A stretch of 64,000 bases of DNA, taken from assembly GCA_011772475.1 (NCBI GenBank), contig WVZK01000044.1:14727-78726 (forward strand). The letters are read 5' to 3'. The stretch comes from Candidatus Aminicenantes bacterium (GTDB lineage: Bacteria > Acidobacteriota > Aminicenantia > Aminicenantales > Aminicenantaceae). Position 1 is the first letter of the stretch. The number at the start of each line of letters is the position of its first letter. Below are positions 1-64,000 of this stretch, in pieces. Position numbers and translations under genes: made by a program. A model generated the notes under the pieces. The model saw only the letters and a list, made by a program, of their open reading frames with translations. It did no database searches and was not told the origin of the DNA.

Positions 1-1007
1 GAAATCCTTATGCTGAAAGAATCGGGAACAAGCCCTACATCGAGATTGAGATCAACAGAGAAGAAGCTGCCCGTTATGGCGTAAAAGTGGGTGATATCCA
101 GCACTTGATCATGACCGCCATAGGAGGGATGAACATCACCACGACAGTAGAAGGAAGAGAGCGCTATCCGGTTCGAATCCGGTACATGAGAGAACTCAGA
201 GACAGCTTCGAAGCTCTGGAAAGAACCTTTGTTCCCACTCCTTCCGGCGCGCAGATCCCTCTCAGTCAATTGGCCGTGATCCAGAAGGTCCCAGGACCAG
301 CCAAGATCGCAGGAGAAAACACTCTTCCCTACGTAAGGGTTTTTGTCGATGTCAATACAGACGAAGTGGGAATTGTAGACTTTGTCAATCAGGCTCAAAA
401 CATTGTCAATGAAAAACTAGTACTTCCCTCTGGCTATTACATTTCCTGGAGTGGACAGTATGAGTATGAAATGCAGGCCAGGAACCGTCTGATGGTCGTG
501 CTTCCGATCTGTATCTTCATCATTTTTATATTGCTCTACCTGAAGTTCAAACGGTTTTCATCAGCTTCGATCCTGATTTTTTCACTGCCTTTTGCCTTCA
601 TAGGAGGAATCTGGCTTCAATTCATACTTGGATTTAAGTTCAGTACCGCAGTCTGGGTGGGCTACATTGCTCTATTTGGAGTTGCAGTGGAAGCAGGAGT
701 GGTGATGATGGATTTCTTGGTGGAATATTCTCGGAAAAGCAGGGACATCGTGGAAAACATCGTTCAAGCTGCCTTGCTAAGAGTCCGTCCCATAATCATG
801 ACCACTACCACCACCATCTTAGCACTTATTCCGATCCTGATAAGCACAGGAACCGGCGCCGAGATCATGAAGCCCATCGCTACTCCAACAGTCGGCGGAT
901 TGGTCACCGCAACCATGCTAAATCTGATACTTGTTCCTGTTATTTTTACTTGGGTACTCCAGTTCCGATTAAAACGAGAAAGAAAAACTGATAGCGAAAA
1001 GGAGTGA
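1..1007 (+). CDS. C-terminal fragment of an RND heavy-metal efflux pump (CusA/CzcA family); 5' end lies outside the window
   Basis: Frame 3 is open from base 3 (NPYAERIGNKPYIEIEINREEAARYGVKVGDIQHLI...) and runs into the listed ORF 87..1007. It shows the typical RND C-terminal periplasmic/TM region with helices VVLPICIFIIFILLYL, FIGGIWLQFILGF and IMTTTTTILALIPILIS. Stop is TGA at 1005-1007. Confidence 0.85.
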   Translation, partial: NPYAERIGNKPYIEIEINREEAARYGVKVGDIQHLIMTAIGGMNITTTVEGRERYPVRIRYMRELRDSFEALERTFVPTPSGAQIPLSQLAVIQKVPGPAKIAGENTLPYVRVFVDVNTDEVGIVDFVNQAQNIVNEKLVLPSGYYISWSGQYEYEMQARNRLMVVLPICIFIIFILLYLKFKRFSSASILIFSLPFAFIGGIWLQFILGFKFSTAVWVGYIALFGVAVEAGVVMMDFLVEYSRKSRDIVENIVQAALLRVRPIIMTTTTTILALIPILISTGTGAEIMKPIATPTVGGLVTATMLNLILVPVIFTWVLQFRLKRERKTDSEKE

Positions 1008-1009
1008 TT

Positions 1010-1396
1010 ATGGCTCAGAATAGGAAAAATTTTTCAATAGTTTTGATTATCGGTGTCTCGTTATTGATAGGATTTTTGGGAGGGTATTTAGCAGGTTTTC
1101 GATATGGATTAAGGTTAAACAGACAGAATTTTATACCCCCAATGGCTCAGAAAACCCAGAGCCGGCCTTCGAGGACCCATCTTGATGCTGAGGCAATCGA
1201 GATTATCAAAGAATTAAATTGCGTCTGTGACTGTAAAATGAAGCTTTCGCCTTGTACGTGTGAAGAAGTAAGAGGATCAAAGGAAATAAAGGCATATGTT
1301 CAAGAACTTGTTGAACAGAGATTATTGAAATCAGAAGTAATGGAGCGCCTTGTGGAAAGATATGGTCAAGCCGTTCTAATAAAAAGGAGCTCATAG
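1010..1396 (+). CDS. small membrane-anchored Cys-rich protein with a CcmH/NrfF-like C-terminal region (hypothetical)
   Basis: ATG 1010 is preceded by AAAAGGAG (996-1003); the listed ORF starts at GTG 1004, overlapping the pump stop. There is one TM helix (FSIVLIIGVSLLIGFLGGYLAGF). It is followed by the cluster CVCDCKMKLSPCTCEE and then KEIKAYVQELVEQRLLKSEVMERLVERYGQAVL, which resembles the CcmH pattern (Cys motif ... RYG.xVL). Confidence 0.45.
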   Translation: MAQNRKNFSIVLIIGVSLLIGFLGGYLAGFRYGLRLNRQNFIPPMAQKTQSRPSRTHLDAEAIEIIKELNCVCDCKMKLSPCTCEEVRGSKEIKAYVQELVEQRLLKSEVMERLVERYGQAVLIKRSS

Positions 1397-1476
1397 GAAA
1401 CAAATAAGGGTCAGGTCCCCATTTTCGTCTCCTGTTTTGTTTTTTTCCTTTTTTTTTAGTTTTTTTTCGAAATCTT

Positions 1477-1505
1477 TTGACCTTGGGATTTTCCTGTGCT
1501 ATAAG
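1477..1505 (+). promoter_or_regulatory. sigma-70-type promoter upstream of carA
   Basis: TTGACC (1477-1482), a 17-nt spacer, then TATAAG (1500-1505). This leaves a ~140-nt leader before the carA start. Confidence 0.5.
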
Positions 1506-1651
1506 TTAGGAAAATTGGAGAGACTTTCTGTGTGTCTCTGTTTACAAGTTAGGGGATCAAACACAGGGACTCTCACTCTCATTAATAATATAAAGCCAGC
1601 CCTAACAGAAACTATTAAAAAGAAACAATCCAATTCTCCCGAGCAAAGGAA

Positions 1652-2716
1652 GTGAAAAAGACTGCACTTATATTAGAGGATGGCACACAATACGATGGTT
1701 TTTCTTTCGGTCAAGAAAAGTCGGTCTCAGGAGAAGTTGTTTTTAACACTGGCATGGTCGGCTATTACGAATCCTTGACCGATCCCAGCTACAAAGGCCA
1801 GATTCTGGTCCTCACTTATCCTTTAATAGGAAATTATGGTGTTCCTGGAAACGAAACTGAACACAACTTATCAAAACATTTTGAGTCAGACAAGATTCAA
1901 ATTTCTGCCTTGGTCGTTTCTGATTATTCTTTCTCCCATGACCATTGGAGCGCCGCCAAAAGTCTGTCTGAATGGCTGAAAGAAGGCGATATTCCTGCCC
2001 TCCACGGGATTGATACCAGAGCTTTGACTAAAAGGTTAAGAGAAAGAGGAACCATGCTGGGCAAGATTCGTTTTGGCCAGGATGTTGAATTTTACGATCC
2101 CAATAAAGATGATCTCGTACGCCAGGTTTCCATCAAAGAGCCGATAGCCTACAACGAAAAGGGGAGGATAAAGATCGTTGTTGTTGACTGCGGTGTTAAA
2201 TACAGCATTCTCAGAAGTTTGATAAAAAGGGATTGTTCTTTGATAAGAATTCCCTATGACTACAATTTCTTCGATTATTCTTTCGATGCTGTTGTCATCT
2301 CTAATGGACCTGGCAATCCCAAAATGTATCAAGAAACCATCGATAACATAAAAGTTTGCTTGGAGCGAGAAATACCGACTTTTGGCATTTGTATGGGAAA
2401 TCAGATCATGGCCTTAGCAGCTGGAGCGAATACCTACAAACTCAAATATGGTCATCGAAGCCAGAATCAGCCCTGCCTCCAGCTCGGAACAAAGAGGTGT
2501 TTTATCACTTCCCAAAATCACGGCTATGCCGTGGAAACAAAAACCCTCCCCAAAGGTTGGGAGCCCTGGTTCGTGAACATCAATGATCAAACGAATGAAG
2601 GGATCAAGCACAAAGCCAAGCCTTTCATGTCGGTACAGTTTCATCCTGAGCAGTTACCAGGTCCAGTGGACACTGAATATTTGTTCGACACTTTTTTAAA
2701 GATGGTAAAAAAATGA
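1652..2716 (+). CDS. carA: carbamoyl-phosphate synthase small (glutaminase) subunit
   Basis: 354 aa. N-terminus ALILEDGTQYDGFSFG...VVFNTGMVGYYESLTDPSYKGQILV, followed by a class-I amidotransferase region (FGICMGNQIMA, QFHPE). GTG start. The stop overlaps the carB ATG (ATGA at 2713-2716). Confidence 0.95.
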   Translation: MKKTALILEDGTQYDGFSFGQEKSVSGEVVFNTGMVGYYESLTDPSYKGQILVLTYPLIGNYGVPGNETEHNLSKHFESDKIQISALVVSDYSFSHDHWSAAKSLSEWLKEGDIPALHGIDTRALTKRLRERGTMLGKIRFGQDVEFYDPNKDDLVRQVSIKEPIAYNEKGRIKIVVVDCGVKYSILRSLIKRDCSLIRIPYDYNFFDYSFDAVVISNGPGNPKMYQETIDNIKVCLEREIPTFGICMGNQIMALAAGANTYKLKYGHRSQNQPCLQLGTKRCFITSQNHGYAVETKTLPKGWEPWFVNINDQTNEGIKHKAKPFMSVQFHPEQLPGPVDTEYLFDTFLKMVKK

Positions 2717-5700
2717 AAAAGGTCATCATCTTAGGAAGCGGAGCCCTCAAGATTGGTCAGGCCGGAGAATTCGACTACTCGGGAAGCCAGGCGATCAAGG
2801 CTCTCCAAGAAGAAGGAATAAAAGTCGTCTTGGTCAATCCCAACATCGCCACTATCCAAACTTCAGAGGCTTTAGCTGATAAAATCTATTTCTTGCCCGT
2901 GACTCCCTATTTTGTAGAGAAGGTCATAAAAAGAGAAAAACCAGAGGGAATACTCCTGGGATTCGGCGGGCAGACAGCTCTCAATTGCGGCGTGGAGCTA
3001 CATAGAAAAGGCGTGTTTGATAAACACAAGGTCAAAGTGCTGGGAACCTCGATCCAGGCCATAATGGATTGTGAAGACAGGGAACTCTTTGTGAAAAGAT
3101 TGAGCCAAGCCAATTTAAAGGTACCGCGGAGTACAGCTGTAAAATCTCCTGAAGAAGCTCTAGAAGCGGCTCGAAAGATTGGTTATCCGGTGATGGCTAG
3201 AGTCGCCTATGCCCTGGGTGGTCTGGCTTCTGGGGTATCATACACTGAAGAAGAGCTTTCAGAAAGAGTCGAGAAGGCCTTTTCCTTCACCAGACAAATT
3301 CTCATAGAGGAATATCTCGAAGGTTGGAAGGAGATTGAATACGAGGTGGTCAGAGACAGCGCTGATAATTGCATCACTGTTTGCAATATGGAGAATTTTG
3401 ACCCCATGGGGATCCACACTGGCGAAAGCATCGTCATCGCTCCCTCTCAGACTCTGACCAACCAGGAATACCATAGATTAAGAGATGTCTCGATTAAAGT
3501 CATCAAGCATTTGGACATAGTCGGAGAATGCAATATCCAGTTCGCCTTGGATAAGAAGAGCGATGATTATCGGATCATAGAAGTCAATCCAAGACTGTCA
3601 AGAAGCAGCGCTCTCGCCTCCAAGGCCACTGGATACCCATTGGCTTTTATTGCAGCTAAGCTGGCCCTGGGTTATTCCCTTGTTGACTTGGAAAATTCCA
3701 TAACTAAGAAAACAATGGCTTGTTTCGAGCCGGCTTTGGACTATGTGGTGGTGAAGATTCCAAGATGGGATTTGATCAAATTCAAAAGGGCTTCGAAAAA
3801 GATCGGCACCGAGATGAAGAGCGTCGGAGAAGTCATGGCTATCGGGAGGAAATTTGAAGAAGCTCTCCAGAAAGCCCTTCGAATGCTGCAGGTGGGGATG
3901 TATGGTCTGGTTGGCAATGATATTACTTTTGATGATCTAGAAAAAGAGCTCAAGAATCCTACGGATTTGAGAATATTTGCTATCGCTGAGGCCGTAAAAC
4001 ATTATCCTATCGATAAAATCCATGATTTGACCCAGATAAACAAATGGTTTCTCTACAAGTTGAAGAATATCGTTGATTTAGAACAAGAACTCAGAGTATA
4101 TGATTACAGTCAGATTACCAAAGAGCTGTTGCTGAAGGCGAAGCAACATGGATTCTCTGATAAGCAGGTTGCCCTTCTCTTTCATAAGGAAGAATTAGAT
4201 ATCAGGAATTTGAGAAAGAAGTTCGACCTCATGCCAGTCGTGAAGCAGATTGATACCTTGGCCGCGGAATACCCTGCCCAAACCAATTATCTCTATCTCA
4301 CCTATAATGGAATGGAAGATGATGTTGAATTTTCAGAAAAAAACAAGGTTATTGTTTTAGGCTCTGGCTCTTACAGAATCGGTTCTTCGGTTGAATTCGA
4401 TTGGTGCTGCGTAAACGCTGTTTTATCGCTAAGGGATATGGGCTACAAGACTTTGATGATCAACTATAATCCCGAAACTGTCAGCACGGATTATGATATC
4501 TGCGATAAATTGTACTTTGATGAACTGAGCTTTGAGACCGTGGCCGATATTTATGAGAAAGAAGCTCCCCTGGGGCTTATCATCTCTATGGGAGGGCAGA
4601 TTCCTAACAATTTGGCCATGAAATGTCACCAATACGGAGTAAAGATTCTGGGAACCTCTCCATTGAATATCGATAAGGCAGAGGACAGGCATAAGTTCTC
4701 GGCTTTGTTGGATAAGCTGAAGATTGACCAGCCAGAATGGAAGGAACTCACAGAAATTAGCGTAGCCAAAGCCTTTGCGAGCAAGGTAGGCTATCCAGTG
4801 CTCATTAGGCCAAGCTATGTTCTGAGCGGGGCAGCCATGTCTGTGGCCCTGAATGACTCGGAGCTGGTGAGCTACCTGGAGAAGGCCTCTCGAATCAGCC
4901 CTGAGTATCCGGTTGTCATCAGCAATTTTATCGAGAATGCCAAAGAAATAGAGATCGATGCTGTGGCTAAAAAAGGCGATTTATTCGTATACGCCATCTG
5001 CGAGCATGTTGAAAATGCTGGAGTCCATTCAGGGGATGCCACCATGGTGCTGCCTCCTCAAAGGACCTATCTTGAGACAACCCGAAGAATGAAAAGAATT
5101 GCCCGGAAGATTGCCAAATCTCTCCAGATCAATGGACCGTTCAATATTCAGTTCATTGCTAAAGAGAATGAGGTTAAAGTCATCGAGTGCAATCTGCGGG
5201 CCTCGAGGTCCTTTCCATTTGTCTCCAAAGTCTTCAAGCTAAATTTTATTGACTTGGCCACAAGGTTCATCATGGCAAAGGATATTCCCAGAATTGATAA
5301 GTCCTGTTTTGAGCTTGATTATGTTGGTGTTAAAGCACCTCAATTTTCATTCACCAGGATAAAAGGTGCTGATCCAGTTTTGAGCGTAGAGATGACTTCT
5401 ACCGGCGAAGTGGCCTGCATCGGAGATAACTTTGAAGAAGCTTTCTTAAAGGCCTTGCTATCGGTTGGGTTTGAATTTCCGAAGAAGAACATCCTCTTGT
5501 CTACGGGTCCCTTTGAAAGCAAGGCCAAATTTTTACCTAATGCCAAAAGATTGCAGGATCTGGGTTTTAGCCTCTTCGCAACTCGTGGGACAGCCGACTA
5601 TATGAAGTATCACGGCATTTATTCGGCAGCTCTTTACTGGCCTCTGGAGAAGAGAGAACCCAATACACTCTCTTACATAGCGAACAGAAAGCTTGATCTT

Positions 5701-5883
5701 ATCATCAACATCCCGAAAAGCATCGATGAAGATGAGCTGACCAATGATTACCTCATCAGAAGGAAAGCCACTGATTTTAATATCCCTTTGATCACTAATC
5801 TGCAGTTCGCCGAAAGATTCATCGATGCCATCTCCAGGACAAAGCTGAATGAATTGAAAATAAAATCCTGGGACGAGTATTGA
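2713..5883 (+). CDS. carB: carbamoyl-phosphate synthase large subunit
   Basis: 1056 aa with duplicated ATP-grasp halves (KVIILGSGALKIGQAGEFDYSGSQA and KVIVLGSGSYRIGSSVEFDWCCV) and an MGS-like C-terminal domain. Confidence 0.97.
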   Translation: MKKVIILGSGALKIGQAGEFDYSGSQAIKALQEEGIKVVLVNPNIATIQTSEALADKIYFLPVTPYFVEKVIKREKPEGILLGFGGQTALNCGVELHRKGVFDKHKVKVLGTSIQAIMDCEDRELFVKRLSQANLKVPRSTAVKSPEEALEAARKIGYPVMARVAYALGGLASGVSYTEEELSERVEKAFSFTRQILIEEYLEGWKEIEYEVVRDSADNCITVCNMENFDPMGIHTGESIVIAPSQTLTNQEYHRLRDVSIKVIKHLDIVGECNIQFALDKKSDDYRIIEVNPRLSRSSALASKATGYPLAFIAAKLALGYSLVDLENSITKKTMACFEPALDYVVVKIPRWDLIKFKRASKKIGTEMKSVGEVMAIGRKFEEALQKALRMLQVGMYGLVGNDITFDDLEKELKNPTDLRIFAIAEAVKHYPIDKIHDLTQINKWFLYKLKNIVDLEQELRVYDYSQITKELLLKAKQHGFSDKQVALLFHKEELDIRNLRKKFDLMPVVKQIDTLAAEYPAQTNYLYLTYNGMEDDVEFSEKNKVIVLGSGSYRIGSSVEFDWCCVNAVLSLRDMGYKTLMINYNPETVSTDYDICDKLYFDELSFETVADIYEKEAPLGLIISMGGQIPNNLAMKCHQYGVKILGTSPLNIDKAEDRHKFSALLDKLKIDQPEWKELTEISVAKAFASKVGYPVLIRPSYVLSGAAMSVALNDSELVSYLEKASRISPEYPVVISNFIENAKEIEIDAVAKKGDLFVYAICEHVENAGVHSGDATMVLPPQRTYLETTRRMKRIARKIAKSLQINGPFNIQFIAKENEVKVIECNLRASRSFPFVSKVFKLNFIDLATRFIMAKDIPRIDKSCFELDYVGVKAPQFSFTRIKGADPVLSVEMTSTGEVACIGDNFEEAFLKALLSVGFEFPKKNILLSTGPFESKAKFLPNAKRLQDLGFSLFATRGTADYMKYHGIYSAALYWPLEKREPNTLSYIANRKLDLIINIPKSIDEDELTNDYLIRRKATDFNIPLITNLQFAERFIDAISRTKLNELKIKSWDEY

Positions 5884-6037
5884 CCCCAATAGTCGAGTTT
5901 GGCATTCAATAATTTCAATAACATCCAGGAGAAGCAATGTCAGTGGAGTCAAGCCTTTATGACTTTTATAATGTCCTTAAAAAGGGGAGAGTTTATTTTT
6001 CGTCTCCTTTATCGTCATCAATGTGTTTTTTATTTAA

Positions 6038-6065
6038 TTGACAATTTTGATAGAGATTGTATAAT
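6038..6065 (+). promoter_or_regulatory. near-consensus sigma-70 promoter for the Cu-binding protein gene
   Basis: TTGACA (6038-6043), a 16-nt spacer, then TATAAT (6060-6065), about 30 nt upstream of the GGAGGAG RBS and ATG 6098. Confidence 0.6.
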
Positions 6066-6097
6066 TATTATTTAATAAAAAACTTTTGGAGGAGCGA

Positions 6098-6790
6098 ATG
6101 ACTAAACATTCAAAAGTATTAACTTTCTTTTTGGCGTTTTCCTTTGTTCTTAGTTTAGCAGCAATTGCCCAGCAGGCTGAAGAGACAGTCGTTTGTGCTG
6201 TGAGCGGCCATAAGATCAAAAAATCTGAAGCCAAAATTACCCATGAGTACAAAGGAAAGACCTACTATTTCTGCAGTGAGAAGTGCAAGGAGGAGTTCCT
6301 GGAGAATCCTGAGAAATATATCCAGAAGAAAGAAGAAATGAAGGCCGTCTATACTTGCCCCATGCACCCCGAAGTTAAGTCAGATAAACCTGGCAAATGC
6401 TCTAAATGCGGCATGAAGCTAGAGAAAAAGATGATGCACAAAGAAAAAATGGAGCACAAAGAGCAAATGATGCATAAGGAGAAGATGGAGCATAAGGAGA
6501 AGATGCATGCCCATATGCACAAACAGACTCATATGCATAGGGAAGCTAAAGAAAAACAATGCTGTCCCATGATGGGCATGATGGGAAGTGAAGATATTGA
6601 AATGACTGTCGAGAATACGAAAGATGGAATTGTTGTGAAAGTCACCTCAAAAAATGAAGAAACCGTGAAGAAAATTCAGGAAATGGCGTCCAAGATGAAA
6701 GAGTGCTGCCAGGAAGAAGGCGAGAAAGCAAAAACCTGTAAAAAAGAAGTAAAAAAAGAGGAAGTCAAAAAGGAAGTAATCGAGAAGTAA
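6098..6790 (+). CDS. secreted metal (probably Cu) binding protein: YHS/TRASH domain + HMBD-type CxxC...CxxC motif + His/Met-rich repeats
   Basis: ATG 6098 follows GGAGGAG; the listed ORF starts at TTG 6086. Signal peptide is MTKHSKVLTFFLAFSFVLSLAAIAQQ. The YHS-like segment is VCAVSGHKIKK...YKGKTYYFCSEKCKEEFLENPEKY. YTCPMHPEVKSDKPGKCSKCGMKL matches the heavy-metal-binding domain seen on CusB/CopA-type proteins. MMHKEKMEHKEQMMHKEKMEHKEKMHAHMHKQTHMH is a His/Met tract. Confidence 0.75.
   Translation: MTKHSKVLTFFLAFSFVLSLAAIAQQAEETVVCAVSGHKIKKSEAKITHEYKGKTYYFCSEKCKEEFLENPEKYIQKKEEMKAVYTCPMHPEVKSDKPGKCSKCGMKLEKKMMHKEKMEHKEQMMHKEKMEHKEKMHAHMHKQTHMHREAKEKQCCPMMGMMGSEDIEMTVENTKDGIVVKVTSKNEETVKKIQEMASKMKECCQEEGEKAKTCKKEVKKEEVKKEVIEK
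6431..6538 (+). repeat. in-frame 36-bp tandem repeat encoding the His/Met-rich tract
   Basis: 6431-6466 (atgatgcacaaagaaaaaatggagcacaaagagcaa) and 6467-6502 (atgatgcataaggagaagatggagcataaggagaag) are two diverged copies. 6503-6538 is a third, more degenerate H/M unit. Confidence 0.8.
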
Positions 6791-6804
6791 ACACTTAAAA
6801 CATT

Positions 6805-6849
6805 AAAAAAAATCCCTCTGGTTCCGTCGGGCCAGAGGGATTTTTTTTA
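6805..6849. terminator. bidirectional Rho-independent terminator between convergent genes
   Basis: The stem TCCCTCTGG (6813-6821) pairs with CCAGAGGGA (6832-6840). It is flanked by an A-run (6805-6812) and a T-run (6841-6848), so it reads as hairpin plus U-tract on both strands. Confidence 0.8.
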
Positions 6850-6912
6850 TAAAATCATTTCCTGCTTTCCAGTCCATCCGCTCAGGTGCCTCTGGCTCTC
6901 AATCCAGCGGGA

Positions 6913-7893
6913 TTATAGGAAACCTTTTTCTCTCAGCCAATCATCGTTGTATATCGTGCTCAGGTAGCGGTTAGCTGAGTCAGGAATAATTGTAACAATC
7001 CGAGCTGGTTTATCAATCTCTTTGGCGAGCTTGAGAGACGCCCAGAGAGCAGCTCCGCTTGAACCCCCAGCTAGTATGGCTTCTTTGTTGGCCAGCTCTC
7101 TAGTCATCTGGAAAGCTTGCTTGTCTGTGATTTGATAGACATTGTCGATCAGGTCAAAATCAACACAGCCGATGAGGAATTCATCGCCCAAGCCTTCGAG
7201 CAAATAGGGAGAAGGTTTTGTCAATTTTTTTATGTGAAAATAGTTAAAAAGTACCGAACCTAAAGGATCAATACCGATGACTCTAATTTTTGGATCTTTT
7301 TCTTTGAGGAATTTTGCTACTCCACTGATAGTTCCGCCTGTTCCCATGCCGGCGACGAAATAGTCGATTTTCCCTTCCATCTGTTTCCAGATCTCTGGAC
7401 CGGTTGTTTTGTAGTGGGCTTCGTTGTTTTCTCGATTATTGTGCTGGTTGAAGTAATAGCCATTGGGGCTTTTCTTGGCAATTCGGAGAGCTATGTTGTT
7501 GTAGCTATCAGGAGATTCGGGAGGGATAGTATGGTCTATCAGGACGAGTTCCACATTCAAAACCTTGAGAAACTCGATTTTTTCGGGGCTGATGTTATCC
7601 CGGACCACCATTTTCACCTTGTATCCTTTAAGCGCACCAACCATAGCCAATGCAAGGGCTGTGTTCCCAGAAGAGTTGTCCACGATCGTATCACCGGGCT
7701 TTATCCTCCCTTCCTTTTCAGCTTTTTCAATCATGTATTTTGCGATTCTGTCTTTGATACTTCCCATGGGATTGAGGAACTCGAGCTTGGCAAAGATATC
7801 AGCTTTGATCCCCTTTGTGATTCGATTCAATTTAATGAGAGGAGTGTTGCCGATTCCTTCCAGAACGTCTTTTGAGAAAAATTTCAGCGGCAT
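6913..7893 (-). CDS. PLP-dependent cysteine synthase family enzyme (CysK/CysM/CBS-like)
   Basis: 326 aa. GNTPLIKLNRI...AKLEFLNPMGSIKDRIA carries the PLP-lysine motif. SSGNTALALAMVGALKGYKVKMVV and the GTGGTISG glycine loop are also present. Confidence 0.85.
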   Translation of the reverse strand: MPLKFFSKDVLEGIGNTPLIKLNRITKGIKADIFAKLEFLNPMGSIKDRIAKYMIEKAEKEGRIKPGDTIVDNSSGNTALALAMVGALKGYKVKMVVRDNISPEKIEFLKVLNVELVLIDHTIPPESPDSYNNIALRIAKKSPNGYYFNQHNNRENNEAHYKTTGPEIWKQMEGKIDYFVAGMGTGGTISGVAKFLKEKDPKIRVIGIDPLGSVLFNYFHIKKLTKPSPYLLEGLGDEFLIGCVDFDLIDNVYQITDKQAFQMTRELANKEAILAGGSSGAALWASLKLAKEIDKPARIVTIIPDSANRYLSTIYNDDWLREKGFL

Positions 7894-7965
7894 ATTTTTG
7901 TTTTTCTCCTCGTTAAATTGGATATCTCTTGTTCACGTGCCTCTGTTTTTTGAGCATGGGGATAG

Positions 7966-7994
7966 TTTATAACATCGACAAAATTGTCTGTCAA
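7966..7994 (-). promoter_or_regulatory. sigma-70-type promoter for the cysteine-synthase-family gene
   Basis: On the minus strand: TTGACA (7994-7989), a 17-nt spacer, then TATAAA (7971-7966). Confidence 0.5.
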
Positions 7995-8103
7995 TAAAAG
8001 GACGTATTTCCTCCGAGTCGGGTATTTATAAATATTATAATAAAAACACAATTTGAAGCTCAACTTTTGGAGATGAGAATAATTTGGTATCCTAGGGGAT
8101 AAG

Positions 8104-9204
8104 ATGAAGAGAAAGCATAATAGAGTTGTTGTGGCCATGAGTGGAGGAGTGGATTCCTCACTCGCAGCAGCTCTCCTCCAGGAGCAGGGCTATGAAGTCA
8201 TCGGAATCACCATGAATCTTTTCTCCCTGCCCAAGGAATACTGCAGGTCAGAGCAGTTGAGAAGCTGCTGTGGCTGGCAAGCTGTAGAAGATGCCAATCA
8301 GGTGGCCCACACGCTGGGGATTTCTCATTATGTAGCTAATCTTCGCCAGGAATTCGAAAAAAAAGTGATTTCCGATTTCTGCGAACAGTATTCCCTGGGT
8401 AGAACTCCTAATCCCTGCATTCGGTGCAATCAATACATAAAATTCGAAACTTTGATGGGGCGAGCTAAAAAACTCAAAGCTGATTATTTAGCTACCGGCC
8501 ATCATGCTCGAATCGTTCATGATTCTAAGACCGGACGCTATCTTCTAAAAAAGGGAAAGGATAAAAAGAAAGACCAGTCATATTTTCTCTACCCTATCAC
8601 TCAAGACCAACTCTCTCGCACCTTGATGCCGATTGGAGATTTTACAAAAGAAAAGGTGAGAGAAAAAGCTCGTGAATTCGTTCTTCCAGTGGCTCAAAGG
8701 CCCGAAAGCCAGGAAATTTGTTTTGTTCCTGACAAAGATTACCCAGGATTCCTGCAAAGCAGAATTCCTGAAGCTTTCCGCTCCGGACCCATCGTCGACC
8801 TTAAAGATCGAGTTCTAGGTCAGCACAAAGGAATCGGGTATTACACAGTCGGCCAGCGCCGAGGCATGGGGATTGCTGCGCCTCAGCCGCTTTATGTACT
8901 GGCCATCCGGAGAGAAAAAAATACGATTGTTGTCGGGACAAATGACAAGCTCTATGAGAGAAAACTCCATGCCACAAGAGTGAATTTGATTTCGGGGGAA
9001 AGAATTGCCAAACCACTGAGGATAAAAGCAAAAATCAGGCACAAACACAAAGAGTCGAAAGCTCTTCTTACCCCCTCGAATTCGGATCAGGCAATAGTCG
9101 AATTCGAAAAACCGCAGAGGGCCATTACTCCAGGTCAGGCTGTTGTTTTTTACGACGGAGACGTGGTCGTTGGTGGGGGAATAATAGATAAAATCAAGTC
9201 CTAG
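8104..9204 (+). CDS. mnmA: tRNA-specific 2-thiouridylase
   Basis: 366 aa. PP-loop VVVAMSGGVDSSLAAALLQEQGYEVIGITM, GRTPNPCIRCNQYIKF and DQSYFLY motifs. Confidence 0.93.
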   Translation: MKRKHNRVVVAMSGGVDSSLAAALLQEQGYEVIGITMNLFSLPKEYCRSEQLRSCCGWQAVEDANQVAHTLGISHYVANLRQEFEKKVISDFCEQYSLGRTPNPCIRCNQYIKFETLMGRAKKLKADYLATGHHARIVHDSKTGRYLLKKGKDKKKDQSYFLYPITQDQLSRTLMPIGDFTKEKVREKAREFVLPVAQRPESQEICFVPDKDYPGFLQSRIPEAFRSGPIVDLKDRVLGQHKGIGYYTVGQRRGMGIAAPQPLYVLAIRREKNTIVVGTNDKLYERKLHATRVNLISGERIAKPLRIKAKIRHKHKESKALLTPSNSDQAIVEFEKPQRAITPGQAVVFYDGDVVVGGGIIDKIKS

Positions 9205-9277
9205 CACCTCTATAAAAATTTATAAGTCCTCTCTATTCAGTCTTTTAAGTGATTTTTTTAAAATTGGATGAAGGAGC

Positions 9278-9571
9278 TTATCTTTTGCCGACGGCTTTGA
9301 CCTTTGAATCAATTGTCGCCTCTTTGTCTAAACGGTGGTCAATCTTGAGGTCAATATGAATTCTTTTTGCTCCCATTCTTGCCATAGTTTCATGGCACTT
9401 CTCTATAACTTCAAGCAGAGTTTCCATATCTGGTGCCTCAATGGTCGTCGACATGCCTCCTGTCTCATGATACAGGCCCGAGTCTTCGATAACTCTTATG
9501 GCTTCTTTGACAAAGCGGCTTACGGATACCCCTTCACTCGTAGGAAATATTGACAGTTCAGCAATGATCAT
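9278..9571 (-). CDS. MTH1187/YkoF-family (UPF0045) thiamine-binding-like protein
   Basis: 97 aa. MIIAELSIFPTSEG...SRFVKEAIRVIEDSGLYHETGGMSTTIEAP...CHETMARMGAKRIHIDLKIDHR is the characteristic family pattern. Confidence 0.75.
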   Translation of the reverse strand: MIIAELSIFPTSEGVSVSRFVKEAIRVIEDSGLYHETGGMSTTIEAPDMETLLEVIEKCHETMARMGAKRIHIDLKIDHRLDKEATIDSKVKAVGKR

Positions 9572-9785
9572 GGCTTTTTGAAAATTGCTCCTTAATTATG
9601 CTTGTTCGTTTTTTAGCGCAAGAATTATAAATGCTTTGTTTCGATCCAATACAGAGAGCCTAAATTATACCTTGAAGCATGAGAGTTTTCAATGTCATGG
9701 ATGGCAAAAACTTGATTTTGATACTATAAGGCTGGGCAAGCTCGTCTGCGACCTTCTCAGGCCATTTTTATAAATATCTTATGAG

Positions 9786-9815
9786 TTGACATGTCTATTA
9801 TTTTTTTTATAGAAT
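9786..9815 (+). promoter_or_regulatory. candidate sigma-70 promoter of the 9-gene respiratory operon
   Basis: TTGACA (9786-9791) is followed, after 16-18 nt, by TATAGAAT (9808-9815). It lies in a very AT-rich 400-bp intergenic region with a duplicated AAAATAATAGAA (about 9907 and 9939). Confidence 0.4.
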
Positions 9816-9974
9816 TCTTTATTAAATGTTTACTATTCCAATCAATATTATATTTATTTTGAGTTAAGATTTCTATTCTATATTTTAAAATATTTTTTTT
9901 ATAGTAAAATAATAGAAAAAACGTACTAAAAAAATTAAAATAATAGAATTGAGAGCTAAACTCTTGGAAGAATA

Positions 9975-10508
9975 ATGAAAATACTCAGAAATATAAATGT
10001 TCCTTTTTCTAGAAATCAAATTTTAGCCATTTTGGGGGGCATCCTCGTCGTTGTTGTGATTTTGATCTTCATTTTTGGAGCTGTTTGGGGAGGCGTTAAG
10101 CAGCCCATTTCTTTTAATCATAAAATTCATGCGGAGAATGATTTGGATTGCTTGGATTGTCATCCCTATTTTAATGAACATGCTTCATCAGGGAGACCGA
10201 GTCTAGAGACATGCATGAGCTGCCATGAGGAACCTCAAGGTGAAAGCTTGGCTGAAAAAAAGCTTTTAGAATATATAAAATCTGGGAATGAGATTGACTG
10301 GCAAAGACTTTATCGGGTTCCTGAAGATGTTTATTTTTCCCATAGGAGGCATGTAGTTTTAGGGCAAATTGATTGTATGACTTGTCATGGAAATATCGGC
10401 GAAAGTCCCAAGCCGCCTTCAGAGCCTTTAAAAATAACTATGAAGAAATGCATGAAATGTCATGAAGAAAAAGAGGCTAGTAACGATTGTATTGCCTGTC
10501 ATAGATAG
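9975..10508 (+). CDS. membrane-anchored pentaheme cytochrome c (ActA / c3-c7 family-like)
   Basis: 177 aa with an N-terminal TM helix (ILAILGGILVVVVILIFIFGAVWG). Five CXXCH motifs: CLDCH, CMSCH, CMTCH, CMKCH, CIACH. FNHKIH...CLDCH is a typical c7/ActA-type start. Confidence 0.8.
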   Translation: MKILRNINVPFSRNQILAILGGILVVVVILIFIFGAVWGGVKQPISFNHKIHAENDLDCLDCHPYFNEHASSGRPSLETCMSCHEEPQGESLAEKKLLEYIKSGNEIDWQRLYRVPEDVYFSHRRHVVLGQIDCMTCHGNIGESPKPPSEPLKITMKKCMKCHEEKEASNDCIACHR

Positions 10509-10556
10509 AAGTGATTTGAATATATTCTTACCGAAAACTCCAAAAAGGACGAATAA

Positions 10557-13016
10557 ATGGGCTTAAAAAGAAGAGATTTCCTTAAAATAATCGGAGGATC
10601 AGCTCTTAGCTTTTCTCTCTATGATTGTTCTACTAAGAATTATCTTTCTCCGATAAGAGAAAAGGAATGGAGCCCCAAGGTTGAAGAATGGATTCAATCT
10701 GTTTGTTTCGCTTGCCCTGGAGGCTGTGGGATATTGGGCAGAGTGGTTGATGGCAAGCTCGTAAAAATTGAAGGGAACCCCGCTCATCCTATTAATCGAG
10801 GGAAACTCTGTCCTGTAGGCCAGGCAAGCCTTCAGGTTCTTTACAGTCCTGATAGAATCAAAGGGCCTATGAAAAAAATCGGAGGAAAAGATTCTAGCAA
10901 ATGGCAGAGCATTAGTTGGGAAGAGGCTATGGAGACCTTGGTTTCAAAGCTCAAAGAATTAAGGAACGCTGGAGACTCTCATAAATTAGTTTTGTTGAAT
11001 GGGGGAAATAGAGGAATTCTCAGTGAAATTTTTGATAGATTCATGAAAGTTTTTGGCTCTCCCAATCATTTCCGCTATGATTTTTATAATAGTCTTACCC
11101 AGGCCTATTATCTTACTCAAGGGATTGATGAATTATTAGCTTATGATTTTGAAAACAGCAACTATATTCTTTCTTTTGGCAGCAGTTTCTTAACCTCTTG
11201 GCCCTCACCTGTTCAATCTATGAGAGCGTATGCTTTTTTAAGGCAGGGAAGGCCAGGGAAAAAAGCAAAGATCGCTCAGATCGAGCCTAGGTTTTCGATA
11301 GCTGCTTGTCGAGCGGATAAGTGGATCCCTATCGAACCCGGCACAGAGGGGCTGCTGGCATTAGGAATCGCCTATGTTCTCATCAAAGAAAGGCTCTACG
11401 ATAGAAATTTTATCGAGAAATTTACCTTTGGTTTTGAAGATTGGGAAGATGAAGATGGAAATAGCCATTACGGATACAAGAACTTAGTATCGGAAAGATA
11501 TCGATTAGATTTTGTTTCAGAAACCACTGGAGTTTCAGTTGATGATATTGTTACTCTTGCCAAAGATTTTGCTATGAATAAGCCTGCCATAGCCATTTTA
11601 GACCATAATGCCACTAATTATTCTAATGGATTGTATAATGCATTGGCCATTCATTCATTAAACGCTCTGATCGGAAGCATCGATGTGCCAGGAGGAGTTT
11701 TAGTTCAGAGAAAAGTGCCTCTTCAAGAATTACCCAAGATATCTGTAGATGAGGCTACAAAGATGAATCTTTCTCAGCCAGCAATTGATAGCCCTGAAGA
11801 AGGCCAATTCCCCCTGGCCACTTCGACTCCTTCCCTGATTCCAGAAAACATTCTTAAGGGAAAGCCATATCCTGTGAATTTAGCTTTCATCTGCAAAGCC
11901 AATCCCTTATTCTCATCCCCGAATTCAGAGAAATACCGAAAAGCCTTTGAGAAGATTCCTTTTATTGTAAGCTTTTCTTCTTTCATGGATGAGAGCACTC
12001 TGTATGCTGACCTTGTTCTTCCGGATAAAACCTATCTTGAAAAATGGCAGTATGCAGAAAGTTCCCCTGTTTCAAAAACTCCAGCCATTGGCATCGGGAA
12101 GCCCATTGTAGAGAATTTATTTAATGCGAAGCCTACCGAAGATGTTATTTTAGAGGCGGCTCAAAGGATGGGATCATCTTTTGCGAGTCATTTTCCTTGG
12201 AAAAATTCTAAGGATTTTCTCCTTTACAAGATTGATACTCTTTTTCGAGCTCGCAAAGGTATTATCTTCTCTGATCCTTTTGAAGAAACTCAGTTAAAGC
12301 TTTTGGAAGAGCGTGGTTGGTGGGTTCCTCAATTCACTTCAGCCAGCGAATTTAAGGCAGAATTAATGCAAAAAGGAGGATGGTGGGATCCGGCTTATAG
12401 CTTTGGCCAAAGGAGCTTTGTATTCAGGACTCCATCAAGAAAGTTTGAATTTTATTCTCAATTATTTGTAAAAAGGATTGAAAAAATTGCAGAACAAATA
12501 GGAGAGAATAGAGAGGATAAGAAGGATGTTATTTTTAATCAACTAAATTTTGAATCCAGAGGAGACGATTTTTTCATGGCTCATTATGAAAAGCCGCAAT
12601 TTGAGGGCGATAAGAAGGAATTTCCTCTGTATTTGTATATATATCAACCTTTTAGTTTAACCAATGAATATGAAGCTAACCAACCTTGGTTTCAGGAAAT
12701 TATGGGATTTCACCTTAACATGAACTGGGATTCATGGGCTGAGATTAATCCCCATACAGCTTCTGAATTAGGAATCGCAGATAATGATTTAATTTGGATT
12801 GAGTCTGTTCATGGAAAAGTTAGAGTTAAGGCAAAGATTTATTCCGGAGCCATGCCTGATGTGGTAAGTGTCCCTTTTGGATTGGGACATAGAGCTCTTG
12901 GCCAATGGGCCAAAAATAGAGGAATCAATCCTATTGATCTTATAGGAGCAAACTTTGATCAGCTGACGGGCTTAGCTATGAAATTATCAACGCGAGTAAA
13001 AATCTATAGAGCCTAG
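10557..13016 (+). CDS. Tat-exported molybdopterin-oxidoreductase-family large subunit (PsrA/ActB1/QrcB-like)
   Basis: 819 aa. Twin-arginine signal MGLKRRDFLKIIGGSALSF. N-terminal 4Fe-4S motif CFAC-PGG-C-x27-C. Whether it binds Mo/W cannot be decided by eye. Confidence 0.8.
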   Translation: MGLKRRDFLKIIGGSALSFSLYDCSTKNYLSPIREKEWSPKVEEWIQSVCFACPGGCGILGRVVDGKLVKIEGNPAHPINRGKLCPVGQASLQVLYSPDRIKGPMKKIGGKDSSKWQSISWEEAMETLVSKLKELRNAGDSHKLVLLNGGNRGILSEIFDRFMKVFGSPNHFRYDFYNSLTQAYYLTQGIDELLAYDFENSNYILSFGSSFLTSWPSPVQSMRAYAFLRQGRPGKKAKIAQIEPRFSIAACRADKWIPIEPGTEGLLALGIAYVLIKERLYDRNFIEKFTFGFEDWEDEDGNSHYGYKNLVSERYRLDFVSETTGVSVDDIVTLAKDFAMNKPAIAILDHNATNYSNGLYNALAIHSLNALIGSIDVPGGVLVQRKVPLQELPKISVDEATKMNLSQPAIDSPEEGQFPLATSTPSLIPENILKGKPYPVNLAFICKANPLFSSPNSEKYRKAFEKIPFIVSFSSFMDESTLYADLVLPDKTYLEKWQYAESSPVSKTPAIGIGKPIVENLFNAKPTEDVILEAAQRMGSSFASHFPWKNSKDFLLYKIDTLFRARKGIIFSDPFEETQLKLLEERGWWVPQFTSASEFKAELMQKGGWWDPAYSFGQRSFVFRTPSRKFEFYSQLFVKRIEKIAEQIGENREDKKDVIFNQLNFESRGDDFFMAHYEKPQFEGDKKEFPLYLYIYQPFSLTNEYEANQPWFQEIMGFHLNMNWDSWAEINPHTASELGIADNDLIWIESVHGKVRVKAKIYSGAMPDVVSVPFGLGHRALGQWAKNRGINPIDLIGANFDQLTGLAMKLSTRVKIYRA

Positions 13017-13030
13017 AAAAGGAGAAAGAA

Positions 13031-13723
13031 ATGCCTCGATGGGGAATGGTTATTGATTTAGATAGGTGTACTGCATGTCAAGCGTGCGTTGTGGCATGTA
13101 AAGCTGAGAATAATATTCCCTTTTCTTCACCCAAAGAAGCTGGAAGAAGAAGAATTATCTCCTGGATGCGTGTATTACCAATGATGGAGGGAGAATATCC
13201 TAACCTTAGAGAAAGGTTTATTCCCAGGCCATGTATGCATTGCGATAATCCTCCTTGCGTAAAAGTCTGTCCCGTTGGTGCTACTTATAAGAATAAAGAA
13301 GGATTAATTGCCCAAGTCTATACCCAATGTATAGGCTGTCGCTATTGTACCAATAACTGTCCTTATACTCTAAAGTACTTTAATTGGTTTAGACCCGAAT
13401 GGCCGGAGGAAATGGAAAATTATCTAAACCCAGATGTCTCGATTCGAAGCAAGGGTGTGGTCGAGAAATGCACTTTCTGTCATCATCGCCTCCAAAAAGC
13501 CAGAGAAAAAGCTCGGGCAGAAAACAGAGAGCTTAAGGAAGAAGATTATATCCCTGCTTGTGTTCAGACATGTCCCACTGATGCCATCTATTTTGGAGAT
13601 TTGGATGATTCTAAAAGCAAAGTGGCCCAGTTGGCAAGAAGTCCTCGAGCCTTTCGTCTTTTAGAAGAATTAGGAACAGAACCCAAGGTCTACTATCTCT
13701 CTGAAGGAGAATGGCATGGATAA
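13031..13723 (+). CDS. four-cluster 4Fe-4S ferredoxin subunit (PsrB/NrfC/ActB2/QrcC-like)
   Basis: 230 aa. Cys groups are CTACQACVVAC, CMHCDNPPCVKVC, CIGCRYCTNNC and CTFCHHR...CVQTC. It has no signal peptide, consistent with hitch-hiking on the Tat subunit. Confidence 0.88.
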   Translation: MPRWGMVIDLDRCTACQACVVACKAENNIPFSSPKEAGRRRIISWMRVLPMMEGEYPNLRERFIPRPCMHCDNPPCVKVCPVGATYKNKEGLIAQVYTQCIGCRYCTNNCPYTLKYFNWFRPEWPEEMENYLNPDVSIRSKGVVEKCTFCHHRLQKAREKARAENRELKEEDYIPACVQTCPTDAIYFGDLDDSKSKVAQLARSPRAFRLLEELGTEPKVYYLSEGEWHG

Positions 13724-15086
13724 AGATACATTAGATGAGCATTTTGTTGATGAGGTTGCGCATGAAGATGCTCCCATTCTCAAGCCTATCCTCTACACGA
13801 GCAAGAGATTTTATACAGTCGTTTTTATTCTTGTGGTCATTATCCTAATTGGCGTTCTCGCTTGGATATTCCAGCTTAGAAAGGGACTGGGAATCACAGG
13901 ACTAAATCAGCCAATATTTTGGGGATTTTACATAACTAACTTTGTCTTTTTTATCGGAATTAGCCATGCTGGGACATTGATTTCGGCTATTCTTCGTTTG
14001 GCTCGAGCGGAATGGAGAAGAGCCATCACTCGCTCAGCTGAAGTTATAACAGTTCTAGTCCTCTTTTTTGGGGTTTTCAACATCATTACTGATTTGGGTC
14101 AGCCTGGTCGGATGTTTAAAGTCTTTACCGATGGCAAGCTGAGTTCTCCGTTGCTTTGGGATGTTTTAAGTATATCGCTTTATTTAGCAGCGAGCGCCAT
14201 CTATCTTTATTTGCCTCTTATTCCAGACATTGCCTTGATGAGAGATAAATTTAAAAGTAAAACTAAAAGACTTTTTTACAGGATACTGGCTTTAAACTGG
14301 AAAGGAACAGAAAAACAATGGGCGATACTGGAAAAAGCCATTTCTATAATGGCCGTGGTCGTTATCCCTGTTGCAGTTTCCGTTCATACGGTTGTTTCTT
14401 ATGTTTTTGCCATGACCATTCAGCCTATGTGGCACAGCACAATTTTTGGCCCCTATTTCGTCACCGGAGCAATTTTCTCTGGCATTGCTGCCTTGATCAT
14501 TGCCATGTATTTTATCCGGCGAAGCTATCATCTTGAAGATTATTTAAAGCCTATTCATTTTAACAATTTAGGTTTATTGCTTCTGGTAATGAGTCTCTTG
14601 TGGTTTTATTTCACTTTTACCGAGAATCTGACAGCTTTTTATGGGGCCGAGCCTGCTCATCTGACCGTTTTTTGGAGCAAATTCATTGGAGGATATGCCC
14701 CATATTTTTGGACTATGGTGGGAAGCTGTTTTGTCATTCCTCTCGTTATTTTATCTAACAGAAGAACAAGGACTGTAACAGGCACGACGATAGCTTCGGT
14801 ATCAGTAATTATAGGGATGTGGCTGGAGAGATTCACGATAGTTTTGCCAACTTTAATAAATCCCAGACTCCCTTATGAAAAAGGAATGTACCATCCGACA
14901 TGGATCGAATTTGCTGTTACTGCAGGATGCTTTGCTACCTTTATTTTACTCTATGTATTATTTACAAAATTTTTCCCTATAGTTTCTATATGGGAAGTGA
15001 AAGAAGGCAAAGAGATAGGCGTGAAAGAGACTGAGGAACGCATTAAAAGTTATCTTCCTGGGAAAGAAAAAGAAAATTTGAAATGA
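13716..15086 (+). CDS. NrfD/PsrC/ActC-family integral membrane quinone-interacting subunit
   Basis: 456 aa and polytopic (about 10 predicted helices). The start overlaps the FeS gene by 8 nt. IFWGFYITNFVFFIGISHAGTLISAILRL is typical of the NrfD family. Confidence 0.85.
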   Translation: MDKDTLDEHFVDEVAHEDAPILKPILYTSKRFYTVVFILVVIILIGVLAWIFQLRKGLGITGLNQPIFWGFYITNFVFFIGISHAGTLISAILRLARAEWRRAITRSAEVITVLVLFFGVFNIITDLGQPGRMFKVFTDGKLSSPLLWDVLSISLYLAASAIYLYLPLIPDIALMRDKFKSKTKRLFYRILALNWKGTEKQWAILEKAISIMAVVVIPVAVSVHTVVSYVFAMTIQPMWHSTIFGPYFVTGAIFSGIAALIIAMYFIRRSYHLEDYLKPIHFNNLGLLLLVMSLLWFYFTFTENLTAFYGAEPAHLTVFWSKFIGGYAPYFWTMVGSCFVIPLVILSNRRTRTVTGTTIASVSVIIGMWLERFTIVLPTLINPRLPYEKGMYHPTWIEFAVTAGCFATFILLYVLFTKFFPIVSIWEVKEGKEIGVKETEERIKSYLPGKEKENLK

Positions 15087-15125
15087 AATATTAATATTTG
15101 CATCTAGAAGAAGAAGGAAAGAGAG

Positions 15126-16709
15126 ATGAATGAATCGATTAAAAAAACGAAAAATATTTATTTTATCTTAGGCATAATTTTCACTACTGGCGTTTTGATT
15201 TCCTTGTTCGCTGCTGAAGAAAATAAGAGCTTTACTTTTCCAGAAGATCCTTTGAAAGGAAGTAAGCTTTTTGTCAGCAAAGGTTGTATAAAATGCCATT
15301 CTATATGGGGAATCGGAGATACTCTTGGTCCTGATCTTGCCGACATGAGTAGAGAACAAAATCTTCTCCAGTTAGCTGGATTACTGTGGAGCCACTCTCC
15401 TAAAATGATAGAAATCATGCATGAGAGAGGAGTTTCTCGTCCCCTCTTTACTCCTCAAGAAATGGGCGATTTAATGGGCTATATTTATTATTTCAATTAT
15501 TTTGGTCGACCCGGTAATTTTATAGAAGGGGAAAAGCTGTTTCAGGAAAAGGGTTGTACAAGCTGCCATTCAGTAGGCGAGAATGGAGGCAAAACTAAGA
15601 TTTCCTTGGATGATTATGGGAAGTACATTTCTCCTTCGTTTTTAGTGACTGGTCTTTGGAATCATAGCCCTGAGATACTTTCTGAAATAAGAAGATTAGG
15701 TATAGAACAACCTGAATTCCATGGTCAGGAATTGGCTCATCTGCTGGCTTATATGCGAGGCGCAGCTCTAAATGAGGATGGAGACATCACCTATGCAGAA
15801 CCAGGAAGCCCGAAAAGAGGAAAAGATATCTTCATACAAAAAAAATGCAATGTGTGCCATGCTGTTTTCGGCGAAGGAGGAAGACGAGGGTCTGATTTGG
15901 GAAAAAGAGAGCTGCGGCTGACTCTCACTGAGATTTCAGGAAAAATATGGAGCCATTCTGGTCAAATGTGGCAGGAAATGAAGAGGATTGGCATTCCTTT
16001 TCCGATTTTTTCGCCTAAAGAAATGGCCGACCTCATTTCTTTTCTCTACTTCATTCAGTTTTATGAGGAGAAGGGAGATCCAGTAGAGGGAAAAAAACTT
16101 TTTAGAGAGAAAGTTTGTATTTTTTGTCATGCCCTAGAGGGGGAAGGAGAAAACGTTGGCCCTGATCTTACCAAGAGCGAGGCCCATTTTTCGCCAATTT
16201 TTTTGGCCTCTTCAATGTGGAATCATGCGATCGTAATGGAAGATATGCTGGCCGAGAAAGATCTGGGATGGCCACGCTTTTCTGGAAACGAGATGCGGGA
16301 TCTTGTTAGCTATGTTCAAGAAGCTTCCGAAAGATCTAAGGAAGAACGAATGAAAAGGCCTATCGTTCCTTCAAAACCAAAAGTTCTTTTTCTTTCTGAA
16401 AATAGGTTTGACCTTGAACTTGCCAGGAGCGGAAAAAAGATTTATATAGCGAAGGCATGTAATGCTTGCCACAACATCACTGGGAAAAAGCGTGCCATGG
16501 GTGGAGACCTCAAAGACATCACTAAAATAAGAGATTTGCAATGGCTTTTTAATTTTATTAAAAACCCAAAATCGATGCTTAAAACAGATGATCTAGCAAA
16601 GCAACTTCTTCAAGAATTCAACAATATCCCCATGCCACAACAGGGTTTGACCGATGAAGAAGTCATTGCCATTATCGAATATTTAAAGTCTCCTGAAAAA
16701 ATAGAATAG
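15126..16709 (+). CDS. membrane-anchored cytochrome c with five tandem class-I monoheme domains
   Basis: 527 aa with an N-terminal TM helix. There are five repeats of the G-x-x-[LI]F-x-x-K-x-C-x-x-CH pattern: CIKCH, CTSCH, CNVCH, CIFCH, CNACH. Confidence 0.8.
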   Translation: MNESIKKTKNIYFILGIIFTTGVLISLFAAEENKSFTFPEDPLKGSKLFVSKGCIKCHSIWGIGDTLGPDLADMSREQNLLQLAGLLWSHSPKMIEIMHERGVSRPLFTPQEMGDLMGYIYYFNYFGRPGNFIEGEKLFQEKGCTSCHSVGENGGKTKISLDDYGKYISPSFLVTGLWNHSPEILSEIRRLGIEQPEFHGQELAHLLAYMRGAALNEDGDITYAEPGSPKRGKDIFIQKKCNVCHAVFGEGGRRGSDLGKRELRLTLTEISGKIWSHSGQMWQEMKRIGIPFPIFSPKEMADLISFLYFIQFYEEKGDPVEGKKLFREKVCIFCHALEGEGENVGPDLTKSEAHFSPIFLASSMWNHAIVMEDMLAEKDLGWPRFSGNEMRDLVSYVQEASERSKEERMKRPIVPSKPKVLFLSENRFDLELARSGKKIYIAKACNACHNITGKKRAMGGDLKDITKIRDLQWLFNFIKNPKSMLKTDDLAKQLLQEFNNIPMPQQGLTDEEVIAIIEYLKSPEKIE

Positions 16710-16743
16710 ATTCTTGAATTGAAAGAAAACTACGGGCATAAAA

Positions 16744-18672
16744 ATGAAGTATAAAGTGTGGGTGCCAGATTTATTATGGTATAGAACAAATATTTTATGT
16801 ATGGAAGCCTGCCCTGTTCATACTGATTCTGGAAGATATGTTCAACTCATCGGGATAGGAGAAGATCAAGAGGCCTATTTAGTCGCACGGTCCTCCAACC
16901 CTTTTGCCTCTGTTTGTGGTCGGATATGCGCTGCTCCTTGTGAAGACGCCTGCCGAAGAGGAAAAATCAATGAATCTATTACAATTAGGTCTTTGAAAAA
17001 ATTTGTTACGGAAAAATATGGTGTTGAATCTAAGATAGCCCATACTCAAGAGCTGCTTACAGAAGGAAAGAAAATTCCACAAGGATCTGTGTGGCCTCTC
17101 CATGTGTCTTCTGTGATTAAGAGAGAAACATCTAAGACAAGGAAAAAAGTCGCTGTCGTCGGAGGAGGGCCTTCGGGATTAGCTTGTGCCCATGATTTGG
17201 CCTTGAGAGGCTATCAAGTAACCATATTTGAAGCCTCTAATATGCTGGGCGGAATGCCGAGAACAGCTATTCCAGAGTACAGATTGCCAAAAGATATTTT
17301 GAGAAAAGAGGCAGAATTTGTGCTTTCTTTAGGAGTTGAAGTCAGATTTAATACGCCTCTCAGTGAAAATTTCGGCCTTGATGAATTGAAGAAGCTGGGT
17401 TTCGAAGCATTTTATATTTCTGTGGGAGCCCAGCAGAGTCGAGAACCTAATATTGAAGGCACAGAGTTGGAAGGTGTTTTTAATGCCACTGATTACCTTT
17501 TGAATATAAACCAAGGTTATAAAATAGAATTAGGAAGAAGGACGGTTATCATCGGAGGAGGTCTAGTGGCTCTAGATTCGGCTCGAACCGCGTTGAGAGA
17601 AGTTCTGGCTCACCTTTCTGATTCGGAAGAAGCAAAGCTAGCTATCGATATATCTGCAGAGGCTGGAATGATGATGACTGCGATTGATGTTGCTCGAACA
17701 GCCTTGAGAAGAGGAACACTTAAGGTTGATGTGGCTAGCCTTGAGTCATTTGAAGAGATGCCGGCTACCCAAAGCACTCAAGGAAAAGAAGAATTTGAAG
17801 AATCTGTTAGAGAAGGAATTACTTTCCATCCCTCCCGAGGTCCAAAGCGAATTATTGGCGAGGGCGGACAAGTCAAAGCTGTTGAGTTTCTCAAAGTCAA
17901 AAGAGTTTTTGATGAGAAAGGGCGATTTAATCCTGAGCTTGAGCCGAAAACAGAAGAGATCATTGAAGCCGATTCTGTAATCCTGGCTATAGGTCAAAGG
18001 CCTGATCTTACATTTATTAGACCAAAAGATGGGGTAGAAATAACGCCCCAGGGGACGATCAAGGTGGATCCTCATACTCTGGCCACGACTCGAGAAGAGG
18101 TATTTGCAGGAGGAGATGCAGCTTTTGGGGCGAGAATCCTTATCGAGGGAGTGGCTAATGGGAAAGTGGCTGCCCACTCAATTGACAATTATTTGCGTAA
18201 AAAGAGAGGCACAGAGAAAATGTGTTCTGTCTCTATAAAGGTTCTATCACACCAAGATTATAAGAAGCCTGAAGAATATGAGATTAGGGAGAGAAAGACA
18301 CCTGATAAAATTTCTCTGGAACACCGAACAGGAGCAAATGAAGTGGAACTCTCTTTTGAAGAAAAAGAAGCTCGATCACAGGCACAGCGCTGTTTGATTT
18401 GCCATATTAACACTATTTATGACTCTGAGCTATGTATTCTTTGCGGCGCCTGTGTTGATCACTGTCCAAACAACTGCTTAAAGCTTGTTCCCTTCTCTGA
18501 GATTGAACTTGAACAAAGAGAAATCATAGAAAAGAAAATAAAAAATAAGAAAAGAAAATCATTAACGGCAATGATCAAAGATGAGATAGTTTGTATACGC
18601 TGCGGCATTTGTGCCGACGTATGTCCTACTAGAGCCATGACCATGGAAAGATTTTCTTTTAGGGAGATGTAG
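16744..18672 (+). CDS. GltD-like NAD(P)H-dependent FAD oxidoreductase with N-terminal FeS Cys motifs and a C-terminal 2x[4Fe-4S] ferredoxin domain
   Basis: 642 aa. CMEACPVH...NPFASVCGRICAAPCEDACRRG is the glutamate-synthase small-subunit type. Dinucleotide folds are KKVAVVGGGPSGLACAHDLALRG and RTVIIGGGLVALDSA. C-terminus carries CLICH...CILCGACVDHCP and CIRCGICADVCP. Confidence 0.82.
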   Translation: MKYKVWVPDLLWYRTNILCMEACPVHTDSGRYVQLIGIGEDQEAYLVARSSNPFASVCGRICAAPCEDACRRGKINESITIRSLKKFVTEKYGVESKIAHTQELLTEGKKIPQGSVWPLHVSSVIKRETSKTRKKVAVVGGGPSGLACAHDLALRGYQVTIFEASNMLGGMPRTAIPEYRLPKDILRKEAEFVLSLGVEVRFNTPLSENFGLDELKKLGFEAFYISVGAQQSREPNIEGTELEGVFNATDYLLNINQGYKIELGRRTVIIGGGLVALDSARTALREVLAHLSDSEEAKLAIDISAEAGMMMTAIDVARTALRRGTLKVDVASLESFEEMPATQSTQGKEEFEESVREGITFHPSRGPKRIIGEGGQVKAVEFLKVKRVFDEKGRFNPELEPKTEEIIEADSVILAIGQRPDLTFIRPKDGVEITPQGTIKVDPHTLATTREEVFAGGDAAFGARILIEGVANGKVAAHSIDNYLRKKRGTEKMCSVSIKVLSHQDYKKPEEYEIRERKTPDKISLEHRTGANEVELSFEEKEARSQAQRCLICHINTIYDSELCILCGACVDHCPNNCLKLVPFSEIELEQREIIEKKIKNKKRKSLTAMIKDEIVCIRCGICADVCPTRAMTMERFSFREM

Positions 18673-18677
18673 TTTCA

Positions 18678-19142
18678 GTGAAAGAAAATGAAAGAAAAAT
18701 AACTAGAAGATTCTTTTTTGGAGTCTTAGGCAAAACATCAATTATCGTGGCTTTACTGGCAGAAGCAATAGGAGCAATTAAAGCTTTTATTCCTAAGGTC
18801 CTCTATGAACCGCCTTCTAAATTTAAAATTGGCAAACCAGAAGACATCCCAGAAGGAATAACTTTTCTTCCACAACATAGATTATACATTTTTAGAAATA
18901 ATGATGACTTTCATGCAATTTCAGCTGTGTGCACTCATCTGAAATGCATCGTCGATTGGAAACCAGATCAAAGGGAATTTTACTGCCCCTGTCATGGAAG
19001 TATATTTTCTCAAGCTGGGATTAATCTAACAGGACCTGCTCCAAAGCCTCTTCCATGGTATCCTTTATCCCTTGCTCCTGATGGTAACTTGGTTATAGAT
19101 TCAAGCAAACAAGTCAAGCCAGATTATAAGTATTCCCTTTAA
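18678..19142 (+). CDS. Rieske [2Fe-2S] protein
   Basis: 154 aa, GTG start. Tat-like anchor TRRFFFGVLGKTSIIVALLA. Rieske boxes CTHLKC and CPCHGS. Confidence 0.9.
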   Translation: MKENERKITRRFFFGVLGKTSIIVALLAEAIGAIKAFIPKVLYEPPSKFKIGKPEDIPEGITFLPQHRLYIFRNNDDFHAISAVCTHLKCIVDWKPDQREFYCPCHGSIFSQAGINLTGPAPKPLPWYPLSLAPDGNLVIDSSKQVKPDYKYSL

Positions 19143-19154
19143 AGAGAGATATAT

Positions 19155-20456
19155 ATGAAAGAAAAGTTGACTAATATATGGAGGAAATTAACCTGGTCTT
19201 GGTCTCCACGATCAGAACGGGAGGCGAGCGAATCTGTCATCAAAAATTTCTGGTTACACTGGTTCCCATCGCGGATATCTCTCCGGAGTTTAGGCTGGAG
19301 TTATTCTCTTTGGTTGGGAACAATTGCTGCCTGCCTGTTTATCATCTTGGCAATCACTGGACTTTTGCTTCTTTATTTCTATATTCCTTCCGTCCGGAGC
19401 GCTTATTGGAGCATAAAGGACTTAGAAAATGTTGTTGTTTTTGGCTCGCTTCTCCGAGCTCAACATCGGTGGGCTGCTGAGTTAATGGTTGCAGTTGTTT
19501 TCATTCATCTGATGAGGGTCTTTTTTACTGCCTCATATCGTGACCAGAGAGTATGGAATTGGTATATTGGAATTGGTCTCTTGGTCATAACGCTTTTTCT
19601 TTCCTTTACCGGCTATATTCTTCCCTGGGATCAGCTCGCTTATTGGGCCTTGACTATAGGGATGAGTATTGCCAGCGAAATTCCTTTTCTTGGCAAGAGT
19701 ATCAGTTTTCTTTTGGCCGGAGGAAATGTATTAGGACAAAATAGCCTCCTCCGTTTTTTTGTTCTTCATAATTTTTTTCTTCCCGCTATGCTTCTCTTTC
19801 TGTTTGCTCTTCATATGTGGAGAATTAGAAAAGATGGAGGGCTAACTTCTATGGACAGGTTGATACGAGAAACGCAATTAAAAGAAACTCCTGTCAGTCC
19901 TACCAAGTCATATTCCTTGCTGGGGGTTACCGAAGGAACAACCATTCAGGTCACAACAACACAAGTGCTTGATGAAAGAAATTCCGTGAGGAGCTCTCCT
20001 CATTTACTCCGTAGAATTGCAGTTGTTTTTTTGATCACAACAATCTTCACTTTAGGACTTGCTCTTCTTTCTCCAGCACCATTGGAAGAGCCTGCTAACC
20101 CTTCTGTAACTCCAATTCCTGCCAAGGCTCCCTGGTATTTTCTCTGGCTTCAGGAATTGATTGCTATTACAACTATCAAAATCGGGAAGATAACAATAAG
20201 CGGTGGCCTGATCGGAGGAATTCTAGTTCCAGGCTTTCTTTTTCTTTTAGCTATTCTCTGGCCTTTTTTGGATAGAAGCCCCAAAGAAGCCATTGGAGTC
20301 TGGTTTCATAAAAAAAGAAGAATTCAAAACAGTGTTTTCATTTTAATCTGCGTGGTGATTATAGTTCTTATCATAATTGGCCTTTATTTAAGAGGACCAT
20401 ACTGGAAATTTTTCTGGCCATGGCAGCCTTGGCCTGAAATTCCGGCTCAATTCTAG
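19155..20456 (+). CDS. cytochrome b (fused b6 + subunit-IV-like, extended C-terminus)
   Basis: 433 aa and polytopic. RAQHRWAAELMVAVVFIHLMRVFF and FTGYILPWDQLAYWALTIG are cytochrome b/b6 signatures. Confidence 0.88.
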   Translation: MKEKLTNIWRKLTWSWSPRSEREASESVIKNFWLHWFPSRISLRSLGWSYSLWLGTIAACLFIILAITGLLLLYFYIPSVRSAYWSIKDLENVVVFGSLLRAQHRWAAELMVAVVFIHLMRVFFTASYRDQRVWNWYIGIGLLVITLFLSFTGYILPWDQLAYWALTIGMSIASEIPFLGKSISFLLAGGNVLGQNSLLRFFVLHNFFLPAMLLFLFALHMWRIRKDGGLTSMDRLIRETQLKETPVSPTKSYSLLGVTEGTTIQVTTTQVLDERNSVRSSPHLLRRIAVVFLITTIFTLGLALLSPAPLEEPANPSVTPIPAKAPWYFLWLQELIAITTIKIGKITISGGLIGGILVPGFLFLLAILWPFLDRSPKEAIGVWFHKKRRIQNSVFILICVVIIVLIIIGLYLRGPYWKFFWPWQPWPEIPAQF

Positions 20457-20468
20457 GAGATCAAAGTT

Positions 20469-21689
20469 TTGAACAATAAAAAGAATTTCAATCCTGACAA
20501 AGATTTTTACTGGCTGGCTTTCTTTTCTTTCCTTCTATTCGTAGTGGTGATCATAGCTTTCTACAGGGAGGCAAATCCTGAATGGAAGAAATATCAGCGA
20601 GAATTCAAAAATTATCTCGAAGAAAACATAAGCCCAGAGTCAGCTTCTGCCTTTGAGTTTTCTGTAAAACAGCTCTGGCTTCCGGAGCTTAATAAGGTCG
20701 ATCGCTGCATCAGTTGTCATTTAGGATATGACCAACCTAATCTGACTGAAGCGCCGGAGCCTTATGCAGCCCACCCTGATATTTTGCCTCATTCTGTGTT
20801 GAAAATGGGATGCACTATTTGTCATGGAGGACAGGGTTTTGCACTCAAGAAAAAAGATGCTCATGGAGAAGTAGAACACTGGGAAGAGCCTATGTTGGGA
20901 GCGAAGCTGGCCAAAAAATATGGTTTTGAGTCTGAGAAAATATTGATGCAGATGAATTGTAACACTTGTCATCGCCGTGATGAGGATTTGACTGGAATGG
21001 AAATGATAAATCTTGGCAAGAACCTCTTGACTCAGAAGAAAAAATGTCAAACCTGCCATATCATAGATGGAAAAGGTGGAAAATTGGCAGCTGACCTAAC
21101 ATTTATCGGAGATAAACCGGCGGAGAGATTCGATTTTTCTCAAATTAAAGATAAACTTATCGAAAGCGAAAGACCTCTCTCCGTGTTGAGCTGGCATTTT
21201 GAACACTTTATGAATCCCAAGGCTGTTGTCCCTGATAGTAAAATGCCCTATGTCAAATATACAGAAGAGGAGGCATGGGCTTTAGCAATGTTAATGATGA
21301 GCTGGAGAAGTGTCAGCCTGCCCGTTATGCTCATACCCGAAGAAAAAAGGGAGGAAGTGCCACCTCCTGAAAAAAAGCTCGAGAAAAGGAAACTATCCAT
21401 TGTTGAATGGGGAAAAGAGCTCTTTGAAAGTAAGGGCTGTTCTGAGTGTCATACTATTGGAGGGGGAGTAGAGGTTGGTCCTGATCTAATAGGTATAACG
21501 AAATTGAGAGACATACAATGGTTGAGAAAAATGATTCTTGACCCTGAGAAAATGGAACAAACTGATCCACTAGCCAAAAAATTGTATCAAGAATATGAAG
21601 AAACTGGAATGCCTACAGAAGAATTAACCCTGCAAGAAGTCGAAGCGATCATTAAATATATTGAGTCCTTTAATAAGGAAAGTAATTAG
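20469..21689 (+). CDS. membrane-anchored pentaheme cytochrome c of the Rieske/cyt b complex
   Basis: 406 aa, TTG start 8 nt after AGGAGA, with an N-terminal TM helix. Motifs are CISCH, CTICH, CNTCH, CQTCH, CSECH. The last class-I domain is clearly paralogous to the last domain of the 15126..16709 protein (KLRDIQWL / KIRDLQWL, EAIIKYIES / IAIIEYLKS). Confidence 0.8.
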   Translation: MNNKKNFNPDKDFYWLAFFSFLLFVVVIIAFYREANPEWKKYQREFKNYLEENISPESASAFEFSVKQLWLPELNKVDRCISCHLGYDQPNLTEAPEPYAAHPDILPHSVLKMGCTICHGGQGFALKKKDAHGEVEHWEEPMLGAKLAKKYGFESEKILMQMNCNTCHRRDEDLTGMEMINLGKNLLTQKKKCQTCHIIDGKGGKLAADLTFIGDKPAERFDFSQIKDKLIESERPLSVLSWHFEHFMNPKAVVPDSKMPYVKYTEEEAWALAMLMMSWRSVSLPVMLIPEEKREEVPPPEKKLEKRKLSIVEWGKELFESKGCSECHTIGGGVEVGPDLIGITKLRDIQWLRKMILDPEKMEQTDPLAKKLYQEYEETGMPTEELTLQEVEAIIKYIESFNKESN

Positions 21690-21816
21690 AAACAAAAAAT
21701 ATACTTTTTACTCATTACTATTCTTTTGGTGACATTTAAGTAATTCCATATCGAAATACTGCGGCAGTTAACCAGTAAAATCACAGGATAAACTAAATTC
21801 AATTCCCCTAATTTCG

Positions 21817-21845
21817 TTGACAGAAAAAAGTTAATCCTATAATAT
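21817..21845 (+). promoter_or_regulatory. sigma-70-type promoter for the cytochrome-porin fusion gene
   Basis: TTGACA (21817-21822) is followed by TATAATAT (21838-21845). That gives a -10 at either 15- or 17-nt spacing. Confidence 0.5.
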
Positions 21846-21889
21846 AGTATTTCTATATTTATAGTATATAAATCACAGAAGGATTTAAA

Positions 21890-23116
21890 ATGAAAAGAAA
21901 ATTTATATTCTCAATTCTTTTTCTAGGAATTTGCGTTATAGCATCCGCTCAAGGCGATTCTTATCAAGGAGAGAGGCTATACCAACTTAAGTGTGGACGC
22001 TGCCATTTTGCCTATTCCCCTAGTAAGTATTCTGCTGAGGAATGGAAGACAATCATCAGCGAAATGGGCCCGCTTTCTGGATTAAACAAAGAGACCGAAG
22101 AAGTCATCTTGGATTACCTTCGACAGGAAGCTTCAAAAAAGGAAAGAGAGGCTCTGCCATCGAGTCCTGTCTTGGCTGGCTATGTTTACACTGAATTATT
22201 TTCATCTAAAGATATAACAGATACTTTTGACATCCACTATTTGAACATCAATCTAACGGGCCGAGTCCATGAAAGAATATCCTATCGCGCAGAATTTGAG
22301 TTTGAGCACGGAGGAGGGAAAGATGATCCCCCATTTATTGAACAGGCTTATATTGATGTATGGTTTTTGAAAAATGTAGGTTTAAGAATAGGGGCCATGT
22401 TGACTCCCTTCAATCGCTTTGATGAATTCCATGGTCCCTTAGAGAATCTTCTCGTCACCCGTCCCCAAGTGTCGAGGGAAATTGGAGTCAGTGCTTGGAA
22501 GGAAGTCGGTGTCAACCTTCATGGTAATCTCTTTATTAATAAAGATTTATACCTCAATTACGATGCTTATGTGATAAATGGGCTTGGCAGTGGAAGCCGA
22601 TTGAGAGGAAGTCGTCAATATCGAGACAATAACGATGCCAAAAGCTTTGGGGTTCGTTTAAGCGGAGTTTATTTAGATAGATGGGAAGTGGGTGCCTCAT
22701 ACTATAGGGGTGCCTGGGACGATGCAGGTGATTTCGATTTAAGCATTTATGGCTTTCATCTCATGGGAAAAATCGGTGAATTAAATCTTTTTGCTGAGTA
22801 TTCACGTTCCCTTTCTGAAAATCCAGATCCCTTTGAAGAGGGAAAAGCTGATGGGTATTTTATCCAAGCCTCTTACTTGATCAATGATAAATTCAGACCT
22901 ACGATCAGGTATGGAACTCTGGATTATTTGGACGGGGGAGGGCTCTTGGGTCGTAGCCCAACGGATTTCGATACCAGAGTCTTGGCCTTAGGATTCAATT
23001 ATTACCTCACTCGGGCCATTGTCTTTAAGATTGAATACGACATCGTTCAAGAGGGAGAAAGAAAAGAAGAGAAAGATAATAATCTTCTCGCCTTGCAAGC
23101 TGCAGTCAGGTTCTAA
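21890..23116 (+). CDS. outer-membrane porin-like beta-barrel (porin O/P-like) with an N-terminal monoheme cytochrome c domain
   Basis: 408 aa. Signal peptide MKRKFIFSILFLGICVIASAQ. Heme domain is GERLYQLKCGRCHFAY...EEWKTIISEMGPLSGL...EVILDYLRQ. The remainder has alternating amphipathic strands and ends in an aromatic residue (LALQAAVRF). Confidence 0.65.
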   Translation: MKRKFIFSILFLGICVIASAQGDSYQGERLYQLKCGRCHFAYSPSKYSAEEWKTIISEMGPLSGLNKETEEVILDYLRQEASKKEREALPSSPVLAGYVYTELFSSKDITDTFDIHYLNINLTGRVHERISYRAEFEFEHGGGKDDPPFIEQAYIDVWFLKNVGLRIGAMLTPFNRFDEFHGPLENLLVTRPQVSREIGVSAWKEVGVNLHGNLFINKDLYLNYDAYVINGLGSGSRLRGSRQYRDNNDAKSFGVRLSGVYLDRWEVGASYYRGAWDDAGDFDLSIYGFHLMGKIGELNLFAEYSRSLSENPDPFEEGKADGYFIQASYLINDKFRPTIRYGTLDYLDGGGLLGRSPTDFDTRVLALGFNYYLTRAIVFKIEYDIVQEGERKEEKDNNLLALQAAVRF

Positions 23117-23186
23117 CGGAACGTCTCAGCTATGGTGCAGTTAGAGGTGCCTAATTCTATTCCCTCTCCAAAAAGAAAAGAGATCA

Positions 23187-23618
23187 TTAGGATATTGATG
23201 AGAGAGCGGTTGCTATTCCTGTAAGCAATAGAATCGCGATCCCTAGAATAAATCCTATAGTAGCGAGATTGATCTGCATCTTTTGAAGTCGTGCCACCTC
23301 TGGTGATAGACCTTGTGCAGCAAGTCGTGAAACTTTGGGAGCTAGGATTTCCAAGGCGTATACAGCAAGAATGACTAACGGTACAGTGAAAATATGCTTA
23401 ATTAAAGTAACAAGAGTCCAAAGGTTGCCAAACCTAAAGACCCCTAAATAGCTCTTGTTGAGAAGGTTCATCACTATCCCTGTTACAGCGAGGAGCATCA
23501 TGCTGGCATAGACTAAGCTGCGAAACCTCTTCATGACTGAACCCATCAGTTTTCCCATAAACGCAGGCTCCAGCGTTTCCCTCATAGAGGGTAGGAGAAT
23601 TAATAAATTAGTGGCCAT
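23187..23618 (-). CDS. small polytopic membrane protein (CopD/DUF2269-like), possibly an N-terminally truncated remnant
   Basis: 143 aa, about 4 TM helices. The reading frame stays open upstream across a single TAG (23628-23630): ...APSIATVV*IGAMATNLLIL. Confidence 0.4.
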   Translation of the reverse strand: MATNLLILLPSMRETLEPAFMGKLMGSVMKRFRSLVYASMMLLAVTGIVMNLLNKSYLGVFRFGNLWTLVTLIKHIFTVPLVILAVYALEILAPKVSRLAAQGLSPEVARLQKMQINLATIGFILGIAILLLTGIATALSSIS

Positions 23619-23748
23619 GGCGCCAATCTAGACTACGGTTGCTATAGATGGAGCGTATTCATTAAAGAAAGCAAAATTAATAAAAGCGTCGGTGACGTTT
23701 GATCACCTTATGTTTTTTGGAATTAAAATTTCTTTTTTCGTTCAAGTC

Positions 23749-24633
23749 TTATTTTGCCCATTGTAATTTAGCTAAAGCGGCTGGGGTATGAACTAAATGG
23801 CATTTGAAACAACTCTCCATCCCTATGTTCATGAATAGTTTCTCCACAGCACTCTTATTAACGGAAGAACTGCTAATAGTCCTTCCCAACTCATCTATCA
23901 TAGCTTTAACGCTCTCATCAATATAATACTTCCTCTCCTCGGCACCATGACATTCTTCACATGTCTCCTCCATTGCCTGAAACCTCGCTTTGAATCCTTG
24001 AAGCTGTTTCTGAGCTTTCTCACTCTGGCCTTGCTCAACATCGACAATGATTCCTATGAAGCTTGTATTCAGATACTGCATGAGTTGGGTGAAGTTTACT
24101 TTCTCATCAGTTAAAGGGTCCTTGGTCATGATTCCACGGAAATCTCGCCAGTGATATTTTTGTTGAACTTTGACCATATTCACTTCATGACATTCATGAC
24201 AGACTTTGCCCACTTTCTCATAAGCTGTCATCACTTTATCCTGGCCTCCATTCTCTAGTGCTTTTTCGAGCTCTTCGAGCGGCGCTATGGGAAAATCCTT
24301 CTCCCATTCAGGAACTAATTGTGAGACTTCTGAATACTGGACTTTGAATTTGTCAAAGTTAGCTTTGACATTTTGAGGTTCATTCTCAAACAAGTCGACC
24401 ATAATGCCAACAAAGGGAGTCGCCATTCCCAACATTCTGAACAAATACACGGGTTGTTCTGTCTTTGGAGGATACAGAAGGTCAAGTGAGCTAGGAGGTG
24501 GAGTAGCCATTTCCGGAGGAGCTTTTTTTCCCAGTTGGGGGGTTTCAATTTTTTGAGTTTTCGGGATTGTGTTAGCGAGAATAAAAACCAGGATGAATAG
24601 AAAGATTATCACCAGAAAAACTAATTTTTTCAT
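23749..24633 (-). CDS. secreted triheme cytochrome c (three helical modules, each ending in CXXCH; class-II-like)
   Basis: The likely start is ATG 24633 (MKKLVFLVIIF...) after GAGAGG; the listed ORF extends to 24660. Motifs are CHECH, CEECH and CFKCH, each near the end of a roughly 90-aa segment. Confidence 0.6.
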   Translation of the reverse strand: MKKLVFLVIIFLFILVFILANTIPKTQKIETPQLGKKAPPEMATPPPSSLDLLYPPKTEQPVYLFRMLGMATPFVGIMVDLFENEPQNVKANFDKFKVQYSEVSQLVPEWEKDFPIAPLEELEKALENGGQDKVMTAYEKVGKVCHECHEVNMVKVQQKYHWRDFRGIMTKDPLTDEKVNFTQLMQYLNTSFIGIIVDVEQGQSEKAQKQLQGFKARFQAMEETCEECHGAEERKYYIDESVKAMIDELGRTISSSSVNKSAVEKLFMNIGMESCFKCHLVHTPAALAKLQWAK

Positions 24634-24903
24634 ATTAAACCTCTCTTTTAAATATGGCAAATATTTTTTTCAATTTGGACGAATATGAGAAATATTTTGC
24701 ATTAGTATCCCTTCACTTAATCATTATTTTAAAATGTGAATTTCACGTTTTAGTTTTTTTATTTAATTGTTCCTATAAAATTTATATTAATAATTGAGTA
24801 TATCATAATAGTAATATTTAAAGTCAAGAAAAAATTAGGTGCTTAAGAGAGTTCATTAAAAATAGATCTTTAGCCTTTTGAAATGATAAGATGAGGTTTA
24901 GCC

Positions 24904-26070
24904 CTACAAAATGGATTCTTTAAGACCAAGGAATATTCGTCTTTGAGCTTCGATATATCGGTAATAATAAACGGCAAAAAATACACATAGAAAAGTTAAA
25001 ATTATTGAAAACCAGATCTGTTGGATACCGAACCTGAGCCATACGTAGCTTAAGATAAGAAGAAGGCCTGTTACTAAATGTCCCATTACAGTAAAGGCAT
25101 TGGCGGGAGCAAGATCAAAAGATTTTTCATGGAATGCTTGAGAAATCTTTATAGCTTTAAGAAAGAAGGGGGAAGATGCGATTGCAGTTAAAGTTATTAA
25201 AGGTAGGATTGAGAGCATGATTCTGATGATAATAGCAAGATAGGTCATGGCGATGAGAGCAATGAATCCAAAAAAAGCCTTTTTTCTTCCCAAGCGAACA
25301 ACAAGTGTTTTTTTCCCGACTGCCCTATCAGCTTGATAATCAGGAAATTCGTTGATATAAAGCACTGCTGTGATGAGAAAAGCAATTGGGAGGCTGACAA
25401 TTATAGGTTCTGCAGCAATTCTCTGAGTTTGGACGTAGAAAGCGCCGAGAGTCATTAAGACTCCATAGTTGAGACCCACTAAAAATTCTCCAAATCCTCT
25501 GCTTGCCCAATTCAAAGAAGGCCAACTGTAAAATAATCCGGAGATAAAACCGATGAATCCTAGAAGAAGTATGAACATTCCTCTTTCGATAGCAAGATAA
25601 AGTCCAATCAAACCTCCAAATAAAAAGAAAAGCAATCCACCTACTAAAACCTCTGAGGGCGTTAATAGGCCGAGCTGAATCAGCCTGCTTCCGCCGCTGA
25701 AGGGTCTGACAAATTCCCGGTTTATCTCGTCCTTTCCACTTTTATGATCAAAATAGTCATTTAAGACGTTCGTTCCTGCATGGAGCAATAAACCCCCTAA
25801 AAGAGTGAGCAGAAAATATCCCAAATGGAAAATTCCAGTCTTAACCCAAGCTATCACGGTACCTAAAAAAATTGAAATGCCAGAAGCAGTAAAAAAAGGT
25901 GCTCTGAGCTCTTTTATCCAGCTTTTTACCTTTCTGATGATAAGGCTAATATCTTTCATCGCTTCCTTATTTTCAGGGAATTCAATCACAGTAGGAGAGA
26001 CACCCTGAACAATCTCTTCGAAGATTCTAAGCTTAACTGTTTGAGGTATAATCTTGATACAGTCAAGCAT
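24904..26070 (-). CDS. UbiA-family prenyltransferase, MenA-like (1,4-dihydroxy-2-naphthoate polyprenyltransferase)
   Basis: 388 aa as listed. NVLNDYFDHKSGKDEIN and YINEFPDYQADRAVGKKT are the two Asp-rich UbiA/MenA motifs, with about 8 TM helices. The first ~35 residues belong to an upstream soluble domain (see the pseudogene entry). Confidence 0.8.
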   Translation of the reverse strand: MLDCIKIIPQTVKLRIFEEIVQGVSPTVIEFPENKEAMKDISLIIRKVKSWIKELRAPFFTASGISIFLGTVIAWVKTGIFHLGYFLLTLLGGLLLHAGTNVLNDYFDHKSGKDEINREFVRPFSGGSRLIQLGLLTPSEVLVGGLLFFLFGGLIGLYLAIERGMFILLLGFIGFISGLFYSWPSLNWASRGFGEFLVGLNYGVLMTLGAFYVQTQRIAAEPIIVSLPIAFLITAVLYINEFPDYQADRAVGKKTLVVRLGRKKAFFGFIALIAMTYLAIIIRIMLSILPLITLTAIASSPFFLKAIKISQAFHEKSFDLAPANAFTVMGHLVTGLLLILSYVWLRFGIQQIWFSIILTFLCVFFAVYYYRYIEAQRRIFLGLKESIL

Positions 26071-26436
26071 TGATTCGTTTTGAGTATCCCTTAGATAAGC
26101 TACAACAGGAGATCTCTTAGCAATAGCCTCTAAAGCTTTAGCTCGATTCTTTTCTTCCTAAAGAATCAAAGCTTTCCCGATAAGTTCGACTTCCTTTGAT
26201 TTATTTATATCCTCTTTGCCCTTATAGGCTAGCAAAGTGATTGAAGAGTTATTGGCGAGCTGAATTATCTTGGGATCTCCTTTCATACTGGCCTAATAAA
26301 TATTAAATTCATCGTCTAGGGCAAAATGCATCATTCGAATTCTGATGTGGTCTCCTCCTGAAGTGGCTATTCCTGCAACTTCTAAATCATTGAGAATTGA
26401 AAGAATCTCTTGTTTTGTGTGTTTTGGCCCTGTCAT
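26071..26436 (-). pseudogene. PNPOx/general-stress-protein-26-like FMN-binding-fold domain, in frame with menA-like but interrupted by two TAG codons
   Basis: Codon-by-codon translation from ATG 26436 gives MTGPKHTKQEILSILNDLEVAGIATSGGDHIRIRMMHFALDDEFNIY*ASMKGDPKIIQLANNSSITLLAYKGKEDINKSKEVELIGKALIL*EEKNRAKALEAIAKRSPVVAYLRDTQNES, then MLDCIKIIPQTVKLRIFEEIV... (the MenA ORF). The stops are TAG at 26295-26293 and 26160-26158. Confidence 0.55.
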
Positions 26437-26445
26437 CTTTTGATT

Positions 26446-27594
26446 TTATTTCGACATCATTTTTACATCTTCAGCCATTATAACTCTCATCTCTGTAGGC
26501 CTCAGAATTGCAGTCCTGTAGAGATAGTCTACCCGAGCGGTTATCGTAATTTTCTTATTTCTGGGTTTGGCAAAAGCGAACCTCTCCATCCTTGTTTCTC
26601 TGGGTTTTATCCGGTTATCGAAAGAGATTTTTGCCGCTTGGAGGAAGACGGTGCCTTCTTTTTTGATCTCCTTCCCAGACTCATCTTGCATAATTTTTTG
26701 GTAGATTCGCTGTTGAGAAAAATATTCATTAGGAGTTCTTAATTCGACTAAAAGAATCAATTTTCTTGCTGGAATGCCAGTGGGAACGAAATGCCCAGAT
26801 CCCGAGTTCGTCACTCCTACCACAACCTCAATCACATCTTCTTCCAGGTGAATATTTTTGATTTCCACTTTGACGGCTTTTTGCAATTGTTCAGTCGAAT
26901 GACTAGCTGATATGGCGTGCAAGTTTATTCTCTTCTGTTTTATAGCTTTGATTTCAGGTTTTACGATTTTTCCTATGATCAGTGGCATATGGCAATTCTG
27001 GCAGTGAGTTCCTTCTTCTGCGTAGGGACTTTCCTTCCATTCAGAATAGGTGCCTAATATTTTTACCCCTTTATCATTCGTATACTCATGACATCCTGCA
27101 CAAAGCTCTGAGGATTTAAAAAGAGAAGATGGCTCAGTTTTATGAGCTGGAGAGTCCACATTGGATAGTGGGCCTCTTTTTGTTTCTCCAATTTCGAGTT
27201 CAAAAGGATTGTCTCTATTGTCTAGATTCACTTTTTTTACAGAATGACAGAAATCGCAACTTACACCCTCCCTCGTAATTTCATTTTTTAAATCATAGTC
27301 GTTATTGATGAGGGATACAGGCGCATGACAGCGCATACAATTAAATTTCGCTTCACCCGCAGTGTTTAAATAGGACTCCATGTAGGCAGCTTTGAATATA
27401 GGGTCTTCAATAGACATGGAATGCATGGCATTTTTCCAATGATTGTGTATTTCTTCATGACATTCTTTGCAGCTTTCACTGGATGTGAACGTAGGAGCTT
27501 TTTGAAGAGCTGATTTAGACCCAACATGAGAATGCAGAAAAAAGAGAAAAATCCCCAAGATAAGAATTGACCATATTGTCATTTTTCTTGCCAT
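26446..27594 (-). CDS. secreted pentaheme cytochrome c (cytochrome c554-family-like N-terminus, beta-rich C-terminal domain)
   Basis: 382 aa with a signal/anchor. Motifs are CKECH, CMRCH, CDFCH, CAGCH, CQNCH. CKECHEEIHNHWKNAMH and GSGHFVPTG resemble multiheme c554-type proteins. Confidence 0.7.
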   Translation of the reverse strand: MARKMTIWSILILGIFLFFLHSHVGSKSALQKAPTFTSSESCKECHEEIHNHWKNAMHSMSIEDPIFKAAYMESYLNTAGEAKFNCMRCHAPVSLINNDYDLKNEITREGVSCDFCHSVKKVNLDNRDNPFELEIGETKRGPLSNVDSPAHKTEPSSLFKSSELCAGCHEYTNDKGVKILGTYSEWKESPYAEEGTHCQNCHMPLIIGKIVKPEIKAIKQKRINLHAISASHSTEQLQKAVKVEIKNIHLEEDVIEVVVGVTNSGSGHFVPTGIPARKLILLVELRTPNEYFSQQRIYQKIMQDESGKEIKKEGTVFLQAAKISFDNRIKPRETRMERFAFAKPRNKKITITARVDYLYRTAILRPTEMRVIMAEDVKMMSK

Positions 27595-27626
27595 TTTCTC
27601 CTCCTTAAATTTTATGAGTCCAGCAG

Positions 27627-30281
27627 CTAAAGAGATGTATGATGCAATGCCAATCTTTTCTTAAAAATTTTGTTTACCATTGTTTTGAAAGCTGAACGGA
27701 GAAGAAGCTTAAAATTTCTTACCTCGAGCCAGGTATTCTTGTACGTTTCCTGGCCCGACACTATATTAAAAAATGCTCTTTTCAGGCCCTTTTCGTTTTT
27801 TGCCACTTCAAATACACTATCCAATAAACCGAATTTTGTAGACTGGATTATTAAAAATCTTAAAATTTTTCCATAGGGCATGTCATCAGTGAGTTCACAA
27901 CAATTCTCTAAATATTTTTGAAAGGCAGTTTTTGAAATTCCGTAGTTGACGATAACCTCGGCCGCTTTTATCCCGGTCATAATTGCTGAATTTATGCCCT
28001 TTCCTTTGAAAGGACGATTCAAGCCGGCCGCATCTCCTACCATCACATACCTGTTCCCGAAGATGCCCTTTGCTGGAAGAGTGGGAAATTTGCCCTTAAA
28101 GTAATAAAGGTGAGGCAAGAAATTGTCCGCATTATCAGGCAGTGCTTTTCTTACCGACGGAAGATTGAGGAACTTGTCCATCATCCCGGCATTGATTTCT
28201 CTTCCAGCTATATTCAAGCTTAGATGGTTTCCTTTGGGTGTAATAGCTCCAAATTCGACATGAGGAAGGGATGAAGGAAGAAAAGCGTGCAAATACTTTC
28301 CAAACTCATTCATCGCCTTTTCTCCCGGGTGAATTTTAGTCACAATGGAGTAGAGAAAATTGGGCTGACGATAAGGAGTGGCCCTTTCAAAAATTTTGGC
28401 CATGCCGTCATCCAAGCCAAAGGCGCCGATAACGACATCGGCTTTAATATTATTGCTTTCGCTGTAAACCATGACTCCATCATGGTCAAAATCAACGTCA
28501 GTAGCTCGAGCAGGAAAAATCTCTATTCCAATCTCCTTTGCCTTCTGAAAAAGATAATTGTCAAACTCCACTCTTCGACACGCATAAGAAGGTTCATGCT
28601 CTCCTGAGAGTTTCAGTATATTATTATCGGAATAGACAAAATAGCCATTTATTTCTTTTTGAACGATCGGCCAAGGGAAAGGCACCTCTAATTCTTCCTT
28701 CATAATTTTTCCTAGAGGAGGTGAAAGCACTCCCAAGCACTGGTTATAATAGCTCTTTTTTTCAAATCTTTTTCCTTCATAGATAATTATCCTGGGATTT
28801 ATTCCTTTCTGGAGACACAATCTTTTAAGCTTGATAGCGCAGCTGGAGCCCGCAGGTCCGCCTCCTATGATGACGATAATGCTTTTATCTTTAACAGAGC
28901 CGATGGTCGTATTTTTAACGGACATGTTCGATAAATTCTTACTCGCGCTTTTTTTTTTAAAAGGAAGTTTCAGGGTGTTGGATAAAAGATCCATTTGGAA
29001 TTTTAGGTCTAGTGAATCCCTGAAAATATCCCTATAAGGGATATTTCCGGAGAACATATTCCAAAGAATCGACCTTAACCTTTTTGGAGAATCTTTGTTC
29101 CCCTTCTGTTTGGCTAATGATAAATGGGATTTGGTCAAGAGAGGAACAGAGGATATTATATCATTTATCCAAAAAAGAAGCTGGCCATAATAATTGTCGT
29201 TGATGATCAATTTTTTAGCTCTCTTATGATAAGAAGAAAAAGACGAGGTATCAAGTCCGGTGTTGAAGGCTGTTTCTGCAGCCAATTTGGCTGTGATAAA
29301 AGCAGATTCAATCCCATTTTTATAATGTCGAGAAAAGCTGGCATCACCGATCATTACCAACCGATCGGAGAAAGGCTTTTTTGAAGGGGAAACAGCTATT
29401 CTTGGATAACAGAAACAGTGAGGCTTAATAGAAGGAATTCGATCTTTAATTTCTTCGAGATTAAGGAATTCTTGAAAGATGTCTTTTGTTGCATCTTTTT
29501 TCCCGATTAAGGTTACTGTGATGTAATCTACTTTAGGAATAACTGTGGCGTACCTGATAGCTTTTGATTTAGGCATGTAAACATGGATCGTGTTGCCAAA
29601 ATTTTCATGGACTTTTTCGCGGCCCATTTTCAGCTCAGCTTGGTAGGTTATGAGCGTGGAGGGAGGCTTGTAGCCGAAGCCAAGGTTTTGAAATTTTCTT
29701 AATAGATAGGTGTTCACTCCAAAAGCCCCAACAACTAAATCCGCCTTGTCTTCATAAAGATCATCTTTCTTTCCAAAGTAGAGGAGCAAAGGCTCTTGTC
29801 TTCGCTCAGGCAATTTAACGTCCCAGACGGGCAAGGATGTGACTTTAGCTCCTCTATCTTGTGCCCAAGTCAAGAGAAAATCATCGAAACTGATGTTCTC
29901 AGGAAAGGTTGAATACCGAGGGCCATTTCCTCTAAAAACAGTGGCAATCGATTTTATCTCGTTTTCTGCACAAGAGAGATAGAGGCTTTCGCCATGCATA
30001 TGAAGACAGTAGCCTTCGACTCGGTTAATGATCCTTTTTTCAGGGAGGTATATGCTTTCTTCTTGCAGTTTTTGATTTAAGCTCTCTGATATAACACCTG
30101 CGCAAAGGTTGCATCCTTTAGGTCCACGTTCCAGGAAATCCTTACCGTCGTAAATAGTAATCGTGACATCTATGCCTTTTTGTGAAGCCAATTTTTGGCC
30201 AAAATGCGCAAAAAAGGAACCTGCAGGACCGCCTCCGATTATGGCAATTTTGGAGCCGTCTCTGAGGGCCAGATCCTTCAT
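27627..30281 (-). CDS. tandem-duplicated FAD-dependent oxidoreductase of the geranylgeranyl-reductase family
   Basis: 884 aa with two complete halves, each opening with a Rossmann FAD motif: KIAIIGGGPAGSFFA at the N-terminus and IIVIIGGGPAGSSCA near residue 470. Each half ends with a GDAAG/GDASF-type motif (MIGDASFSRHYKNGI; MVGDAAGLNRPFKGKGI). Confidence 0.7.
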   Translation of the reverse strand: MKDLALRDGSKIAIIGGGPAGSFFAHFGQKLASQKGIDVTITIYDGKDFLERGPKGCNLCAGVISESLNQKLQEESIYLPEKRIINRVEGYCLHMHGESLYLSCAENEIKSIATVFRGNGPRYSTFPENISFDDFLLTWAQDRGAKVTSLPVWDVKLPERRQEPLLLYFGKKDDLYEDKADLVVGAFGVNTYLLRKFQNLGFGYKPPSTLITYQAELKMGREKVHENFGNTIHVYMPKSKAIRYATVIPKVDYITVTLIGKKDATKDIFQEFLNLEEIKDRIPSIKPHCFCYPRIAVSPSKKPFSDRLVMIGDASFSRHYKNGIESAFITAKLAAETAFNTGLDTSSFSSYHKRAKKLIINDNYYGQLLFWINDIISSVPLLTKSHLSLAKQKGNKDSPKRLRSILWNMFSGNIPYRDIFRDSLDLKFQMDLLSNTLKLPFKKKSASKNLSNMSVKNTTIGSVKDKSIIVIIGGGPAGSSCAIKLKRLCLQKGINPRIIIYEGKRFEKKSYYNQCLGVLSPPLGKIMKEELEVPFPWPIVQKEINGYFVYSDNNILKLSGEHEPSYACRRVEFDNYLFQKAKEIGIEIFPARATDVDFDHDGVMVYSESNNIKADVVIGAFGLDDGMAKIFERATPYRQPNFLYSIVTKIHPGEKAMNEFGKYLHAFLPSSLPHVEFGAITPKGNHLSLNIAGREINAGMMDKFLNLPSVRKALPDNADNFLPHLYYFKGKFPTLPAKGIFGNRYVMVGDAAGLNRPFKGKGINSAIMTGIKAAEVIVNYGISKTAFQKYLENCCELTDDMPYGKILRFLIIQSTKFGLLDSVFEVAKNEKGLKRAFFNIVSGQETYKNTWLEVRNFKLLLRSAFKTMVNKIFKKRLALHHTSL

Positions 30282-30463
30282 CTTGAGTGTATTATATTAT
30301 TTTTTTTATTTTTACGATAGATTAAATAAAATAAAATAATAAAATATGGCTAAATATTATTGGGAGGGAATGAAATCTTTATGCTGCTTTCAATTTAGAC
30401 TTTTTAGTATTTAAATAGTTTTTTTATACTCATATCATTCAATTTTTTTAAGTGCTTTTTTTC

Positions 30464-31075
30464 TTATTCTAAAACCTTTAATTGGACGACTCGTTCAAAG
30501 TAATTACCCTTCATTCCTTCTTTTGCTTTTCCTTTTACAGATTCCCCTTTGGTTAGCATGATTTGAAGCTTCAATCCTGCATCTTGAGCGTCATCTCCAG
30601 GCCGGATGCTCATGGGAAGCGAAGTGATGTTTGCACTTTCAAATCCTTTTAGTCTGTCTCCGACGATTCGGCAGGCCATGGGCAGATTTACCCTCCATCC
30701 AGAAGCGAACTTGGAGAGTGAATTGCTCTTTATCCTTTTGGGGTCGACATAGAGCCAGGCATTCCTGTACGGAACCTCGGCTGTATCCTCCTTTTTGCGG
30801 CCAATAACTGTTAAAACTGTTTTAACCTTTCCTCTCTGTACCTCGATTAAGAAACTGCCGTCAGGTTGGGCAAGGGACTTTTTAGTCTCTTTATCCAAGA
30901 TATCGATGATTGTGTTTTCCTCATCCTCCCATGGGCCGTTGTTGACATGGCAGGTAAGACAGTTTTTAGCTTTACCTACGATACCTACAGCAGGGGGATA
31001 GGAGAAAGTATTTTGTGCAAGGCATATTGCTATACCGATTACGATTGATATGGTTAGAATGATTTTTATTTTCAC
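30464..31075 (-). CDS. secreted monoheme c-type protein of unknown function
   Basis: 203 aa. Signal peptide, then a single CLTCH 20 residues after the predicted cleavage region. I recognise no other family signature. Confidence 0.45.
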   Translation of the reverse strand: MKIKIILTISIVIGIAICLAQNTFSYPPAVGIVGKAKNCLTCHVNNGPWEDEENTIIDILDKETKKSLAQPDGSFLIEVQRGKVKTVLTVIGRKKEDTAEVPYRNAWLYVDPKRIKSNSLSKFASGWRVNLPMACRIVGDRLKGFESANITSLPMSIRPGDDAQDAGLKLQIMLTKGESVKGKAKEGMKGNYFERVVQLKVLE

Positions 31076-31208
31076 TTTTCGCTCCTCCTTTTCTCATTAA
31101 ATAAATAATATTTAAAGTCCAGATTGATGACTAAATATCAGGCTGGAATTTGAGTTTCTACAGATGATGGAAAAACAAGTGCGCATGATACATTTTTCCA
31201 CATTTTAT

Positions 31209-32021
31209 TCATTGGGATTGTATCTTCGCTCCCTCCTTCATTTGTTTTTCATCTATCGTGTAGAGAGCATCGAGCATGGCGACCTGAAAACTCCCAGGAG
31301 CTTGGGCTGTTTTAGCTGCCCTCTCGCCTGCAAGGCCAAAATAGGCTAAGGCTGTTGTTGTGGCTTCGACCGGGTCGCGATCTATCGCCAGGAATGCTCC
31401 AATAATAACCGATGCAGTACATCCTGTTCCGGTGACAAATCCCATCAGCTCGTGGCCATTGAATACACGGTAGATGCGCTCTCCGTCTGTGATCAGATCC
31501 ACTTCACCGGTAATGGCAAGAGTGGTTTCGAGTTCCTTAGCGAGTATGAGTGCAGAATCAGCAGCATCATCGACACTGTGGACGGAATCAACTCCTTTTG
31601 TTCTAGAACCCTCATGGGCAAGAGAAAGCACCTCAGAGGCATTTCCTCTAACCACACTGATAGATAGCTCATCTATCAATTTCTTGGCGGAATCGGTCCT
31701 CAATTTCGTAGCCCCAGAACCAACTGGATCCAGAATAATCGGGACATTCAATTCGTTTGCTCGTTTGCCTGCCCTGAGCATCGAATCAATCCAGTAAGGA
31801 GTAAGGGTTCCGATATTGAGTACGAGTGCACCTGCAAAGGAAACCATCTCTACTACTTCCTCTGATGCATGCGCCATCACCGGAGAAGCGCCACAGGCGA
31901 GCAATGCATTGGCAGTATAATTCATGACCACATAATTTGTGATGTTATGGATCAGAGGCTTCTTCTCCCGAAGGTTACTTAGGTTTTTTCCTGCTTTTTG
32001 GGCTAGAAGCTGGTCAAACAT
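31209..32021 (-). CDS. thiM: hydroxyethylthiazole kinase
   Basis: 270 aa. PLIHNITNYVVMNYTANALLACGASPVMA, ILDPVGSGAT and VTGTGCTASVIIGAFLA motifs. Confidence 0.92.
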   Translation of the reverse strand: MFDQLLAQKAGKNLSNLREKKPLIHNITNYVVMNYTANALLACGASPVMAHASEEVVEMVSFAGALVLNIGTLTPYWIDSMLRAGKRANELNVPIILDPVGSGATKLRTDSAKKLIDELSISVVRGNASEVLSLAHEGSRTKGVDSVHSVDDAADSALILAKELETTLAITGEVDLITDGERIYRVFNGHELMGFVTGTGCTASVIIGAFLAIDRDPVEATTTALAYFGLAGERAAKTAQAPGSFQVAMLDALYTIDEKQMKEGAKIQSQ

Positions 32022-32031
32022 TCTCTCCTCC

Positions 32032-33057
32032 TCACTTTGAAAAGTGGTTCCAACCAGAAGGGATCACATGACGATGAGTACCGTTGGGAAGTGTCAGCTG
32101 GATATCTCCGACTGAATCTGTGATCCTGCCAACTTCAGTGACAGGCACATCGCTCACCGCAGCAATAGCAGAACGAATCTGAGTTACGTTATCAGGAGGA
32201 CAGGTTATGATCAGTTCATAATCGTCACTTTCCTGCAAGACCAGTTTGTAGGGATCGAGCTTCAATTCGGCGGCAGCATTGCGCAGGTCCTCATTGACGG
32301 GCAATTTTTCTTGAATCAAAACAGCACCCACACCACTACTTTGACAGATGTGTCCCAGATCCCCTAAAAATCCATCGCTGGTGTCGATCATCGCTGTAGC
32401 AAAGCCTGAATGTGCAATCGCTTGTCCCTCCCTGGCACGGTGTGAAGGAGTCGTATGAGCGCAGACTAATCGATGTTCTCGTAAACCTTCGGTTGATTTG
32501 GAATGCGAGAGGAGTTGCAGACCGGTAGCAGCTTGTCCTGGATACCCTGTCACTAAGATTGCATCGTCTACCTTAGCGTTTGAACGGAGCATGAGTTTGC
32601 CTTGTTCTACCTCGCCGATCAAAGTGATATCAATGAAAAGAGCATCGTCTGTTTTGGTGATATTGCCGCCTACAATAGAGGCTTCGAACGGATTGAGTTC
32701 CATGATGAATCCACGATAAATGGCTTCTACATCTGCAACAGAAGTATCTGTTTTTAAACCTAAAGATACAAGAGCATACAGCGGGCGGCCACCCATGGCG
32801 CCGATGTCACTGATATTCACCACCATCGCACGCCGCCCTAGGTCCAAGGGAGTGATGAAATCCGGCAAAAAATGTTGGCCGGCGACTAGACAGTCACAGG
32901 TCACCAAAATTTCGTATCCTGGACGAGGTTGGAATGATGCGCTATCATCTCCAATTCCCAGCGTCACTCCAAGAGCAAGAGCACTCTCTTTTTGGAGGAG
33001 TTTGTGAATTCTATCAATCAGTCCGAATTCGCCGATGTCAGCTAGAGTTTCAGACAT
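32032..33057 (-). CDS. thiL: thiamine-monophosphate kinase
   Basis: 341 aa, AIR-synthase-related fold. LADIGEFGLIDRI, GIGDDSA, NISDIGAMGG and IVGGNIT motifs. Confidence 0.9.
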   Translation of the reverse strand: MSETLADIGEFGLIDRIHKLLQKESALALGVTLGIGDDSASFQPRPGYEILVTCDCLVAGQHFLPDFITPLDLGRRAMVVNISDIGAMGGRPLYALVSLGLKTDTSVADVEAIYRGFIMELNPFEASIVGGNITKTDDALFIDITLIGEVEQGKLMLRSNAKVDDAILVTGYPGQAATGLQLLSHSKSTEGLREHRLVCAHTTPSHRAREGQAIAHSGFATAMIDTSDGFLGDLGHICQSSGVGAVLIQEKLPVNEDLRNAAAELKLDPYKLVLQESDDYELIITCPPDNVTQIRSAIAAVSDVPVTEVGRITDSVGDIQLTLPNGTHRHVIPSGWNHFSK

Positions 33058-33079
33058 GGTGTCCTCCTGTGTTTCCTGC

Positions 33080-33697
33080 CTACAGAGCTTGAGAAAGAAT
33101 CCGAGTTGCTTGTTCAGGATTTTCGTGACAACAAACAGCGGATATCACAGCGATTCCGTGTGCACCTGCCTGCATCACCTCTGGTGCATTCTCTGCGTTT
33201 ATTCCACCAATGGCAACAATCGGCAACGGAATCGACTCCACAGCTTGAGTCAGAAGGTCAACACCAGAGACAGGGCCTGCATCTAATTTGGATGTCGTGT
33301 GATAAACGGGGCCAAAGCCAATGTAGTCTGCTCCTTCTGCAAGGCATTTATGGGCTTCCTCAAGCGTTCCAGCAGAACCACCAATGATCAAGTCTTTACC
33401 AAGCAATTCTCGCCCAAGGGGAATAGGAAAATCATCCTGTCCCAGGTGGACTCCATCCGCCTCGGCTGCAATCGCAACATCCACACGATCGTTTACGATA
33501 AATGTCACCTCAGCAGCCACACACATTTGTCTCAACTGTCGAGCAATCTCGATCATCTCACGTGTGGACCCAGTCTTCTGACGGAATTGGATGGTATCTG
33601 CGCCTCCCGCAATTGCCAACCTGGCGATGTCTTGGTGTGAGAATCGGGACTGCAATATCGTATCGGTGAGTACATGTAATTTTCCGATTTTTTTCAT
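33080..33697 (-). CDS. thiE: thiamine-phosphate synthase
   Basis: 205 aa. LHVLTD, IQFRQK, FIVNDRVDVAIAAEADGVHLGQDD, YIGFGPVYHTTSK and VAIGGI motifs. Confidence 0.92.
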   Translation of the reverse strand: MKKIGKLHVLTDTILQSRFSHQDIARLAIAGGADTIQFRQKTGSTREMIEIARQLRQMCVAAEVTFIVNDRVDVAIAAEADGVHLGQDDFPIPLGRELLGKDLIIGGSAGTLEEAHKCLAEGADYIGFGPVYHTTSKLDAGPVSGVDLLTQAVESIPLPIVAIGGINAENAPEVMQAGAHGIAVISAVCCHENPEQATRILSQAL

Positions 33698-33939
33698 TAT
33701 GGTTTCCTTAGGCAGCTACCATGATACCGGATGACAGCCAATTATTGATTTATGAGCACTCATTACGATAATTCAGAAGCCGATGTGGTGGATGTGCTGG
33801 ATTATTTCCCTAGCGCAATGATTAAAGTTAGCAATCACATCGATGTGGCTCATGTCAGGGCACGAGTCTCGGCCATAAGGGAATAGAACTTGTTCTTTTT
33901 CCAGTTTGCCTTCATTTTTTTCTTTGATTCCGATTAAAA

Positions 33940-33968
33940 TTTATAGCATAGGAGAAATACGGTGTCAA
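33940..33968 (-). promoter_or_regulatory. sigma-70-type promoter of thiE-thiL-thiM, giving a ~235-nt leader
   Basis: On the minus strand: TTGACA (33968-33963), a 17-nt spacer, then TATAAA (33945-33940). Confidence 0.55.
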
Positions 33969-34220
33969 AACTTGTGGAGTTATGAGAAAGAAATAGTCTC
34001 GAAGCCATAGAAGGTTGGGTAGTGTTCAACAGTAGGCATGCTTGCCGGGTTCGTACTAAAATCCCCTTTATGATAGTCTATCAAGATCCCTTTTGGCCTG
34101 CTTTTTTCAAGAGACCAAAAAAAACTTAGGATTTTGATCAGTTTGAAATGGATTTATACAGAAAAGAAGTTTGGTACTTGATATATTAAATTCAGAATAC
34201 GAATTATTTAAATTCTCAGC

Positions 34221-34745
34221 TTATTCTGTTTCTGGAACAGGGTGTTTTATTTTCTCCCAAGCTGCATCAAAATCAAAACTTTTCTCATGGGCATTCTCAT
34301 GACAGGACAAGCAATGCTTTTTTATAGCGTCCGGCGATTCATAGGCGACCATTCCATTCGCCACAGACTCTTCTCTGCTTTTCATAATGTTTAGTTTTTT
34401 ATAAGCGCTCCCTGGGCCGTGACAGACTTCACAGGTGACTCCTTCCTCTTTAAAGTCAGCTGCTTTATCAGAAAGAGGAGCATGACAGCTAAGGCATTTG
34501 GGGCTTTCTACCGGATTTTCTACTCCTGCTTCTTGGGCCTTGGCAGACGCATCTGGAGAGCTTAAAGCCGCGAAAGATTTGGAATGTTTGCTCTCTTCCC
34601 AGATAGGAAATTGTTTTCCTCGTTTTTCACTCTTATGGCAGGTTTTACACTTTGCGGCCCCAACATACGTGAAATCCTGACCAAAAAGACTGATGATGAA
34701 TACAAAGGCAATGAGAACAATTGCGATAAATAGGACTTTTTTCAT
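34221..34745 (-). CDS. periplasmic tetraheme cytochrome c (c554-family-like)
   Basis: 174 aa with a signal peptide. Motifs are CKTCH, CLSCH, CEVCH, CLSCH. The RBS AAGGAGG lies just upstream. Confidence 0.8.
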   Translation of the reverse strand: MKKVLFIAIVLIAFVFIISLFGQDFTYVGAAKCKTCHKSEKRGKQFPIWEESKHSKSFAALSSPDASAKAQEAGVENPVESPKCLSCHAPLSDKAADFKEEGVTCEVCHGPGSAYKKLNIMKSREESVANGMVAYESPDAIKKHCLSCHENAHEKSFDFDAAWEKIKHPVPETE

Positions 34746-34791
34746 CCATTCCTCCTTGCAGTAATAAACCTTATTCGCATCTGCATTTATA

Positions 34792-34806
34792 GCAAAATAT
34801 GTGCCA
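34792..34806 (-). promoter_or_regulatory. sigma-54 (-24/-12) promoter of the tetraheme gene
   Basis: The minus strand reads TGGCAC-ATATT-TTGCT, an exact match to the TGGCAC-N5-TTGCW consensus, about 45 nt upstream of ATG 34745. Confidence 0.7.
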
Positions 34807-35034
34807 AAATAAAAGAGTTATATTTAGTTGTTGTAAAGATGGGAATCAAAGAACCTAAGAAAATTTTTAGAGAGAAATGGAGAAATTTGGCTAAAAGACT
34901 GGATATGATTCAATAATTATTCATCTACTTTCTGTCAAATAATAAAAAAAGAAAACTTAGATAAAAATTAATGGGAATTCTTATTTCTCGGCAAAGTATG
35001 ATAAATCAAAATCGATAAAAACTTGATAAAAATT

Positions 35035-35048
35035 GGGTGATATGACCC
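35035..35048. promoter_or_regulatory. candidate enhancer (UAS) palindrome for the NtrC-type activator
   Basis: GGGTGATATGACCC matches the perfect palindrome GGGTGATTTCACCC at 52745-52758 at 12 of 14 positions. It lies about 122 bp upstream of the -24 element at 35162 and about 237 bp upstream of the one at 34806. Confidence 0.45.
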
Positions 35049-35161
35049 AGCATTGGGGAAAATCCCCCTAAAGATAGAACCAGTACTACTTTCATTTAAT
35101 TTACTGTTATCTAACTTTATTATTTTCTATGAGATAGTAATCTATATATTTTTAAGACACT

Positions 35162-35176
35162 TGGCACAAAAAATGC
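35162..35176 (+). promoter_or_regulatory. sigma-54 (-24/-12) promoter of the CbcL-like gene
   Basis: TGGCAC-AAAAA-ATGC, with GG-N10-GC spacing correct. It is nearly identical to the promoter at 52640-52654 and lies about 65 nt upstream of the start. Confidence 0.65.
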
Positions 35177-35238
35177 CATCTAAATCATGGAGAAATATAT
35201 GAATTAGATCTCAAGATGATACGAAAACTTAAAGTTGT

Positions 35239-37302
35239 TTGAGAATGAGGATTTTTTATAAGCTGATTTTAACTTCATTTCTTTCGTTAGTGTTGATGAT
35301 CACATTAACGCAGGGCCAAACTCCAGAGGAGTCTTCTTGCTTAGATTGTCACGATGATGTTCGGGTTACCTCTTCTGCCCACAAAGATTTGGATTGTATT
35401 GAATGTCATTCCAATATTAAGAAAATACCTCATAAGGAAGGACTTCTGAAGGCACTCACTGGAAAAAGACTCTGCGTCCAATGTCATGAGGAAACTGTTT
35501 CCAATCTCAATACCAGTGTTCATGAAAAATCCTCCTGCGGGGCTTGTCACAGAAAAGCACACGCAATTCCGAAACCATCTGAAAGGCCTTGTACTTCCTG
35601 CCATAGGTCTGAAAGCCAAGACTTCCTAGAGAGTGTCCATGGGGAAACTCTGGAATGTGTTACTTGTCATAAAGACTCTCACAAGATCACACCTTCTTCC
35701 AACTTCGATTCTCCAGTATCTCCACTGAAACAGATTGAGACCTGCCGAGAGTGTCATGATTCGCCTCCTCAACTCATTGAAGGTTTTTTGGAAAGTGTCC
35801 ATGGCCGCGGATTGGTCCTCTCTGGATTAACCATTGCTCCCACCTGCGCGCACTGCCATGGAGGACATGGGATCTTTCCACACACCGACGCACGCTCGAC
35901 CGTTTCTTATGAGAAGGTTCCTAAAACCTGCGGTTCCTGCCATCGTTACATCGTCGATAGATGGGTGGAGAGAAGCGCTCATGGACAAGGATGGAACAAG
36001 GGCAAAGAAGTTCCGGTCTGCATTACCTGTCATACCTCTCACAGTATTGAGGAACCTCGCATCGGAATCGCTCGTCTGAAGTTCCCTGAAACCTGCGGTG
36101 GTTGCCATGGCGAGAGTTATTCAAGTTATCGGGACAGCTTCCATGGGCAAGCTACAGACCTTGGCTTCATTACTGGAGCTACCTGCTCTGACTGTCATAC
36201 GCCGCATGAGAACCTGCCCAAGAGTGAATCAGGGTCCTCCATCTATCCTTCCAATCTTGAAAAAACGTGCGGAAGGTGTCACGGAGAAGTCACTGCTGCT
36301 TTCGCCACCTTTAATCCTCATATGAATCCCCGCAACCCCGAACAAAACCGCAATGTTTACTATGTCTGGCTCTTCATGAGGGGACTCATCATATTCATCT
36401 TTGGATTCTTTAGCATTCACTCTGTCTTATGGTTTCAGCGCTCATTGGTGGGATTGATCCGGAAAGAGCTCAAGACTATCCGACGGGAAGGAGATGTCTA
36501 CTTCCTGAGGTTTACTCCTGTGCATCAATGGATACACGTTACTATTATTGCGACTTTTCTGATCTTGGCTGCCAGTGGACTTCCTTTGAAGTATCATTTT
36601 ACAGGATGGGCGAATATGCTTTCGCTCTTTCTTGGTGGAATCTCCGCTGCTCGACTTTTCCATCGTTTTGCAGCCATTCTGACCTTTGGCTATGCTCTCT
36701 TCTATGTGGGATATCTCTTGTATCATATTCTGATCAAAAGAGAGTGGGGTATCCTTTCTGGGTGGCGCTCTATGGTACCGCGGAAGAAAGACTTTTTGGA
36801 CCTTTTTCACAATATCCGTTGGTTCTTTTATCTCGGTCAACAGCCCAAACTGGACCGGTGGACTTACTGGGAGAAATTTGACTATTTTGCTGTTTTCTGG
36901 GGAATCCCTATCATCGGAATCTCGGGACTGATGCTCTGGTTTCCCAAGTTTTTTAGCCAATTCCTTCCTGGTTGGGTGCTGAACGCAGCCTATGTGGTCC
37001 ACAGCGATGAGGCGACGTTGGCGGTGGGGTTTATATTTCTATTTCATTTCTTCCACAACCATCTCCGTTCCGAAAATTTCCCGATTGATCCTGTGATCTT
37101 TACAGGAAGGCTTCCGCTGGAACGATTCAAAGAAGAGCGTCCAGTAGAATATGAACGACTGGTCAAGAATGGCGAGCTGGATAAACGTCTTGTTGGCCCT
37201 CCATCCAACTGTCACCGGGTGGCCGCCTATGTTTTTGGTTTCATTACCTTCGCTATCGGGATCATTCTTATTGTCGCTATTCTCTGGACGGGATTAGTCT
37301 AA
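35239..37302 (+). CDS. inner-membrane fusion of a 13-heme periplasmic cytochrome c domain and a FdnI/HydC-type b-cytochrome membrane domain (CbcL-like)
   Basis: 687 aa (TTG 35239; alternative ATG 35245) with a signal peptide. There are 13 CXXCH motifs: CLDCH, CIECH, CVQCH, CGACH, CTSCH, CVTCH, CRECH, CAHCH, CGSCH, CITCH, CGGCH, CSDCH, CGRCH. About 5 TM helices follow, with conserved His ([42 protein letters not shown]). Confidence 0.8.
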
Positions 37303-37440
37303 ACGCGTCAACCTATACTTTTTCCTTAATTTTTCAAGTTGTTATTTTACAGAACTGTCTTCATTTTCACTGGAAGTGTAAAAGTAAGTATAGATCCTCC
37401 TATTCCTCATTTTATTAGAATGCTGAAATCTAAGAATGGT

Positions 37441-38706
37441 TTAAGTGGAGGTCTTTCTATCAATCTGCTTGATTTTAAGAAAAAGGGCTATGGCCAGAAG
37501 AAAGATGAATAGAGTGGCAATAATTAGTCCTGTTTTTCTGAATCTAGCTTCTCTTAAAGCATTTTCTCCAGCTTCTGTGACCTCAACTACGATTTTTTCC
37601 CCTTCTTCTATTTTCTCTTCAATTTCCACCAGAGAAAAACTATGGGTTAAATTTCGCACGAATATCAGTGCGGTGTTTGCTTCTGTTAACCTGAACTTGG
37701 GTTCGCTAACCTCGACTCCCTGCCTGTCTGCTCGCTCGAGGAGATTTTCGGCATGCCGAATTTTTTCGATGAACTCGTCAAGTTTCTCCTTAATGCGGGA
37801 AGCTATCTGGTAGGGCTCAGAATCAGGCTCATGACACTGGATGCAAACAGCCCTTTCCCCTGTTCCGAGCATTTCATCTGAAGGGGGAAGAATCTTATGA
37901 TTTCCATGACAGGCTTCGCACTCGGATATTCCCATCTCATCATAAGCTTTTTTGTGAGGACTTTGGGAGAAGAGTTCCCCAGCACTGGGATGGCATTGAT
38001 GACAGACATAAGCGATGGATGTAACTTCAGGTGGAGAAGCGCCATGATTGCCGTGACAGTCATTGCAGACAGGAGCAGACAAATCTTTTTTTTCGAAAAG
38101 GGCGTGAGCGTGGACACTCTCTTTGTATTCCTCCCACTGATTGGTGGGTATTTTGTAGCCTTTCATGTACTCTTTATCAGAGTGGCAGCGGCTGCATGTT
38201 TGAGGGATGTTCCAGGGAAAAGTCCAAGATTTGGGGTGGGTGGCAGCCTGGATGCCATGAGTTCCATGGCAATCCGTGCAGACCGCAACCCTGGTATCCT
38301 TTTTTTTAAAAAGCTGACCGTGCTCGCTTGTCCAATAGATAGCGAGTTGGTCAACTCTGAGACTGGGATTATAATGTCTCATATAGCTGGAGTCAGAATG
38401 GCAGGAAGCGCAGAAATCAGGGATTTGCGATCTTTTGGGGATTCCTTTAAAAGATTCATCCTTGGCTAAATCCATATCTTCTTCAGAAGCATTTCCTCCA
38501 TGGCAGTCCACACAACTCAACCCGAATTGTTGATGGATATCTAATTGAAAGGTTTCAACAGGTGCCAGAAGTTCATCTTCTAGTTCTTGGTGACACTCGA
38601 TGCAGGAATTTCTTTGGGCAAAGAGAGCATGGTGGGAAATGAATATAGCCAGGATCATAGGAAAGGAAAAGAATATAATTTTTCTCATTCCCGATGTTTT
38701 TTTCAT
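37441..38706 (-). CDS. nonaheme cytochrome c with a C-terminal membrane anchor
   Basis: 421 aa with a signal peptide. Motifs are CIECH, CVDCH, CASCH, CTDCH, CSRCH, CNDCH, CHQCH, CEACH, CIQCH. C-terminal TM helix GLIIATLFIFLLAIALFL. The start is 3 nt after the cyt b stop. Confidence 0.8.
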   Translation of the reverse strand: MKKTSGMRKIIFFSFPMILAIFISHHALFAQRNSCIECHQELEDELLAPVETFQLDIHQQFGLSCVDCHGGNASEEDMDLAKDESFKGIPKRSQIPDFCASCHSDSSYMRHYNPSLRVDQLAIYWTSEHGQLFKKKDTRVAVCTDCHGTHGIQAATHPKSWTFPWNIPQTCSRCHSDKEYMKGYKIPTNQWEEYKESVHAHALFEKKDLSAPVCNDCHGNHGASPPEVTSIAYVCHQCHPSAGELFSQSPHKKAYDEMGISECEACHGNHKILPPSDEMLGTGERAVCIQCHEPDSEPYQIASRIKEKLDEFIEKIRHAENLLERADRQGVEVSEPKFRLTEANTALIFVRNLTHSFSLVEIEEKIEEGEKIVVEVTEAGENALREARFRKTGLIIATLFIFLLAIALFLKIKQIDRKTST

Positions 38707-38709
38707 CTC

Positions 38710-39789
38710 TTATAATCCCGGGAGAAGATAGGTCAAAGCAGTCATGACTACAATGTAAAGGAAGACAATCCAACCTATTGTAGAAAAAACCGGGCTCTTC
38801 CTTTCCTTGGCTGCATTACGATCCAAAAGGGGAACCAGCATCCAGAAAAATCCTCCTATCATGAAACCAAATATAGCCAGAATCTCTCCTTCTAAGGTAA
38901 AAATATGGGCAGGTATGATTTTCAGAGTCGTGAACATGAAAGTAAAATACCATTCAGGTTTTATTCCGAGGGGTGTTGGAGCAAAAGGATCAGCCTTTTG
39001 ACCGACTTCCCAAGGGAAGAAAACACATAAAACACCGATGAGAGCCAGGATGAGCATCCAGCCTAAAGAGTCCTTTAGGATGAAATTTGGGAAAAAGGGA
39101 ACCTCACTTACTTTCTTTTTGCCGAGTCCTATGGGGGTACTCATTCCAAGAATCTGGACTAAGAGCACATGGATTCCAAGGACTATTATTGTCAACAGAG
39201 GAAGAATAGCTATATGGAGCCAGAAAAAGCGCGAAATAGTGGCTCCGGAAACCTCAGTCCCTCCAAGGATAAATGACTTAATCTGACTGCCAATTAAAGG
39301 CAGAGTTCCTGCAAGATCAGTTGCCACTCGTGTGGCAAAAAAGGAAAGCTCGTTCCAAGGGAGAAGATATCCGCTGAAACCAAAAAGAAGGAAAATCAGA
39401 AGAAGGAAAAAACCGGTGATCCAGGTGAGTTCCCGCGGGGATCTGTAAGCTTTGAGAAAAAAGGAGCTGAACATATGAATGAAAATTGCTGCAATAAGAA
39501 TATTCGCGGACCAGCTATGGACAGAGCGCATGAGCCAGCCAAATTTGACTTGGCTCATGATGTATTGAATGCTTTCGTGGGCGGAATCTACAGACGGGGT
39601 GTAGTAAAGGAGGAGCAGGATCCCGGTGAGGACTTGTATAACAAAAAGAAAAAGACAAATGCCCCCAAAATAATACCAGAAGGAATACCTATGTTCAGGA
39701 ACTTTCTTTTTTTTAGCGAATAGAATGAGGCTGGAGAGCTTAAAACGGGAATCTATATAAGAATAAATATTTTGGAGCGCTTTTTTCAT
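38710..39789 (-). CDS. cytochrome b (fused b6 + subunit-IV-like)
   Basis: The probable start is ATG 39789 (MKKALQNIYSYIDSRF...), 1 nt after the Rieske stop; the listed ORF extends to 39834. Signatures are SVHSWSANILIAAIFIHMFSSFF and FSGYLLPWNELSFFATRV. Confidence 0.88.
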   Translation of the reverse strand: MKKALQNIYSYIDSRFKLSSLILFAKKKKVPEHRYSFWYYFGGICLFLFVIQVLTGILLLLYYTPSVDSAHESIQYIMSQVKFGWLMRSVHSWSANILIAAIFIHMFSSFFLKAYRSPRELTWITGFFLLLIFLLFGFSGYLLPWNELSFFATRVATDLAGTLPLIGSQIKSFILGGTEVSGATISRFFWLHIAILPLLTIIVLGIHVLLVQILGMSTPIGLGKKKVSEVPFFPNFILKDSLGWMLILALIGVLCVFFPWEVGQKADPFAPTPLGIKPEWYFTFMFTTLKIIPAHIFTLEGEILAIFGFMIGGFFWMLVPLLDRNAAKERKSPVFSTIGWIVFLYIVVMTALTYLLPGL

Positions 39790-39790
39790 C

Positions 39791-40216
39791 TTAGGCTTTT
39801 TTGGAAACGATGATATCATCTCCTGAAATTTCAACGTTGTAGGATTCTAAAGGAGCAGGGGGAGGGCCAGAGACAACATTTCCGCTTAAATCGAATCTCC
39901 CGTTGTGACAGGGGCAAAGAATCGTGCCTGTATCGCTCTCATAGATGATAGTACAGGTGAGGTGAGTGCAGATAGCAGAGAAAGCCCTTAACTCGCCATC
40001 AGGAGTGTTTATGAGAATGCCGGGAGAGGTTCCGAATTTAAAGATTTTAGACATATTGGGGGCAAGTTCACCTAGCTTGGCAGCGGTAATTTTTTTTATG
40101 ACAGCCTCGGTTTGCTTGGTCGGCAAGATAAAGCTAATAATTGGGTAGAGAAAAGCAATAATTGTACCTACTAGACTCCCTCCTAAAAAGTAGTTGATGA
40201 AATTTCTTCTTTTCAT
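39791..40216 (-). CDS. Rieske [2Fe-2S] protein
   Basis: 141 aa with an N-terminal anchor (MKRRNFINYFLGGSLVGTIIAF). Rieske boxes CTHLTC and CPCHNG. Confidence 0.9.
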   Translation of the reverse strand: MKRRNFINYFLGGSLVGTIIAFLYPIISFILPTKQTEAVIKKITAAKLGELAPNMSKIFKFGTSPGILINTPDGELRAFSAICTHLTCTIIYESDTGTILCPCHNGRFDLSGNVVSGPPPAPLESYNVEISGDDIIVSKKA

Positions 40217-40217
40217 T

Positions 40218-42209
40218 CTACATTGGTTTACCCAAAGATTCTAATTCTTTTTGAAGATTTGTCAATATCTCTTCTGTAGATGTATAGTTATGAATTCCAG
40301 AACTCCCATCGAGTTCAATGTTACGAATGGTCTGTTCAATATTTAAAAGTTGCGCTTTTTCTCCCTCAGATAAGCTGAGTTTTTTCTTTTCTCTTACAAT
40401 AACCTTAGTAGAATCTATGAGATTTTTTATGGAATCTTGCCATTCAGAGAAAATTTCTCTGTAATCTTCATCATGGCAGTCAAGACATTTATTTTTGTCT
40501 GAAAGAAAAATCTGATTCTGAGGGCCAAGATGGCAGTCGATACATTCTGCTTCCGCTTCGAACATTATATCCTTTGCAATGTCATGGCCATTTAATTGAC
40601 CTCCTTGATAGAAGGTTTTTTGTAATTGATGGCAAACAGTACAGTCCTTCTTAGTGTCCTTGTGGTGACAAACAGCGCAACCATGCTTAGTGGCGATGAA
40701 TTCCCCATGTTTTCTGACATTAGAATGGCAGACATTGCACTGTATTTTCTGTTCGATCAAGTGCTTTTGATGAGGAAAGTCTAGTCCGAAAATCTGCATA
40801 TTTATTTCTTCAATCCCGGCGTGGCAATTGTAACACTGGATAGGAATTTCTTTGGATACTGCTAAAAATGCTTCTGGTTTATATGAAGAGCCTATGATCC
40901 CAAGAGCCTCCACGACACTATTATAGGAAGCGGAAAGGAGTTCCTGAGAGTATTCAACATTATGAACACTCTTTCCTCGGTCGACTATGTCGATGTTAAA
41001 GGCAGCTTCCTCAAGCGTTTTCTGAGCTTTTTCTTTCTCTGTATTTTTAGATTGCTCGAGCTCCTGACTGGCTTTGTTATAGATGGTCCTGAGTTTACTC
41101 AATTTTTTATCTGTAGAGATTTCCCAATCCTTCATGATTCTCGCAAAGCCTCTTCCATGACAGGACTCGCAGGCTTGGGCCTTTGAGGTGAAGGTCTCAC
41201 TTTTTATAATTTTCCCACCTGTTTCTTCGTGAAAAATATGGCAGCCTTTACAGCTCAATCCCTTCTCCAGCATGATATTAGGCACTGGGTGGGAAATGCC
41301 CTTACCTCCCTCTCCGATGAAGAGAATCTTTTGAGCTTTGTGATAGTCGGTATGGCATGTCTGGCAATCGGCGATGGTCTCAATTTCTTTGATGATCTTA
41401 TGTTGAATATCCATGTGACATTGATTACATTCGATTTTATGAGAAAAAATATGCACAAAATGCATCTGATCAGTATCAACATATTTATTGAGTCGGTCTA
41501 TTTCCCAGTGGCATTTATAGCAGTTTTCTCGAGGCACCACACCGTCACCTAAGATGGTATGGCTGTGGCATTTGTTACATTCAAAGCCATTATCAAAAAC
41601 AAGGGAATGGTTGAATTTTGACGTCTTTTCCGAAATCAAATCTTCTCGATGATGGCAGTGGTAACATTCGCTTATCTGAGGATAATGGTCACTTTTTTTG
41701 AAATGACAAATAAAACAGGTGCTTTCTGTAACGGTGATATGTTCTCCTTGGACAATTTGGGAATGACAACTTGTACACCGGAGTTGTTTGCCTCTTTTTA
41801 GGTCTGTAAAGTGGATTTTATGGTCGAAAGCGACTCTTTTGAACTTCACTTTGCCTTCCAGAAGCCTCTTCTTGTGACATCCCTCCCGAAGACAGCTTTC
41901 ATCCGGAATTTCAGCCCAAGGCTTTGATTTCAGGTAGAGCTTGGTCCAGTAGCGACCGACTTGAAGAATCCCTTCGATTTTAGCTCGGATTTTTGGTCTA
42001 ATTCCTGGAGGATAATGACAGGCGTTACACTCGATGTGGCTGTGTGAAGAGGTCTTCCAGCTTTGGTAAAAGGGTTTCATATAATGACAGGAATTACAAA
42101 AATAGGAGTGAGAAGTGTACTCGACTGAACCCAGAGTTAGAATGAGGACAAATCCTATAATTGAGAGAAAGATTATTCTTTTCTTCTTATTAATCTTTTT
42201 TTTCTTCAT
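40218..42209 (-). CDS. membrane-anchored multiheme cytochrome c with 17 CXXCH plus one CX4CH; NapC/NirT-like N-terminus
   Basis: 663 aa. TM helix IIFLSIIGFVLILTLG is followed by CNSCH...CNACH, the NapC/NirT-type start. The remaining motifs are CTSCH, CFICH, CYHCH, CNKCH, CYKCH, CNQCH, CQTCH, CKGCH, CESCH, CYNCH, CNVCH, CAVCH, CTVCH, CIDCH, CLDCH. CLREGCH is encoded at 41894-41874. Confidence 0.8.
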   Translation of the reverse strand: MKKKKINKKKRIIFLSIIGFVLILTLGSVEYTSHSYFCNSCHYMKPFYQSWKTSSHSHIECNACHYPPGIRPKIRAKIEGILQVGRYWTKLYLKSKPWAEIPDESCLREGCHKKRLLEGKVKFKRVAFDHKIHFTDLKRGKQLRCTSCHSQIVQGEHITVTESTCFICHFKKSDHYPQISECYHCHHREDLISEKTSKFNHSLVFDNGFECNKCHSHTILGDGVVPRENCYKCHWEIDRLNKYVDTDQMHFVHIFSHKIECNQCHMDIQHKIIKEIETIADCQTCHTDYHKAQKILFIGEGGKGISHPVPNIMLEKGLSCKGCHIFHEETGGKIIKSETFTSKAQACESCHGRGFARIMKDWEISTDKKLSKLRTIYNKASQELEQSKNTEKEKAQKTLEEAAFNIDIVDRGKSVHNVEYSQELLSASYNSVVEALGIIGSSYKPEAFLAVSKEIPIQCYNCHAGIEEINMQIFGLDFPHQKHLIEQKIQCNVCHSNVRKHGEFIATKHGCAVCHHKDTKKDCTVCHQLQKTFYQGGQLNGHDIAKDIMFEAEAECIDCHLGPQNQIFLSDKNKCLDCHDEDYREIFSEWQDSIKNLIDSTKVIVREKKKLSLSEGEKAQLLNIEQTIRNIELDGSSGIHNYTSTEEILTNLQKELESLGKPM

Positions 42210-42382
42210 TTACTAATTAGATAAGATTTATAGAGAGCGCATAAAGCGTCGTCAAGCCAAAGCTTAAATTATGCAGATACTGCTCTCAGATCAAAGAAGT
42301 ATCAGAGAATTTTTTAATCTATTAAGTACTATTATAAAGCAAGTGATGCATAATTTCTATAATTTTTATTAATTTTATAATT

Positions 42383-42411
42383 TTGACAATTTCTATACTT
42401 TTAATTATAAT
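42383..42411 (+). promoter_or_regulatory. consensus sigma-70 promoter of the octaheme-NrfC-NrfD operon
   Basis: TTGACA (42383-42388), a 17-nt spacer, then TATAAT (42406-42411). Confidence 0.65.
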
Positions 42412-42429
42412 TCTGAAAACATTATTAAA

Positions 42430-43209
42430 ATGAAAGATATTTCCTTCCTCGCGAAGTGGGCAAAAAAATTTTGGAAAAAAGTCCCTGACCAGGTAGTACG
42501 TCTTTCCATACCAATATTGATATTAATCATTGGCTTCATTGTCATGAGAAATCTTCTTGTTCCTTCTGACTTCGGCAAGTATGGACATTTCCGAGCTGCT
42601 GCAATTGACGAATTAGTATCACAGGAAATACAATACAGCGAGCATGAGATGTGTTTTGAGTGTCATGATGATGTCGTAAAAGCCAAGAACATGTCCTATC
42701 ACAGAGGTGTGGAGTGCGAGGTGTGCCATGGTCCCGCAGCAGCCCACATTGAAGACCCAGAAGGCAATCAACTTCCAGCCCCAAGAGAGAGAGGCTACTG
42801 TCCACTCTGCCATGAGTATCTTCCATCAAGACCTACTGGCTTTCCTCAGATTGTTTCAGAGTCACATAACCCATTTAGAGCTTGCGTCTCCTGTCATGAT
42901 GCTCATGACCCGAAACCGCCTACTGTGCCGAAGGAATGTGAGGCTTGTCATGCTGAGATTGCTCGGACCAAGGCTCTTTCTCATCATGTTTACATTTCGT
43001 GTATCAGATGTCACAAAACCCCTAAAGAGCACAATATACGCCCGAGAGCTCATCGGCCTGAGAAACCAAGCACGCGGGAGTTTTGTGGGGAATGTCACGA
43101 TGAGAAGGCACCGAGTGCCAAAGGAGTCCCTAGGGTGAACATGGAGACTCACGGCGAAAGATATGTGTGTTGGCAGTGTCATTATCCTCACTTACCAGAG
43201 GCGCATTAA
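42430..43209 (+). CDS. membrane-anchored octaheme cytochrome c (c3-family-like)
   Basis: 259 aa. TM helix LSIPILILIIGFIVM. Motifs are CFECH, CEVCH, CPLCH, CVSCH, CEACH, CIRCH, CGECH, CWQCH. Confidence 0.78.
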   Translation: MKDISFLAKWAKKFWKKVPDQVVRLSIPILILIIGFIVMRNLLVPSDFGKYGHFRAAAIDELVSQEIQYSEHEMCFECHDDVVKAKNMSYHRGVECEVCHGPAAAHIEDPEGNQLPAPRERGYCPLCHEYLPSRPTGFPQIVSESHNPFRACVSCHDAHDPKPPTVPKECEACHAEIARTKALSHHVYISCIRCHKTPKEHNIRPRAHRPEKPSTREFCGECHDEKAPSAKGVPRVNMETHGERYVCWQCHYPHLPEAH

Positions 43210-43983
43210 ATGAAGGAAGCAAATATCGAAAGAAGAGATTTTTTGAAAAGACTTATCGTCTCAGTTCTTTCTTTTTCATCGCCCGGGCTACTTAAGGCCC
43301 AAGAAAAAAGTAAGGAAAGTACGTCACTTTATGAGAAAGGTTATGATCCAGAAGAACACCTTTGGGGGATGGGAATAAGGATAAATAGATGCATCGGGTG
43401 CGGACGGTGTGCTGATGCCTGCAAGAGAGAAAATGATGTACCAAGACTGCCCTTTTTTTTCCGTACCTGGGTAGAACGCTATATTATCCTTGAGGGAGAT
43501 GAAGTTGTTGTGGATAGCCCCACCGGGGGAGTGGATGGCTTCAAAACCCATGTCCAGGAGAAAAAATTAGTCAGAAGCTTTTTTGTGCCTAAATTATGTA
43601 ACCAGTGCGATAAGCCTCCGTGTGTCCAGGTTTGTCCTGTTGGTGCGACCTACAAGACTGAAGATGGAGTTACTCTTGTTGATTCAGAGTATTGTATAGG
43701 ATGTCGGTACTGCATTCAGGCCTGCCCCTACGGAGCTCGTTTTATTCATCCCAGGACCCATACGGCTGAAAAGTGCACTTTTTGTTATCACCGGATTGTA
43801 AAGGGCTTAATCCCCGCCTGTGTTAAAGTGTGTCCCACCCAGGCGAGGGTATTCGGAGATACAAAAGGAAGGGCTAGTCCTCTCGTTAGATTCATGCGCA
43901 TGAATAAGATACGAGTCCTTAAACCTTATCTCAACACAGAGCCCAAGGTCTTTTATGCCGGACTTGATATGGAAGTAAAATAA
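43210..43983 (+). CDS. Tat-exported four-cluster 4Fe-4S ferredoxin subunit (NrfC/HybA/PsrB-like)
   Basis: 257 aa. Twin-arginine signal ERRDFLKRLIVSVLSF. Cys groups are CIGCGRCADAC, CNQCDKPPCVQVC, CIGCRYCIQAC and CTFCYHR...CVKVC. The start abuts the previous stop. Confidence 0.88.
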   Translation: MKEANIERRDFLKRLIVSVLSFSSPGLLKAQEKSKESTSLYEKGYDPEEHLWGMGIRINRCIGCGRCADACKRENDVPRLPFFFRTWVERYIILEGDEVVVDSPTGGVDGFKTHVQEKKLVRSFFVPKLCNQCDKPPCVQVCPVGATYKTEDGVTLVDSEYCIGCRYCIQACPYGARFIHPRTHTAEKCTFCYHRIVKGLIPACVKVCPTQARVFGDTKGRASPLVRFMRMNKIRVLKPYLNTEPKVFYAGLDMEVK

Positions 43984-43985
43984 GA

Positions 43986-45179
43986 ATGGAAGAAATCGCT
44001 CACCAATTAGCACCAATCCTTGAACAGATAACCGGATATATCTATCCGAATGAGATCGAATTGCACTGGCGTATCCTCATCGTTGTCTACCCTTATATTA
44101 CGGGACTCGTTGCTGGTGCCTTCATCCTCGCTTCGCTGGTAAAAGTATTCAATGTTAGAGAGGTTCAGCCGACCTATCGTCTTTCTCTTCTTACAGCTCT
44201 TGCCTTTTTAATAGTGGCCCCTTTGCCGCTTTTGGCGCATATCGGACACCCTGAAAAATCCCTGGAGATATTCCTGACCCCAAATTTTAGCTCTGCCATG
44301 GCAATGTTTGGATTCATATACGCCTGGTACCTCATGGCAGTTTTATTGCTTGAAATATGGTTTGACTACAGAAGAGACCTCATCATCTGGGCTAAGAATG
44401 AGAAGGGATTGATGAAGTGGATACACAGGATATTCACCTTGTTTTCCACAGACACTTCAGAAAGAGCAGTGCGCTTTGATAAAAGATCAATAAAAGCCAT
44501 AACAATAGTTGGAATTCCTTCCGCCTTTCTACTGCATGGATATGTGGGATTTATCTTTGGTTCTGTGAAGGCCAATCCCTGGTGGTCAAGCGTGCTCATG
44601 CCAATTGTGTTTCTTTTTTCGGCGATTGTATCAGGAATTGCCCTGGTATTACTCATCTACATGGTAGTGACTCTGGTGCGAGGAAAAGAGATAAATATGG
44701 CCTGTCTGGATAAACTCGCAGGCTATTTGTTTTATACGATGATTATTGATTTCTCCCTCGAAGCTTTAGATTTCATTCACCGATTGTATGAGTCAGAGGA
44801 ATCCATAGAAATACTCTCCCAGCTGATCTCAGGAAGATTATTTGTGAGCCTTATCGTTATCCAGCTCCTTCTTGGAATGATATTGCCTCTAGCCGGGCTT
44901 TCTTCAGTCAAATTATTCCGGGTGCCAGCCGAATTAAGAAGGCATATCTACTTTGTCTCAGCTTTACTTGTTCAAGTTGGTATTTTTACGACTAGATGGA
45001 ATGTCGTTATTGGAGGACAATTGTTCTCTAAAAGCTTTAGAGGTCTTACGGCTTATAAGATGTCTCTGGGCGGGGTAGAGGGACTACTCGTATCTTTGGG
45101 TTTTCTTATCCTTCCTTTCATAGTTCTGTATATTCTCGTTAAAATTTTCCCCCCTTGGCAAGAAGCCAAACAGCCCTGA
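43986..45179 (+). CDS. NrfD/PsrC-family integral membrane quinone-interacting subunit
   Basis: 397 aa, about 8-9 TM helices. HWRILIVVYPYITGLVAGAFILASL is the typical NrfD-family first helix. Confidence 0.82.
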   Translation: MEEIAHQLAPILEQITGYIYPNEIELHWRILIVVYPYITGLVAGAFILASLVKVFNVREVQPTYRLSLLTALAFLIVAPLPLLAHIGHPEKSLEIFLTPNFSSAMAMFGFIYAWYLMAVLLLEIWFDYRRDLIIWAKNEKGLMKWIHRIFTLFSTDTSERAVRFDKRSIKAITIVGIPSAFLLHGYVGFIFGSVKANPWWSSVLMPIVFLFSAIVSGIALVLLIYMVVTLVRGKEINMACLDKLAGYLFYTMIIDFSLEALDFIHRLYESEESIEILSQLISGRLFVSLIVIQLLLGMILPLAGLSSVKLFRVPAELRRHIYFVSALLVQVGIFTTRWNVVIGGQLFSKSFRGLTAYKMSLGGVEGLLVSLGFLILPFIVLYILVKIFPPWQEAKQP

Positions 45180-45302
45180 GTCTTAGACTTAGGAAGAACA
45201 GGTTTCGCTTTTGGTCATCATTTCTACAGGATTTTCTATAAGATAGAAAGGGCCAATTTTTCTGATGGATCTGAAAGTAATTTGTCTTTTGAAAAATCGA
45301 TC

Positions 45303-46121
45303 TTAGGCATAGCTGTGCAGGCCAGCCAGAAGATAATTCACGCCGAAATAGGTGAAGAGAGCAGCTAAGAAGCCAAGGACGGCAATATAGGCAGATCTGC
45401 GTCCTTTCCAGCCCATTACGATCCGGGTATGGAGGTAGAGAGCAAAGACAAACCAGGTTATCAGACTCCAAACTTCTTTGGGGTCCCAGCTCCAGTAGCT
45501 TCCCCAAGCGTAATAAGCCCATATCATGCCAAAAACGAGGCCCCCTAGAGTAAAGAGTGGAAAGCCGATGGCGATACATCTGTAGCTGATAGAATCGAGT
45601 TTTTCTGACGATATTCCCGTTTTCTTGGCCTTGCCTTTTTTTTCTTTTGAATCAGCCACTAAATACATGATGCTGGTGACAAAAGCCAAGGCAAAGAAAG
45701 CTTCGCCGAGGAGTGTGACCGAGACATGGAGCCAGAGCCAATAACTCTGGAGGGCAGGAACCAGGGGGGTTGCCTCTTTTGGCATCAACGGAGAAGAAGC
45801 TAAAGCCATGATGGCTATAACGACCAGCATAAAAAGGGCTCCTGCTTTTCGAATCTTGAATTTCCACTCGATAATGACATAGGCGAGAATAGCACTCCAT
45901 GCAAGGAAGGAAAGAGATTCATACATATTGGTGAAAGGTGCATGTCCGCTTTCCACAGTTCTCATAATAAGGGCAGCAGTATGGAGAAGCAGCCCGATGA
46001 ACGCTATGCTAAAGCCTGTTTTGGCCAGATTTTCTTTTTTTGAAAAGAAGTAAGAGAAGTAGAAAAACGCTGCTAAGAAATAGAATATGAAGGTTACGAG
46101 AAATAGGGTTGATTCGCTCAT
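45303..46121 (-). CDS. ccsA: System II cytochrome c biogenesis heme-handling protein CcsA/ResC
   Basis: 272 aa and polytopic. WWD (tryptophan-rich) motif WGSYWSWDPKEVWSLITW and conserved His residues. Confidence 0.9.
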   Translation of the reverse strand: MSESTLFLVTFIFYFLAAFFYFSYFFSKKENLAKTGFSIAFIGLLLHTAALIMRTVESGHAPFTNMYESLSFLAWSAILAYVIIEWKFKIRKAGALFMLVVIAIMALASSPLMPKEATPLVPALQSYWLWLHVSVTLLGEAFFALAFVTSIMYLVADSKEKKGKAKKTGISSEKLDSISYRCIAIGFPLFTLGGLVFGMIWAYYAWGSYWSWDPKEVWSLITWFVFALYLHTRIVMGWKGRRSAYIAVLGFLAALFTYFGVNYLLAGLHSYA

Positions 46122-47470
46122 TTTGATCTCCTTAGGGAAGTCATGATTTTCTCGAATTCAGATTGAAAGGCATCCCGGTTTTTGGAAGCGATTCCTCCTG
46201 CAGTGACTTCTGTTTTCCCGTGGCTCTCTTCCAGAATAACTTTAACCTCTCGAATAGGCCAGTAAAAAGCCAGGGCAAGTCCTAACATTAAAAAGCCGCA
46301 TCCAATCCAAATAATGTTAACTCCTGGGTCTTTAGATGCCTGGATGACAGAGAATTGACTGGACTTGAAATCACGAAGTTCTAGAGTCAAATCCATTTCC
46401 TTTTCTGAGTGAATACGGGCAAAATCGGGAAATTTGGCAAAGATCCAGCCTGAAAAAATTCTCTGTTCGTCTTGCCATCCTTCTATGAAAGCGGCTGGAT
46501 TGTTAGGTTCATTCGAGCGGGATGTAATCTCATTTTTATCGTTAATAATGAAGTCAGGTAGAAAATGGAGGGCAATAAGTTGAATATCATCGTCCCCAAG
46601 ACTGACTCTCTGCCCAACTTTGAACTCTAATTTCCTCAAGAATGATGGGTCCTTTCTTTTTTTAACCCAGATTTCCAAAGAAGGACTTTCCCAGTCCCAG
46701 CCATAGCCACTCTGGTAAAACGCGAAACCTTGGTAGGCCAGGGGATGGTTAACCTCGACAATTTTGCTGAGCTGAGGTTTCTCATTTTCGAGGACTGTTA
46801 GGGTGCTCTTCCAGTCTCTAACCCTTCCATCAGGATAGAATTCAGTTTCGAACTTATCCAGTCTTACCTGAAAGTCGGCCTTGGGGACCGGGAGAACTTG
46901 TCCTTCAAAAAGAGTCAAGTCCGCTTTGAATCCTCCCAGACCGCTGATGATTCCCCCTGCGAGTATGATGAGAAGGCCGAGATGGACAATATCTGACCCA
47001 AACAATCCCAGAGTCTTCTTTCGAGCCAGCAGGAAGCTTCTAGCTTCCTTTTTTTCCTCTTTCAGACGATAATGCCTGGCGGAGAACTCCCTTCCCAACT
47101 CTTCTCTAGTCCTGGCCAAATTCCAGTTTTTCCTGAATTTCTCCCTGATTTTTAAGGAATTGATGTTTTTTGTCTCGAATCGAAGCCTTGGCTGAAAAAC
47201 TCTTTTAAATTTCGGAGAAAGTCGATTCAAGGTACAGATGATGATATTTAAAGAAAAAAGGAAAAGAAGGCCATTGTACCACCAGGAATGGTAGAGGTTT
47301 GTGAACTGGAGGCGGATGAGAAGGCCGGCCAGCTGACCATAGCGAACAGCATATTCGGCAGCACTCCTTTGTTGAGGAATCAAGGTGCCCAGGATAGAGG
47401 CGCAAGTGATGATGATCAACAACACTATGGCTAATTTTACAGAGCTAAAAAATTTAATTAAAGATTTCAT
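46118..47470 (-). CDS. ccsB: System II cytochrome c biogenesis protein CcsB/ResB
   Basis: 450 aa. N-terminus FFSSVKLAIVLLIIITCASILGTLIPQ, a large periplasmic loop and a C-terminal TM. There is a 4-nt overlap with ccsA. Confidence 0.85.
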   Translation of the reverse strand: MKSLIKFFSSVKLAIVLLIIITCASILGTLIPQQRSAAEYAVRYGQLAGLLIRLQFTNLYHSWWYNGLLFLFSLNIIICTLNRLSPKFKRVFQPRLRFETKNINSLKIREKFRKNWNLARTREELGREFSARHYRLKEEKKEARSFLLARKKTLGLFGSDIVHLGLLIILAGGIISGLGGFKADLTLFEGQVLPVPKADFQVRLDKFETEFYPDGRVRDWKSTLTVLENEKPQLSKIVEVNHPLAYQGFAFYQSGYGWDWESPSLEIWVKKRKDPSFLRKLEFKVGQRVSLGDDDIQLIALHFLPDFIINDKNEITSRSNEPNNPAAFIEGWQDEQRIFSGWIFAKFPDFARIHSEKEMDLTLELRDFKSSQFSVIQASKDPGVNIIWIGCGFLMLGLALAFYWPIREVKVILEESHGKTEVTAGGIASKNRDAFQSEFEKIMTSLRRSK

Positions 47471-47490
47471 CTAAATACTAATCCTTAGGT

Positions 47491-48786
47491 CTAAATTCTT
47501 CCAGATAATAATGAATTCATCTCGTTATTGTTACTGTATCTAATGTTGTTCTGCTGATGGTTTTTACGCATCTCTTTGGCCGTGGCCTTGATCACACCCA
47601 AGGAACGCTGCATCTCACTCCATCCGTACCAGAGAGCATAATCAGGATTAGCGTGGAATGTTCCCTGGAAAGTTCTCATCCGGTGTTCTAGAAACATGAC
47701 AAACAGTTCTTGTTCGATGGCTGTGGGAGCATCATGGAAGGTCAGCAAGTCAGGGAAAGGATAGGAATAGTTTTCGGGTTTGGTGAGGAGACCATCCTTG
47801 TATAATCCGGCTACTATGCGTATAGCTTCTGCCATGAGGTAGTCTGCTTCTTTGATCATCTGATCACCCTTATCCAGCTCATTCTTAGCAAAATTCAGAG
47901 AATGGCATTGATTACATGTCTTGAGCATCTTATCTCGTTCTTGTTGCCAGTCTTCCTGGGTAAGCCTGGCGAGATCTGCTGCCTTGACGATATCGAGCCT
48001 TGCAGTAGGATTACCCTCTGGATCCAGGACTCCAAGACCTTGAAGGATTGTTACTCGGTCAGCAGTCCATTGCTCATCTTCTGGCATAGGAAGCCTGACC
48101 GCTAGGAATCCCCAGGCAGTTCTCACAGCATGATTCCCTTTTTCCATATGACAGGTCTGGCAGGTTGGTGCGGCCACTGTTTCTGGAAGCGTCTTGTTCT
48201 GCTTCAATAAATATCGAACGCCATGTTTAGAGCCTGAATACATCTCCCATTGAGGATGGTCGAAACCCATATGGCAGGTCTGACAGGCTTGAGGCTGCTT
48301 AGCTTCCTTCACCGAGAAGATATGACGGGTATGGCAGGCATCACAGGAGGCAACTCCGAAACCTGCCCCATCTTTTTTCAGTTCTGTTATCTCTTCTTTG
48401 GTCTTCAACCCGATCTTATGGCATCCTCCACATCCTTTCATTCCTTCCATCATAGCCATTGGCTGCCAGTGGGCGGTGGGCATAGCTTTCATAGCTGCCC
48501 AGGCGAAGGCATGCTTGCCTTTCTTGAATTGGGCTACTTTCTCATCATGACATTCAGCGCAGGTCTCAGGCGTAGGAATCTGCACTTTGGCCACATCATA
48601 GGAGTCTTTATGAGCTTCTCCGTGGCAGACTGAACAGTCAACTTCATTCTGGCTGTGCTTGCTCAATTGCCAGTCGGTAACGATATTAGGAGTAACATCC
48701 TTGTGACACTTCACACACTCCTGGGCGAATGCTCCTGTACAGAAAGCAATGCTTAAAAGGATAACAGCCATAGTTTTGTGATTCAA
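47491..48786 (-). CDS. octaheme cytochrome c of the hydroxylamine oxidoreductase (HAO) family
   Basis: 431 aa. The TTG start at 48786 is 6 nt after AGGAGGTGA. Signal peptide present. Motifs are CVKCH, CSVCH, CAECH, CGGCH, CDACH, CQTCH, CQTCH, CNQCH. CQTCHMGFDHPQWEMYSGSKHG and FHANPDYALWYGW are HAO-family signatures. Confidence 0.85.
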   Translation of the reverse strand: MNHKTMAVILLSIAFCTGAFAQECVKCHKDVTPNIVTDWQLSKHSQNEVDCSVCHGEAHKDSYDVAKVQIPTPETCAECHDEKVAQFKKGKHAFAWAAMKAMPTAHWQPMAMMEGMKGCGGCHKIGLKTKEEITELKKDGAGFGVASCDACHTRHIFSVKEAKQPQACQTCHMGFDHPQWEMYSGSKHGVRYLLKQNKTLPETVAAPTCQTCHMEKGNHAVRTAWGFLAVRLPMPEDEQWTADRVTILQGLGVLDPEGNPTARLDIVKAADLARLTQEDWQQERDKMLKTCNQCHSLNFAKNELDKGDQMIKEADYLMAEAIRIVAGLYKDGLLTKPENYSYPFPDLLTFHDAPTAIEQELFVMFLEHRMRTFQGTFHANPDYALWYGWSEMQRSLGVIKATAKEMRKNHQQNNIRYSNNNEMNSLLSGRI

Positions 48787-49057
48787 GGCTCACCTCCTTT
48801 TAAATTTATTCGAAAACCTTCTAATTTTTCTACCCCTGCTTGGCTTAAAACATATATCATTGTTGCCATAAATTGTCAAAGCTAAACTCGTGCTCTAAAT
48901 TCTTATGATTTTACAAATTAATAGATACTAATAATATAGAATTAGTAGATTTTTTTCAATAGAAATAGTCTATGAATTTCTCTATGAATGTTTATTCGAG
49001 TTTTTGGTCTTTTTGGCGACAATTTTGATGGATGGCTTCTTCTCTATTCAGGAGGTG

Positions 49058-49095
49058 AGGAAAAAAGAGAGAAGCAGTTAACTTCTCTCTTTTCT
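49058..49095 (-). terminator. Rho-independent terminator after the MtrB-like gene (hairpin readable on both strands)
   Basis: AGAGAGAAG (49066-49074) pairs with CTTCTCTCT (49082-49090) across a 7-nt loop. It is flanked by an A-run (49061-49065) and TTTCT. On the minus strand the hairpin is followed by TTTTTCC. Confidence 0.7.
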
Positions 49096-49139
49096 AAAAA
49101 ATTTATGAGTTGTCTTGTTTCTCTCTACTTCTTATCTTA

Positions 49140-51254
49140 TCAGAATCTGTAGCCAAACCCAAAATAGAGAATGTGGTAATGTCCTGAGTCCTCATATCCT
49201 CCTGTAGCATGGATGACAAAGGCTTTATCTTTATAGTCTTCGTACTTCCATTTTCCAAACACCGAGACATTCTTCATGAGAAAATAGTCAGCTCCTGCCG
49301 AAATCCTGTAATGGGCAATATCCTGGTCACTGAGATCGGCCAGACCTGATGTGTCCTCTTCTATACCCTCAATTCCAGTTGAAACCCAATCTGATTTTCC
49401 TATAGTCATTGAAAAGTCACCGAATATGGAGAAATTGTCAGAGAGTCTGTAATCAAGAGCTACCAAGAAAACATTCACATTTTTGTTGTAAGGAACATCT
49501 TTATCTTCTCGGGCTATCCTTTGGCCTTGGTACTCGTATTGTGTCCCGTAGATGAGGCTGTTCACGATCTTCTCGTTTAGGTAAGTGTAGGCCGCAGTGA
49601 TTGAAACTTTGTTTGTCAGAGCATACCATAAACTAAAAACAATGTTATGTCTTTTTTGAGACGAGTCTATCTGGTCGTTTTTGCCTGAATTATAGAAGTA
49701 GTTCGCAGTGAGAGCAAATCTGTTAGCCGGGATTACCGAAACGCCTGCTGAGACTAGATGAATATCAGTGTACAAGCTGGTCATGAAACGTTCCGTGGTA
49801 GGATCAACAGGATTTTCTTCAGCCGAGTGGGGCACACCAAGGGGATTTTCTATGCTTTTTCCTTTGTAACGGAGAAAACCCTTTATTTTTGGAGAGGGAT
49901 AGAAAGTAACTCCCACACGATAAGTGGTGGTTTTCATCTCCTCGAGGTACTTATCCATGAGGTCTTTTTCTTCTTCTTCTACTTCTGAAGCCCAACTAAA
50001 ATTCCTTTTCAGGCTGTTGTAGTCTAATCCGGCTCTTAGGTGGATTTTCTGCTTGGGAATCCTGTAGGAAGCATCAGCCCCTATAGCGTATCCATCTGTG
50101 GATAAGTGGTTGGCCACAAGGGTACTTGTGTCAAAAGCATAGTCAGGATCTAGGTTGTTTTCATACTTGTTGTTTCCATATCTCAGCGTGAGGTTAAAGC
50201 CTTTACCCAAGAGGGCTCGAAACCGGGAGAGAAAATTCTTGATATCAGCTTCTCCGTTGTTATTCTTGTTCTTGACTTTGGCAATTGTGTAGCTTCCAAA
50301 GAGTGAAGCATTCTTTACCGCATCAACTTTAGCTTTGAGAGTATCAGCATTCTTCTCAGAATCCGGAATATGGGCAAATTCTTGAGTTCCTTCGAAAGGG
50401 AAACTGCCGTAAGGATTTGTATACTCATGGTATAAAGGGTTGGCTTTATTTTCAAAGCTCCGCCCCAGGTGAGAGTAACTTAAGGCTACACCCTTGGTTT
50501 TGAACTCAGCTCCTATGATGAAATCCCTGGTTCTCTGATCGATGGCTTGAGTTTGGGCCTCGATATGGCACACTGTGCACATCTCGAAGGTTCTTGCCTG
50601 TTGGGAACCATTTTCATGGACATATCTGACTTGGGATTTAATTTTTAAGTTGGGGATCGAGGGGATAACGAGATCTGTTTTGTTGATTATTTCGGTTCGG
50701 GTTGTAGAATAGACATCGTCAGGATTGCTGTCTACAAAAGGGAATTCATGTTGAGCCTCGGGATCTGGATCCACATTCGTTAAGGGGTCATGATCCAGGC
50801 GGTGGATGAATCGACTAGATTGGAATTCAGTTCTTACGATTCTTCCTATGTCAAGCCCAGCGTAATAGGCCTGTTCATCCTTGTGGTAGGACTTGCCCGA
50901 GAGGTTGAACAAGCTATTATCTCCCAAGAATCCCTTCAGTCCAAAACCAGCTCCAGCAGAGGAACCAACAGTGGAAAACTCTGCTGCTCTTCCGCCAGAA
51001 AGCCCTGAGACATTTAACGGCAAGTCGCTTTCATCAGTCAATAGAAATCTTTGGAAGACGGAGACGTGTCCTGAAATATCAGTTTTTGTCTCTTTGGCTG
51101 CTCCTTCTGGAGCTAAGGCAAAGCTCTTGAGCGCGGATTTGACCAATTCGCTCGGTGAGTGGACTGGATTATCGTTCTTTTTTGATTCAGCAAAGCTCGA
51201 AGAGAGGCTGATTATGCCGATGATGGCTACGATTACGATTATTTTTTTTCTCAT
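49140..51254 (-). CDS. MtrB/PioB-like large outer-membrane beta-barrel (porin partner of the decaheme cytochrome), containing one CXXCH
   Basis: 704 aa with a signal peptide. It has long alternating-strand architecture and a C-terminal aromatic (FGFGYRF). Its size matches MtrB/PioB/MtoB, and it lies 9 nt downstream of the decaheme gene. CTVCH is at residues 226-230 (50579-50565). Confidence 0.65.
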   Translation of the reverse strand: MRKKIIVIVAIIGIISLSSSFAESKKNDNPVHSPSELVKSALKSFALAPEGAAKETKTDISGHVSVFQRFLLTDESDLPLNVSGLSGGRAAEFSTVGSSAGAGFGLKGFLGDNSLFNLSGKSYHKDEQAYYAGLDIGRIVRTEFQSSRFIHRLDHDPLTNVDPDPEAQHEFPFVDSNPDDVYSTTRTEIINKTDLVIPSIPNLKIKSQVRYVHENGSQQARTFEMCTVCHIEAQTQAIDQRTRDFIIGAEFKTKGVALSYSHLGRSFENKANPLYHEYTNPYGSFPFEGTQEFAHIPDSEKNADTLKAKVDAVKNASLFGSYTIAKVKNKNNNGEADIKNFLSRFRALLGKGFNLTLRYGNNKYENNLDPDYAFDTSTLVANHLSTDGYAIGADASYRIPKQKIHLRAGLDYNSLKRNFSWASEVEEEEKDLMDKYLEEMKTTTYRVGVTFYPSPKIKGFLRYKGKSIENPLGVPHSAEENPVDPTTERFMTSLYTDIHLVSAGVSVIPANRFALTANYFYNSGKNDQIDSSQKRHNIVFSLWYALTNKVSITAAYTYLNEKIVNSLIYGTQYEYQGQRIAREDKDVPYNKNVNVFLVALDYRLSDNFSIFGDFSMTIGKSDWVSTGIEGIEEDTSGLADLSDQDIAHYRISAGADYFLMKNVSVFGKWKYEDYKDKAFVIHATGGYEDSGHYHILYFGFGYRF

Positions 51255-51263
51255 CTTGGTCTC

Positions 51264-52166
51264 CTATCTCATGAATCTTCCGGCGCCTGATAACGACGGA
51301 TTGTCGCTCCCGTGAATCTGGGAATGACAGTGAGTGCACCTGGTAAAGAAGCTGACGTTCCATGTTTGAAGACTCAGAGCGGGATGGCGTCGATCTTCAT
51401 GGCTAGTGTGGCACTGCATGCAGAGGAATGGTTCAGTCTGACGCTGGAGATGGTTGGCGATGCTTCCGTGCGAGTCGTGGCAAATAGCGCAGCTTTCAAC
51501 AACAGGAGCGTGCTCAAAAGTGAAGGGTCCCTGTTTTTCAGCATGACAGCTGAGACAGAGCTCGTTAAGAGTTTCAGCTTTGATGTTTCTTTCTCCTCCC
51601 CCGTGAGAATCATGGCAGGAAGAGCAGTTCATTTTTTTCTCGCGAATGGGGTGATGCGAGGGAAAATTTATTTGAGCTCTCTTGTCAGCGTGGCACTTGA
51701 AGCAGAGGTCAGGATCGTTCTTGGCTAATTGATTCTTGGCAGCGGTGTGAGAGCGATGACAGCTCGTGCAGGAGACACCGCTTATGTCATGGGAACTTCC
51801 AGGCCAGTTCATCTGCATTCCGCTTCGGTGACACTTCAGGCAAATCTCCCCAGCTTCGGTAGGGGAGAGTTCCTTCAGGCGGATAATCTTTTCCGGGTCT
51901 TCCTCTTCCACGTGCAGGCTTCCTGGACCATGGCAAGCTTCGCAGCCAGCGATTTTCCCCTTGAGTTCAAAATCAGCCAGTCTTCCGTGGATTGTTTTCT
52001 TGAAGGCTTCTCCGACTTCCTCATGACATTCCATACAGGTCTCTGAACCAACATATTCTCCTTCGGAAGCCGGCTCTACAGCGCAAAGAGAGGAATACAG
52101 GAAGAAAATACCAGTAAGAACAAAAGCGCAGGTGATGAGTCCAATCAGTAAACTGCTTTTTTTCAT
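51264..52166 (-). CDS. periplasmic decaheme cytochrome c, MtrA/DmsE/PioA/MtoA family-like
   Basis: The probable start is ATG 52166 (MKKSSLLIGLITCAF...) after AAGGAG; the listed ORF extends to 52244. There are 10 CXXCH motifs: CMECH, CEACH, CLKCH, CTSCH, CFKCH, CSSCH, CLSCH, CAICH, CMQCH, CTHCH. About 300 aa. The C-terminal CTHCHSQIHGSDNPS is typical of the family. Confidence 0.8.
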   Translation of the reverse strand: MKKSSLLIGLITCAFVLTGIFFLYSSLCAVEPASEGEYVGSETCMECHEEVGEAFKKTIHGRLADFELKGKIAGCEACHGPGSLHVEEEDPEKIIRLKELSPTEAGEICLKCHRSGMQMNWPGSSHDISGVSCTSCHRSHTAAKNQLAKNDPDLCFKCHADKRAQINFPSHHPIREKKMNCSSCHDSHGGGERNIKAETLNELCLSCHAEKQGPFTFEHAPVVESCAICHDSHGSIANHLQRQTEPFLCMQCHTSHEDRRHPALSLQTWNVSFFTRCTHCHSQIHGSDNPSLSGAGRFMR

Positions 52167-52261
52167 CTTCTTCTCCTTAGTGAAAATTTCCGATAAATTG
52201 AATGCACCAATACCTTGTTTTATTATTTTCTGTTTGATTCCCACCTCCTTTGTTCATTCTC

Positions 52262-52618
52262 TTAATCTAAAGCCTCTTTGACAAGCGTTTTCATCTGCTC
52301 AGCGTTGAAAGGTTTTTCGACGACTGAAAAGACGTTTAAAGTGCTCAATTGAGGCTCTATTTGGTATTTCGGGTGTGCCGATAAAATTACAATTTTCGTC
52401 GACGGCTGGATTTTATTGACTTCTTTTAACATATCAAGACCAATTTCTTCATCTATTTCTATGTCCGCAAAGATGAGATGATAAGCATCGTTTGAGGCCC
52501 GGCTCAAAGCATCCTTGGTCGTGGCCACAGTATCAACTTCGTATCCTTCTTGAGCGAATATTTCCCTTAAAGACCATCGAATAAGCTTGTCGTCATCAAC
52601 GACTAGAATTTTATACAT
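52262..52618 (-). CDS. single-domain response regulator (CheY-like receiver)
   Basis: 118 aa. KILVVDDD...FADIEI...ILSAHPK receiver pattern, with no output domain. Confidence 0.85.
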   Translation of the reverse strand: MYKILVVDDDKLIRWSLREIFAQEGYEVDTVATTKDALSRASNDAYHLIFADIEIDEEIGLDMLKEVNKIQPSTKIVILSAHPKYQIEPQLSTLNVFSVVEKPFNAEQMKTLVKEALD

Positions 52619-52639
52619 TTCAATCCACGGAAGAAGATA

Positions 52640-52654
52640 GCAATTTTTGTGCCA
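52640..52654 (-). promoter_or_regulatory. sigma-54 (-24/-12) promoter of the receiver / MtrA-like / MtrB-like operon
   Basis: The minus strand reads TGGCAC-AAAAA-TTGCT, an exact consensus match, about 20 nt upstream of ATG 52618. Confidence 0.7.
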
Positions 52655-52744
52655 ATAAAAGGCACGGTCTTGGCTTTCTAATTTATTGAAAATAAATAAA
52701 TTACTTGCTATATAAATTCAGCAGTTTCTGGAGGTGACAAAAGT

Positions 52745-52758
52745 GGGTGATTTCACCC
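52745..52758. promoter_or_regulatory. candidate enhancer (UAS) palindrome for the NtrC-type activator
   Basis: GGGTGA-TT-TCACCC is a perfect 6-2-6 palindrome about 99 bp upstream of the -24 element at 52654. A related site lies at 35035-35048. Confidence 0.45.
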
Positions 52759-52842
52759 TCTAATGGGCTATATTTCCCATAATTATTAGGGGTTTACTAT
52801 TATTTTTTGAAGAGATTTTGTGAGAAGGAGTGGAGGGGGGAT

Positions 52843-54234
52843 TTACTCTGAAAAATGAAAGCGTTCGGGCGTGATATTGAATTTTTTAATCTTATAACGC
52901 AGAACATCTCGAGTAATGTTCAGTAATCTTGCGGCCTTGGTTTTATTCCCGTTTGTTTTTTTCAAGGCTTGAATCATCAGTTTTTGTTCCATATCGTACA
53001 GAGATAAGTTTTGGTCAGAAGTTTCGTCTAAGGAGCCTTCTGGAGATGAGAAAGAATCTCCGTTTAGATGAATGGGCAGATATTTGGCAGTGATTGAAGA
53101 ATTTTCTTCGAAGATCATGGCTCGTTCCACGGCATTTTTTAGCTCTCTGACATTTCCGGGCCAGTCGTATTCCAGAAAAAGCTTTTCTGTCTGCTTGTCC
53201 AATCCTTTAATGCTCTTTCTGAATTTTTTATCATAATGGAAAATGAAATGATTAGCTAAGGGCAGGATATCTTCCCTTCTCTCCCTTAAAGGCGGAATGT
53301 AGACAGGACAGACATTCAATCGATAAAACAAATCTCTCCTGAATTTTTCTTCTCTTGAGGCAAGCTCAATATCCTGGTTAGTGGCCGCTATGACTCGGAT
53401 ATCCACTTCGATATCTTTCAATCCGCCTACCCTCTTAAAAGAATGGATTTCCAGAAACCTCAACAGCTTGGCTTGGAGATGAAGGTTTAGAGTGCTTATT
53501 TCATCCAGGAACAAGGTTCCTCCGTCAGCCAGTTCGACTAGCCCTTTCTTCTGTGCCTTGGCGTCAGTAAAAGCTCCTTTTTCGTAGCCGAAGAGCTCGC
53601 TTTCCAGAAGGTTATCAGGAATGGCTGAACAGTTTATGGCGAGATAAGAGGCGTTTCTACGCCGGCTGAGATGATGAATGGCTTGAGCCAAGAGGTCCTT
53701 TCCAGTACCACTTTCTCCCTGAAGAAGAATGATAGAAGCTTCGCTTTCGGCAATCTTCTTGACCATTTCCAGGATCTGTTTCATTGCTTTTGAGTTGGTT
53801 ATAATCTGATCAGCATCAAATCTATTTTGTTCCTTTTCTTTGTAATAGGCGATTTCTTGTTTCAGAGAGGCAGCCTCCAGGGCGTTTTTTACAGTGTTCT
53901 GAAGCTTTGTGTAATCAATTGGCTTGGTGATGAAATCATAGGCTCCTCGGCGCATGGCCGTCACTGCATCTTCTATGACTCCGAAGCCGGTCATCATGAT
54001 GACCGGAAGCTCTGGCTGGGCCTTCTTTAATTCCATCAATAAATCCGTGCCTTTCTTATCCGGGAGTTTGACATCGAGCATCACGAGATCAGGTGTTTCT
54101 TCTTCTGCCAGGCGCAGGCCTTGAGCTCCGTTTTCAGCAGTAGAAGCTTCAAGGTTCCATTTGTTTAATTTCTGGCTGAGTGTCCAGCGGATGAGTTTTT
54201 CATCATCGACGATTAAGATCTTTTTTTTGCGCAT
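52843..54234 (-). CDS. sigma-54-dependent response regulator (NtrC family: REC + AAA+ + Fis-type HTH)
   Basis: 463 aa. ILIVDDE...MLDVKLPD receiver, Walker A GESGTGKD, ESELFGYEKGAFTDA (GAFTGA-type loop) and a C-terminal HTH (NKTKAARLLNITRDVLRYKIKK). Confidence 0.92.
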   Translation of the reverse strand: MRKKKILIVDDEKLIRWTLSQKLNKWNLEASTAENGAQGLRLAEEETPDLVMLDVKLPDKKGTDLLMELKKAQPELPVIMMTGFGVIEDAVTAMRRGAYDFITKPIDYTKLQNTVKNALEAASLKQEIAYYKEKEQNRFDADQIITNSKAMKQILEMVKKIAESEASIILLQGESGTGKDLLAQAIHHLSRRRNASYLAINCSAIPDNLLESELFGYEKGAFTDAKAQKKGLVELADGGTLFLDEISTLNLHLQAKLLRFLEIHSFKRVGGLKDIEVDIRVIAATNQDIELASREEKFRRDLFYRLNVCPVYIPPLRERREDILPLANHFIFHYDKKFRKSIKGLDKQTEKLFLEYDWPGNVRELKNAVERAMIFEENSSITAKYLPIHLNGDSFSSPEGSLDETSDQNLSLYDMEQKLMIQALKKTNGNKTKAARLLNITRDVLRYKIKKFNITPERFHFSE

Positions 54235-54236
54235 CC

Positions 54237-55718
54237 TTAATCTCCTTGTTGTAAAACCGGAAGTCGGATAAGAAAAGTGGTGCCTTTCCCTTCCTTGCTT
54301 TTCACTTGAATGGAACCTTGGTGGGCAGCAGTAATTTTCTTGCAGATGGAAAGACCGAGACCAGTGCCTCTGCTCTTGGTAGTGAAAAAAGGATTAAATA
54401 TCTGAGACAAGTGGTCTTTTTTTATCCCTTTCCCGTTGTCTTCAAATATAATTTCTAACTCTTTTTCATTCCTTTTGAGGAGCTTGATATCGATTTGACC
54501 TTTGTTATCTATGGCCGAAATACTGTTCAGCATGAGATTCAGCATGAGCTCTTGAATCTTGTCCGCATCTAGACGGGCTAGGGTGTTGTTAGCCAGTTTC
54601 TGAAAATGAAAGATGATATCTTTGCTTTTTTTTTGAGGTTGGGCGAGTTTGATGGCATTTTCTACACATTCGTTAGGATTAACAAGACTGAAGCTCATCT
54701 CTTTTGGCTTGGCATAGCTGAGGAGGTCCTGGATAACTTTATGCATTTTTTCGATTTGAAGCAGAATTTCATTAAATATTTCTTTCTTAGGGTCAGCGGG
54801 ATCGGTTTTTTGACCGATGATTTCCAAGGCTCCTTTCATTCCGGCGATGGGGTTTTTCATCTCATGAGCTAGCCCGGCAGCTAGCTCTCCTATGGAAGCC
54901 AGATGTTCAGCCTTTTCCATCTGCTGGCTATGCAGGTGTTCTATTTTTTGGTTAGCTTCGCGGAGCTTTTTCACCATGGCATTGAAGCTTTCAGCTAGGT
55001 TTCCGATTTCATCGTGTTTGACGACCGGAAATTGAATGTTCAAGTCTCCCTCCTGGACGGTCTTCATGTTGCCTTTTAATCGGGAAATGGGGCGATTGAC
55101 CAACTTTTCGAATAATCGGAGGATGATGAAGATGAGGATGGATATCGATACCAAGCCTATAAGAATACCCTTGAGCTGGCTTTTTTTAAGAAGAATGGCA
55201 GCAGCTGTATAATCGACGTTGATTTCTAAGATACCATTGATTTTCGCCTGAGGAGAATGGCAGGCATAGCATTCTTGTCTGTTTTCGATAAGACGAAAAT
55301 TCTGTATGGTTGATTTTGGCTTAAGGAAGTAGATATTAGATCTGGTTCCGTTCGAAAAAAGTTCTTTCAGTTTGTTTTGAATACTAGCTTCAGAGGAGCT
55401 CCCGATTTCATTCTCGTGAGAAGAGCGAAGTATCTTTCCTTCAGCAGAGATAATACGAATTTTTTTAATATAGCTGGAAGAGGCTGTTTGGCTGATGATA
55501 TCTTGAACTTCCTCTGGCTTTCCCTCTTTCATGGCCTGGAAAAGGCTGTTTTCGATCATCAAGCCTGCAACCTCAGCTTTTTGTCGGCTCACAGAGTGGA
55601 TGATGTTCCTCTGGCCTCTTAGATAGAGAACAATCAAGACAAGAGTTGTTATGATTCCGATGACTAACACATGGAGAATGACCTTATTCCTCAGACTCCA
55701 CTGCTTTAAGCTCTTCAT
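54237..55718 (-). CDS. sensor histidine kinase with a periplasmic c-type-heme motif, HAMP, HisKA and HATPase domains
   Basis: 493 aa. TM1 is VILHVLVIGIITTLVLIVLYL and TM2 is GILIGLVSISILIFIILRLF. CYACH (residues 150-154, 55271-55257) sits in the ~135-aa periplasmic loop. H-box is HEMKNPIAGM. G-boxes are present (GTGLGLSICKKI). Confidence 0.88.
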   Translation of the reverse strand: MKSLKQWSLRNKVILHVLVIGIITTLVLIVLYLRGQRNIIHSVSRQKAEVAGLMIENSLFQAMKEGKPEEVQDIISQTASSSYIKKIRIISAEGKILRSSHENEIGSSSEASIQNKLKELFSNGTRSNIYFLKPKSTIQNFRLIENRQECYACHSPQAKINGILEINVDYTAAAILLKKSQLKGILIGLVSISILIFIILRLFEKLVNRPISRLKGNMKTVQEGDLNIQFPVVKHDEIGNLAESFNAMVKKLREANQKIEHLHSQQMEKAEHLASIGELAAGLAHEMKNPIAGMKGALEIIGQKTDPADPKKEIFNEILLQIEKMHKVIQDLLSYAKPKEMSFSLVNPNECVENAIKLAQPQKKSKDIIFHFQKLANNTLARLDADKIQELMLNLMLNSISAIDNKGQIDIKLLKRNEKELEIIFEDNGKGIKKDHLSQIFNPFFTTKSRGTGLGLSICKKITAAHQGSIQVKSKEGKGTTFLIRLPVLQQGD

Positions 55719-55925
55719 CAGTTTTTCTTTATAATAAGTATATTTATGGAAACTATAGTCTTTATATAATTGATGATTATAATAGAATCAATTTATATTT
55801 ACAAGTTTGAGAAATGAGTCAGCTGAGGGGAAAAAAAGGAAACTGTTTAGAATTCTTAGAGTGGAATGGAGAGAAATACAAATATCAAAGGATAATCGTA
55901 TATATTACAGGGAGGATTCAAGATT

Positions 55926-55968
55926 CAGAAAAGAGGACCCTTTCTTTAAAATTTAAGTTCAGGTCCTC
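55926..55968 (-). terminator. possible terminator downstream of the Rrf2 gene
   Basis: On the minus strand GAGGACC (55968-55962) pairs with GGTCCTC (55939-55933), followed by TTTTCTG. The 22-nt loop is large, so the call is tentative. Confidence 0.35.
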
Positions 55969-55983
55969 AAAGGGAAGAATTCA

Positions 55984-56442
55984 CTAAGCTCTGGAAGCAG
56001 ACTTCTTTTTCGCCTGTCGATTTTTTTTCTTTTGGATTTCTATAAGGTCTTGGAGAGTTATTCCGTCGAAATAGCTTTTCAACATATTGGTGGCCTCTTT
56101 CCAGACTTCAAAAGTAGCACAGATAGGAATGCGGTTACAATAATCATTATCCTCAATGCAGTCTACCAAACAGCAGGAGCCTTCTAAAGCATGGAGAATT
56201 TCACTCAGTCTAATTTCAGAAGGAGCACGGGATAAAGTGTAACCTCCTCCTGCGCCTCGAATGCTTTTTACGAGCCTGGCAATTTTAAGGGGGATAATGA
56301 TCTGTTCTAGATAGCGAATTGATATTTCTTCTTCATCAGAGATGCTCTTGAGAATAACAGAATGATTTCCGTTATTATAATTTTGAGCAAGATTGAGCAT
56401 AAGGCGACTCCCATATCTTCCCTTAGTGGAAAGCCTTATCAT
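55984..56442 (-). CDS. Rrf2-family transcriptional regulator (IscR/NsrR-like, Cys-rich C-terminal half)
   Basis: 152 aa. MIRLSTKGRYGSRLMLNLA winged-helix start, GGGYTLSR, and cysteines in GSCCLVDCIEDNDYCNRIPIC that could ligate an Fe-S cluster. Confidence 0.85.
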   Translation of the reverse strand: MIRLSTKGRYGSRLMLNLAQNYNNGNHSVILKSISDEEEISIRYLEQIIIPLKIARLVKSIRGAGGGYTLSRAPSEIRLSEILHALEGSCCLVDCIEDNDYCNRIPICATFEVWKEATNMLKSYFDGITLQDLIEIQKKKNRQAKKKSASRA

Positions 56443-56744
56443 AGATAACTCCTTATAAATTGTTATAGAACCTAAATCTACCTAATCCACACTCTATATT
56501 AATCAATTTATTTACTTTTTTCAACATAATTTTATAGAAATTGTAAGATTTATTTTTTATCCTTGAAAGCTTGTGTTTTTCTTAAACTTAAGCTGCAGGT
56601 TAAAATCCGAGATCTACAAAAGAATACTTTCTCTAATTTTGGATGGATCAAAGAGCATCTTGAGAAGTTGATTTTTGGTTTGGAGGGCTCGATGATTTAA
56701 AGTCTGACTAAGACTATAAAAACCTGATTTGGTTCTATTCGAGA

Positions 56745-57686
56745 TTAAGATTTTGATTTTCGTTTTTGATTTTCAAGAATCCGGACAACCCTGGTCAAGG
56801 CTTCAAGATAGGGAGTAGGGCTGCCGATTTCTTTCCCGTAATCAATAATAGGCTGATAGACATACTCTACGGGATTACCAGCCTCTAGATCGAGGCTCAT
56901 CGAGGGTTTGTGATGGCCTGCGCCTGATAAATAAGCCAAGCCTTTTTCAACAAAGTCGGCTTCATACTCATAGCCTAATTTTTTTGCCACTTGGATACAT
57001 TCCAGGAGAATTTTTTCGGTGAGGAACCGTGTTTCTTCGAATTCCATAGCCTCCTTCATGGTTAAGTCAGTAGTGGCGCAGACAGGCATCAAGGCCGCGT
57101 TAAGGATTGTTTTTCTCCATTCATACTTTTTTATCTCAGGCGTGAAAACTGTTTCCAGGCCTGCATCACTGATGAATCCGGCGATTTCTTGCGCCAGAGA
57201 TTCATTCTTATCAGATAGGGCTCCGATATAGTTCGGAGGATGAAAGAAGGACATCTTGACTGTGCCCGGTTTGACAATCATTCCAGCATAATTGATAACA
57301 AACCGGAGGACATCATCCGGGCTGAGTTTTTCAGCTGCTCGGTCTTCGTTATCGATCCCATTTTGAATGAGTAAGATTTTTTGGCCGGGCTTAAAAATCT
57401 TTTTGATATCGTCTAAGACCGAATCTAGAAAATTGAATTTGACAGCGATAAAATACAAGTTAACATCGAAGCAGGCTAATCCCGCTGCTGAGATGCCTGT
57501 TCCGTTGACTTGAGTTTGGAAGTTATCGCCCGTCCCGGTGACAGATATTCCTTGTTGGTCTATGGCTAATATCAATTCTTCCTTGATGTCGATGAGGTAG
57601 ATATTCTCTTTGTTCCGGGCGAGGTGAGCAGCCATCAGGCTTCCCACAGGTCCGGCTCCGATGATTCCGATATTATGACCTGGCAT
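56745..57686 (-). CDS. 2-dehydropantoate 2-reductase family (ketopantoate reductase, PanE/ApbA)
   Basis: 313 aa. N-terminal IGIIGAGPVGSLMAAHLA Rossmann motif. The C-terminal domain carries SMSLDLEAGNPVEY (the family S-M-x-x-D...E motif). Confidence 0.75.
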   Translation of the reverse strand: MPGHNIGIIGAGPVGSLMAAHLARNKENIYLIDIKEELILAIDQQGISVTGTGDNFQTQVNGTGISAAGLACFDVNLYFIAVKFNFLDSVLDDIKKIFKPGQKILLIQNGIDNEDRAAEKLSPDDVLRFVINYAGMIVKPGTVKMSFFHPPNYIGALSDKNESLAQEIAGFISDAGLETVFTPEIKKYEWRKTILNAALMPVCATTDLTMKEAMEFEETRFLTEKILLECIQVAKKLGYEYEADFVEKGLAYLSGAGHHKPSMSLDLEAGNPVEYVYQPIIDYGKEIGSPTPYLEALTRVVRILENQKRKSKS

Positions 57687-57961
57687 TGAAGTTTCCCTGA
57701 GTATTCTTAGCCATCAGTTTTGCGGTAATTATAAAAAAAGTACCCTGTCATTGCAAACACCACAGAAAAATGTGAACAATGGGGTCGGGCCTTTATAATT
57801 TTTTAATTGGTTAAAAATTAGAACGGTCGTGCTCATATTCATGAAAAGTCAGAAAAAATTAGAACTGACTTTTTATAAAATCAGTAACTTTCAGCCTAAA
57901 ATTCCGCTATAATAAACAATAGGAATAAACTGGAAAAACAGAAAAAGGAGCCCCTTTTGGT

Positions 57962-59464
57962 ATGAATGAGGTCTATGTGGCTGGAGTCGGCTCAACTCCT
58001 TTTGGCAAGGATTTCAGACCCATCGGAGTAATTTTGGCTGATGCCTGCCAGAAGGCCATCCAAGATTCTCTATCTTTCACCACTGATTTGGTCCCCGATG
58101 CGCTGGTCATCGGCGCCATGGATCCCATAGGATTTGCCCGACAAACTGGTCTTGATTCTCTGGTGGGAATGGAAATGGCCATAGACAGAGACACAGAGAT
58201 TTATCATGTCGAACGGGGTTCAGCTACCGGAGCAGCAGCGGTAGACCTGGGAAAGCGATTGGCTTCTTCAGGACTGAAGGTCTTGGTCTGCTTCGGGGAG
58301 AAGATGAAAGGAAAACTCAAGAACGAGGAGATTCCTTCTCAAATTTCTACCGTGATATCTGAGGAAGAAAGAGAACGAGGGTTGGGAGAAATGCCGGCTG
58401 TAGCTGCTTTAGCCTCCATAAATTATATGGATGCCTATAAGATTTCCGCTAAAGAGTTCAGGAATATCTGTTACGAGATGAGCGCACGATGCCTTGGCTA
58501 TGGAGCCTTGAATGAGGTTGCTTATTTTAAAAAATCTGTCACCAGAGAAGAGTATGATAATCCTGAAATCAACAGAATTATCGCCAAACCTTTGACAAAA
58601 TTTGACTGCAGCGGGTCTTATAACGGGGCGGGAGCAGTCTATTTGGTTCCTTTTCCCACTGACATAAAACTCACCAGCGTCAGATCTGCCTTTGACAATA
58701 TAAAGATTGCCGAGCGAAAGACTCTGCTTTCCATGGAAGCGGCTGTGTTAGCTGGAAGGAAGGCCTACCAAGAAGCTTCTCTCAATCCTCATGAGATGGA
58801 CCTTTGCGAGCTCCATGACGCGTTTAAGACTGTTCCCTGGATAGTCGCTGAAGATTTAGGCCTGGCCGACAGGGGAAAAGGCCATAAGTTTGTGATGGAA
58901 GAAAAGAACACCCAAGGCAGGAGGGTTTACTTCAATCGGTCGGGGGGATTCTTAGCTAAGACCCACCCTTTAGGAGCCTCTGGCGGAGCCCAGCTGGTGG
59001 AGCTTGTCTGGCAGCTTCGAGGACACAATCAGTATCAGGAAATGTTCGGAGAGACGTTGAGTGACTTGAATTACGGGCTCTGGTTCAACATGAGTGGGTT
59101 TGGTAATGCCTGTATCGTCGGGATTGTGGAGAGGACCGAACCAACGCGGAGGCGGGAAGGATTCAAGGAAGAATACCAGCCTCAATCCATTCCTGAAGAG
59201 CTTATTTCTAAAGAGGCGCCCCCGAAAGATAAGGTTCTGGTAACGACAGAATATATATCTCCCGAAGATGAGAAGGTTAACGTAGCTATCATTCAGACCA
59301 GGGAGGGCGATTTCAGGATCGGACTAGCCAAAGGCCCCCATGGCGTGAAAAAAGGAAAATACATAAAATGGGTCAAGCCTGAAGAAGGGCCCTATTTTAT
59401 AAAAGAAGGGTATATTAAGGGAAAATTGTCCGACTTCCTCCGCCTCTTCCGCAAAAAATCATAA
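57962..59464 (+). CDS. thiolase-like (SCP-x/archaeal-type) protein fused to a C-terminal DUF35/OB-fold-like segment
   Basis: 500 aa. VYVAGVGSTPFGK start, CELHDAF and GASGGAQLVEL thiolase-like motifs. GSATG occupies the position where the nucleophilic Cys (C-A-[ST]-G) is expected. The last ~100 aa (KVLVTTEYISPEDEKVNVAIIQTREGDFRIG...) resemble DUF35. Confidence 0.6.
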   Translation: MNEVYVAGVGSTPFGKDFRPIGVILADACQKAIQDSLSFTTDLVPDALVIGAMDPIGFARQTGLDSLVGMEMAIDRDTEIYHVERGSATGAAAVDLGKRLASSGLKVLVCFGEKMKGKLKNEEIPSQISTVISEEERERGLGEMPAVAALASINYMDAYKISAKEFRNICYEMSARCLGYGALNEVAYFKKSVTREEYDNPEINRIIAKPLTKFDCSGSYNGAGAVYLVPFPTDIKLTSVRSAFDNIKIAERKTLLSMEAAVLAGRKAYQEASLNPHEMDLCELHDAFKTVPWIVAEDLGLADRGKGHKFVMEEKNTQGRRVYFNRSGGFLAKTHPLGASGGAQLVELVWQLRGHNQYQEMFGETLSDLNYGLWFNMSGFGNACIVGIVERTEPTRRREGFKEEYQPQSIPEELISKEAPPKDKVLVTTEYISPEDEKVNVAIIQTREGDFRIGLAKGPHGVKKGKYIKWVKPEEGPYFIKEGYIKGKLSDFLRLFRKKS

Positions 59465-59465
59465 T

Positions 59466-59698
59466 TTGGGGTCAGACCAAGCTATCTCATTTATTTTTAA
59501 TAAGATAGTTCTAATTTAGGCTTGTTTTTAGCTCTTAAAGCGCCGTTTTTAGGGGCAAAATCATCACTTTAAGCACTCTAGGCCCGTTTTCTTAAAACAG
59601 TGTTTTTGACCCCGAAATCTGCATTTTAAGAACCAAAATACCATTAAAATTGAACTTTATTTATTTAATTTCAATTAGTTAGTTTGGTCTGACCCCAA
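59466..59698. mobile_element. MITE-like non-autonomous element (233 bp) with 15-bp perfect terminal inverted repeats and a TAAT target-site duplication
   Basis: TTGGGGTCAGACCAA (59466-59480) is the exact reverse complement of TTGGTCTGACCCCAA (59684-59698). TAAT directly flanks both ends (59462-59465 and 59699-59702). There is no ORF inside. Confidence 0.55.
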
Positions 59699-59712
59699 TA
59701 ATTAAGTTTTTA

Positions 59713-59742
59713 TTGACAGGCGGAAGAAGGGGTAACTATAAT
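59713..59742 (+). promoter_or_regulatory. sigma-70-type promoter of the thiolase-hbd-acyl-CoA dehydrogenase-crotonase genes
   Basis: TTGACA (59713-59718), an 18-nt spacer, then TATAAT (59737-59742). Confidence 0.55.
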
Positions 59743-59812
59743 AGTGGCTCTCCGATGAAGTCTCTTTTATATGGTGCTTCACATCAAGAATTCATAAACA
59801 GGGAGGTTACCC

Positions 59813-60997
59813 ATGAGTGATATTGTCATTGGCAGCGCTGTCAGAACAGCTGGAGGCAGTTTTGGCGGTTCTTTCAAAAGAGTTTCTGCTGTAGAATTAG
59901 GAGCTCTTGTCCTTCAGGAGGCTGTTCGACGGGGTGAGATCGAGCCCAACCAGGTGGAAGAAGTGGTCTTCGGTACTGGATGGCAGGCCGGACTCGGACC
60001 AAATATTGGGCGTTTGGCTACTGTTAAGGGAGGTCTACCCCATGAAGTTCCCGCCTTTACCGTGAACAAGCGCTGTGGTTCCTCGCTGCGAGCTGTTTCT
60101 TTAGCTGCCCAGATGATCAAGGCCGGAGATGCAGAGGTCATTTTGGCTGGTGGAGCTGAGAACACTTCCCAGGTTCCCTACATTGCTCAGGGAGCTCGAT
60201 GGGGGAACCGCATGGGAGACAGCAAATTGATCGATATCATGCACCAGGATGGCTTCATGTGCCCCTTAGCCGGCCATCTGATGGGAATGACTGCGGAAAC
60301 ACTCGTCGAAAAATATTCTATCAGCCGTGAGGAACAGGATACTTTTGCCCTTGAAAGCCAGGAAAAAGCTCTTAAAGCGGTAAAAGAAGGCAAGTTCAAA
60401 GAAGAAATCCTTCCGGTGGAGGTGCCGTTAAAAAAAGGACAAACAGAGACCTTTGACACCGAGGAGATCCCGAGAGAGGGAGTCACTTTAGAGAAACTGG
60501 GTAAACTCCCACCGGTTTTTAAAAAGGATGGATCTGTCACAGCTGGAAACAGCTGTGCTCTCTGCGATGCTGCTGCAGCCGTCTTAGTCATGAAAAGCGA
60601 CAAGGCCTCTGAGTTTGGAGTCAAGCCCCTTGCCAAAATTGTATCCTACGCTCATGCTGGAGTTGACCCGGCTGTTATGGGGATAGGACCCGTGCCAGCT
60701 GTTAATAAAGCCTTGGAGAAAGCCGGACTCAAACTTGAAGACATTGACATTATCGAACTCAACGAAGCCTTCGCAGCTCAAATCTTGGCTGTTGAGCGCG
60801 ACCTGGAATGGGACCGGGCCAAGGTCAATGTGCACGGCGGAGCCATAGCGCTCGGCCATCCTGTGGGTGCTACTGGAGCGAAAATACTGACGACTTTGCT
60901 CTATGCTCTGAAAACTTATGATAAGACTCTGGGATTAGCGAGCATGTGCATCGGAGGCGGACAGGGCGTAGCTCTTATAGTCGAAAGACTATCTTAG
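59813..60997 (+). CDS. acetyl-CoA C-acetyltransferase (thiolase II)
   Basis: 394 aa. VNKRCGSSLRAV (active-site Cys), NEAFAAQ, HGGAIALGHPVGATG and MCIGGGQG motifs. Confidence 0.93.
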   Translation: MSDIVIGSAVRTAGGSFGGSFKRVSAVELGALVLQEAVRRGEIEPNQVEEVVFGTGWQAGLGPNIGRLATVKGGLPHEVPAFTVNKRCGSSLRAVSLAAQMIKAGDAEVILAGGAENTSQVPYIAQGARWGNRMGDSKLIDIMHQDGFMCPLAGHLMGMTAETLVEKYSISREEQDTFALESQEKALKAVKEGKFKEEILPVEVPLKKGQTETFDTEEIPREGVTLEKLGKLPPVFKKDGSVTAGNSCALCDAAAAVLVMKSDKASEFGVKPLAKIVSYAHAGVDPAVMGIGPVPAVNKALEKAGLKLEDIDIIELNEAFAAQILAVERDLEWDRAKVNVHGGAIALGHPVGATGAKILTTLLYALKTYDKTLGLASMCIGGGQGVALIVERLS

Positions 60998-61083
60998 CTC
61001 TTTCCTTAAACCTGCCAACTTGGATGTATTGAAGGTTTGGAAATAGATATTTAGGATTATTAACTTAAAACGGAGGAATTAGG

Positions 61084-61935
61084 ATGGATGTTAAAAAGCC
61101 TTTTGTGGTGGGCGCAGGAATCATGGGCTCTGGTGTCGGGCAACTCTGTGCTCAGCAAGGTTATGAAGTCACTGTGGTCGATATTGCAGATGAGCTCGTC
61201 GAAAAAGCTAAAAATAAAATCACTGCCGGATTGACAAGACGGATTGAAAAAGGAAAAATCACTCAGGAGGATATGGACTCTATCCTTTCGCGGATGAACT
61301 GGTCGACAGACCTGAACCTCGCCAGCGATTGTGATTTCGTCGTCGAAGCTATTTCTGAGAACATCGAAGCAAAAAAAGAAGTCTTCAGTAAACTGGATTC
61401 TATCTGTTCGCCCCAGACAATCCTGGCCACCAACACCACCGCCCTCTCGGTGAGCGAGATCGCTTCAGCCACTTCCCGTCCCGATAAAGTCATTGGCATG
61501 CATTTTTTCAATCCAGCGGTCATCATGAAACTGGTGGAGATCATCCGGGGCGAGCAAACCTCGGAAGAAACCATTGCCACCACCAAAAAGTTTGCAGAAG
61601 ACCTGGGTAAAATTCCTGTGGCCACGACTAAAGAAGCGCCCGCCGGTATCGTCAGCAGGGTCTTAGCAGGGCTCCTGAACGAAGCAGCCGTTGTTTACGC
61701 TGACGGTGTGGCTTCTCCAGAAGATATTGACGAAGCTATGAAGCTCGGTGCCGGCCTTCCAATGGGTCCGCTAGCACTCATTGATATGATTGGATTGGAT
61801 ATCCATCTGGCAAAAATGGAAACTCTGTACGAAAAGCTGAAAGATGAGCGATACAAGCCGCCAGAGATCATCAAGAAGATGGTGGCCGAGGGGAAATTAG
61901 GGAAAAAATCAGGTGAAGGATTCTATAAATATTAA
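61084..61935 (+). CDS. hbd: 3-hydroxybutyryl-CoA (3-hydroxyacyl-CoA) dehydrogenase
   Basis: 283 aa. VVGAGIMGSGVGQLCAQ Rossmann motif, HFFNPA, and the GKKSGEGFYKY C-terminus. Confidence 0.92.
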   Translation: MDVKKPFVVGAGIMGSGVGQLCAQQGYEVTVVDIADELVEKAKNKITAGLTRRIEKGKITQEDMDSILSRMNWSTDLNLASDCDFVVEAISENIEAKKEVFSKLDSICSPQTILATNTTALSVSEIASATSRPDKVIGMHFFNPAVIMKLVEIIRGEQTSEETIATTKKFAEDLGKIPVATTKEAPAGIVSRVLAGLLNEAAVVYADGVASPEDIDEAMKLGAGLPMGPLALIDMIGLDIHLAKMETLYEKLKDERYKPPEIIKKMVAEGKLGKKSGEGFYKY

Positions 61936-62045
61936 ATAGAATCCCCGAATCAGGTATTCAATAAACCAAGAGGGCTGGGATTGCTAGGCTGGCTAATCCA
62001 GCCAGACCAGTGAGTCTAGCTGATATCTCTTGAAAGGAGCGGGCC

Positions 62046-63200
62046 ATGGATTTTGATTTAACCGAAGAACAAAGGATGATCCAGGAAACGATCAGTAAAT
62101 TCGCGAAGGAAGAGATAGCTCCCGTGGCGAGTGAAAACGACAAGAAAGCTCATTTCCCCCGCGATATTTTTAAAAAATTGGCAGGTTTGGGCTTTATGGG
62201 CACACCCATTCCCCATGAATATGGCGGAGCAGGATTTGATTACATTAGCCATGCTATAGTGGCTGAGGAAATAGGCAGAGTAGATTCATCCATGCGAGGC
62301 ACCTATTCTGTTCAGGTTTCCCTGGTTGAGCTTCCCCTTCTTAAGTTCGGTAATGAGGAGCAAAAGAGAAAATATCTTCCCAAGCTCACTAGTGGAGAGT
62401 GGATCGGCTGTTTTGGCCTGACAGAACCGAATGCAGGCAGTGACCCGGCCAGCATGATCTCATCAGCAGAGGAAGATGGAGATCATTACGTGCTCAACGG
62501 CCAAAAGACATGGATCACCAACGCCGGAATCGCTGATCTGGCCATAGTCTATGCCAAGACTGACAAAGATGCAGGCCCCAAAGGGATCACAGCTTTTCTG
62601 GTGGAAAAAGGCACCGAGGGCTTTTCCACCAAAGACCTCCACGACAAGCTAGGTCTTCGTGCCTCGAATACTGGGGAGATCTACCTTGAGAACTGCCGTG
62701 TTCCCAATGAAAATATCTTGGGCGAGCTAAATAAAGGCTTTAAGGTGGCCATGGGGACTCTAGATTTTGGCCGTTTCACTGTGGCCGCAGGCTGTGTAGG
62801 AGCAGCTCAGGGATGCATCGACATCTGTAAAGAATACGCCAAGCAGAGAATCCAATTCGGGAAGCCCATTGCCAGCTTCCAGCTTGTCCAGCAGATGATC
62901 GCTGACATGGTCGTCGAGTGTGAAGCTGGACGCCTTCTTGTCTACCGGGCAGGGCATCTGAAAAACAAAGGTGAGCCCAATACCAGGGAAACCTCTATCG
63001 CCAAATATTACTGTAGCGAAATGGTGAACCGAGTGGCCTACAAGGCTATCCAGATTCATGGGGGATATGGCTTCTCTGGCGAATACGACGTGGAGCGCTT
63101 TTACCGGGATGCCAGAATCAACACACTGTATGAGGGAACTTCCCAGATCCAGCAGCTCATCATCGGTGCCATCGAGCTGGAGATCAGAGCTTTCACTTAA
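62046..63200 (+). CDS. acyl-CoA dehydrogenase (short/butyryl-chain type)
   Basis: 384 aa. GCFGLTEPNAGSD, QKTWITNAG, IHGGYGFSGEYDVERFYRDARINTLYEGTSQIQ motifs. Confidence 0.92.
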   Translation: MDFDLTEEQRMIQETISKFAKEEIAPVASENDKKAHFPRDIFKKLAGLGFMGTPIPHEYGGAGFDYISHAIVAEEIGRVDSSMRGTYSVQVSLVELPLLKFGNEEQKRKYLPKLTSGEWIGCFGLTEPNAGSDPASMISSAEEDGDHYVLNGQKTWITNAGIADLAIVYAKTDKDAGPKGITAFLVEKGTEGFSTKDLHDKLGLRASNTGEIYLENCRVPNENILGELNKGFKVAMGTLDFGRFTVAAGCVGAAQGCIDICKEYAKQRIQFGKPIASFQLVQQMIADMVVECEAGRLLVYRAGHLKNKGEPNTRETSIAKYYCSEMVNRVAYKAIQIHGGYGFSGEYDVERFYRDARINTLYEGTSQIQQLIIGAIELEIRAFT

Positions 63201-63209
63201 AGTTCATAA

Positions 63210-63362
63210 GTCATTACGAGGAGCGAATCAGATTGCCATTGAGGGGCGTGTAGCGCCGAAGTTATCTCATAAAATAAATATGTCATGGCGACGAACGAAT
63301 GAATGTCATTGCGGGCAATAAATTTAAATTGTCATTGCGAGCAAAGCGAAACAATCTCATAA
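63210..63362 (+). repeat. cluster of four degenerate GTCATTGCGAG-type short repeats
   Basis: The copies are GTCATTACGAGGAGCGAA (63210), GTCATGGCGACGAACGAA (63282), GTCATTGCGGGCAATAAA (63305) and GTCATTGCGAGCAAAGCGAAACAATCTCATAA (63331). The ATCTCATAA tail is also present at 63264-63272. Confidence 0.7.
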
Positions 63363-63381
63363 GATGAAAAGGAGTGTAATC

Positions 63382-64000
63382 ATGTTTAAGACACTCATTT
63401 ATGAAAAAAAAGAAAATATCGGTCTCCTGACCATCAATCGGCCTGAAAAAATGAATGCCATTTCCAATGAATTGACTACCGAGTTAAAGAAGTTTCTTGA
63501 TAAAGTCGAAAAGGATAAAGACCTCAGAGTGCTGGTGATCACTGGCGCTGGGAATAAAGCCTTTGTCGCTGGTGCAGATATCAAAGAGCTTATTGACCGT
63601 GATGCCAGCCAGGGAAGAGAGGTCACTCAGGAAAGGCAAGAAGCTTTCTCCCGCCTTGAGAACCTTCAAGTTCCGGTCATCGCCGCGGTTAACGGTTATG
63701 CCTTGGGAGGGGGCCTGGAATTAGCTTTAGCCTGTTCTGTCCGAATCGCGTCTGATAATGCTCAGTTTGGAGCTCCAGAAGTCAAGCTGGGAATCATTCC
63801 TGGAGATGGAGGAACCCAGAGGCTTCCCCGCTTAGTCGGTTTAGGCCGGGCTATGGAAATGATACTCACCGGAGATTTCATCGATGCCCAGGAAGCCTTT
63901 CGCATTGGCCTGGTGAACAAGGTCATTCCCCAGAAGAAATTGATGGAGGAGGCCATGGCCCTCGCTCAAAAAATCGCTGCAAGACCGCCCCTAGCCGTGA
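63382..64000 (+). CDS. enoyl-CoA hydratase (crotonase family), 3' end outside the window
   Basis: ATG 63382 follows AAAGGAG. Translated by eye: MFKTLIYEKKENIGLLTINRPEKMNAI...VITGAGNKAFVAGADIKE...AAVNGYALGGGLELALAC...FGAPEVKLGIIPGDGGTQRLPRLVG. It is absent from the ORF track because no stop is reached. Confidence 0.9.
   Translation, partial: MFKTLIYEKKENIGLLTINRPEKMNAISNELTTELKKFLDKVEKDKDLRVLVITGAGNKAFVAGADIKELIDRDASQGREVTQERQEAFSRLENLQVPVIAAVNGYALGGGLELALACSVRIASDNAQFGAPEVKLGIIPGDGGTQRLPRLVGLGRAMEMILTGDFIDAQEAFRIGLVNKVIPQKKLMEEAMALAQKIAARPPLAV

What the first reader, a model, noticed from the sequence alone, without database searches (positions are those of the whole stretch)
49140..52654. 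Sigma-54-driven CheY-like / MtrA-like decaheme / MtrB-like porin operon: a two-component porin-cytochrome conduit without an extracellular MtrC/OmcA partner
An exact sigma-54 promoter (minus strand TGGCAC-AAAAA-TTGCT, 52654-52640) precedes three genes. They are a stand-alone receiver protein, a ~300-aa decaheme cytochrome with the MtrA/DmsE/PioA/MtoA layout, and, 9 nt later, a 704-aa beta-barrel of MtrB/PioB size. A clean terminator follows at 49058-49095. No MtrC/OmcA-type lipoprotein cytochrome is encoded in the operon. That resembles the PioAB/MtoAB arrangement associated with electron uptake or Fe(II) oxidation rather than the Shewanella MtrCAB reductase. I do not recognise a CheY-like gene as the first cistron of such an operon from described systems.
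Basis: partly seen in the sequence, partly recalled or inferred. Interest (0 to 1): 0.8.

Follow-up and report, generated by a model that had tools for sequence, protein, structure and literature searches.

The report
OmcKL-type outer-membrane electron conduit operon

Summary
On the minus strand there is an exact sigma-54 promoter (52654-52639), a 118-aa receiver-only gene, a 10-heme cytochrome, a 704-aa barrel 9 nt later, and a hairpin/U-run terminator (about 49094-49062).

The reading [quoted passage not shown] is supported. The cytochrome passes the DmsE/MtrA family cut-off and matches MtrA of structure 6R2Q (E=1e-50). The barrel models as 26 strands, and its best structural match is MtrB.

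It is not a PioAB/MtoAB relative in any closer sense. The pair belongs to the catalogued GSU2203/GSU2204 family, called the "OmcKL conduit" in the literature. I found the pair adjacent in all 34 genome loci examined.

It is kept as C-Xn-CH in at least 90% of 141 relatives. Strand topology places it at the extracellular tip of a long hairpin.

The receiver-first, sigma-54 arrangement is real but limited to close Aminicenantaceae relatives (five loci including the window). It sits beside an NtrC-type activator and a kinase with a periplasmic CxxCH. A second promoter in the window carries the same GGG-N8-CCC palindrome pair.

Verdict: new member of a known, experimentally uncharacterised kind. 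Moderate interest.

The parts
54237..55718 (-). Sensor histidine kinase (493 aa) with two predicted membrane helices, then HAMP, HisKA and HATPase domains. A CxxCH motif (C150, C153, H154) lies in the predicted periplasmic loop.
   Evidence: Pfam domains. The CxxCH is invariant in 4 orthologues. Same position in the gene order in L001, L037 and L040.
52843..54234 (-). NtrC-type sigma-54-dependent response regulator (receiver + AAA+ Sigma54_activat + HTH_8). Presumed activator of the operon.
   Evidence: Pfam Sigma54_activat E=9e-67, Response_reg and HTH_8. Conserved directly upstream of the receiver gene in L001, L037 and L040.
52745..52780 (-). Two GGG-N8-CCC palindromes with centres 20 bp apart (ATGGGAAATATAGCCCAT 52780-52763; GGGTGAAATCACCC 52758-52745), about 100-120 bp upstream of the promoter. 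Putative activator binding sites.
   Evidence: The core bases (GGG, AAAT, CCC) are invariant in the alignment of the window with L001, L002, L037 and L040. The same pair with the same spacing lies upstream of the window's other sigma-54 promoter. The pattern gives 6 hits against 1.2 expected.
52639..52654 (-). Sigma-54 (-24/-12) promoter TGGCAC-AAAAA-TTGCT.
   Evidence: Exact consensus: 2 in the window against 0.03 expected. TGGCA[CT]-N5-TTGC is conserved at the same place in L001, L002, L037 and L040.
52262..52618 (-). Stand-alone receiver (CheY-like) protein, 118 aa; first cistron.
   Evidence: Response_reg E=2e-22 and no output domain. It is 27% identical to the receiver domain of the adjacent activator. 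Orthologues sit in the same position only in L001, L002, L037 and L040.
51264..52166 (-). Periplasmic, membrane-spanning decaheme c-type cytochrome (OmcK/MtrA-like), 300 aa from ATG 52166 (alternative GTG start at 52244).
   Evidence: 10 CXXCH. NF041028 355 bits (cut-off 325) and TIGR03508 253 bits (cut-off 192). MtrA 6r2q_A E=1e-50.
49140..51254 (-). Outer-membrane 26-strand barrel, 704 aa, of the GSU2204/OmcL family with an MtrB-like fold.
   Evidence: NF041027 E=2.6e-79. AlphaFold2 pLDDT 89.3, pTM 0.84, 26 strands. Foldseek best hit is 6r2q_B. 937 related 50%-identity clusters.
50565..50579 (-). Codons for the barrel's heme-binding motif C226-T-V-C229-H230, at the turn between long strands 7 and 8.
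   Evidence: The only two Cys in the protein. C226, C229 and H230 are each at least 90% conserved in 141 relatives, as C-X2-CH in 80 and C-Xn-CH (n=3-31) in most others. Strand parity places it on the extracellular side.
49062..49094 (-). Intrinsic terminator (14-bp stem, 5-nt loop, U-run).
   Evidence: RNA fold -21.3 kcal/mol, z=-2.3.
45303..47470 (-). ResB (47470-46118) and CcsB (46121-45303): system II cytochrome c maturation genes. Probable accessory genes, in a separate transcription unit.
   Evidence: Pfam ResB E=2e-81; TIGR03144 CcsB 275 bits (cut-off 188). They neighbour the pair in L001, L006, L013, L037 and L038.

Best explanation
The operon encodes a two-protein trans-outer-membrane electron conduit of the GSU2203/GSU2204 (OmcK/OmcL) family.

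How it most likely works: a 300-aa MtrA-like decaheme cytochrome is threaded through a 26-strand MtrB-fold barrel, so that a chain of ten hemes crosses the outer membrane. The barrel very probably carries an eleventh, covalently bound c-type heme at C226/C229/H230. This site sits at the tip of a long hairpin that, by strand topology, projects from the extracellular rim. I infer that this heme lies near the outermost heme of the decaheme and serves as, or contributes to, the surface electron-exchange site. That would explain why no MtrC/OmcA-type partner is encoded with the pair.

Electrons would reach the conduit from quinol-linked modules encoded elsewhere in the window: Qrc-like and NrfCD-like complexes, Rieske/cytochrome b units, and a NapC-fused 17-heme protein. 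The direction of flow (export to minerals, humics or a partner cell, or uptake) cannot be read from sequence.

Regulation: transcription starts at a sigma-54 promoter. I infer that it is activated by the adjacent NtrC-type regulator bound to two GGG-N8-CCC palindromes, under control of a histidine kinase with a periplasmic c-heme motif, which suggests redox sensing. The receiver-only first cistron is induced by the same promoter. I infer, with low confidence, that it acts as a competing phosphoacceptor (negative feedback) or branches the signal.

Shown: gene content, family assignments, fold, motif conservation, promoter and palindrome conservation, synteny.
Inferred: heme occupancy and position, the activator-site pairing, the receiver's role, the physiological substrate.
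For: Family and fold:
- Decaheme: NF041028 355 bits (cut-off 325), TIGR03508 253 bits (cut-off 192); MtrA 6r2q_A E=1e-50.
- Barrel: NF041027 E=2.6e-79 is its only NCBIfam hit. All 68 sampled relatives hit NF041027; 38 of 68 also hit Pfam MtrB_PioB and 19 of 68 hit TIGR03509.
- AlphaFold2 model: pLDDT 89.3, 26 strands. Foldseek best hit is MtrB 6r2q_B, E=2.3e-20, TM 0.67/0.72; the next hits are at E=1e-9 with TM below 0.45.

Pairing:
- Cytochrome followed by barrel in all 34 genome loci from Aminicenantes, Acidobacteriota, Planctomycetota and others.

Barrel heme:
- C226, C229 and H230 are among the most conserved columns of 141 relatives (133, 139 and 139 of 141).
- The spacer between the two Cys varies from 2 to 31 residues, as expected for an exposed turn.
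- Every even-to-odd strand turn is 2-6 residues (periplasmic side). Most odd-to-even connections are long loops. This puts residues 226-228 on the extracellular side.
- The lipid-facing hydrophobic alternation in strands 7 and 8 covers only residues 203-211 and 245-253. Residues 213-244 are polar (read from the sequence).

Regulation:
- Exact promoter, 0.03 expected.
- The promoter and both palindromes are conserved in relatives.
- An identical palindrome pair with 20-bp spacing lies upstream of the second sigma-54 promoter.
- The activator and the heme-motif kinase are adjacent and syntenic in relatives.

Literature:
- GSU2203 and GSU2204 were up-regulated on hematite and magnetite (PMC4070692).
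- An 'OmcKL' conduit was proposed and found highly expressed in HotSeep-1, a sulfate-reducing partner of methane-oxidising archaea (PMC10553843).
- In MtrCAB only heme A10 is exposed at the surface, and MtrAB alone can reduce soluble Fe(III) (PMC7198977).
Against: - The barrel scores below the NF041027 curated cut-off (267.6 against 350). It has no direct hit to TIGR03509 or PF11854. A profile of the family does not find MtrB among PDB sequences. Relatedness to MtrB therefore rests on fold and on transitive HMM hits.
- No experiment on any family member shows heme in the barrel.
- The model has no heme, and its confidence dips around the motif (block 221-230, pLDDT 80).
- I could not read model coordinates, so the distance to the decaheme's terminal heme is unknown.
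- A heme-loaded loop would have to pass through the membrane during barrel assembly.
- Other large multiheme cytochromes lie in the window (13-heme at 35239-37302; octaheme at 48786-47491) and next to the pair in other loci. Any of them could be an unlinked surface partner.
- The receiver's role is pure inference.
Confidence: 0.72

Rival explanations
1. It is a PioAB/MtoAB-type conduit dedicated to electron uptake or Fe(II) oxidation.
For: - Two-gene layout with no MtrC, like pioAB and mtoAB.
- Homologues of the same family were proposed to take up electrons during interspecies electron transfer in HotSeep-1 (PMC10553843).
Against: - The barrel does not hit TIGR03509 or PF11854 directly, and the pair falls in the separate GSU2203/GSU2204 models.
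- No PioC-, MtoD- or CymA-type gene is in the operon.
- Geobacter orthologues are induced on Fe(III) oxides, which is outward flow (PMC4070692).
- Gene layout does not determine direction.
Confidence: 0.12
2. It is an ordinary MtrAB-like core whose extracellular cytochrome or reductase partner is encoded elsewhere. The barrel CXXCH is structural, periplasmic, or not loaded with heme.
For: - Many loci carry large multiheme cytochromes close to the pair: 11- to 19-heme proteins in L003, L005 and L020-L024.
- The window has a 13-heme protein with c7-type repeats and an octaheme directly downstream of the barrel.
- In Desulfobacterota an mtrC can lie away from mtrAB (PMC12133095).
Against: - None of the window's cytochromes I scanned hits an MtrC/OmcA family model.
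- The neighbouring cytochromes differ between loci, whereas the C-Xn-CH motif is nearly universal.
- The octaheme is missing from L001 and lies beyond a terminator.
- The 17-heme neighbour is NapC-fused, so it is an inner-membrane protein.
Confidence: 0.2
3. The sigma-54 promoter drives only the receiver gene. The cytochrome and barrel are transcribed separately and constitutively, so this is a regulatory gene lying next to a conduit by chance.
For: - A 95-nt gap separates the receiver gene from the cytochrome start.
- A weak sigma-70-like match lies at 52284-52256.
- Relatives such as L039 express the pair without any receiver or activator nearby.
Against: - No terminator-like structure is in the gap.
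- The gap shrinks to 7 nt in L002 and 26 nt in L040.
- The gene order is fixed in all five loci of the subclade.
- Sigma-54-like motifs also lie directly upstream of the cytochrome gene in several Acidobacteriota loci. The enrichment is weak: 0.48 against 0.19 per kb.
Confidence: 0.08

Closest known systems
GSU2203/GSU2204 of Geobacter sulfurreducens (OmcK/OmcL; the 'OmcKL conduit'; NCBIfam NF041028 and NF041027)
   Same: A decaheme cytochrome gene is followed directly by a large barrel gene that carries one CXXCH. The window's cytochrome passes the family cut-off and the barrel's only NCBIfam hit is this family. No third cytochrome gene is part of the unit.
   Different: - The window's barrel scores below the curated cut-off.
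- It is a non-selenocysteine form. Many Acidobacteriota members have an in-frame TGA at the position aligned to about aa 570.
- It comes from Aminicenantes.
- It sits behind a sigma-54 promoter with a receiver-only first cistron.
- Published text called OmcK extracellular and noted the lack of a periplasmic cytochrome (PMC10553843). Here the cytochrome is clearly MtrA-like, so the missing piece is the surface partner.
MtrCAB of Shewanella (structure 6R2Q)
   Same: A decaheme homologous to MtrA (E=1e-50). A 26-strand barrel whose best fold match is MtrB. Adjacent genes.
   Different: - No MtrC/OmcA lipoprotein cytochrome.
- Sequence similarity of the barrel to MtrB is undetectable directly.
- The barrel has a conserved heme motif. 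From my own knowledge MtrB lacks one and has only an N-terminal CXXC.
- Sigma-54 control.
PioAB / MtoAB Fe(II)-oxidation conduits
   Same: A two-component cytochrome plus barrel layout, without a surface decaheme.
   Different: A different branch of the MtrB/PioB superfamily. There are no PioC, MtoD or CymA genes, and there is a heme motif in the barrel. The direction of flow is unknown.
Cyc2 / Cyc572 fused cytochrome-porins
   Same: An outer-membrane barrel protein that itself carries one CXXCH.
   Different: Cyc2 has an N-terminal heme domain on a barrel of about 16-17 strands and no separate multiheme partner (PMC10654088). Here the motif is internal, between strands 7 and 8 of a 26-strand barrel that pairs with a decaheme.
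NtrB/NtrC-type two-component control of sigma-54 promoters
   Same: A kinase, a receiver-AAA+-HTH activator, a -24/-12 promoter, and paired upstream palindromes about 100-250 bp away.
   Different: The kinase has a periplasmic CxxCH. The target is a cytochrome conduit. The first gene of the target operon is an extra receiver-only protein.

Membership tests
GSU2203 family decaheme cytochrome (NF041028) | Whole-protein score above the curated cut-off (325 bits) | tested here: met
   355 bits, E=3.5e-106
DmsE/MtrA family decaheme (TIGR03508) | Ten CXXCH motifs and a score above the cut-off (192.2 bits) | tested here: met
   10 CXXCH; 253.2 bits; MtrA 6r2q_A E=1e-50
GSU2204 family CXXCH-containing (seleno)protein (NF041027) | Score above the curated cut-off (350 bits) | tested here: not met
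   267.6 bits, E=2.6e-79. It is the only NCBIfam hit and covers residues 86-565. The protein is clearly homologous but falls below the equivalog threshold.
GSU2204 family CXXCH-containing (seleno)protein (NF041027) | A single conserved heme-binding motif in the barrel protein | tested here: met
   CTVCH at aa 226-230, aligned with the family's C-Xn-CH column, which is at least 90% conserved
GSU2204 family CXXCH-containing (seleno)protein (NF041027) | Gene lies directly downstream of a GSU2203-type decaheme gene | tested here: met
   9-nt gap in the window; same order in 34 of 34 genome loci
GSU2204 family CXXCH-containing (seleno)protein (NF041027) | Selenocysteine (in-frame UGA); optional, present in some members | tested here: not met
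   The window ORF is uninterrupted and has Thr at the aligned site. Twelve Acidobacteriota loci have TGA there, with 54-143 aa of read-through (138-143 aa in eleven of them).
MtrB/PioB outer-membrane protein family (TIGR03509 / PF11854) | Match to the family HMMs | tested here: not met
   No hit for the window protein, even at E<=10 in Pfam. Among 68 relatives, 38 hit PF11854 and 19 hit TIGR03509, so the link is at superfamily level only.
MtrB/PioB outer-membrane protein family (TIGR03509 / PF11854) | A 26-strand barrel with an MtrB-like fold | tested here: met
   AlphaFold2 gives 26 strands at pLDDT 89.3. Foldseek best hit is 6r2q_B, E=2.3e-20, TM 0.67/0.72.
MtrCAB three-component conduit | An MtrC/OmcA-type surface decaheme lipoprotein encoded with mtrAB | tested here: not met
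   The operon has only three cistrons. None of the window's multiheme cytochromes I scanned hits an MtrC/OmcA family model.
PioAB/MtoAB Fe(II)-oxidation conduit | Barrel and cytochrome cluster with PioB/MtoB and PioA/MtoA; accessory PioC, MtoD or CymA genes present | tested here: inconclusive
   No accessory genes are in the operon. The barrel is assigned to a different HMM family.
Cyc2-type fused cytochrome-porin | An N-terminal monoheme domain fused to a barrel of about 16-17 strands, with no partner cytochrome | tested here: not met
   The motif lies between strands 7 and 8 of a 26-strand barrel, and a decaheme partner is present.
Sigma-54-dependent promoter with enhancer-binding activator | GG at -24 and GC at -12 with consensus spacing, an adjacent AAA+ activator, and upstream activator sites | tested here: met
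   Exact consensus, 0.03 expected. The Sigma54_activat protein is adjacent. Paired palindromes are conserved and occur again at a second promoter. Presence of rpoN in the genome cannot be tested from this window.

The most novel reading that the evidence does not exclude
The GSU2204/OmcL-type barrel is a true cytochrome-porin hybrid. Its covalently bound heme sits on the extracellular rim next to the last heme of the threaded decaheme. It acts as a built-in eleventh heme that exchanges electrons with minerals, humic substances or partner cells. This would make the two-gene unit a self-sufficient conduit that needs no MtrC/OmcA-type surface cytochrome. In this Aminicenantes lineage the unit would be switched on by a periplasmic heme-sensing kinase through sigma-54.
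Probability: 0.35. Interest if true: 0.7.

Novelty: new member of a known kind. Interest (0 to 1): 0.45.

Why it matters
The family is large: 937 clusters at 50% identity. It spans Acidobacteriota, Planctomycetota, Desulfobacterota and Aminicenantes, phyla that dominate sediments, peat and the subsurface, yet no member has been characterised.

If the barrel's heme is real and surface-exposed, it would be a second design for crossing the outer membrane, a decaheme plus a heme-bearing barrel. It would also explain the many "MtrAB without MtrC" gene pairs that genome surveys currently file as possible Fe(II) oxidisers.

For Aminicenantes, usually described as fermenters, the operon sits among quinol-linked cytochrome complexes. 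That points to respiration with extracellular electron acceptors or donors.

The regulatory circuit is compact and testable: a heme-motif kinase, an NtrC-type activator, paired palindromes at two sigma-54 promoters, and an extra receiver.

Tried and rejected
- Searching a profile of the barrel family against PDB sequences found only generic OmpC-like similarity at the C-terminus and no MtrB. The link to MtrB had to come from fold comparison and transitive HMM hits.
- The metagenome scan with the barrel returned only two truncated loci lacking the upstream region. I used exact-protein look-ups for synteny instead.
I repeated it with 68 sequences.
- A literature search for 'OmcL' mostly returned the OrthoMCL algorithm and unrelated genes.
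- I considered the receiver-only protein as a recent duplicate of the activator's receiver domain. At only 27% identity I do not claim this.
- I considered the octaheme downstream of the barrel as the missing surface partner. I rejected it as a conserved component because it lies beyond the terminator and is absent from L001.
- I considered the 17-heme neighbour as a surface partner. I rejected it because it has an N-terminal NapC/NirT membrane-anchor module.
- I considered selenocysteine in the window's barrel. It is absent.
A fused-chain prediction would not have returned distances, so I did not run one.

Full report
**1. What is in the sequence**

The minus strand of 55.7-49.0 kb reads as one regulatory and structural unit.
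- A histidine kinase (55718-54237) and an NtrC-type activator with a Sigma54_activat domain (54234-52843) come first.
- A 224-nt intergenic region follows.
- Then come a 118-aa receiver-only gene (52618-52262), a decaheme cytochrome gene (ATG 52166 to 51264) and a 704-aa gene (51254-49140).

The promoter TGGCACAAAAATTGCT is at 52654-52639. It is one of only two exact TGGCAC-N5-TTGCW matches in the window, against 0.03 expected.

The cytochrome has exactly ten CXXCH motifs. The ORF lister starts it at GTG 52244. ATG 52166, with an AAGGAG ribosome site and a signal peptide, gives 300 aa, as in relatives. The barrel gene starts 9 nt after the cytochrome stop.

A 14-bp hairpin followed by a U-run lies at about 49094-49062. 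Nothing terminator-like separates the receiver gene from the cytochrome gene. In relatives that gap is as short as 7 nt.

**2. Source organism and neighbourhood**

The barrel is 100% identical to a protein of a Candidatus Aminicenantes metagenome-assembled genome. The window as a whole is a respiratory island:
- a Qrc-like complex (9975-15086);
- two cytochrome b units, one next to a Rieske protein;
- a NapC-fused 17-heme protein (42209-40218);
- an 8-heme / FeS / NrfD module (42430-45179);
- 9-heme and 13-heme cytochromes;
- ResB/CcsB heme-attachment genes (47470-45303);
- a hydroxylamine-oxidoreductase-like octaheme (48786-47491).

None of the cytochromes I scanned hits an MtrC/OmcA family model.

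**3. The cytochrome**

It scores 253 bits on TIGR03508 (DmsE family, cut-off 192) and 355 bits on NF041028 (GSU2203 family, cut-off 325). NrfB-type models score 30-45 bits. Against solved structures the best match is chain A of 6R2Q, which is MtrA, at E=1e-50. NrfB follows at 2e-8.

**4. The barrel**

Its only NCBIfam hit is NF041027, 'GSU2204 family CXXCH-containing (seleno)protein'. The E-value is 2.6e-79 and the score is 267.6 bits, below the 350-bit equivalog cut-off. It does not hit TIGR03509, and it does not hit Pfam MtrB_PioB even at E<=10.

A profile search of 1.84 billion representatives finds 937 related clusters, 313 of them at E<=1e-30. Of 68 sampled relatives, all 68 hit NF041027, 38 hit PF11854 and 19 hit TIGR03509. 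The family is therefore a distinct branch of the MtrB/PioB superfamily, and the window's copy is too diverged to register directly.

An AlphaFold2 model built on 141 sequences has pLDDT 89.3 and pTM 0.84 and shows 26 long strands. Its best PDB fold match is MtrB (6r2q_B, E=2.3e-20, TM 0.67/0.72). The next matches are 22-strand TonB-dependent receptors at E=1e-9 with TM below 0.45.

**5.

The protein has only two cysteines, and they form CTVCH at residues 226-230.

In the 141-sequence alignment, C226, C229 and H230 are present in 133, 139 and 139 sequences. That places them among the most conserved columns, alongside G216, Q219, R417 and Y260. Eighty sequences have C-X2-CH. Most of the rest have C-Xn-CH with n from 3 to 31. 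A Cys...Cys-His triad kept across such a variable spacer argues for covalent heme attachment at a turn that tolerates insertions.

A second signature, HRLDHDPL (aa 151-158), supplies two conserved histidines (118 of 141 each). All but a handful of sequences keep at least one of them. They are candidate distal ligands; this is inference.

Topology follows from the model's strand list. Every even-to-odd connection is 2-6 residues. Most odd-to-even connections are long, up to 30 residues. The N-terminus follows a signal peptide, and the C-terminus is a GFGYRF beta-signal ending in Phe. By the established rule for outer-membrane barrels (short turns periplasmic, long loops external), residues 226-228 are the external turn between strand 7 (203-225) and strand 8 (229-253).

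In those two strands, the alternating hydrophobic pattern expected of lipid-facing residues covers only 203-211 and 245-253. Residues 213-244 are polar (read from the sequence). The hairpin should therefore project well beyond the bilayer.

In the Shewanella complex, MtrB extends far above the membrane and only heme A10 of MtrA is exposed at the surface, 8 A from MtrC heme C5 (PMC7198977). A heme on the external rim of this barrel would sit where MtrC docks. I could not read model coordinates, so this placement is inferred, not measured.

**6. The gene pair is the conserved unit**

In all 34 genome loci recovered with the family signature, a DmsE-type multiheme gene directly precedes the barrel gene. 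The loci come from Aminicenantes, Acidobacteriota, Planctomycetota and a Myxococcales-labelled genome. Neighbouring cytochromes vary from locus to locus.

In the literature GSU2203 is OmcK. GSU2203 and GSU2204 are induced on hematite and magnetite (PMC4070692). An 'OmcKL' porin:cytochrome conduit was proposed in HotSeep-1, a sulfate-reducing partner of methane-oxidising archaea, where it is expressed four-fold above OetABI (PMC10553843). [quoted passage not shown] I found no experimental study of the barrel or its heme.

**7. Regulation**

The promoter is conserved as TGGCA[CT]-N5-TTGC in L001, L002, L037 and L040. The alignment also shows two conserved GGG-N8-CCC palindromes, at 52780-52763 and 52758-52745, with centres 20 bp apart.

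The window's only other exact sigma-54 promoter (34806-34791) lies upstream of a four-heme c554-like gene. It has the same pair of palindromes (35068-35055 and 35048-35035), again 20 bp apart. The pattern gives 6 hits against 1.2 expected, and 4 of the 6 fall in these two regions. This fits one activator, presumably the adjacent NtrC-type protein, serving two promoters.

The kinase has an invariant CxxCH in its predicted periplasmic loop in four orthologues, which suggests a c-heme redox sensor.

The full order Rrf2 - kinase - activator - receiver - cytochrome - barrel is shared by L037 and L040. L001 shows kinase - activator - receiver - cytochrome - barrel, and L002 shows the receiver, cytochrome and barrel behind the promoter. 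In these loci the barrel is at least 68% identical to the window's.

More distant Aminicenantes loci lack it: L003/L005 at 45% identity, L006, L013, and L039 at 63%. So do all the other phyla. The receiver-first layout is therefore a lineage-specific addition, not a family trait.

Sigma-54-like motifs or NtrC-like genes recur upstream of the pair in some Acidobacteriota loci, but the enrichment is weak: 0.48 against 0.19 per kb.

The receiver has an intact phosphorylation pocket and is 27% identical to the activator's receiver domain. A role as a phosphate sink that gives negative feedback is plausible but untested.

**8. Verdict**

However, the system is an Aminicenantes member of the already catalogued GSU2203/GSU2204 (OmcKL) family. 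It is not a PioAB/MtoAB-like novelty, and the two-gene layout says nothing about direction of electron flow.

The most interesting feature is the conserved heme site on the predicted external hairpin of the barrel. It offers a concrete and testable reason for the missing MtrC. The regulatory circuit is a tidy lineage-specific addition.

Scores: interest 0.45; novelty: new member of a known kind. The most novel reading, a self-sufficient conduit with a built-in terminal heme, has probability about 0.35.

Noticed in passing
window 34791-35068 (minus strand): A second exact sigma-54 promoter (TGGCACATATTTTGCT, 34806-34791) lies upstream of a four-heme c554-like cytochrome gene (34745-34221). It carries the same pair of GGG-N8-CCC palindromes (35068-35055 and 35048-35035, centres 20 bp apart) as the conduit promoter, so one activator probably serves both. 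A 13-heme cytochrome gene (35239-37302) diverges from the same intergenic region.
   Followed up: partly
window 54237-55718 (minus strand), residues 150-154: The sensor kinase has a CxxCH in its predicted periplasmic loop. It is invariant in four orthologues (window, L001, L037, L040), which suggests a c-heme-based redox sensor.
   Followed up: partly
L007-L010, L017-L019, L024-L028 (barrel genes): Acidobacteriota barrel homologues have an in-frame TGA in a conserved G-[TGA]-A-[AG]-G-[VI]-T context, followed by 138-143 aa of in-frame sequence in eleven loci (54 aa in L027). These are the selenocysteine forms implied by the NCBIfam name. The site aligns to about aa 570 of the window's barrel, at the predicted external tip of hairpin 21-22. 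The window has Thr there.
   Followed up: partly
alignment A2 (141 barrel relatives), columns of window residues 226-230: The spacer of the barrel's heme motif varies widely. It is C-X2-CH in 80 sequences and C-Xn-CH with n=3-31 in most others, largely among the members lacking a plain CXXCH. From my own knowledge, long spacers such as CX15CH in MccA need dedicated heme lyases. I did not check whether these loci encode one.
   Followed up: no
window 47491-48786 (minus strand): An octaheme cytochrome (431 aa) with the hydroxylamine-oxidoreductase-like Multi-haem_cyto domain lies just downstream of the conduit terminator. ResB and CcsB follow it. It is present in L037, L038 and L040 but absent from L001. 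Function unknown.
   Followed up: partly
window 9975-21689 and 37441-45179: The window is dense in respiratory modules:
- a Qrc-like complex (QrcA/B/C-like plus an NrfD-type subunit, 9975-15086);
- an ExtP/ExtQ-like cytochrome b (19155-20456);
- a Rieske protein plus cytochrome b6-like pair (40216-38710) next to a NapC-fused 17-heme protein (42209-40218);
- an 8-heme / FeS / NrfD module (42430-45179).
Together they suggest several quinol-to-periplasm routes in an organism from a phylum usually described as fermentative.
   Followed up: partly
window 55984-56442 (minus strand): An Rrf2-family regulator lies just upstream of the kinase. It is conserved in the same position in L037 and L040.
   Followed up: no
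window 26446-27594 (minus strand): A five-heme protein has a weak match to the ExtKL multiheme (seleno)protein family (NF040886, 71 bits, below cut-off).
   Followed up: no
L037 6090-6990: The decaheme gene is intact (10 CXXCH in one frame). The source's gene caller split it into small spurious ORFs, so automated annotations of this family may under-report the cytochrome partner.
   Followed up: yes

What the first reader, a model, noticed from the sequence alone, without database searches (positions are those of the whole stretch)
50565..50579. Canonical heme-c attachment motif (CTVCH) inside the MtrB-like outer-membrane barrel
The reverse complement of 50565-50579 reads tgc aca gtg tgc cat, which is C-T-V-C-H at residues 226-230 of the barrel protein (…ARTFEMCTVCHIEAQTQAIDQRT…). 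As far as I recall, MtrB-family proteins are known for an N-terminal CXXC, not for a full CXXCH. A covalently bound heme in the porin itself would make the sheath redox-active, or provide a fixed contact to the inserted decaheme wire. Together with the cytochrome-porin fusion at 21890..23116, this window encodes two outer-membrane barrels with heme-c motifs.
Basis: seen in the sequence. Interest (0 to 1): 0.65.

Follow-up and report, generated by a model that had tools for sequence, protein, structure and literature searches.

The report
Conserved heme motif in MtrB-like porin
An outer-membrane barrel that sheathes a ten-heme electron wire carries its own strongly conserved heme-attachment motif on a long surface-side hairpin; this feature is already flagged in databases (GSU2204/OmcL family) but has never been tested experimentally.

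Summary
CTVCH lies at window 50565-50579 (-), residues 226-230 of a 704-aa protein whose only two cysteines are in the motif. It is not chance. Among 171 relatives that cover the site, 169 keep C..CH (103 CXXCH, 66 with longer spacers), and the Cys/Cys/His columns are 94-99% conserved. AlphaFold2 gives a 26-strand barrel whose best structural match by far is MtrB (6r2q_B, TM 0.66/0.71). The upstream gene is a full-length MtrA homologue and sits next to the barrel in 30/30 related loci. Strand parity places the motif at the tip of a very long β7-β8 hairpin on the extracellular side, about 14 residues beyond the lipid-facing belt.

The feature is not new as a category. NCBIfam NF041027 is named "GSU2204 family CXXCH-containing (seleno)protein", Geobacter GSU2204 is annotated as a putative cytochrome c, and the pair is called the OmcKL conduit. 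The window protein belongs to an unnamed Aminicenantes sister clade: 267.6 bits against a cutoff of 350, and no Sec/Cys site.

My best reading is that the barrel carries an eleventh, sheath-anchored heme at the cell-surface end of the decaheme wire. Heme attachment itself is unproven.

The parts
49140..51254 (-). OmcL-like (GSU2204-related) outer-membrane protein, 704 aa, predicted 26-strand MtrB-type beta-barrel
   Evidence: ORF. NF041027 E=2.6e-79, 267.6 bits. AF2 pLDDT 77.9, pTM 0.70, 26 strands. Foldseek top hit MtrB 6r2q_B, E=4e-21, TM 0.66/0.71.
51189..51254 (-). N-terminal signal peptide (residues 1-22, MRKKIIVIVAIIGIISLSSSFA); no lipobox Cys
   Evidence: Read from the sequence. Predicted helix 2-20 followed by a low-confidence linker. 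Cleavage site is inferred.
50565..50579 (-). CTVCH heme-c attachment motif, residues 226-230, containing the only two Cys of the protein
   Evidence: Conserved in 169/171 family members. C226 94%, C229 99%, H230 99% among distant representatives.
50496..50657 (-). Very long beta7-beta8 hairpin (residues 200-253) with the CXXCH at its tip; extracellular by strand parity
   Evidence: DSSP strands 200-225 and 229-253. Parity and loop lengths. The lipid-facing hydrophobic belt covers only ~200-211 and ~245-253. Same arrangement in P0200.
50775..50804 (-). HRLDHDPLTN motif (residues 151-160) at the top of beta5 and start of surface loop L3; candidate source of a distal heme ligand (H151/H155)
   Evidence: Invariant in A2. 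H151 82% and H155 84% among distant representatives. Any ligand role is inference only.
49449..49607 (-). Second very long hairpin, beta21-beta22 (residues 550-602). In sister clades its tip carries a Cys or selenocysteine; the window protein has Thr571 there
51264..52244 (-). OmcK-like (GSU2203 family) MtrA/DmsE-type decaheme cytochrome, 10 CXXCH; obligate partner gene
   Evidence: NF041028 355 bits (cutoff 325) and TIGR03508 253 bits (cutoff 192). 6r2q_A (MtrA) E=1.3e-50 over residues 60-317. Immediately upstream of the barrel in 30/30 loci.
47491..48786 (-). Octaheme HAO/Multi-haem_cyto-like cytochrome downstream of the barrel; not conserved in related loci
45303..47470 (-). ResB (46118..47470) and CcsA (45303..46121): System II cytochrome c heme lyase, same strand, downstream
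   Evidence: Pfam ResB 275 bits, Cytochrom_C_asm 189 bits. They directly follow the barrel gene in the closest locus, L001.
52262..52618 (-). Single-domain response regulator gene heading the gene string
   Evidence: ORF. 17-nt gap to omcK.
52639..52654 (-). Perfect sigma-54 promoter consensus TGGCACAAAAATTGCT, about 20 nt upstream of the response-regulator start
   Evidence: One of only two zero-mismatch matches in the window.
52843..55718 (-). Sigma-54-dependent response regulator (52843..54234) and sensor kinase (54237..55718) whose periplasmic segment has a CYACH motif
   Evidence: Both are conserved upstream of omcKL in L001 (61% and 78% identity).

Best explanation
The 704-aa protein is the porin half of an OmcK/OmcL-type (MtrAB-like) two-component outer-membrane electron conduit. 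After Sec export, a c-type heme is attached in the periplasm to C226/C229, with H230 as the proximal ligand, by the System II lyase (ResB/CcsA) encoded downstream. The barrel then folds around the MtrA-like decaheme. The heme ends up on the long beta7-beta8 hairpin in the surface crown of the barrel, near where the decaheme's last heme emerges.

There it would act as an eleventh, sheath-anchored heme. This would be the surface entry or exit point for electrons, doing at least part of the job that a separate MtrC-type surface cytochrome does in Shewanella.

Shown: the motif, its conservation, the MtrB-like fold, the MtrA-like partner and their strict synteny, and the surface-side position outside the lipid belt. 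Inferred: that heme is actually attached, that it lies within electron-transfer distance of the decaheme, the identity of the distal ligand (H151/H155 are candidates), and the direction of electron flow.
For: - The motif contains the only two Cys of the protein.
- C..CH is kept in 169/171 relatives. C226, C229 and H230 are 94-99% conserved and are among the most conserved columns of a family with 934 representatives at 50% identity.
- An MtrA/DmsE-type decaheme gene lies directly upstream in 30/30 loci from Aminicenantes, Acidobacteriota, Desulfobacterota-type and Planctomycetota MAGs. The window's copy matches MtrA (6r2q_A) at E=1.3e-50.
- The model is a 26-strand barrel and MtrB is by far the best structural match.
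- All 12 even-numbered strand connections are 2-5 residues long, while the odd-numbered ones average 15. This matches MtrB's tight periplasmic turns and long surface loops (PMC7198977). The beta7-beta8 tip is therefore on the surface side.
- The lipid-facing hydrophobic pattern ends about 14 residues before the motif.
- The same architecture is seen in an independent model of a 25%-identical paralogue.
- Insertions of up to about 37 residues are tolerated between the two Cys in other clades, which fits an exposed tip loop.
- There is an N-terminal signal peptide, and the ResB/CcsA heme lyase genes lie in the same gene string.
- GSU2203 and GSU2204 are co-induced on iron oxides.
Against: - There is no experimental evidence of heme on any member of the family in the literature searched.
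- I could not read model coordinates, so the distances from H230 to H151/H155, to the barrel axis or to the decaheme are untested.
- Model confidence at the tip is low: pLDDT about 63 for residues 221-230 and below 50 for 188-193 in P0200. The hairpin may also sit differently once the decaheme occupies the lumen.
- A covalent heme on a surface loop would have to pass the outer membrane with the loop during BAM-assisted folding. I know of no precedent for this.
- In the Planctomycetota branch the Cys-Cys spacing varies from 3 to about 37 residues. This is unusual for a heme-c site and would fit a disulfide-closed loop as well.
- The local context is a beta-hairpin rather than the helical context usual for CXXCH.
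Confidence: 0.55

Rival explanations
1. Heme is attached, but the hairpin folds into or over the barrel lumen and the heme serves mainly as a structural latch or assembly checkpoint. It would lock the decaheme in the sheath, or gate or sense its redox state, rather than being the surface-exposed terminal relay.
For: The hairpin tip is modelled with low confidence. AF2 modelled the barrel empty. MtrB surface loops fold over MtrA and cover all but heme A10 (PMC7198977). The invariant HRLDHDPLTN loop and conserved Arg/Tyr residues (R265, R417, Y260) could form a binding pocket inside the crown.
Against: A purely structural role would not need the full thioether plus His signature to be kept at 94-99% across phyla. 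The absence of a conserved MtrC-like third gene in 30 loci leaves a need for a surface redox site.
Confidence: 0.15
2. The C..CH site does not bind heme. The two cysteines form a disulfide that closes the hairpin tip (compare the CXXC of Shewanella MtrB), or Cys/Cys/His bind a metal ion, and the canonical spacing in this clade is incidental to that role.
For: The Cys-Cys spacing varies from 2 to about 37 residues among clades while the CH pair stays fixed. The site is on the extracellular side, where heme delivery is mechanistically awkward. It sits in a beta-hairpin. Shewanella MtrB is known, from my own recollection of the literature and not checked here, to carry a functional CXXC.
Against: 103 of 171 members have exact CXXCH. 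The His immediately after the second Cys is 99% conserved, which is the hallmark of heme c and not of a disulfide. Extended CXnCH heme sites exist, e.g. MccA CX15CH (from my own knowledge). The protein always accompanies a multiheme cytochrome, and the heme lyase genes are in the same gene string in this clade.
Confidence: 0.2
3. The motif is a chance occurrence in a porin that happens to sit in a cytochrome-rich region.
For: None beyond the abundance of CXXCH in the window.
Against: Expected frequency is 0.008 or less per protein. The motif is conserved in 169/171 relatives down to about 21% identity.
Confidence: 0.01

Closest known systems
GSU2204 / OmcL family (NCBIfam NF041027, 'GSU2204 family CXXCH-containing (seleno)protein'), paired with GSU2203 / OmcK (NF041028); the putative OmcKL conduit of Geobacter and ANME-partner sulfate reducers
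   Same: Homologous over nearly the full length: E=2.6e-79 to the HMM, and 25% identity, E=3e-42, to the NCBI-named member P0200. The CXXCH is at the same aligned position, the HRLDHDPLTN motif is shared, the 26-strand architecture is the same, and the same decaheme partner lies directly upstream.
   Different: It scores below the curated cutoff (267.6 vs 350 bits). It lacks the Cys/selenocysteine in the Gly-rich beta21-beta22 tip loop (Thr571). Its clade is annotated publicly only as 'hypothetical protein' or 'opacity protein-like surface antigen'.
MtrB of the MtrCAB complex (PDB 6R2Q chain B) and the MtrB/PioB/MtoB family (PF11854, TIGR03509)
   Same: 26-strand barrel with tight periplasmic turns and long surface loops. 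MtrB is the best structural match (TM 0.66/0.71). It is partnered with an MtrA-type decaheme. Relatives such as P0022 (59% identical) and P0200 pass the PF11854 threshold.
   Different: The window protein itself gives no PF11854/TIGR03509 hit and no sequence-level PDB hit to MtrB. MtrB has no CXXCH and binds no heme; from my own knowledge it has an N-terminal CXXC instead. No MtrC-type gene is conserved next to the pair.
Cyc2 / Cyc572 fused cytochrome-porins
   Same: An outer-membrane barrel polypeptide that itself carries a single CXXCH. An example is encoded in this same window at 21890..23116.
   Different: Cyc2 has the heme on an N-terminal domain ahead of a small barrel of about 16-18 strands, and works without an inserted multiheme wire (PMC8406198 and PMC10654088). 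Here the motif is internal, between strands 7 and 8 of a 26-strand barrel that sheathes a decaheme.

Membership tests
NCBIfam NF041027 GSU2204 family CXXCH-containing (seleno)protein | HMM score at or above the curated cutoff (350 bits) | tested here: not met
   267.6 bits, E=2.6e-79, residues 86-565. True members score much higher: P0200 535 bits, P0141 503 bits.
NCBIfam NF041027 GSU2204 family CXXCH-containing (seleno)protein | CXXCH at the conserved position in the N-terminal third | tested here: met
   CTVCH 226-230 aligns with the family motif.
NCBIfam NF041027 GSU2204 family CXXCH-containing (seleno)protein | Cys or selenocysteine immediately after the end of the 'pt_1' model (G-[C/U]-G loop) | tested here: not met
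   The window protein has Thr571 and no third Cys. Sec is present in L013, L014, L018 and L020; Cys is present in L007-L012, L015, L016, L021 and P0200.
NCBIfam NF041027 GSU2204 family CXXCH-containing (seleno)protein | Adjacent GSU2203-family decaheme gene | tested here: met
   NF041028 355 bits, above the cutoff of 325. Synteny in 30/30 loci.
MtrB/PioB decaheme-associated outer-membrane barrel (PF11854 / TIGR03509) | Sequence-model hit above threshold | tested here: not met
   No PF11854 or TIGR03509 hit for the window protein, even at E<=10. Homologues P0022, P0026 and P0200 do pass PF11854.
MtrB/PioB decaheme-associated outer-membrane barrel (PF11854 / TIGR03509) | 26-strand beta-barrel fold resembling MtrB | tested here: met
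   AF2 model with 26 strands. Foldseek top hit 6r2q_B, E=4e-21, TM 0.66/0.71, against 0.49 or less for the other matches listed. This is a predicted model, not a solved structure.
MtrB/PioB decaheme-associated outer-membrane barrel (PF11854 / TIGR03509) | Adjacent MtrA/DmsE-family decaheme cytochrome | tested here: met
   TIGR03508 253 bits, above the cutoff of 192. 6r2q_A E=1.3e-50.
MtrB/PioB decaheme-associated outer-membrane barrel (PF11854 / TIGR03509) | N-terminal CXXC (Shewanella-type MtrB signature, recalled from memory) | tested here: not met
   The only Cys residues are C226 and C229.
Cyc2-type fused cytochrome-porin | N-terminal monoheme domain preceding a small (~16-18-strand) barrel | tested here: not met
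   The motif is internal, between beta7 and beta8 of a 26-strand barrel.
c-type cytochrome (generic) | CXXCH in a Sec-exported polypeptide, with a cytochrome c maturation system available | tested here: met
   Motif. Signal-peptide-like N-terminus. ResB/CcsA in the same gene string.
c-type cytochrome (generic) | Heme covalently bound to the protein | not testable with these tools
   Needs heme staining, mass spectrometry or a structure.

The most novel reading that the evidence does not exclude
The OmcL-type barrel is a redox enzyme in its own right. It would be a porin that displays a covalently bound heme on its extracellular crown, wired to the periplasm through the sheathed decaheme, so that two genes suffice for a complete trans-outer-membrane conduit with no MtrC-like surface cytochrome. 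In the sister clades, a selenocysteine or cysteine on the tip of the opposite long hairpin (beta21-beta22) would reach the same site as a heme ligand or catalytic partner. That would make a surface-exposed heme/Sec active site, which has no described precedent.
Probability: 0.3. Interest if true: 0.8.

Novelty: new member of a known kind. Interest (0 to 1): 0.45.

Why it matters
Models of porin-cytochrome conduits (MtrCAB, PioAB/MtoAB, Pcc/Ext) treat the barrel as a passive insulating sheath. A widespread family has a sheath that carries its own near-invariant heme motif on the surface side: 934 representatives at 50% identity, across Aminicenantes, Acidobacteriota, Desulfobacterota and Planctomycetota.

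If heme is really attached, this would change how electrons are thought to leave or enter two-component conduits that lack an MtrC. It would also give a simple sequence marker for such conduits in metagenomes. At present this clade is annotated only as 'hypothetical' or 'opacity protein-like surface antigen'.

It would also bear on the OmcKL conduit invoked for direct interspecies electron transfer in ANME consortia. There OmcK has been described as extracellular (PMC10553843), whereas the data here show it is an MtrA homologue that is probably inserted in the barrel.

Tried and rejected
- A profile search of alignment A1 against PDB sequences found no MtrB, only weak C-terminal OmpC-like matches. 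The MtrB relationship had to come from fold comparison and from PF11854 hits of homologues.
- The search for related loci with alignment A1 failed because no stretch was conserved enough. It worked with A2, but only through the LDHDPLTN peptide. Conservation of that motif in the 30 loci is therefore by construction, and Geobacter itself was not retrieved.
- The second homologue search, with the A2 profile, returned the same 28 proteins.
- Model coordinates cannot be read with these tools. 3D distances (H230 to H151/H155, to residue 571, to the barrel axis) could not be measured, so placement rests on strand parity, loop lengths and hydrophobic pattern.
- No complex prediction with the decaheme, or with heme, was possible.
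- SECIS-like hairpins after the in-frame UGA in L013, L014, L018 and L020 are present but not statistically strong (z from +0.65 to -1.7). I rely on the long read-through ORFs and the Cys/Sec alignment instead.
- Literature searches for heme-bearing MtrB-type porins found only Cyc2-type fusions.
- The term 'OmcL' mostly hit an unrelated clustering algorithm.
- Chance occurrence and a lipid-embedded position were considered and rejected.
Full report
**1. The observation**

The reverse complement of window 50565-50579 reads TGC ACA GTG TGC CAT. This is C-T-V-C-H at residues 226-230 of the 704-aa ORF 49140..51254 on the minus strand. These are the only two cysteines in the protein. From amino-acid composition, a CXXCH is expected about 0.008 times per protein of this size using the cytochrome-rich ORFs of the window, or about 0.00016 times using the protein's own composition.

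**2. What the protein is**

- Pfam sees only generic porin signatures in the C-terminal third (OMP_b-brl, Porin_4).
- NCBIfam gives a strong match to NF041027, "GSU2204 family CXXCH-containing (seleno)protein" (E=2.6e-79). The score of 267.6 bits is below the curated cutoff of 350.
- The gene immediately upstream (51264..52244) passes the cutoff of the partner family NF041028, "GSU2203 family decaheme", and of the DmsE/MtrA decaheme family TIGR03508. It aligns over its full length with MtrA of the solved Mtr complex (6r2q_A, E=1.3e-50).
- An AlphaFold2 model of the barrel (pLDDT 77.9, pTM 0.70) has 26 strands.
- Foldseek against the PDB puts MtrB (6r2q_B) far ahead of everything else: E=4e-21 and TM 0.66/0.71, against 0.49 or less (mostly 0.3-0.45) for the other matches listed, mostly TonB-dependent receptors.
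- A sequence-profile search of the PDB does not find MtrB, and the window protein has no PF11854 hit. However, a 59%-identical homologue (P0022), P0026, and the NCBI-named family member P0200 all pass PF11854 (MtrB_PioB).

So "MtrB-like barrel" is right at the level of fold and partner, and indirectly at the level of sequence.

**3. Is the motif conserved?**

- In 17 word-matched homologues (87% down to 21% identity), C229 and H230 are invariant and C226 nearly so. The one exception carries CX14CH.
- In 30 loci from GTDB genomes (Aminicenantes, Acidobacteriota, delta-proteobacterial/Thermodesulfobacteriota MAGs, Planctomycetota), every intact copy has CXXCH or, in the Planctomycetota-type branch, C-Xn-CH.
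- A profile search of 1.84 billion cluster representatives found 934 relatives at E<=1e-3 and 310 at E<=1e-30.
- Of the 176 sequences in hand, 171 cover the site. Of these, 103 have CXXCH, 60 have CXnCH (n = 3-25), 6 have longer spacers, and 2 have nothing.
- Among the 154 distant representatives, C226, C229 and H230 are 94%, 99% and 99% conserved. They are among the most conserved columns of the family, together with G216, Q219, Y260, R265, R417 and P471.
- A second motif, HRLDHDPLTN (residues 151-160), is invariant in alignment A2 and 80-84% conserved among distant representatives.

The motif is therefore a defining feature of the family, not an accident.

**4. Where the motif sits**

I could not read the model coordinates, so placement rests on topology.

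- The model has 26 strands and ends in the usual C-terminal aromatic residue (...GFGYRF).
- The 12 even-numbered inter-strand connections are 2-5 residues long (mean 2.75). The 13 odd-numbered ones average 15 residues.
- This is the MtrB pattern of tight periplasmic turns and long surface loops that extend about 45 A (PMC7198977).
- The CXXCH is the beta7-beta8 connection, which is odd-numbered and so on the extracellular side. It forms the tip of a 26/25-residue hairpin.
- The alternating lipid-facing hydrophobic pattern of these two strands covers only about residues 200-211 and 245-253. The motif therefore lies about 14 residues beyond the membrane belt.
- An independent model of the 25%-identical paralogue P0200 (pLDDT 79.0, pTM 0.75) reproduces the 26 strands, the parity pattern, and the CXXCH in the beta7-beta8 tip loop.
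- Tolerance of insertions of up to about 37 residues between the two Cys in other clades fits an exposed tip loop.

Both were tested, and neither is met. Confidence at the tip itself is low (pLDDT about 63, and below 50 in P0200). This is expected for a cofactor site modelled without its cofactor and without the inserted decaheme.

**5. Context**

- The decaheme gene lies directly upstream of the barrel in 30/30 loci. In the Planctomycetota branch it is replaced by a larger cytochrome, 19-20 CXXCH where the ORF is complete. No third, MtrC-like gene is conserved.
- In the window, the minus-strand gene string runs: response regulator (52262..52618), omcK-like, omcL-like, an octaheme HAO-like cytochrome, then ResB and CcsA (System II heme lyase).
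- In the closest genome locus (L001), ResB and CcsA follow the barrel directly.
- A perfect sigma-54 promoter consensus lies at 52639-52654(-), just upstream of the string.
- Upstream of that are a sigma-54-dependent regulator and a sensor kinase whose periplasmic segment itself has a CYACH motif.

**6. Family substructure**

- In four loci the barrel ORF is interrupted by an in-frame TGA followed by 139-145 more codons. That TGA aligns with a Cys in nine other loci, within a Gly-rich [E/S/D]-G-[C/U]-G loop.
- The NF041027 model ("Se_pt_1") ends exactly there.
- 57 of 154 distant representatives are gene calls that stop at this point, so many family members are probably selenoproteins.
- In P0200 this Cys (C578) lies in the tip loop of the other very long hairpin, beta21-beta22. 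That loop is also on the surface side, 14 strands away from beta7-beta8 and so roughly opposite across the barrel mouth.
- The window protein has Thr at this position and no third Cys.

It therefore belongs to a sister clade with the heme motif only. Public sources annotate this clade as "hypothetical protein" or "opacity protein-like surface antigen".

**7. What is already known**

- The family is curated with CXXCH in its name.
- A 2026 selenoproteome review lists it as an MtrB/PioB-type outer-membrane barrel (PMC13188914).
- GSU2204 is annotated "cytochrome c family protein, putative". It is co-induced with GSU2203 (OmcK) on hematite and magnetite (PMC4070692).
- Murali et al. 2023 name the pair OmcKL. 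They propose it as a porin:cytochrome conduit in ANME-partner sulfate reducers, describe OmcL as the porin and OmcK as an extracellular cytochrome, and note the lack of an adjacent periplasmic cytochrome (PMC10553843).
- I found no paper that discusses or tests a heme in the porin. The fused cytochrome-porins described so far are Cyc2/Cyc572-type, with an N-terminal heme domain and a small barrel.

The data here suggest OmcK is not extracellular. It is a full-length MtrA homologue and is probably inserted in the barrel.

**8. Mechanism**

My best-supported reading (confidence about 0.55) is as follows. The porin is exported by Sec. It receives a c-type heme at C226/C229/H230 from the System II lyase. 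It then folds around the decaheme and presents its heme in the surface crown, near the exit of the decaheme chain. This would be an eleventh, sheath-anchored heme serving as the surface entry or exit site of a two-gene conduit.

Rival readings:
- A bound heme with a mainly structural, latching or gating role inside the crown (0.15).
- A non-heme disulfide or metal site (0.2). This is suggested by the variable Cys spacing in other clades and by the difficulty of exporting a heme-loaded loop.
- Chance (0.01 or less).

The most novel reading not excluded is a surface-exposed catalytic heme. In the sister clades it would be partnered or ligated by the Sec/Cys on the opposite hairpin.

**9. Verdict**

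The finding is real, non-random and mechanistically interesting. The kind of protein is already catalogued, so the window adds a divergent, unannotated Aminicenantes member rather than a new category. Heme attachment remains to be demonstrated experimentally.

Noticed in passing
window 52639-52654 (-); also 34791-34806 (-): These are the only two zero-mismatch matches to the sigma-54 promoter consensus TGGCAC-N5-TTGCW in the window. Both lie in intergenic DNA upstream of cytochrome gene strings. The first is about 20 nt before the response-regulator gene that heads the omcK-omcL string. The second is upstream of a 174-aa four-CXXCH ORF (34221..34745).
   Followed up: partly
window 54237-55718 (-): The sensor histidine kinase has a CYACH motif at residues 150-154, between its two predicted membrane segments. 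It is a candidate periplasmic heme-c redox sensor. The kinase and the adjacent sigma-54 regulator are conserved upstream of omcKL in L001 (61% and 78% identity).
   Followed up: partly
window 21890-23116 (+): A 408-aa protein with an N-terminal c-type heme domain (DHC-like, residues 31-87) fused to a porin (Porin_O_P/Porin_4, residues 108-383).
   Followed up: partly
window 42430-45179 (+): A multiheme cytochrome (259 aa), a 4Fe-4S protein (257 aa) and an NrfD-type membrane subunit (397 aa). This looks like an inner-membrane quinol:cytochrome module, encoded on the opposite strand and ending next to the 3' end of the omcKL gene string. The window as a whole is very rich in multiheme cytochromes: 17 ORFs with CXXCH, with up to 17 motifs in one ORF.
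   Followed up: no
L013 7441, L014 7441, L018 7297, L020 7588 (in-frame TGA): Sister-clade barrels have an in-frame UGA, followed by 139-145 more codons, that aligns with Cys in nine other loci (G-[C/U]-G loop). A small hairpin about 18-20 nt downstream is shared but statistically weak. 57 of 154 distant family representatives are gene calls truncated at this point, so many database entries for this family are probably mis-called selenoproteins.
   Followed up: partly
L019, L023, L024, L029 and representatives P0027-P0099: The Planctomycetota-type branch replaces CXXCH by C-Xn-CH, with n from 3 to about 37 (often H-C-[FY]...C-H). Its partner is a cytochrome with 19-20 CXXCH where the ORF is complete, instead of a decaheme. 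Whether such variable spacers can still receive heme is unexplained.
   Followed up: partly
L017 5779-6387: One MAG (HOU_bin.0035) has a second, disrupted copy of the barrel. It is a 206-codon ORF whose motif region reads CLSCCCK. It sits next to an intact decaheme gene, in addition to an intact pair at L011. It may be a pseudogene or an assembly error.
   Followed up: no
PDB 6r2q chain A: The local PDB table names chain A of the Mtr complex 'Cystathionine beta-synthase', although the aligned sequence is the decaheme MtrA. This looks like a labelling error in the table, not a biological finding.
   Followed up: no

What the first reader, a model, noticed from the sequence alone, without database searches (positions are those of the whole stretch)
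52640..55718. Heme-c sensor kinase + NtrC-type activator placed directly upstream of the sigma-54 conduit operon
The histidine kinase has a ~135-aa periplasmic loop between two TM helices. That loop contains CYACH (55271-55257: tgc tat gcc tgc cat), about 20 residues before TM2, suggesting a covalently bound c-heme as redox or ligand sensor. The kinase is translationally coupled (2-nt gap) to a REC-AAA+-HTH sigma-54 activator. Its stop lies 190 bp upstream of the exact sigma-54 promoter of the CheY-like/MtrA-like/MtrB-like operon, and a perfect palindrome (52745-52758) sits in between. This forms a self-contained sense-and-respond cassette for an outer-membrane electron conduit.
Basis: partly seen in the sequence, partly recalled or inferred. 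Interest (0 to 1): 0.7.

Follow-up and report, generated by a model that had tools for sequence, protein, structure and literature searches.

The report
Heme-sensing kinase controlling an electron conduit
An uncultivated Aminicenantes bacterium carries a two-component switch whose membrane kinase very probably holds a covalently bound heme in the periplasm. Its partner activator sits next to a conserved sigma-54 promoter for an outer-membrane electron-export operon, which makes this a testable candidate for how such bacteria match conduit production to redox conditions.

Summary
The 493-aa kinase has two transmembrane helices around a ~150-aa periplasmic domain. Its CYACH motif is invariant (CxxCH) in 120/120 orthologs and in 129/132 remote relatives.

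A profile of the domain matches the solved heme-c sensor domains GSU0935 and GSU0582 (E 5e-15 and 8e-13). Cys150, Cys153, His154 and Met63 align with their heme-attachment cysteines, proximal His and distal Met. The AF2 model (pLDDT 93) is a single-Cache fold. The domain is therefore a divergent sCache_heme sensor, closer to GSU0582/0935 than to Tll0287/DUF3365.

The partner is the only sigma-54 activator in the 64 kb. In 15/15 loci the gene order is kinase, activator, tandem dyads (GGGTGA-N2-TCACCC twice, 20-21 bp apart, ~100 bp upstream of -24), an AT-rich element, a sigma-54 promoter, then CheY-like receiver, decaheme and barrel. This holds down to 31% sensor identity.

A second identical tandem-dyad plus sigma-54 unit in the window drives a tetraheme cytochrome gene.

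All components belong to known families. The wiring to a conduit operon is new but computational, and the signal (redox versus NO/CO) is unresolved.

The parts
54237..55718 (-). Sensor histidine kinase, 493 aa: TM1, periplasmic sCache_heme domain, TM2, HAMP, HisKA (His285 at 54864-54866), HATPase_c
   Evidence: ORF. Pfam HAMP, HisKA and HATPase_c. Two hydrophobic segments. 120 full-length orthologs at 51-100% identity, named Candidatus Aminicenantes.
55170..55619 (-). Periplasmic single-Cache heme-c sensor domain (residues 34-183)
   Evidence: Profile A1 hits PDB 3B42 at E 4.6e-15 and 3B47 at E 7.8e-13. 50 of 58 family members match Pfam PF21563. AF2 model has pLDDT 93.4. Foldseek top hit is 3b42_B, followed by WalK, CitA and DctB Cache domains.
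55257..55271 (-). CYACH heme-c attachment motif (Cys150, Cys153, His154)
   Evidence: Invariant C, C and H in 120/120 orthologs, in 108 aligned sensors, and in 129/132 remote representatives. Aligns with Cys140, Cys143 and His144 of GSU0935.
55530..55532 (-). Met63 codon, predicted distal axial heme ligand
   Evidence: 98% conserved in orthologs and at least 90% in the 20-49%-identity family. Aligns with Met60 of GSU0935, its distal ligand.
52843..54234 (-). NtrC-type response regulator and sigma-54 activator, 463 aa: REC (Asp54 at 54073-54075), AAA+ (GESGTGK; GAFTDA at 53560-53577), HTH_8
   Evidence: Pfam Response_reg, Sigma54_activat (224 bits), AAA_lid_14 and HTH_8. It is the only such activator in the window. 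GAFTDA is conserved in all 10 orthologs examined.
52765..52778 (.). Distal dyad of the tandem upstream activating sequence (GGGAAATATAGCCC on the - strand)
   Evidence: Found. The tandem arrangement with 20-21 bp centre spacing recurs in 14 of 15 loci at the four-mismatch cut-off; L087 scored one dyad.
52745..52758 (.). Its centre is 98 bp upstream of the -24 GG.
   Evidence: In 15/15 loci the equivalent dyad centre lies 94-115 bp upstream of -24.
52679..52695 (-). Conserved AT-rich element TTATTTTCAATAAATTA, about 37 bp upstream of TGGCAC. It is one mismatch from the IHF consensus WATCAANNNNTTR.
   Evidence: It sits in a fixed column in the promoter-anchored display of 13 loci. IHF binding is an inference.
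52639..52654 (-). Sigma-54 -24/-12 promoter TGGCACAAAAATTGCT
   Evidence: 2 matches against 0.03 expected. A GG-N10-GC element is present at the same place in 15/15 loci.
52262..52618 (-). Single-domain CheY-like receiver (Asp52, Ser80, Lys102), first gene of the sigma-54 operon
   Evidence: Pfam Response_reg. 27% identical to the activator's REC domain, sharing the DDxKLIRWSL motif. Present in all loci.
51264..52244 (-). Periplasmic decaheme cytochrome (10 CxxCH), MtrA/DmsE/OmcK-like
   Evidence: NCBIfam GSU2203 family at 355 bits (cut-off 325) and DmsE family at 253 bits (cut-off 192). Ten CxxCH motifs counted.
49140..51254 (-). 704-aa outer-membrane beta-barrel with one CTVCH (residues 226-230, 50565-50579)
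   Evidence: Pfam OMP_b-brl and Porin_4. NCBIfam GSU2204 family CXXCH (seleno)protein at 268 bits, below the 350 cut-off. The CxxCH at residue 226 is conserved in L085, L086 and L087.
35035..35068 (.). Second tandem dyad pair: GGGTCATATCACCC (35035-35048) and GGGGGATTTTCCCC (35055-35068), 20 bp apart. Centre of the promoter-proximal dyad (35035-35048) is about 236 bp upstream of the second sigma-54 promoter.
34791..34806 (-). Second exact sigma-54 promoter TGGCACATATTTTGCT
34221..34745 (-). Secreted tetraheme cytochrome (174 aa), predicted second target of the activator in this genome
   Evidence: Pfam Cytochrome_C554 and 4 CxxCH motifs. The sigma-54 and dyad unit is not conserved upstream of 14 metagenomic relatives.

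Best explanation
This is a two-component circuit dedicated to extracellular electron transfer.

The kinase carries, between its two membrane helices, a single-Cache domain. The cell's System II (ResB/CcsB) machinery is predicted to attach one c-type heme to Cys150 and Cys153 of this domain. His154 would be the proximal ligand and Met63 the distal ligand.

By analogy with the homologous Geobacter sensors GSU0582 and GSU0935, oxidation of the heme, or displacement of Met63 by NO or CO, would release the methionine. This would change spin state and conformation. The change would pass through TM2 and the HAMP domain to the kinase core.

The kinase would then set the phosphorylation of Asp54 on the co-translated NtrC-type activator. 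Activator dimers would bind two GGGTGA-N2-TCACCC dyads lying two helical turns apart, about 100-120 bp upstream of the -24 element. They would assemble into the AAA+ ring, loop over a conserved AT-rich (IHF-like) element, and open the sigma-54 promoter.

That promoter drives the CheY-like receiver, the periplasmic decaheme and the outer-membrane barrel. In this genome a second copy of the same enhancer-promoter unit drives a periplasmic tetraheme cytochrome. The CheY-like receiver resembles the activator's own receiver domain. It may compete for phosphoryl groups and so provide feedback.

Shown by computation: domain homology, residue conservation, fold, synteny, and conservation of the cis-elements.

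Inferred: heme attachment, the nature and sign of the signal, phosphotransfer partners, DNA binding, and the IHF and CheY roles.
For: Sensor domain:
- CxxCH is invariant in 120/120 orthologs while the inner residues vary.
- It is invariant in 108 aligned sensors together with Met63, Asn146, Gly94 and Ser99.
- It is present in 129/132 remote representatives. The 3 exceptions are short sequences (82-180 aa).
- The family profile hits 3B42 at 4.6e-15 and 3B47 at 7.8e-13 over the whole domain. Met, Cys, Cys and His all align.
- These residues correspond to Met60, Cys140, Cys143 and His144 of GSU0935, whose redox-linked Met on/off mechanism is described in PMC8396549.
- 50 of 58 family members hit PF21563.
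- The AF2 model has pLDDT 93.4, with CxxCH in a short helix and loop before the last strand.
- Foldseek returns 3b42 first, then WalK and CitA Cache domains.
- Only two hydrophobic segments flank the domain.
- ResB and CcsB genes are in the cluster.

Activator and promoter:
- The activator has REC, Sigma54_activat and HTH_8 domains. It is the only sigma-54 activator in the window.
- The 2-nt kinase-activator junction recurs in orthologs.
- The sigma-54 promoter is exact: 2 matches against 0.03 expected.
- The dyad occurs 4 times against 0.34 expected. All four copies form two tandem pairs, each upstream of one of the two sigma-54 promoters.
- 15/15 loci keep the dyad(s), the AT-rich element, the sigma-54 promoter and the CheY-like gene. 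14 of 15 show the tandem pair 20-21 bp apart (L087 scored one dyad). The nearer dyad of the pair lies 94-115 bp from the -24 element.
- This holds in loci whose sensor is only 31-39% identical and which lack the neighbouring Rrf2 gene.

Precedent: in Geobacter, BccR is a REC-AAA+-HTH activator that induces the sigma-54 cbcBA cytochrome operon as redox potential falls (bioRxiv 10.1101/2021.04.15.440034).
Against: - No experiment has been done. Heme incorporation, phosphotransfer and DNA binding are all untested.
- The window's own sensor sequence scores only 18 bits against PF21563 (cut-off 27). It has no PF11845 hit.
- The AAA+ loop reads GAFTDA rather than the canonical GAFTGA.
- The second target promoter is not conserved in 14 relatives of the tetraheme gene. 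Those carry sigma-70-like promoters.
- The proximal dyad followed by ACTTTTG was flagged as a weak terminator-like hairpin.
- The presence of rpoN in this genome was not checked.
- The signal is ambiguous. Signalling-type sCache_heme proteins behave as NO sensors in a 2026 preprint (PMC12889525).
Confidence: 0.72

Rival explanations
1. The circuit is the same, but the physiological signal is a diatomic gas (NO or CO) binding the heme, rather than periplasmic redox potential. The conduit operon would then be a nitrosative-stress or gas response.
For: GSU0582 and GSU0935 bind NO in both redox states and CO when reduced, with displacement of Met60 (PMC8396549). A 2026 preprint reports that sCache_heme domains fused to signalling modules have NO-sensor properties (PMC12889525).
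Against: The regulated genes are electron-transfer components: a decaheme, a barrel and a tetraheme. They are not NO-detoxification genes. The Met distal ligand is near-invariant. In the Geobacter sensors the mechanism favoured in the review is a redox-linked Met switch, with midpoint potentials of -156 and -251 mV.
Confidence: 0.22
2. The palindrome at 52745-52758 is an intrinsic transcription terminator for the kinase-activator operon, not an activator binding site.
For: One search lists GGGTGAAATCACCC plus ACTTTTGTCA as a terminator-like site on the - strand. It lies about 85 nt after the activator stop codon.
Against: - The stem is only 5 bp. The fold energy of the region is not unusual (z -1.6; 14 of 200 shuffles fold as well).
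- The T-tail is absent in L001 and L002 while the dyad is kept.
- The dyad comes as a tandem pair at 20-21 bp spacing, at fixed distance from -24 (tandem in 14 of 15 loci).
- The same tandem pair occurs in a divergent intergenic region (35035-35068), where no upstream gene needs terminating.
- In L003 the symmetry extends to 26 bp at the DNA level.
Confidence: 0.07
3. The kinase and activator control some other, distant regulon. The sigma-54 conduit promoter would be served by a different activator, and adjacency would be coincidental.
For: No direct binding or expression data exist. Orphan or cross-wired sigma-54 activators are common in other bacteria (own knowledge).
Against: The gene order kinase, activator, enhancer, promoter, operon is kept in 15/15 loci down to 31% sensor identity. 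There is only one sigma-54 activator in 64 kb, but two sigma-54 promoters with the same dyads.
Confidence: 0.06
4. CxxCH in the loop is not a heme site. It would instead be a structural disulfide or a metal-binding motif.
For: The heme is not demonstrated for this protein. The Pfam gathering threshold for the heme-sensor family is not reached by the single sequence.
Against: His after the second Cys is invariant. There is whole-domain homology to two crystal structures with covalently bound heme, with ligand residues aligned. The location is periplasmic and a maturation system is encoded nearby.
Confidence: 0.03

Closest known systems
GSU0582 / GSU0935 periplasmic heme-c sensor domains of Geobacter sulfurreducens chemoreceptors (PDB 3B47, 3B42; Pfam PF21563; 'sCache_heme')
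   Same: The domain is homologous over its whole length (profile E 4.6e-15 and 7.8e-13). It has the same position between two TM helices followed by HAMP. CxxCH sits before the last strand. The Met distal ligand and His proximal ligand are aligned.
   Different: The output here is a HisKA/HATPase kinase, not an MCP signalling domain. Sequence identity is only about 21%. The single sequence falls below the Pfam cut-off. The host is Aminicenantes, not Geobacter. A defined downstream regulon can be predicted here.
Tll0287 / DUF3365 (PF11845) heme-c Cache domains
   Same: Same superfamily, according to the 2026 sCache_heme preprint. Both have a Cache fold with CxxCH.
   Different: The match is weak and partial: profile E 2.6e-4 over 48 residues and Foldseek rank 26. 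Only 7 of 58 family members hit PF11845.
BccR (GSU0598) and the sigma-54 cbcBA operon of Geobacter sulfurreducens
   Same: A REC-AAA+-HTH activator is encoded next to a sigma-54 operon for respiratory cytochromes used in extracellular electron transfer. That operon also contains a response-regulator gene. Induction is linked to redox potential.
   Different: BccR is divergently transcribed and no cognate kinase is described in the passages read. Its target is an inner-membrane bc-type quinol oxidase, not an outer-membrane conduit. Here the kinase with its heme sensor is co-encoded with the activator.
NtrB/NtrC-class two-component systems (AtoSC, ZraSR)
   Same: The kinase core and regulator score best against AtoS/ZraS and AtoC/NtrC models. 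The regulator has Asp54, Walker A, HTH_8 and a tandem-dyad enhancer about 100 bp upstream of -24/-12.
   Different: All equivalog cut-offs are missed: AtoS 229 against 646, and AtoC 454 against 714. The sensor domain and the regulon are different. The AAA+ loop reads GAFTDA.
Porin-cytochrome conduits (MtrAB/DmsEF of Shewanella; OmcK/GSU2203-GSU2204 of Geobacter)
   Same: The decaheme passes the GSU2203 and DmsE family cut-offs and is followed by a large beta-barrel.
   Different: In this window the barrel carries its own CxxCH and there is no extracellular decaheme partner. Sister lineages have a ~620-aa barrel without CxxCH plus a ~713-aa decaheme. The known regulators named in the papers consulted (OrfR/OrfS at the Geobacter omb-oma-omc clusters) are not sigma-54 two-component systems. 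CRP control in Shewanella is my recollection.

Membership tests
sCache_heme (GSU0582/GSU0935/Tll0287-type heme-c Cache sensor) | Extracytoplasmic single-Cache (PDC) fold | tested here: met
   AF2 model with pLDDT 93.4. Foldseek hits 3b42, WalK (TM 0.68-0.73), CitA and DctB. The domain lies between two hydrophobic segments.
sCache_heme (GSU0582/GSU0935/Tll0287-type heme-c Cache sensor) | Strictly conserved CxxCH in a short helix and loop inserted before the last beta-strand | tested here: met
   Invariant. In the model, residues 121-125 lie in a short helix and loop between strands 108-116 and 131-140. This matches the definition in PMC12889525.
sCache_heme (GSU0582/GSU0935/Tll0287-type heme-c Cache sensor) | Significant sequence homology to structurally characterised members | tested here: met
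   Profile A1 against PDB gives 3B42 at 4.6e-15 and 3B47 at 7.8e-13.
sCache_heme (GSU0582/GSU0935/Tll0287-type heme-c Cache sensor) | Single sequence reaches the Pfam gathering score of PF21563 or PF11845 | tested here: not met
   PF21563 scores 17-18 bits against a cut-off of 27. There is no PF11845 hit. 50 of 58 family members match PF21563 at E<0.01, so this is a divergent subfamily.
sCache_heme (GSU0582/GSU0935/Tll0287-type heme-c Cache sensor) | Covalently bound c-type heme | not testable with these tools
   This needs expression with Ccm or Ccs machinery and a heme stain or spectroscopy.
NtrC-family bacterial enhancer-binding response regulator | REC with phospho-acceptor Asp, sigma-54 interaction AAA+ domain, and C-terminal Fis-type HTH | tested here: met
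   Pfam Response_reg at 101 bits, Sigma54_activat at 224 bits and HTH_8 at 53 bits. Asp54 is read from the sequence.
NtrC-family bacterial enhancer-binding response regulator | GAFTGA sigma-54 contact loop | tested here: inconclusive
   The loop reads GAFTDA, conserved in all 10 orthologs. Phe and Thr are kept and the fifth residue differs. The functional consequence is unknown.
Sigma-54-dependent promoter with upstream enhancer | -24 GG and -12 GC spaced by 10 nt, matching TGGCAC-N5-TTGCW, directly upstream of the operon | tested here: met
   Exact match. GG-N10-GC is conserved in 15/15 loci.
Sigma-54-dependent promoter with upstream enhancer | Dyad-symmetric activator sites about 80-150 bp upstream | tested here: met
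   Tandem dyads lie 94-136 bp upstream of -24 (tandem pair in 14 of 15 loci; one dyad scored in L087). Binding by this activator was not tested.
Sigma-54-dependent promoter with upstream enhancer | rpoN present in the genome | not tested
   Only the 64-kb window and about 20-kb loci were available.
Porin-cytochrome conduit (MtrAB / GSU2203-2204 type) | Periplasmic decaheme of the MtrA/DmsE/OmcK family | tested here: met
   NCBIfam NF041028 at 355 bits (cut-off 325). TIGR03508 at 253 bits (cut-off 192). Ten CxxCH motifs.
Porin-cytochrome conduit (MtrAB / GSU2203-2204 type) | Adjacent large outer-membrane beta-barrel of the MtrB/GSU2204 family | tested here: inconclusive
   NF041027 at 268 bits is below the 350 cut-off. 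Pfam OMP_b-brl and Porin_4 are above cut-off. An ortholog in L088 hits PF11854 MtrB_PioB.

The most novel reading that the evidence does not exclude
The sensor heme may exchange electrons directly with the periplasmic cytochrome pool that feeds the conduit. The cassette would then be a self-contained 'redox-stat'. The oxidation state of the electron-export chain would set kinase activity. Kinase activity would set conduit and periplasmic cytochrome synthesis through a sigma-54 enhancer. The operon-encoded CheY-like decoy would drain phosphoryl groups for negative feedback. If so, this would be the first complete sensor-to-promoter circuit for control of an outer-membrane electron conduit. It would also be a compact, portable redox-to-transcription module.
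Probability: 0.3. Interest if true: 0.7.

Novelty: new member of a known kind. Interest (0 to 1): 0.52.

Why it matters
How metal-respiring and electroactive bacteria sense acceptor availability or redox potential, and adjust their electron conduits, is largely unknown. In Geobacter the sigma-54 activator BccR induces a cytochrome operon as potential falls, but no sensor for it is described in the passages read.

Here, sensor, activator, enhancer, promoter and conduit genes are contiguous. They are conserved across a whole uncultivated lineage, Aminicenantes, which is common in anoxic sediments. The binding motif is precisely defined: GGGTGA-N2-TCACCC twice, 20-21 bp apart.

This makes the question directly testable by heterologous reconstitution: heme domain spectroscopy and redox titration, EMSA, and sigma-54 reporters.

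It also offers:
- a motif for predicting the regulon in metagenomes;
- a possible part for bioelectronic sensing;
- a function for proteins now annotated only as 'HAMP domain-containing protein' and 'response regulator'.

Tried and rejected
- A word-indexed homolog search with the 206-aa sensor alone returned nothing. This was a limitation of the index. The full-length query and the exhaustive HMMER search found hundreds of relatives.
- A direct Pfam scan of the sensor gave only sub-threshold hits: Cache_WalK, Mcp40H-20_sensor and LapD_MoxY_N. Family assignment therefore needed a profile.
- The GTDB genome scan with the full-length alignment chose generic kinase-core patterns and was flooded by unrelated kinases. 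Only L005 was an ortholog. Other loci from that scan were checked (L013, L020, L023, L027, L078). One Thermodesulfobacteriota locus (L013) has a CxxCH kinase plus a GAFTDA activator, but no sigma-54 promoter, dyad or cytochromes on its short contig.
- I tested whether the second sigma-54 and dyad unit (tetraheme gene) is conserved. In 14 metagenomic relatives at 38-80% identity, none has it. The eight upstream regions read carry TTGACA-type promoters, and in some the gene follows ccsA. That target appears specific to this lineage.
- The terminator reading of the palindrome was considered and judged unlikely.
- Rrf2 as the dyad-binding protein was judged unlikely. Loci L107-L109 keep the dyads, and no adjacent Rrf2 gene is called in them.
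- NCBIfam equivalog assignment of the pair to AtoSC, ZraSR or NtrBC was rejected. All scores are far below the cut-offs.

Full report
**What is there**

The finding spans two co-directional genes on the minus strand and the intergenic region after them.

- The first gene (54237-55718) encodes a 493-aa histidine kinase.
- The second (52843-54234) encodes a 463-aa response regulator. It starts 2 nt after the kinase stop (TAA GG ATG).

Pfam finds HAMP, HisKA and HATPase_c in the kinase. It finds Response_reg, Sigma54_activat (224 bits), AAA_lid_14 and HTH_8 in the regulator.

Hydropathy gives exactly two membrane segments in the kinase, at about residues 13-33 and 184-203. These enclose roughly 150 residues.

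Exact copies of both proteins are deposited from a Candidatus Aminicenantes MAG. They are annotated only as 'HAMP domain-containing protein' and 'response regulator'.

**Is the CxxCH meaningful?**

Yes.

- All 120 best full-length relatives (51-100% identity, mostly labelled Aminicenantes) have exactly one CxxCH at the same position. The two inner residues vary freely.
- In an alignment of 108 sensor regions, C150, C153 and H154 are invariant. Met63 is 98% conserved.
- An exhaustive HMMER search with the periplasmic domain alone found 133 cluster representatives at E<=1e-3. Of 132 examined, 129 carry the motif. The three without it are short sequences (82-180 aa). Some carry a second CxxCH about 38 residues upstream.
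- In a 58-sequence alignment at 20-49% identity to the query, the only invariant columns are C, C and H. Met63, Gly94, Ser99, Gly106, Asn146 and Gly162 are at least 90% conserved.

**What the domain is**

The single sequence has no Pfam hit above threshold. The family profile tells a clearer story.

- It matches the crystal-structure sequences of the periplasmic heme-c sensor domains of the Geobacter chemoreceptors GSU0935 (3B42, E 4.6e-15) and GSU0582 (3B47, E 7.8e-13), over the whole domain.
- Tll0287 (5B82) matches only partially, at E 2.6e-4.
- In that alignment the family Met aligns with chain residue 26 of 3B42. The C, C and H align with chain residues 106, 109 and 110.
- With the 34-residue offset, these are Met60, Cys140, Cys143 and His144. 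Those are the distal ligand, the two thioether cysteines and the proximal ligand described for GSU0935 (PMC8396549).
- 50 of 58 family members match Pfam PF21563.
- An AF2 model built on the alignment is confident (pLDDT 93.4). It shows a long N-terminal helix, a five-stranded sheet, and CxxCH in a short helix and loop before the last strand.
- Foldseek ranks 3b42_B first. Its high rmsd probably reflects the domain-swapped dimer seen in those crystals (PMC3460858 abstract). Next come the WalK, CitA, DctB and KinD Cache domains.

A 2026 preprint unites GSU0582/0935 and DUF3365/Tll0287 as 'sCache_heme'. It lists histidine-kinase fusions among the common architectures (PMC12889525).

The suggested DUF3365 comparison is right at superfamily level, but the nearest relatives are the Geobacter sensors. 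System II cytochrome maturation genes (ResB, CcsB) lie a few genes downstream.

**The promoter and the palindrome**

TGGCACAAAAATTGCT (52654-52639) is an exact match to the sigma-54 consensus. The pattern occurs twice in the window against 0.03 expected. It starts 188 nt after the regulator stop. It ends about 20 nt before the start of a 118-aa CheY-like gene.

That gene is followed by a decaheme cytochrome. The decaheme passes the NCBIfam GSU2203 family cut-off (355 against 325) and the DmsE family cut-off (253 against 192). A 704-aa beta-barrel follows.

Twenty bp further upstream is a second, weaker dyad, GGGAAATATAGCCC.

**Comparative test**

I retrieved 14 other loci encoding orthologous or more distant kinases. 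These are L001-L005, L085-L090 and L107-L109. Sensor identity goes down to 31%.

- Every locus with enough sequence has the order kinase, sigma-54 activator, CheY-like receiver, decaheme, barrel.
- In all 15 loci the activator-CheY spacer contains dyads matching GGGTGAWWTCACCC. At a cut-off of four mismatches, 14 loci show a tandem pair with 20-21 bp centre spacing. L087 scored only its proximal dyad.
- The dyad of the pair nearer the promoter lies 94-115 bp upstream of the -24 GG.
- A fixed-position AT-rich element (TTATTTTCAAT) lies about 37 bp upstream of the promoter. In the window it is one mismatch from the IHF consensus.
- A GG-N10-GC promoter follows.

In L003 the symmetry extends to a 26-bp perfect palindrome, AAAAGTGGGTGATATCACCCACTTTT.

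This is the classical architecture of an NtrC-type enhancer. It is conserved well beyond the background of these AT-rich spacers.

**A second target**

Within the window the degenerate dyad GGGNNAWWTNNCCC occurs four times against 0.34 expected. The other two copies (35035-35048 and 35055-35068) are also 20 bp apart. The proximal one (centre) sits about 236 bp upstream of the window's only other exact sigma-54 promoter (34806-34791).

That promoter precedes a secreted tetraheme cytochrome gene. The regulator is the only sigma-54 activator encoded in the 64 kb. This genome therefore probably has at least two promoters in the regulon.

The second unit is not conserved. In 14 metagenomic relatives of the tetraheme gene, no sigma-54 promoter or dyad lies upstream. 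The eight upstream regions I read carry TTGACA-type sigma-70-like promoters instead.

**Mechanism**

The best-supported model is as follows.

1. The periplasmic heme is His154/Met63-ligated when reduced. It loses Met63 on oxidation or on NO/CO binding, as shown for GSU0582 and GSU0935.
2. The resulting conformational change passes through TM2 and HAMP to the kinase.
3. The kinase sets phosphorylation of Asp54 on the activator.
4. The activator binds the tandem dyads, oligomerises, and remodels sigma-54 holoenzyme at the conduit promoter.

The CheY-like receiver has a complete active site. It shares the DDxKLIRWSL N-terminus with the activator's REC domain, at 27% identity. It could be a phosphate sink or a second output.

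The sign of regulation and the true signal cannot be deduced. The redox and NO/CO readings are both alive.

The functional precedent is BccR of Geobacter. It is a REC-AAA+-HTH activator needed to induce the sigma-54 cbcBA cytochrome operon as potential falls. That operon also contains a response-regulator gene. No cognate kinase is described in the passages read.

**Rivals**

- Terminator. A terminator reading of the palindrome was raised. It is weak for several reasons.
  - The stem is only 5 bp and the fold energy is unremarkable.
  - The T-tail is not conserved.
  - The dyad occurs in tandem.
  - The same pair occurs between divergent genes.
- Rrf2 as the binding protein. This is unlikely because L107-L109 keep the dyads and no adjacent Rrf2 gene is called in them.
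- Coincidental adjacency. This is contradicted by 15/15 synteny.

**Caveats**

- Nothing has been shown experimentally.
- The AAA+ loop reads GAFTDA rather than GAFTGA, although it is conserved.
- rpoN was not looked for.
- The barrel is below the GSU2204 family cut-off.
- The kinase and regulator are not equivalogs of any named system. AtoS, AtoC, ZraS, ZraR and NtrC are all far below cut-off.

**Novelty and score**

Every component belongs to a described family: sCache_heme sensor, NtrC-type activator, sigma-54 enhancer and porin-cytochrome conduit. Heme-Cache kinases have been catalogued.

What is new is the conserved and precisely mapped wiring of such a sensor to an outer-membrane conduit operon in an uncultivated lineage. 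I found no description of it in the literature searches.

I rate it a new member of a known kind, with moderate interest (0.52). It offers a directly testable candidate for redox control of extracellular electron transfer.

Noticed in passing
window 34791-35068 and 34221-34745: A second exact sigma-54 promoter has the same tandem dyads (20 bp apart), with the proximal dyad centre about 236 bp upstream. It drives a secreted tetraheme cytochrome. None of 14 metagenomic relatives of that gene has the sigma-54/dyad unit. The eight upstream regions read show sigma-70-like TTGACA promoters, and in some the gene follows ccsA.
   Followed up: yes
window 49140-51254 (CTVCH at 50565-50579); loci L085-L087 compared with L001-L004 and L088-L090: There are two conduit versions. 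In the window type, a ~704-aa barrel carries one conserved CxxCH at residue 226 and has no extracellular cytochrome. In the other type, a ~620-aa barrel lacks CxxCH and is followed by a ~713-aa decaheme. The window has a 353-bp gap (48787-49139) where that cytochrome would be. NCBIfam calls the barrel family 'GSU2204 family CXXCH-containing (seleno)protein'.
   Followed up: partly
window 55984-56442 (-): An Rrf2-family regulator with a Cys-rich C-terminal segment (CCLVDC...C...C), possibly Fe-S binding, lies directly upstream of the kinase. It is conserved there in the loci with closer kinase orthologs, sometimes duplicated. No Rrf2 gene is called next to the kinase in the more distant L107-L109. 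A sigma-70-like promoter (TTGTAA-17-TATAAT, 55804-55776) lies between it and the kinase.
   Followed up: partly
L003, L004, L107, L108 (gene just upstream of the heme kinase): Some lineages insert a soluble PAS-HisKA_2 kinase (~350 aa) immediately before the heme kinase. This suggests a second, cytoplasmic input to the same regulator.
   Followed up: no
window 35239-37302 (+): A 687-aa protein has 13 CxxCH motifs fused to a multi-helix membrane domain. It resembles CbcL-type inner-membrane quinol oxidases. It is transcribed divergently from the tetraheme gene and shares the intergenic region that holds the second dyad pair.
   Followed up: no
whole window: Eighteen ORFs of at least 100 aa carry CxxCH, with up to 17 motifs in one ORF (40218-42209). 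System II maturation genes lie at 45303-47470. The window is essentially a cytochrome and electron-transfer island, at 42% GC.
   Followed up: partly
window 55671-55685 (kinase residues 12-16): Lys12 and His16 at the cytoplasmic start of TM1 are invariant in all 108 aligned orthologs. This is unusual for a membrane anchor. No function is known.
   Followed up: no
window 53560-53577: The sigma-54 contact loop reads GAFTDA instead of GAFTGA. The variant is conserved in all orthologs. It is also present in a Thermodesulfobacteriota activator (L013) that sits next to a CxxCH kinase.
   Followed up: partly
remote homologs P0164, P0177, P0182, P0198 and others: A subset of the sensor family carries a second CxxCH about 38 residues upstream of the conserved one. 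These would be di-heme Cache sensors. One protein (P0227) has three CxxCH-containing repeats.
   Followed up: no
L108 288-4795: In one distant locus, selenocysteine machinery genes (selA, selD-like, selB) lie directly upstream of the cassette. This is notable because NCBIfam describes the barrel family as a possible selenoprotein.
   Followed up: no
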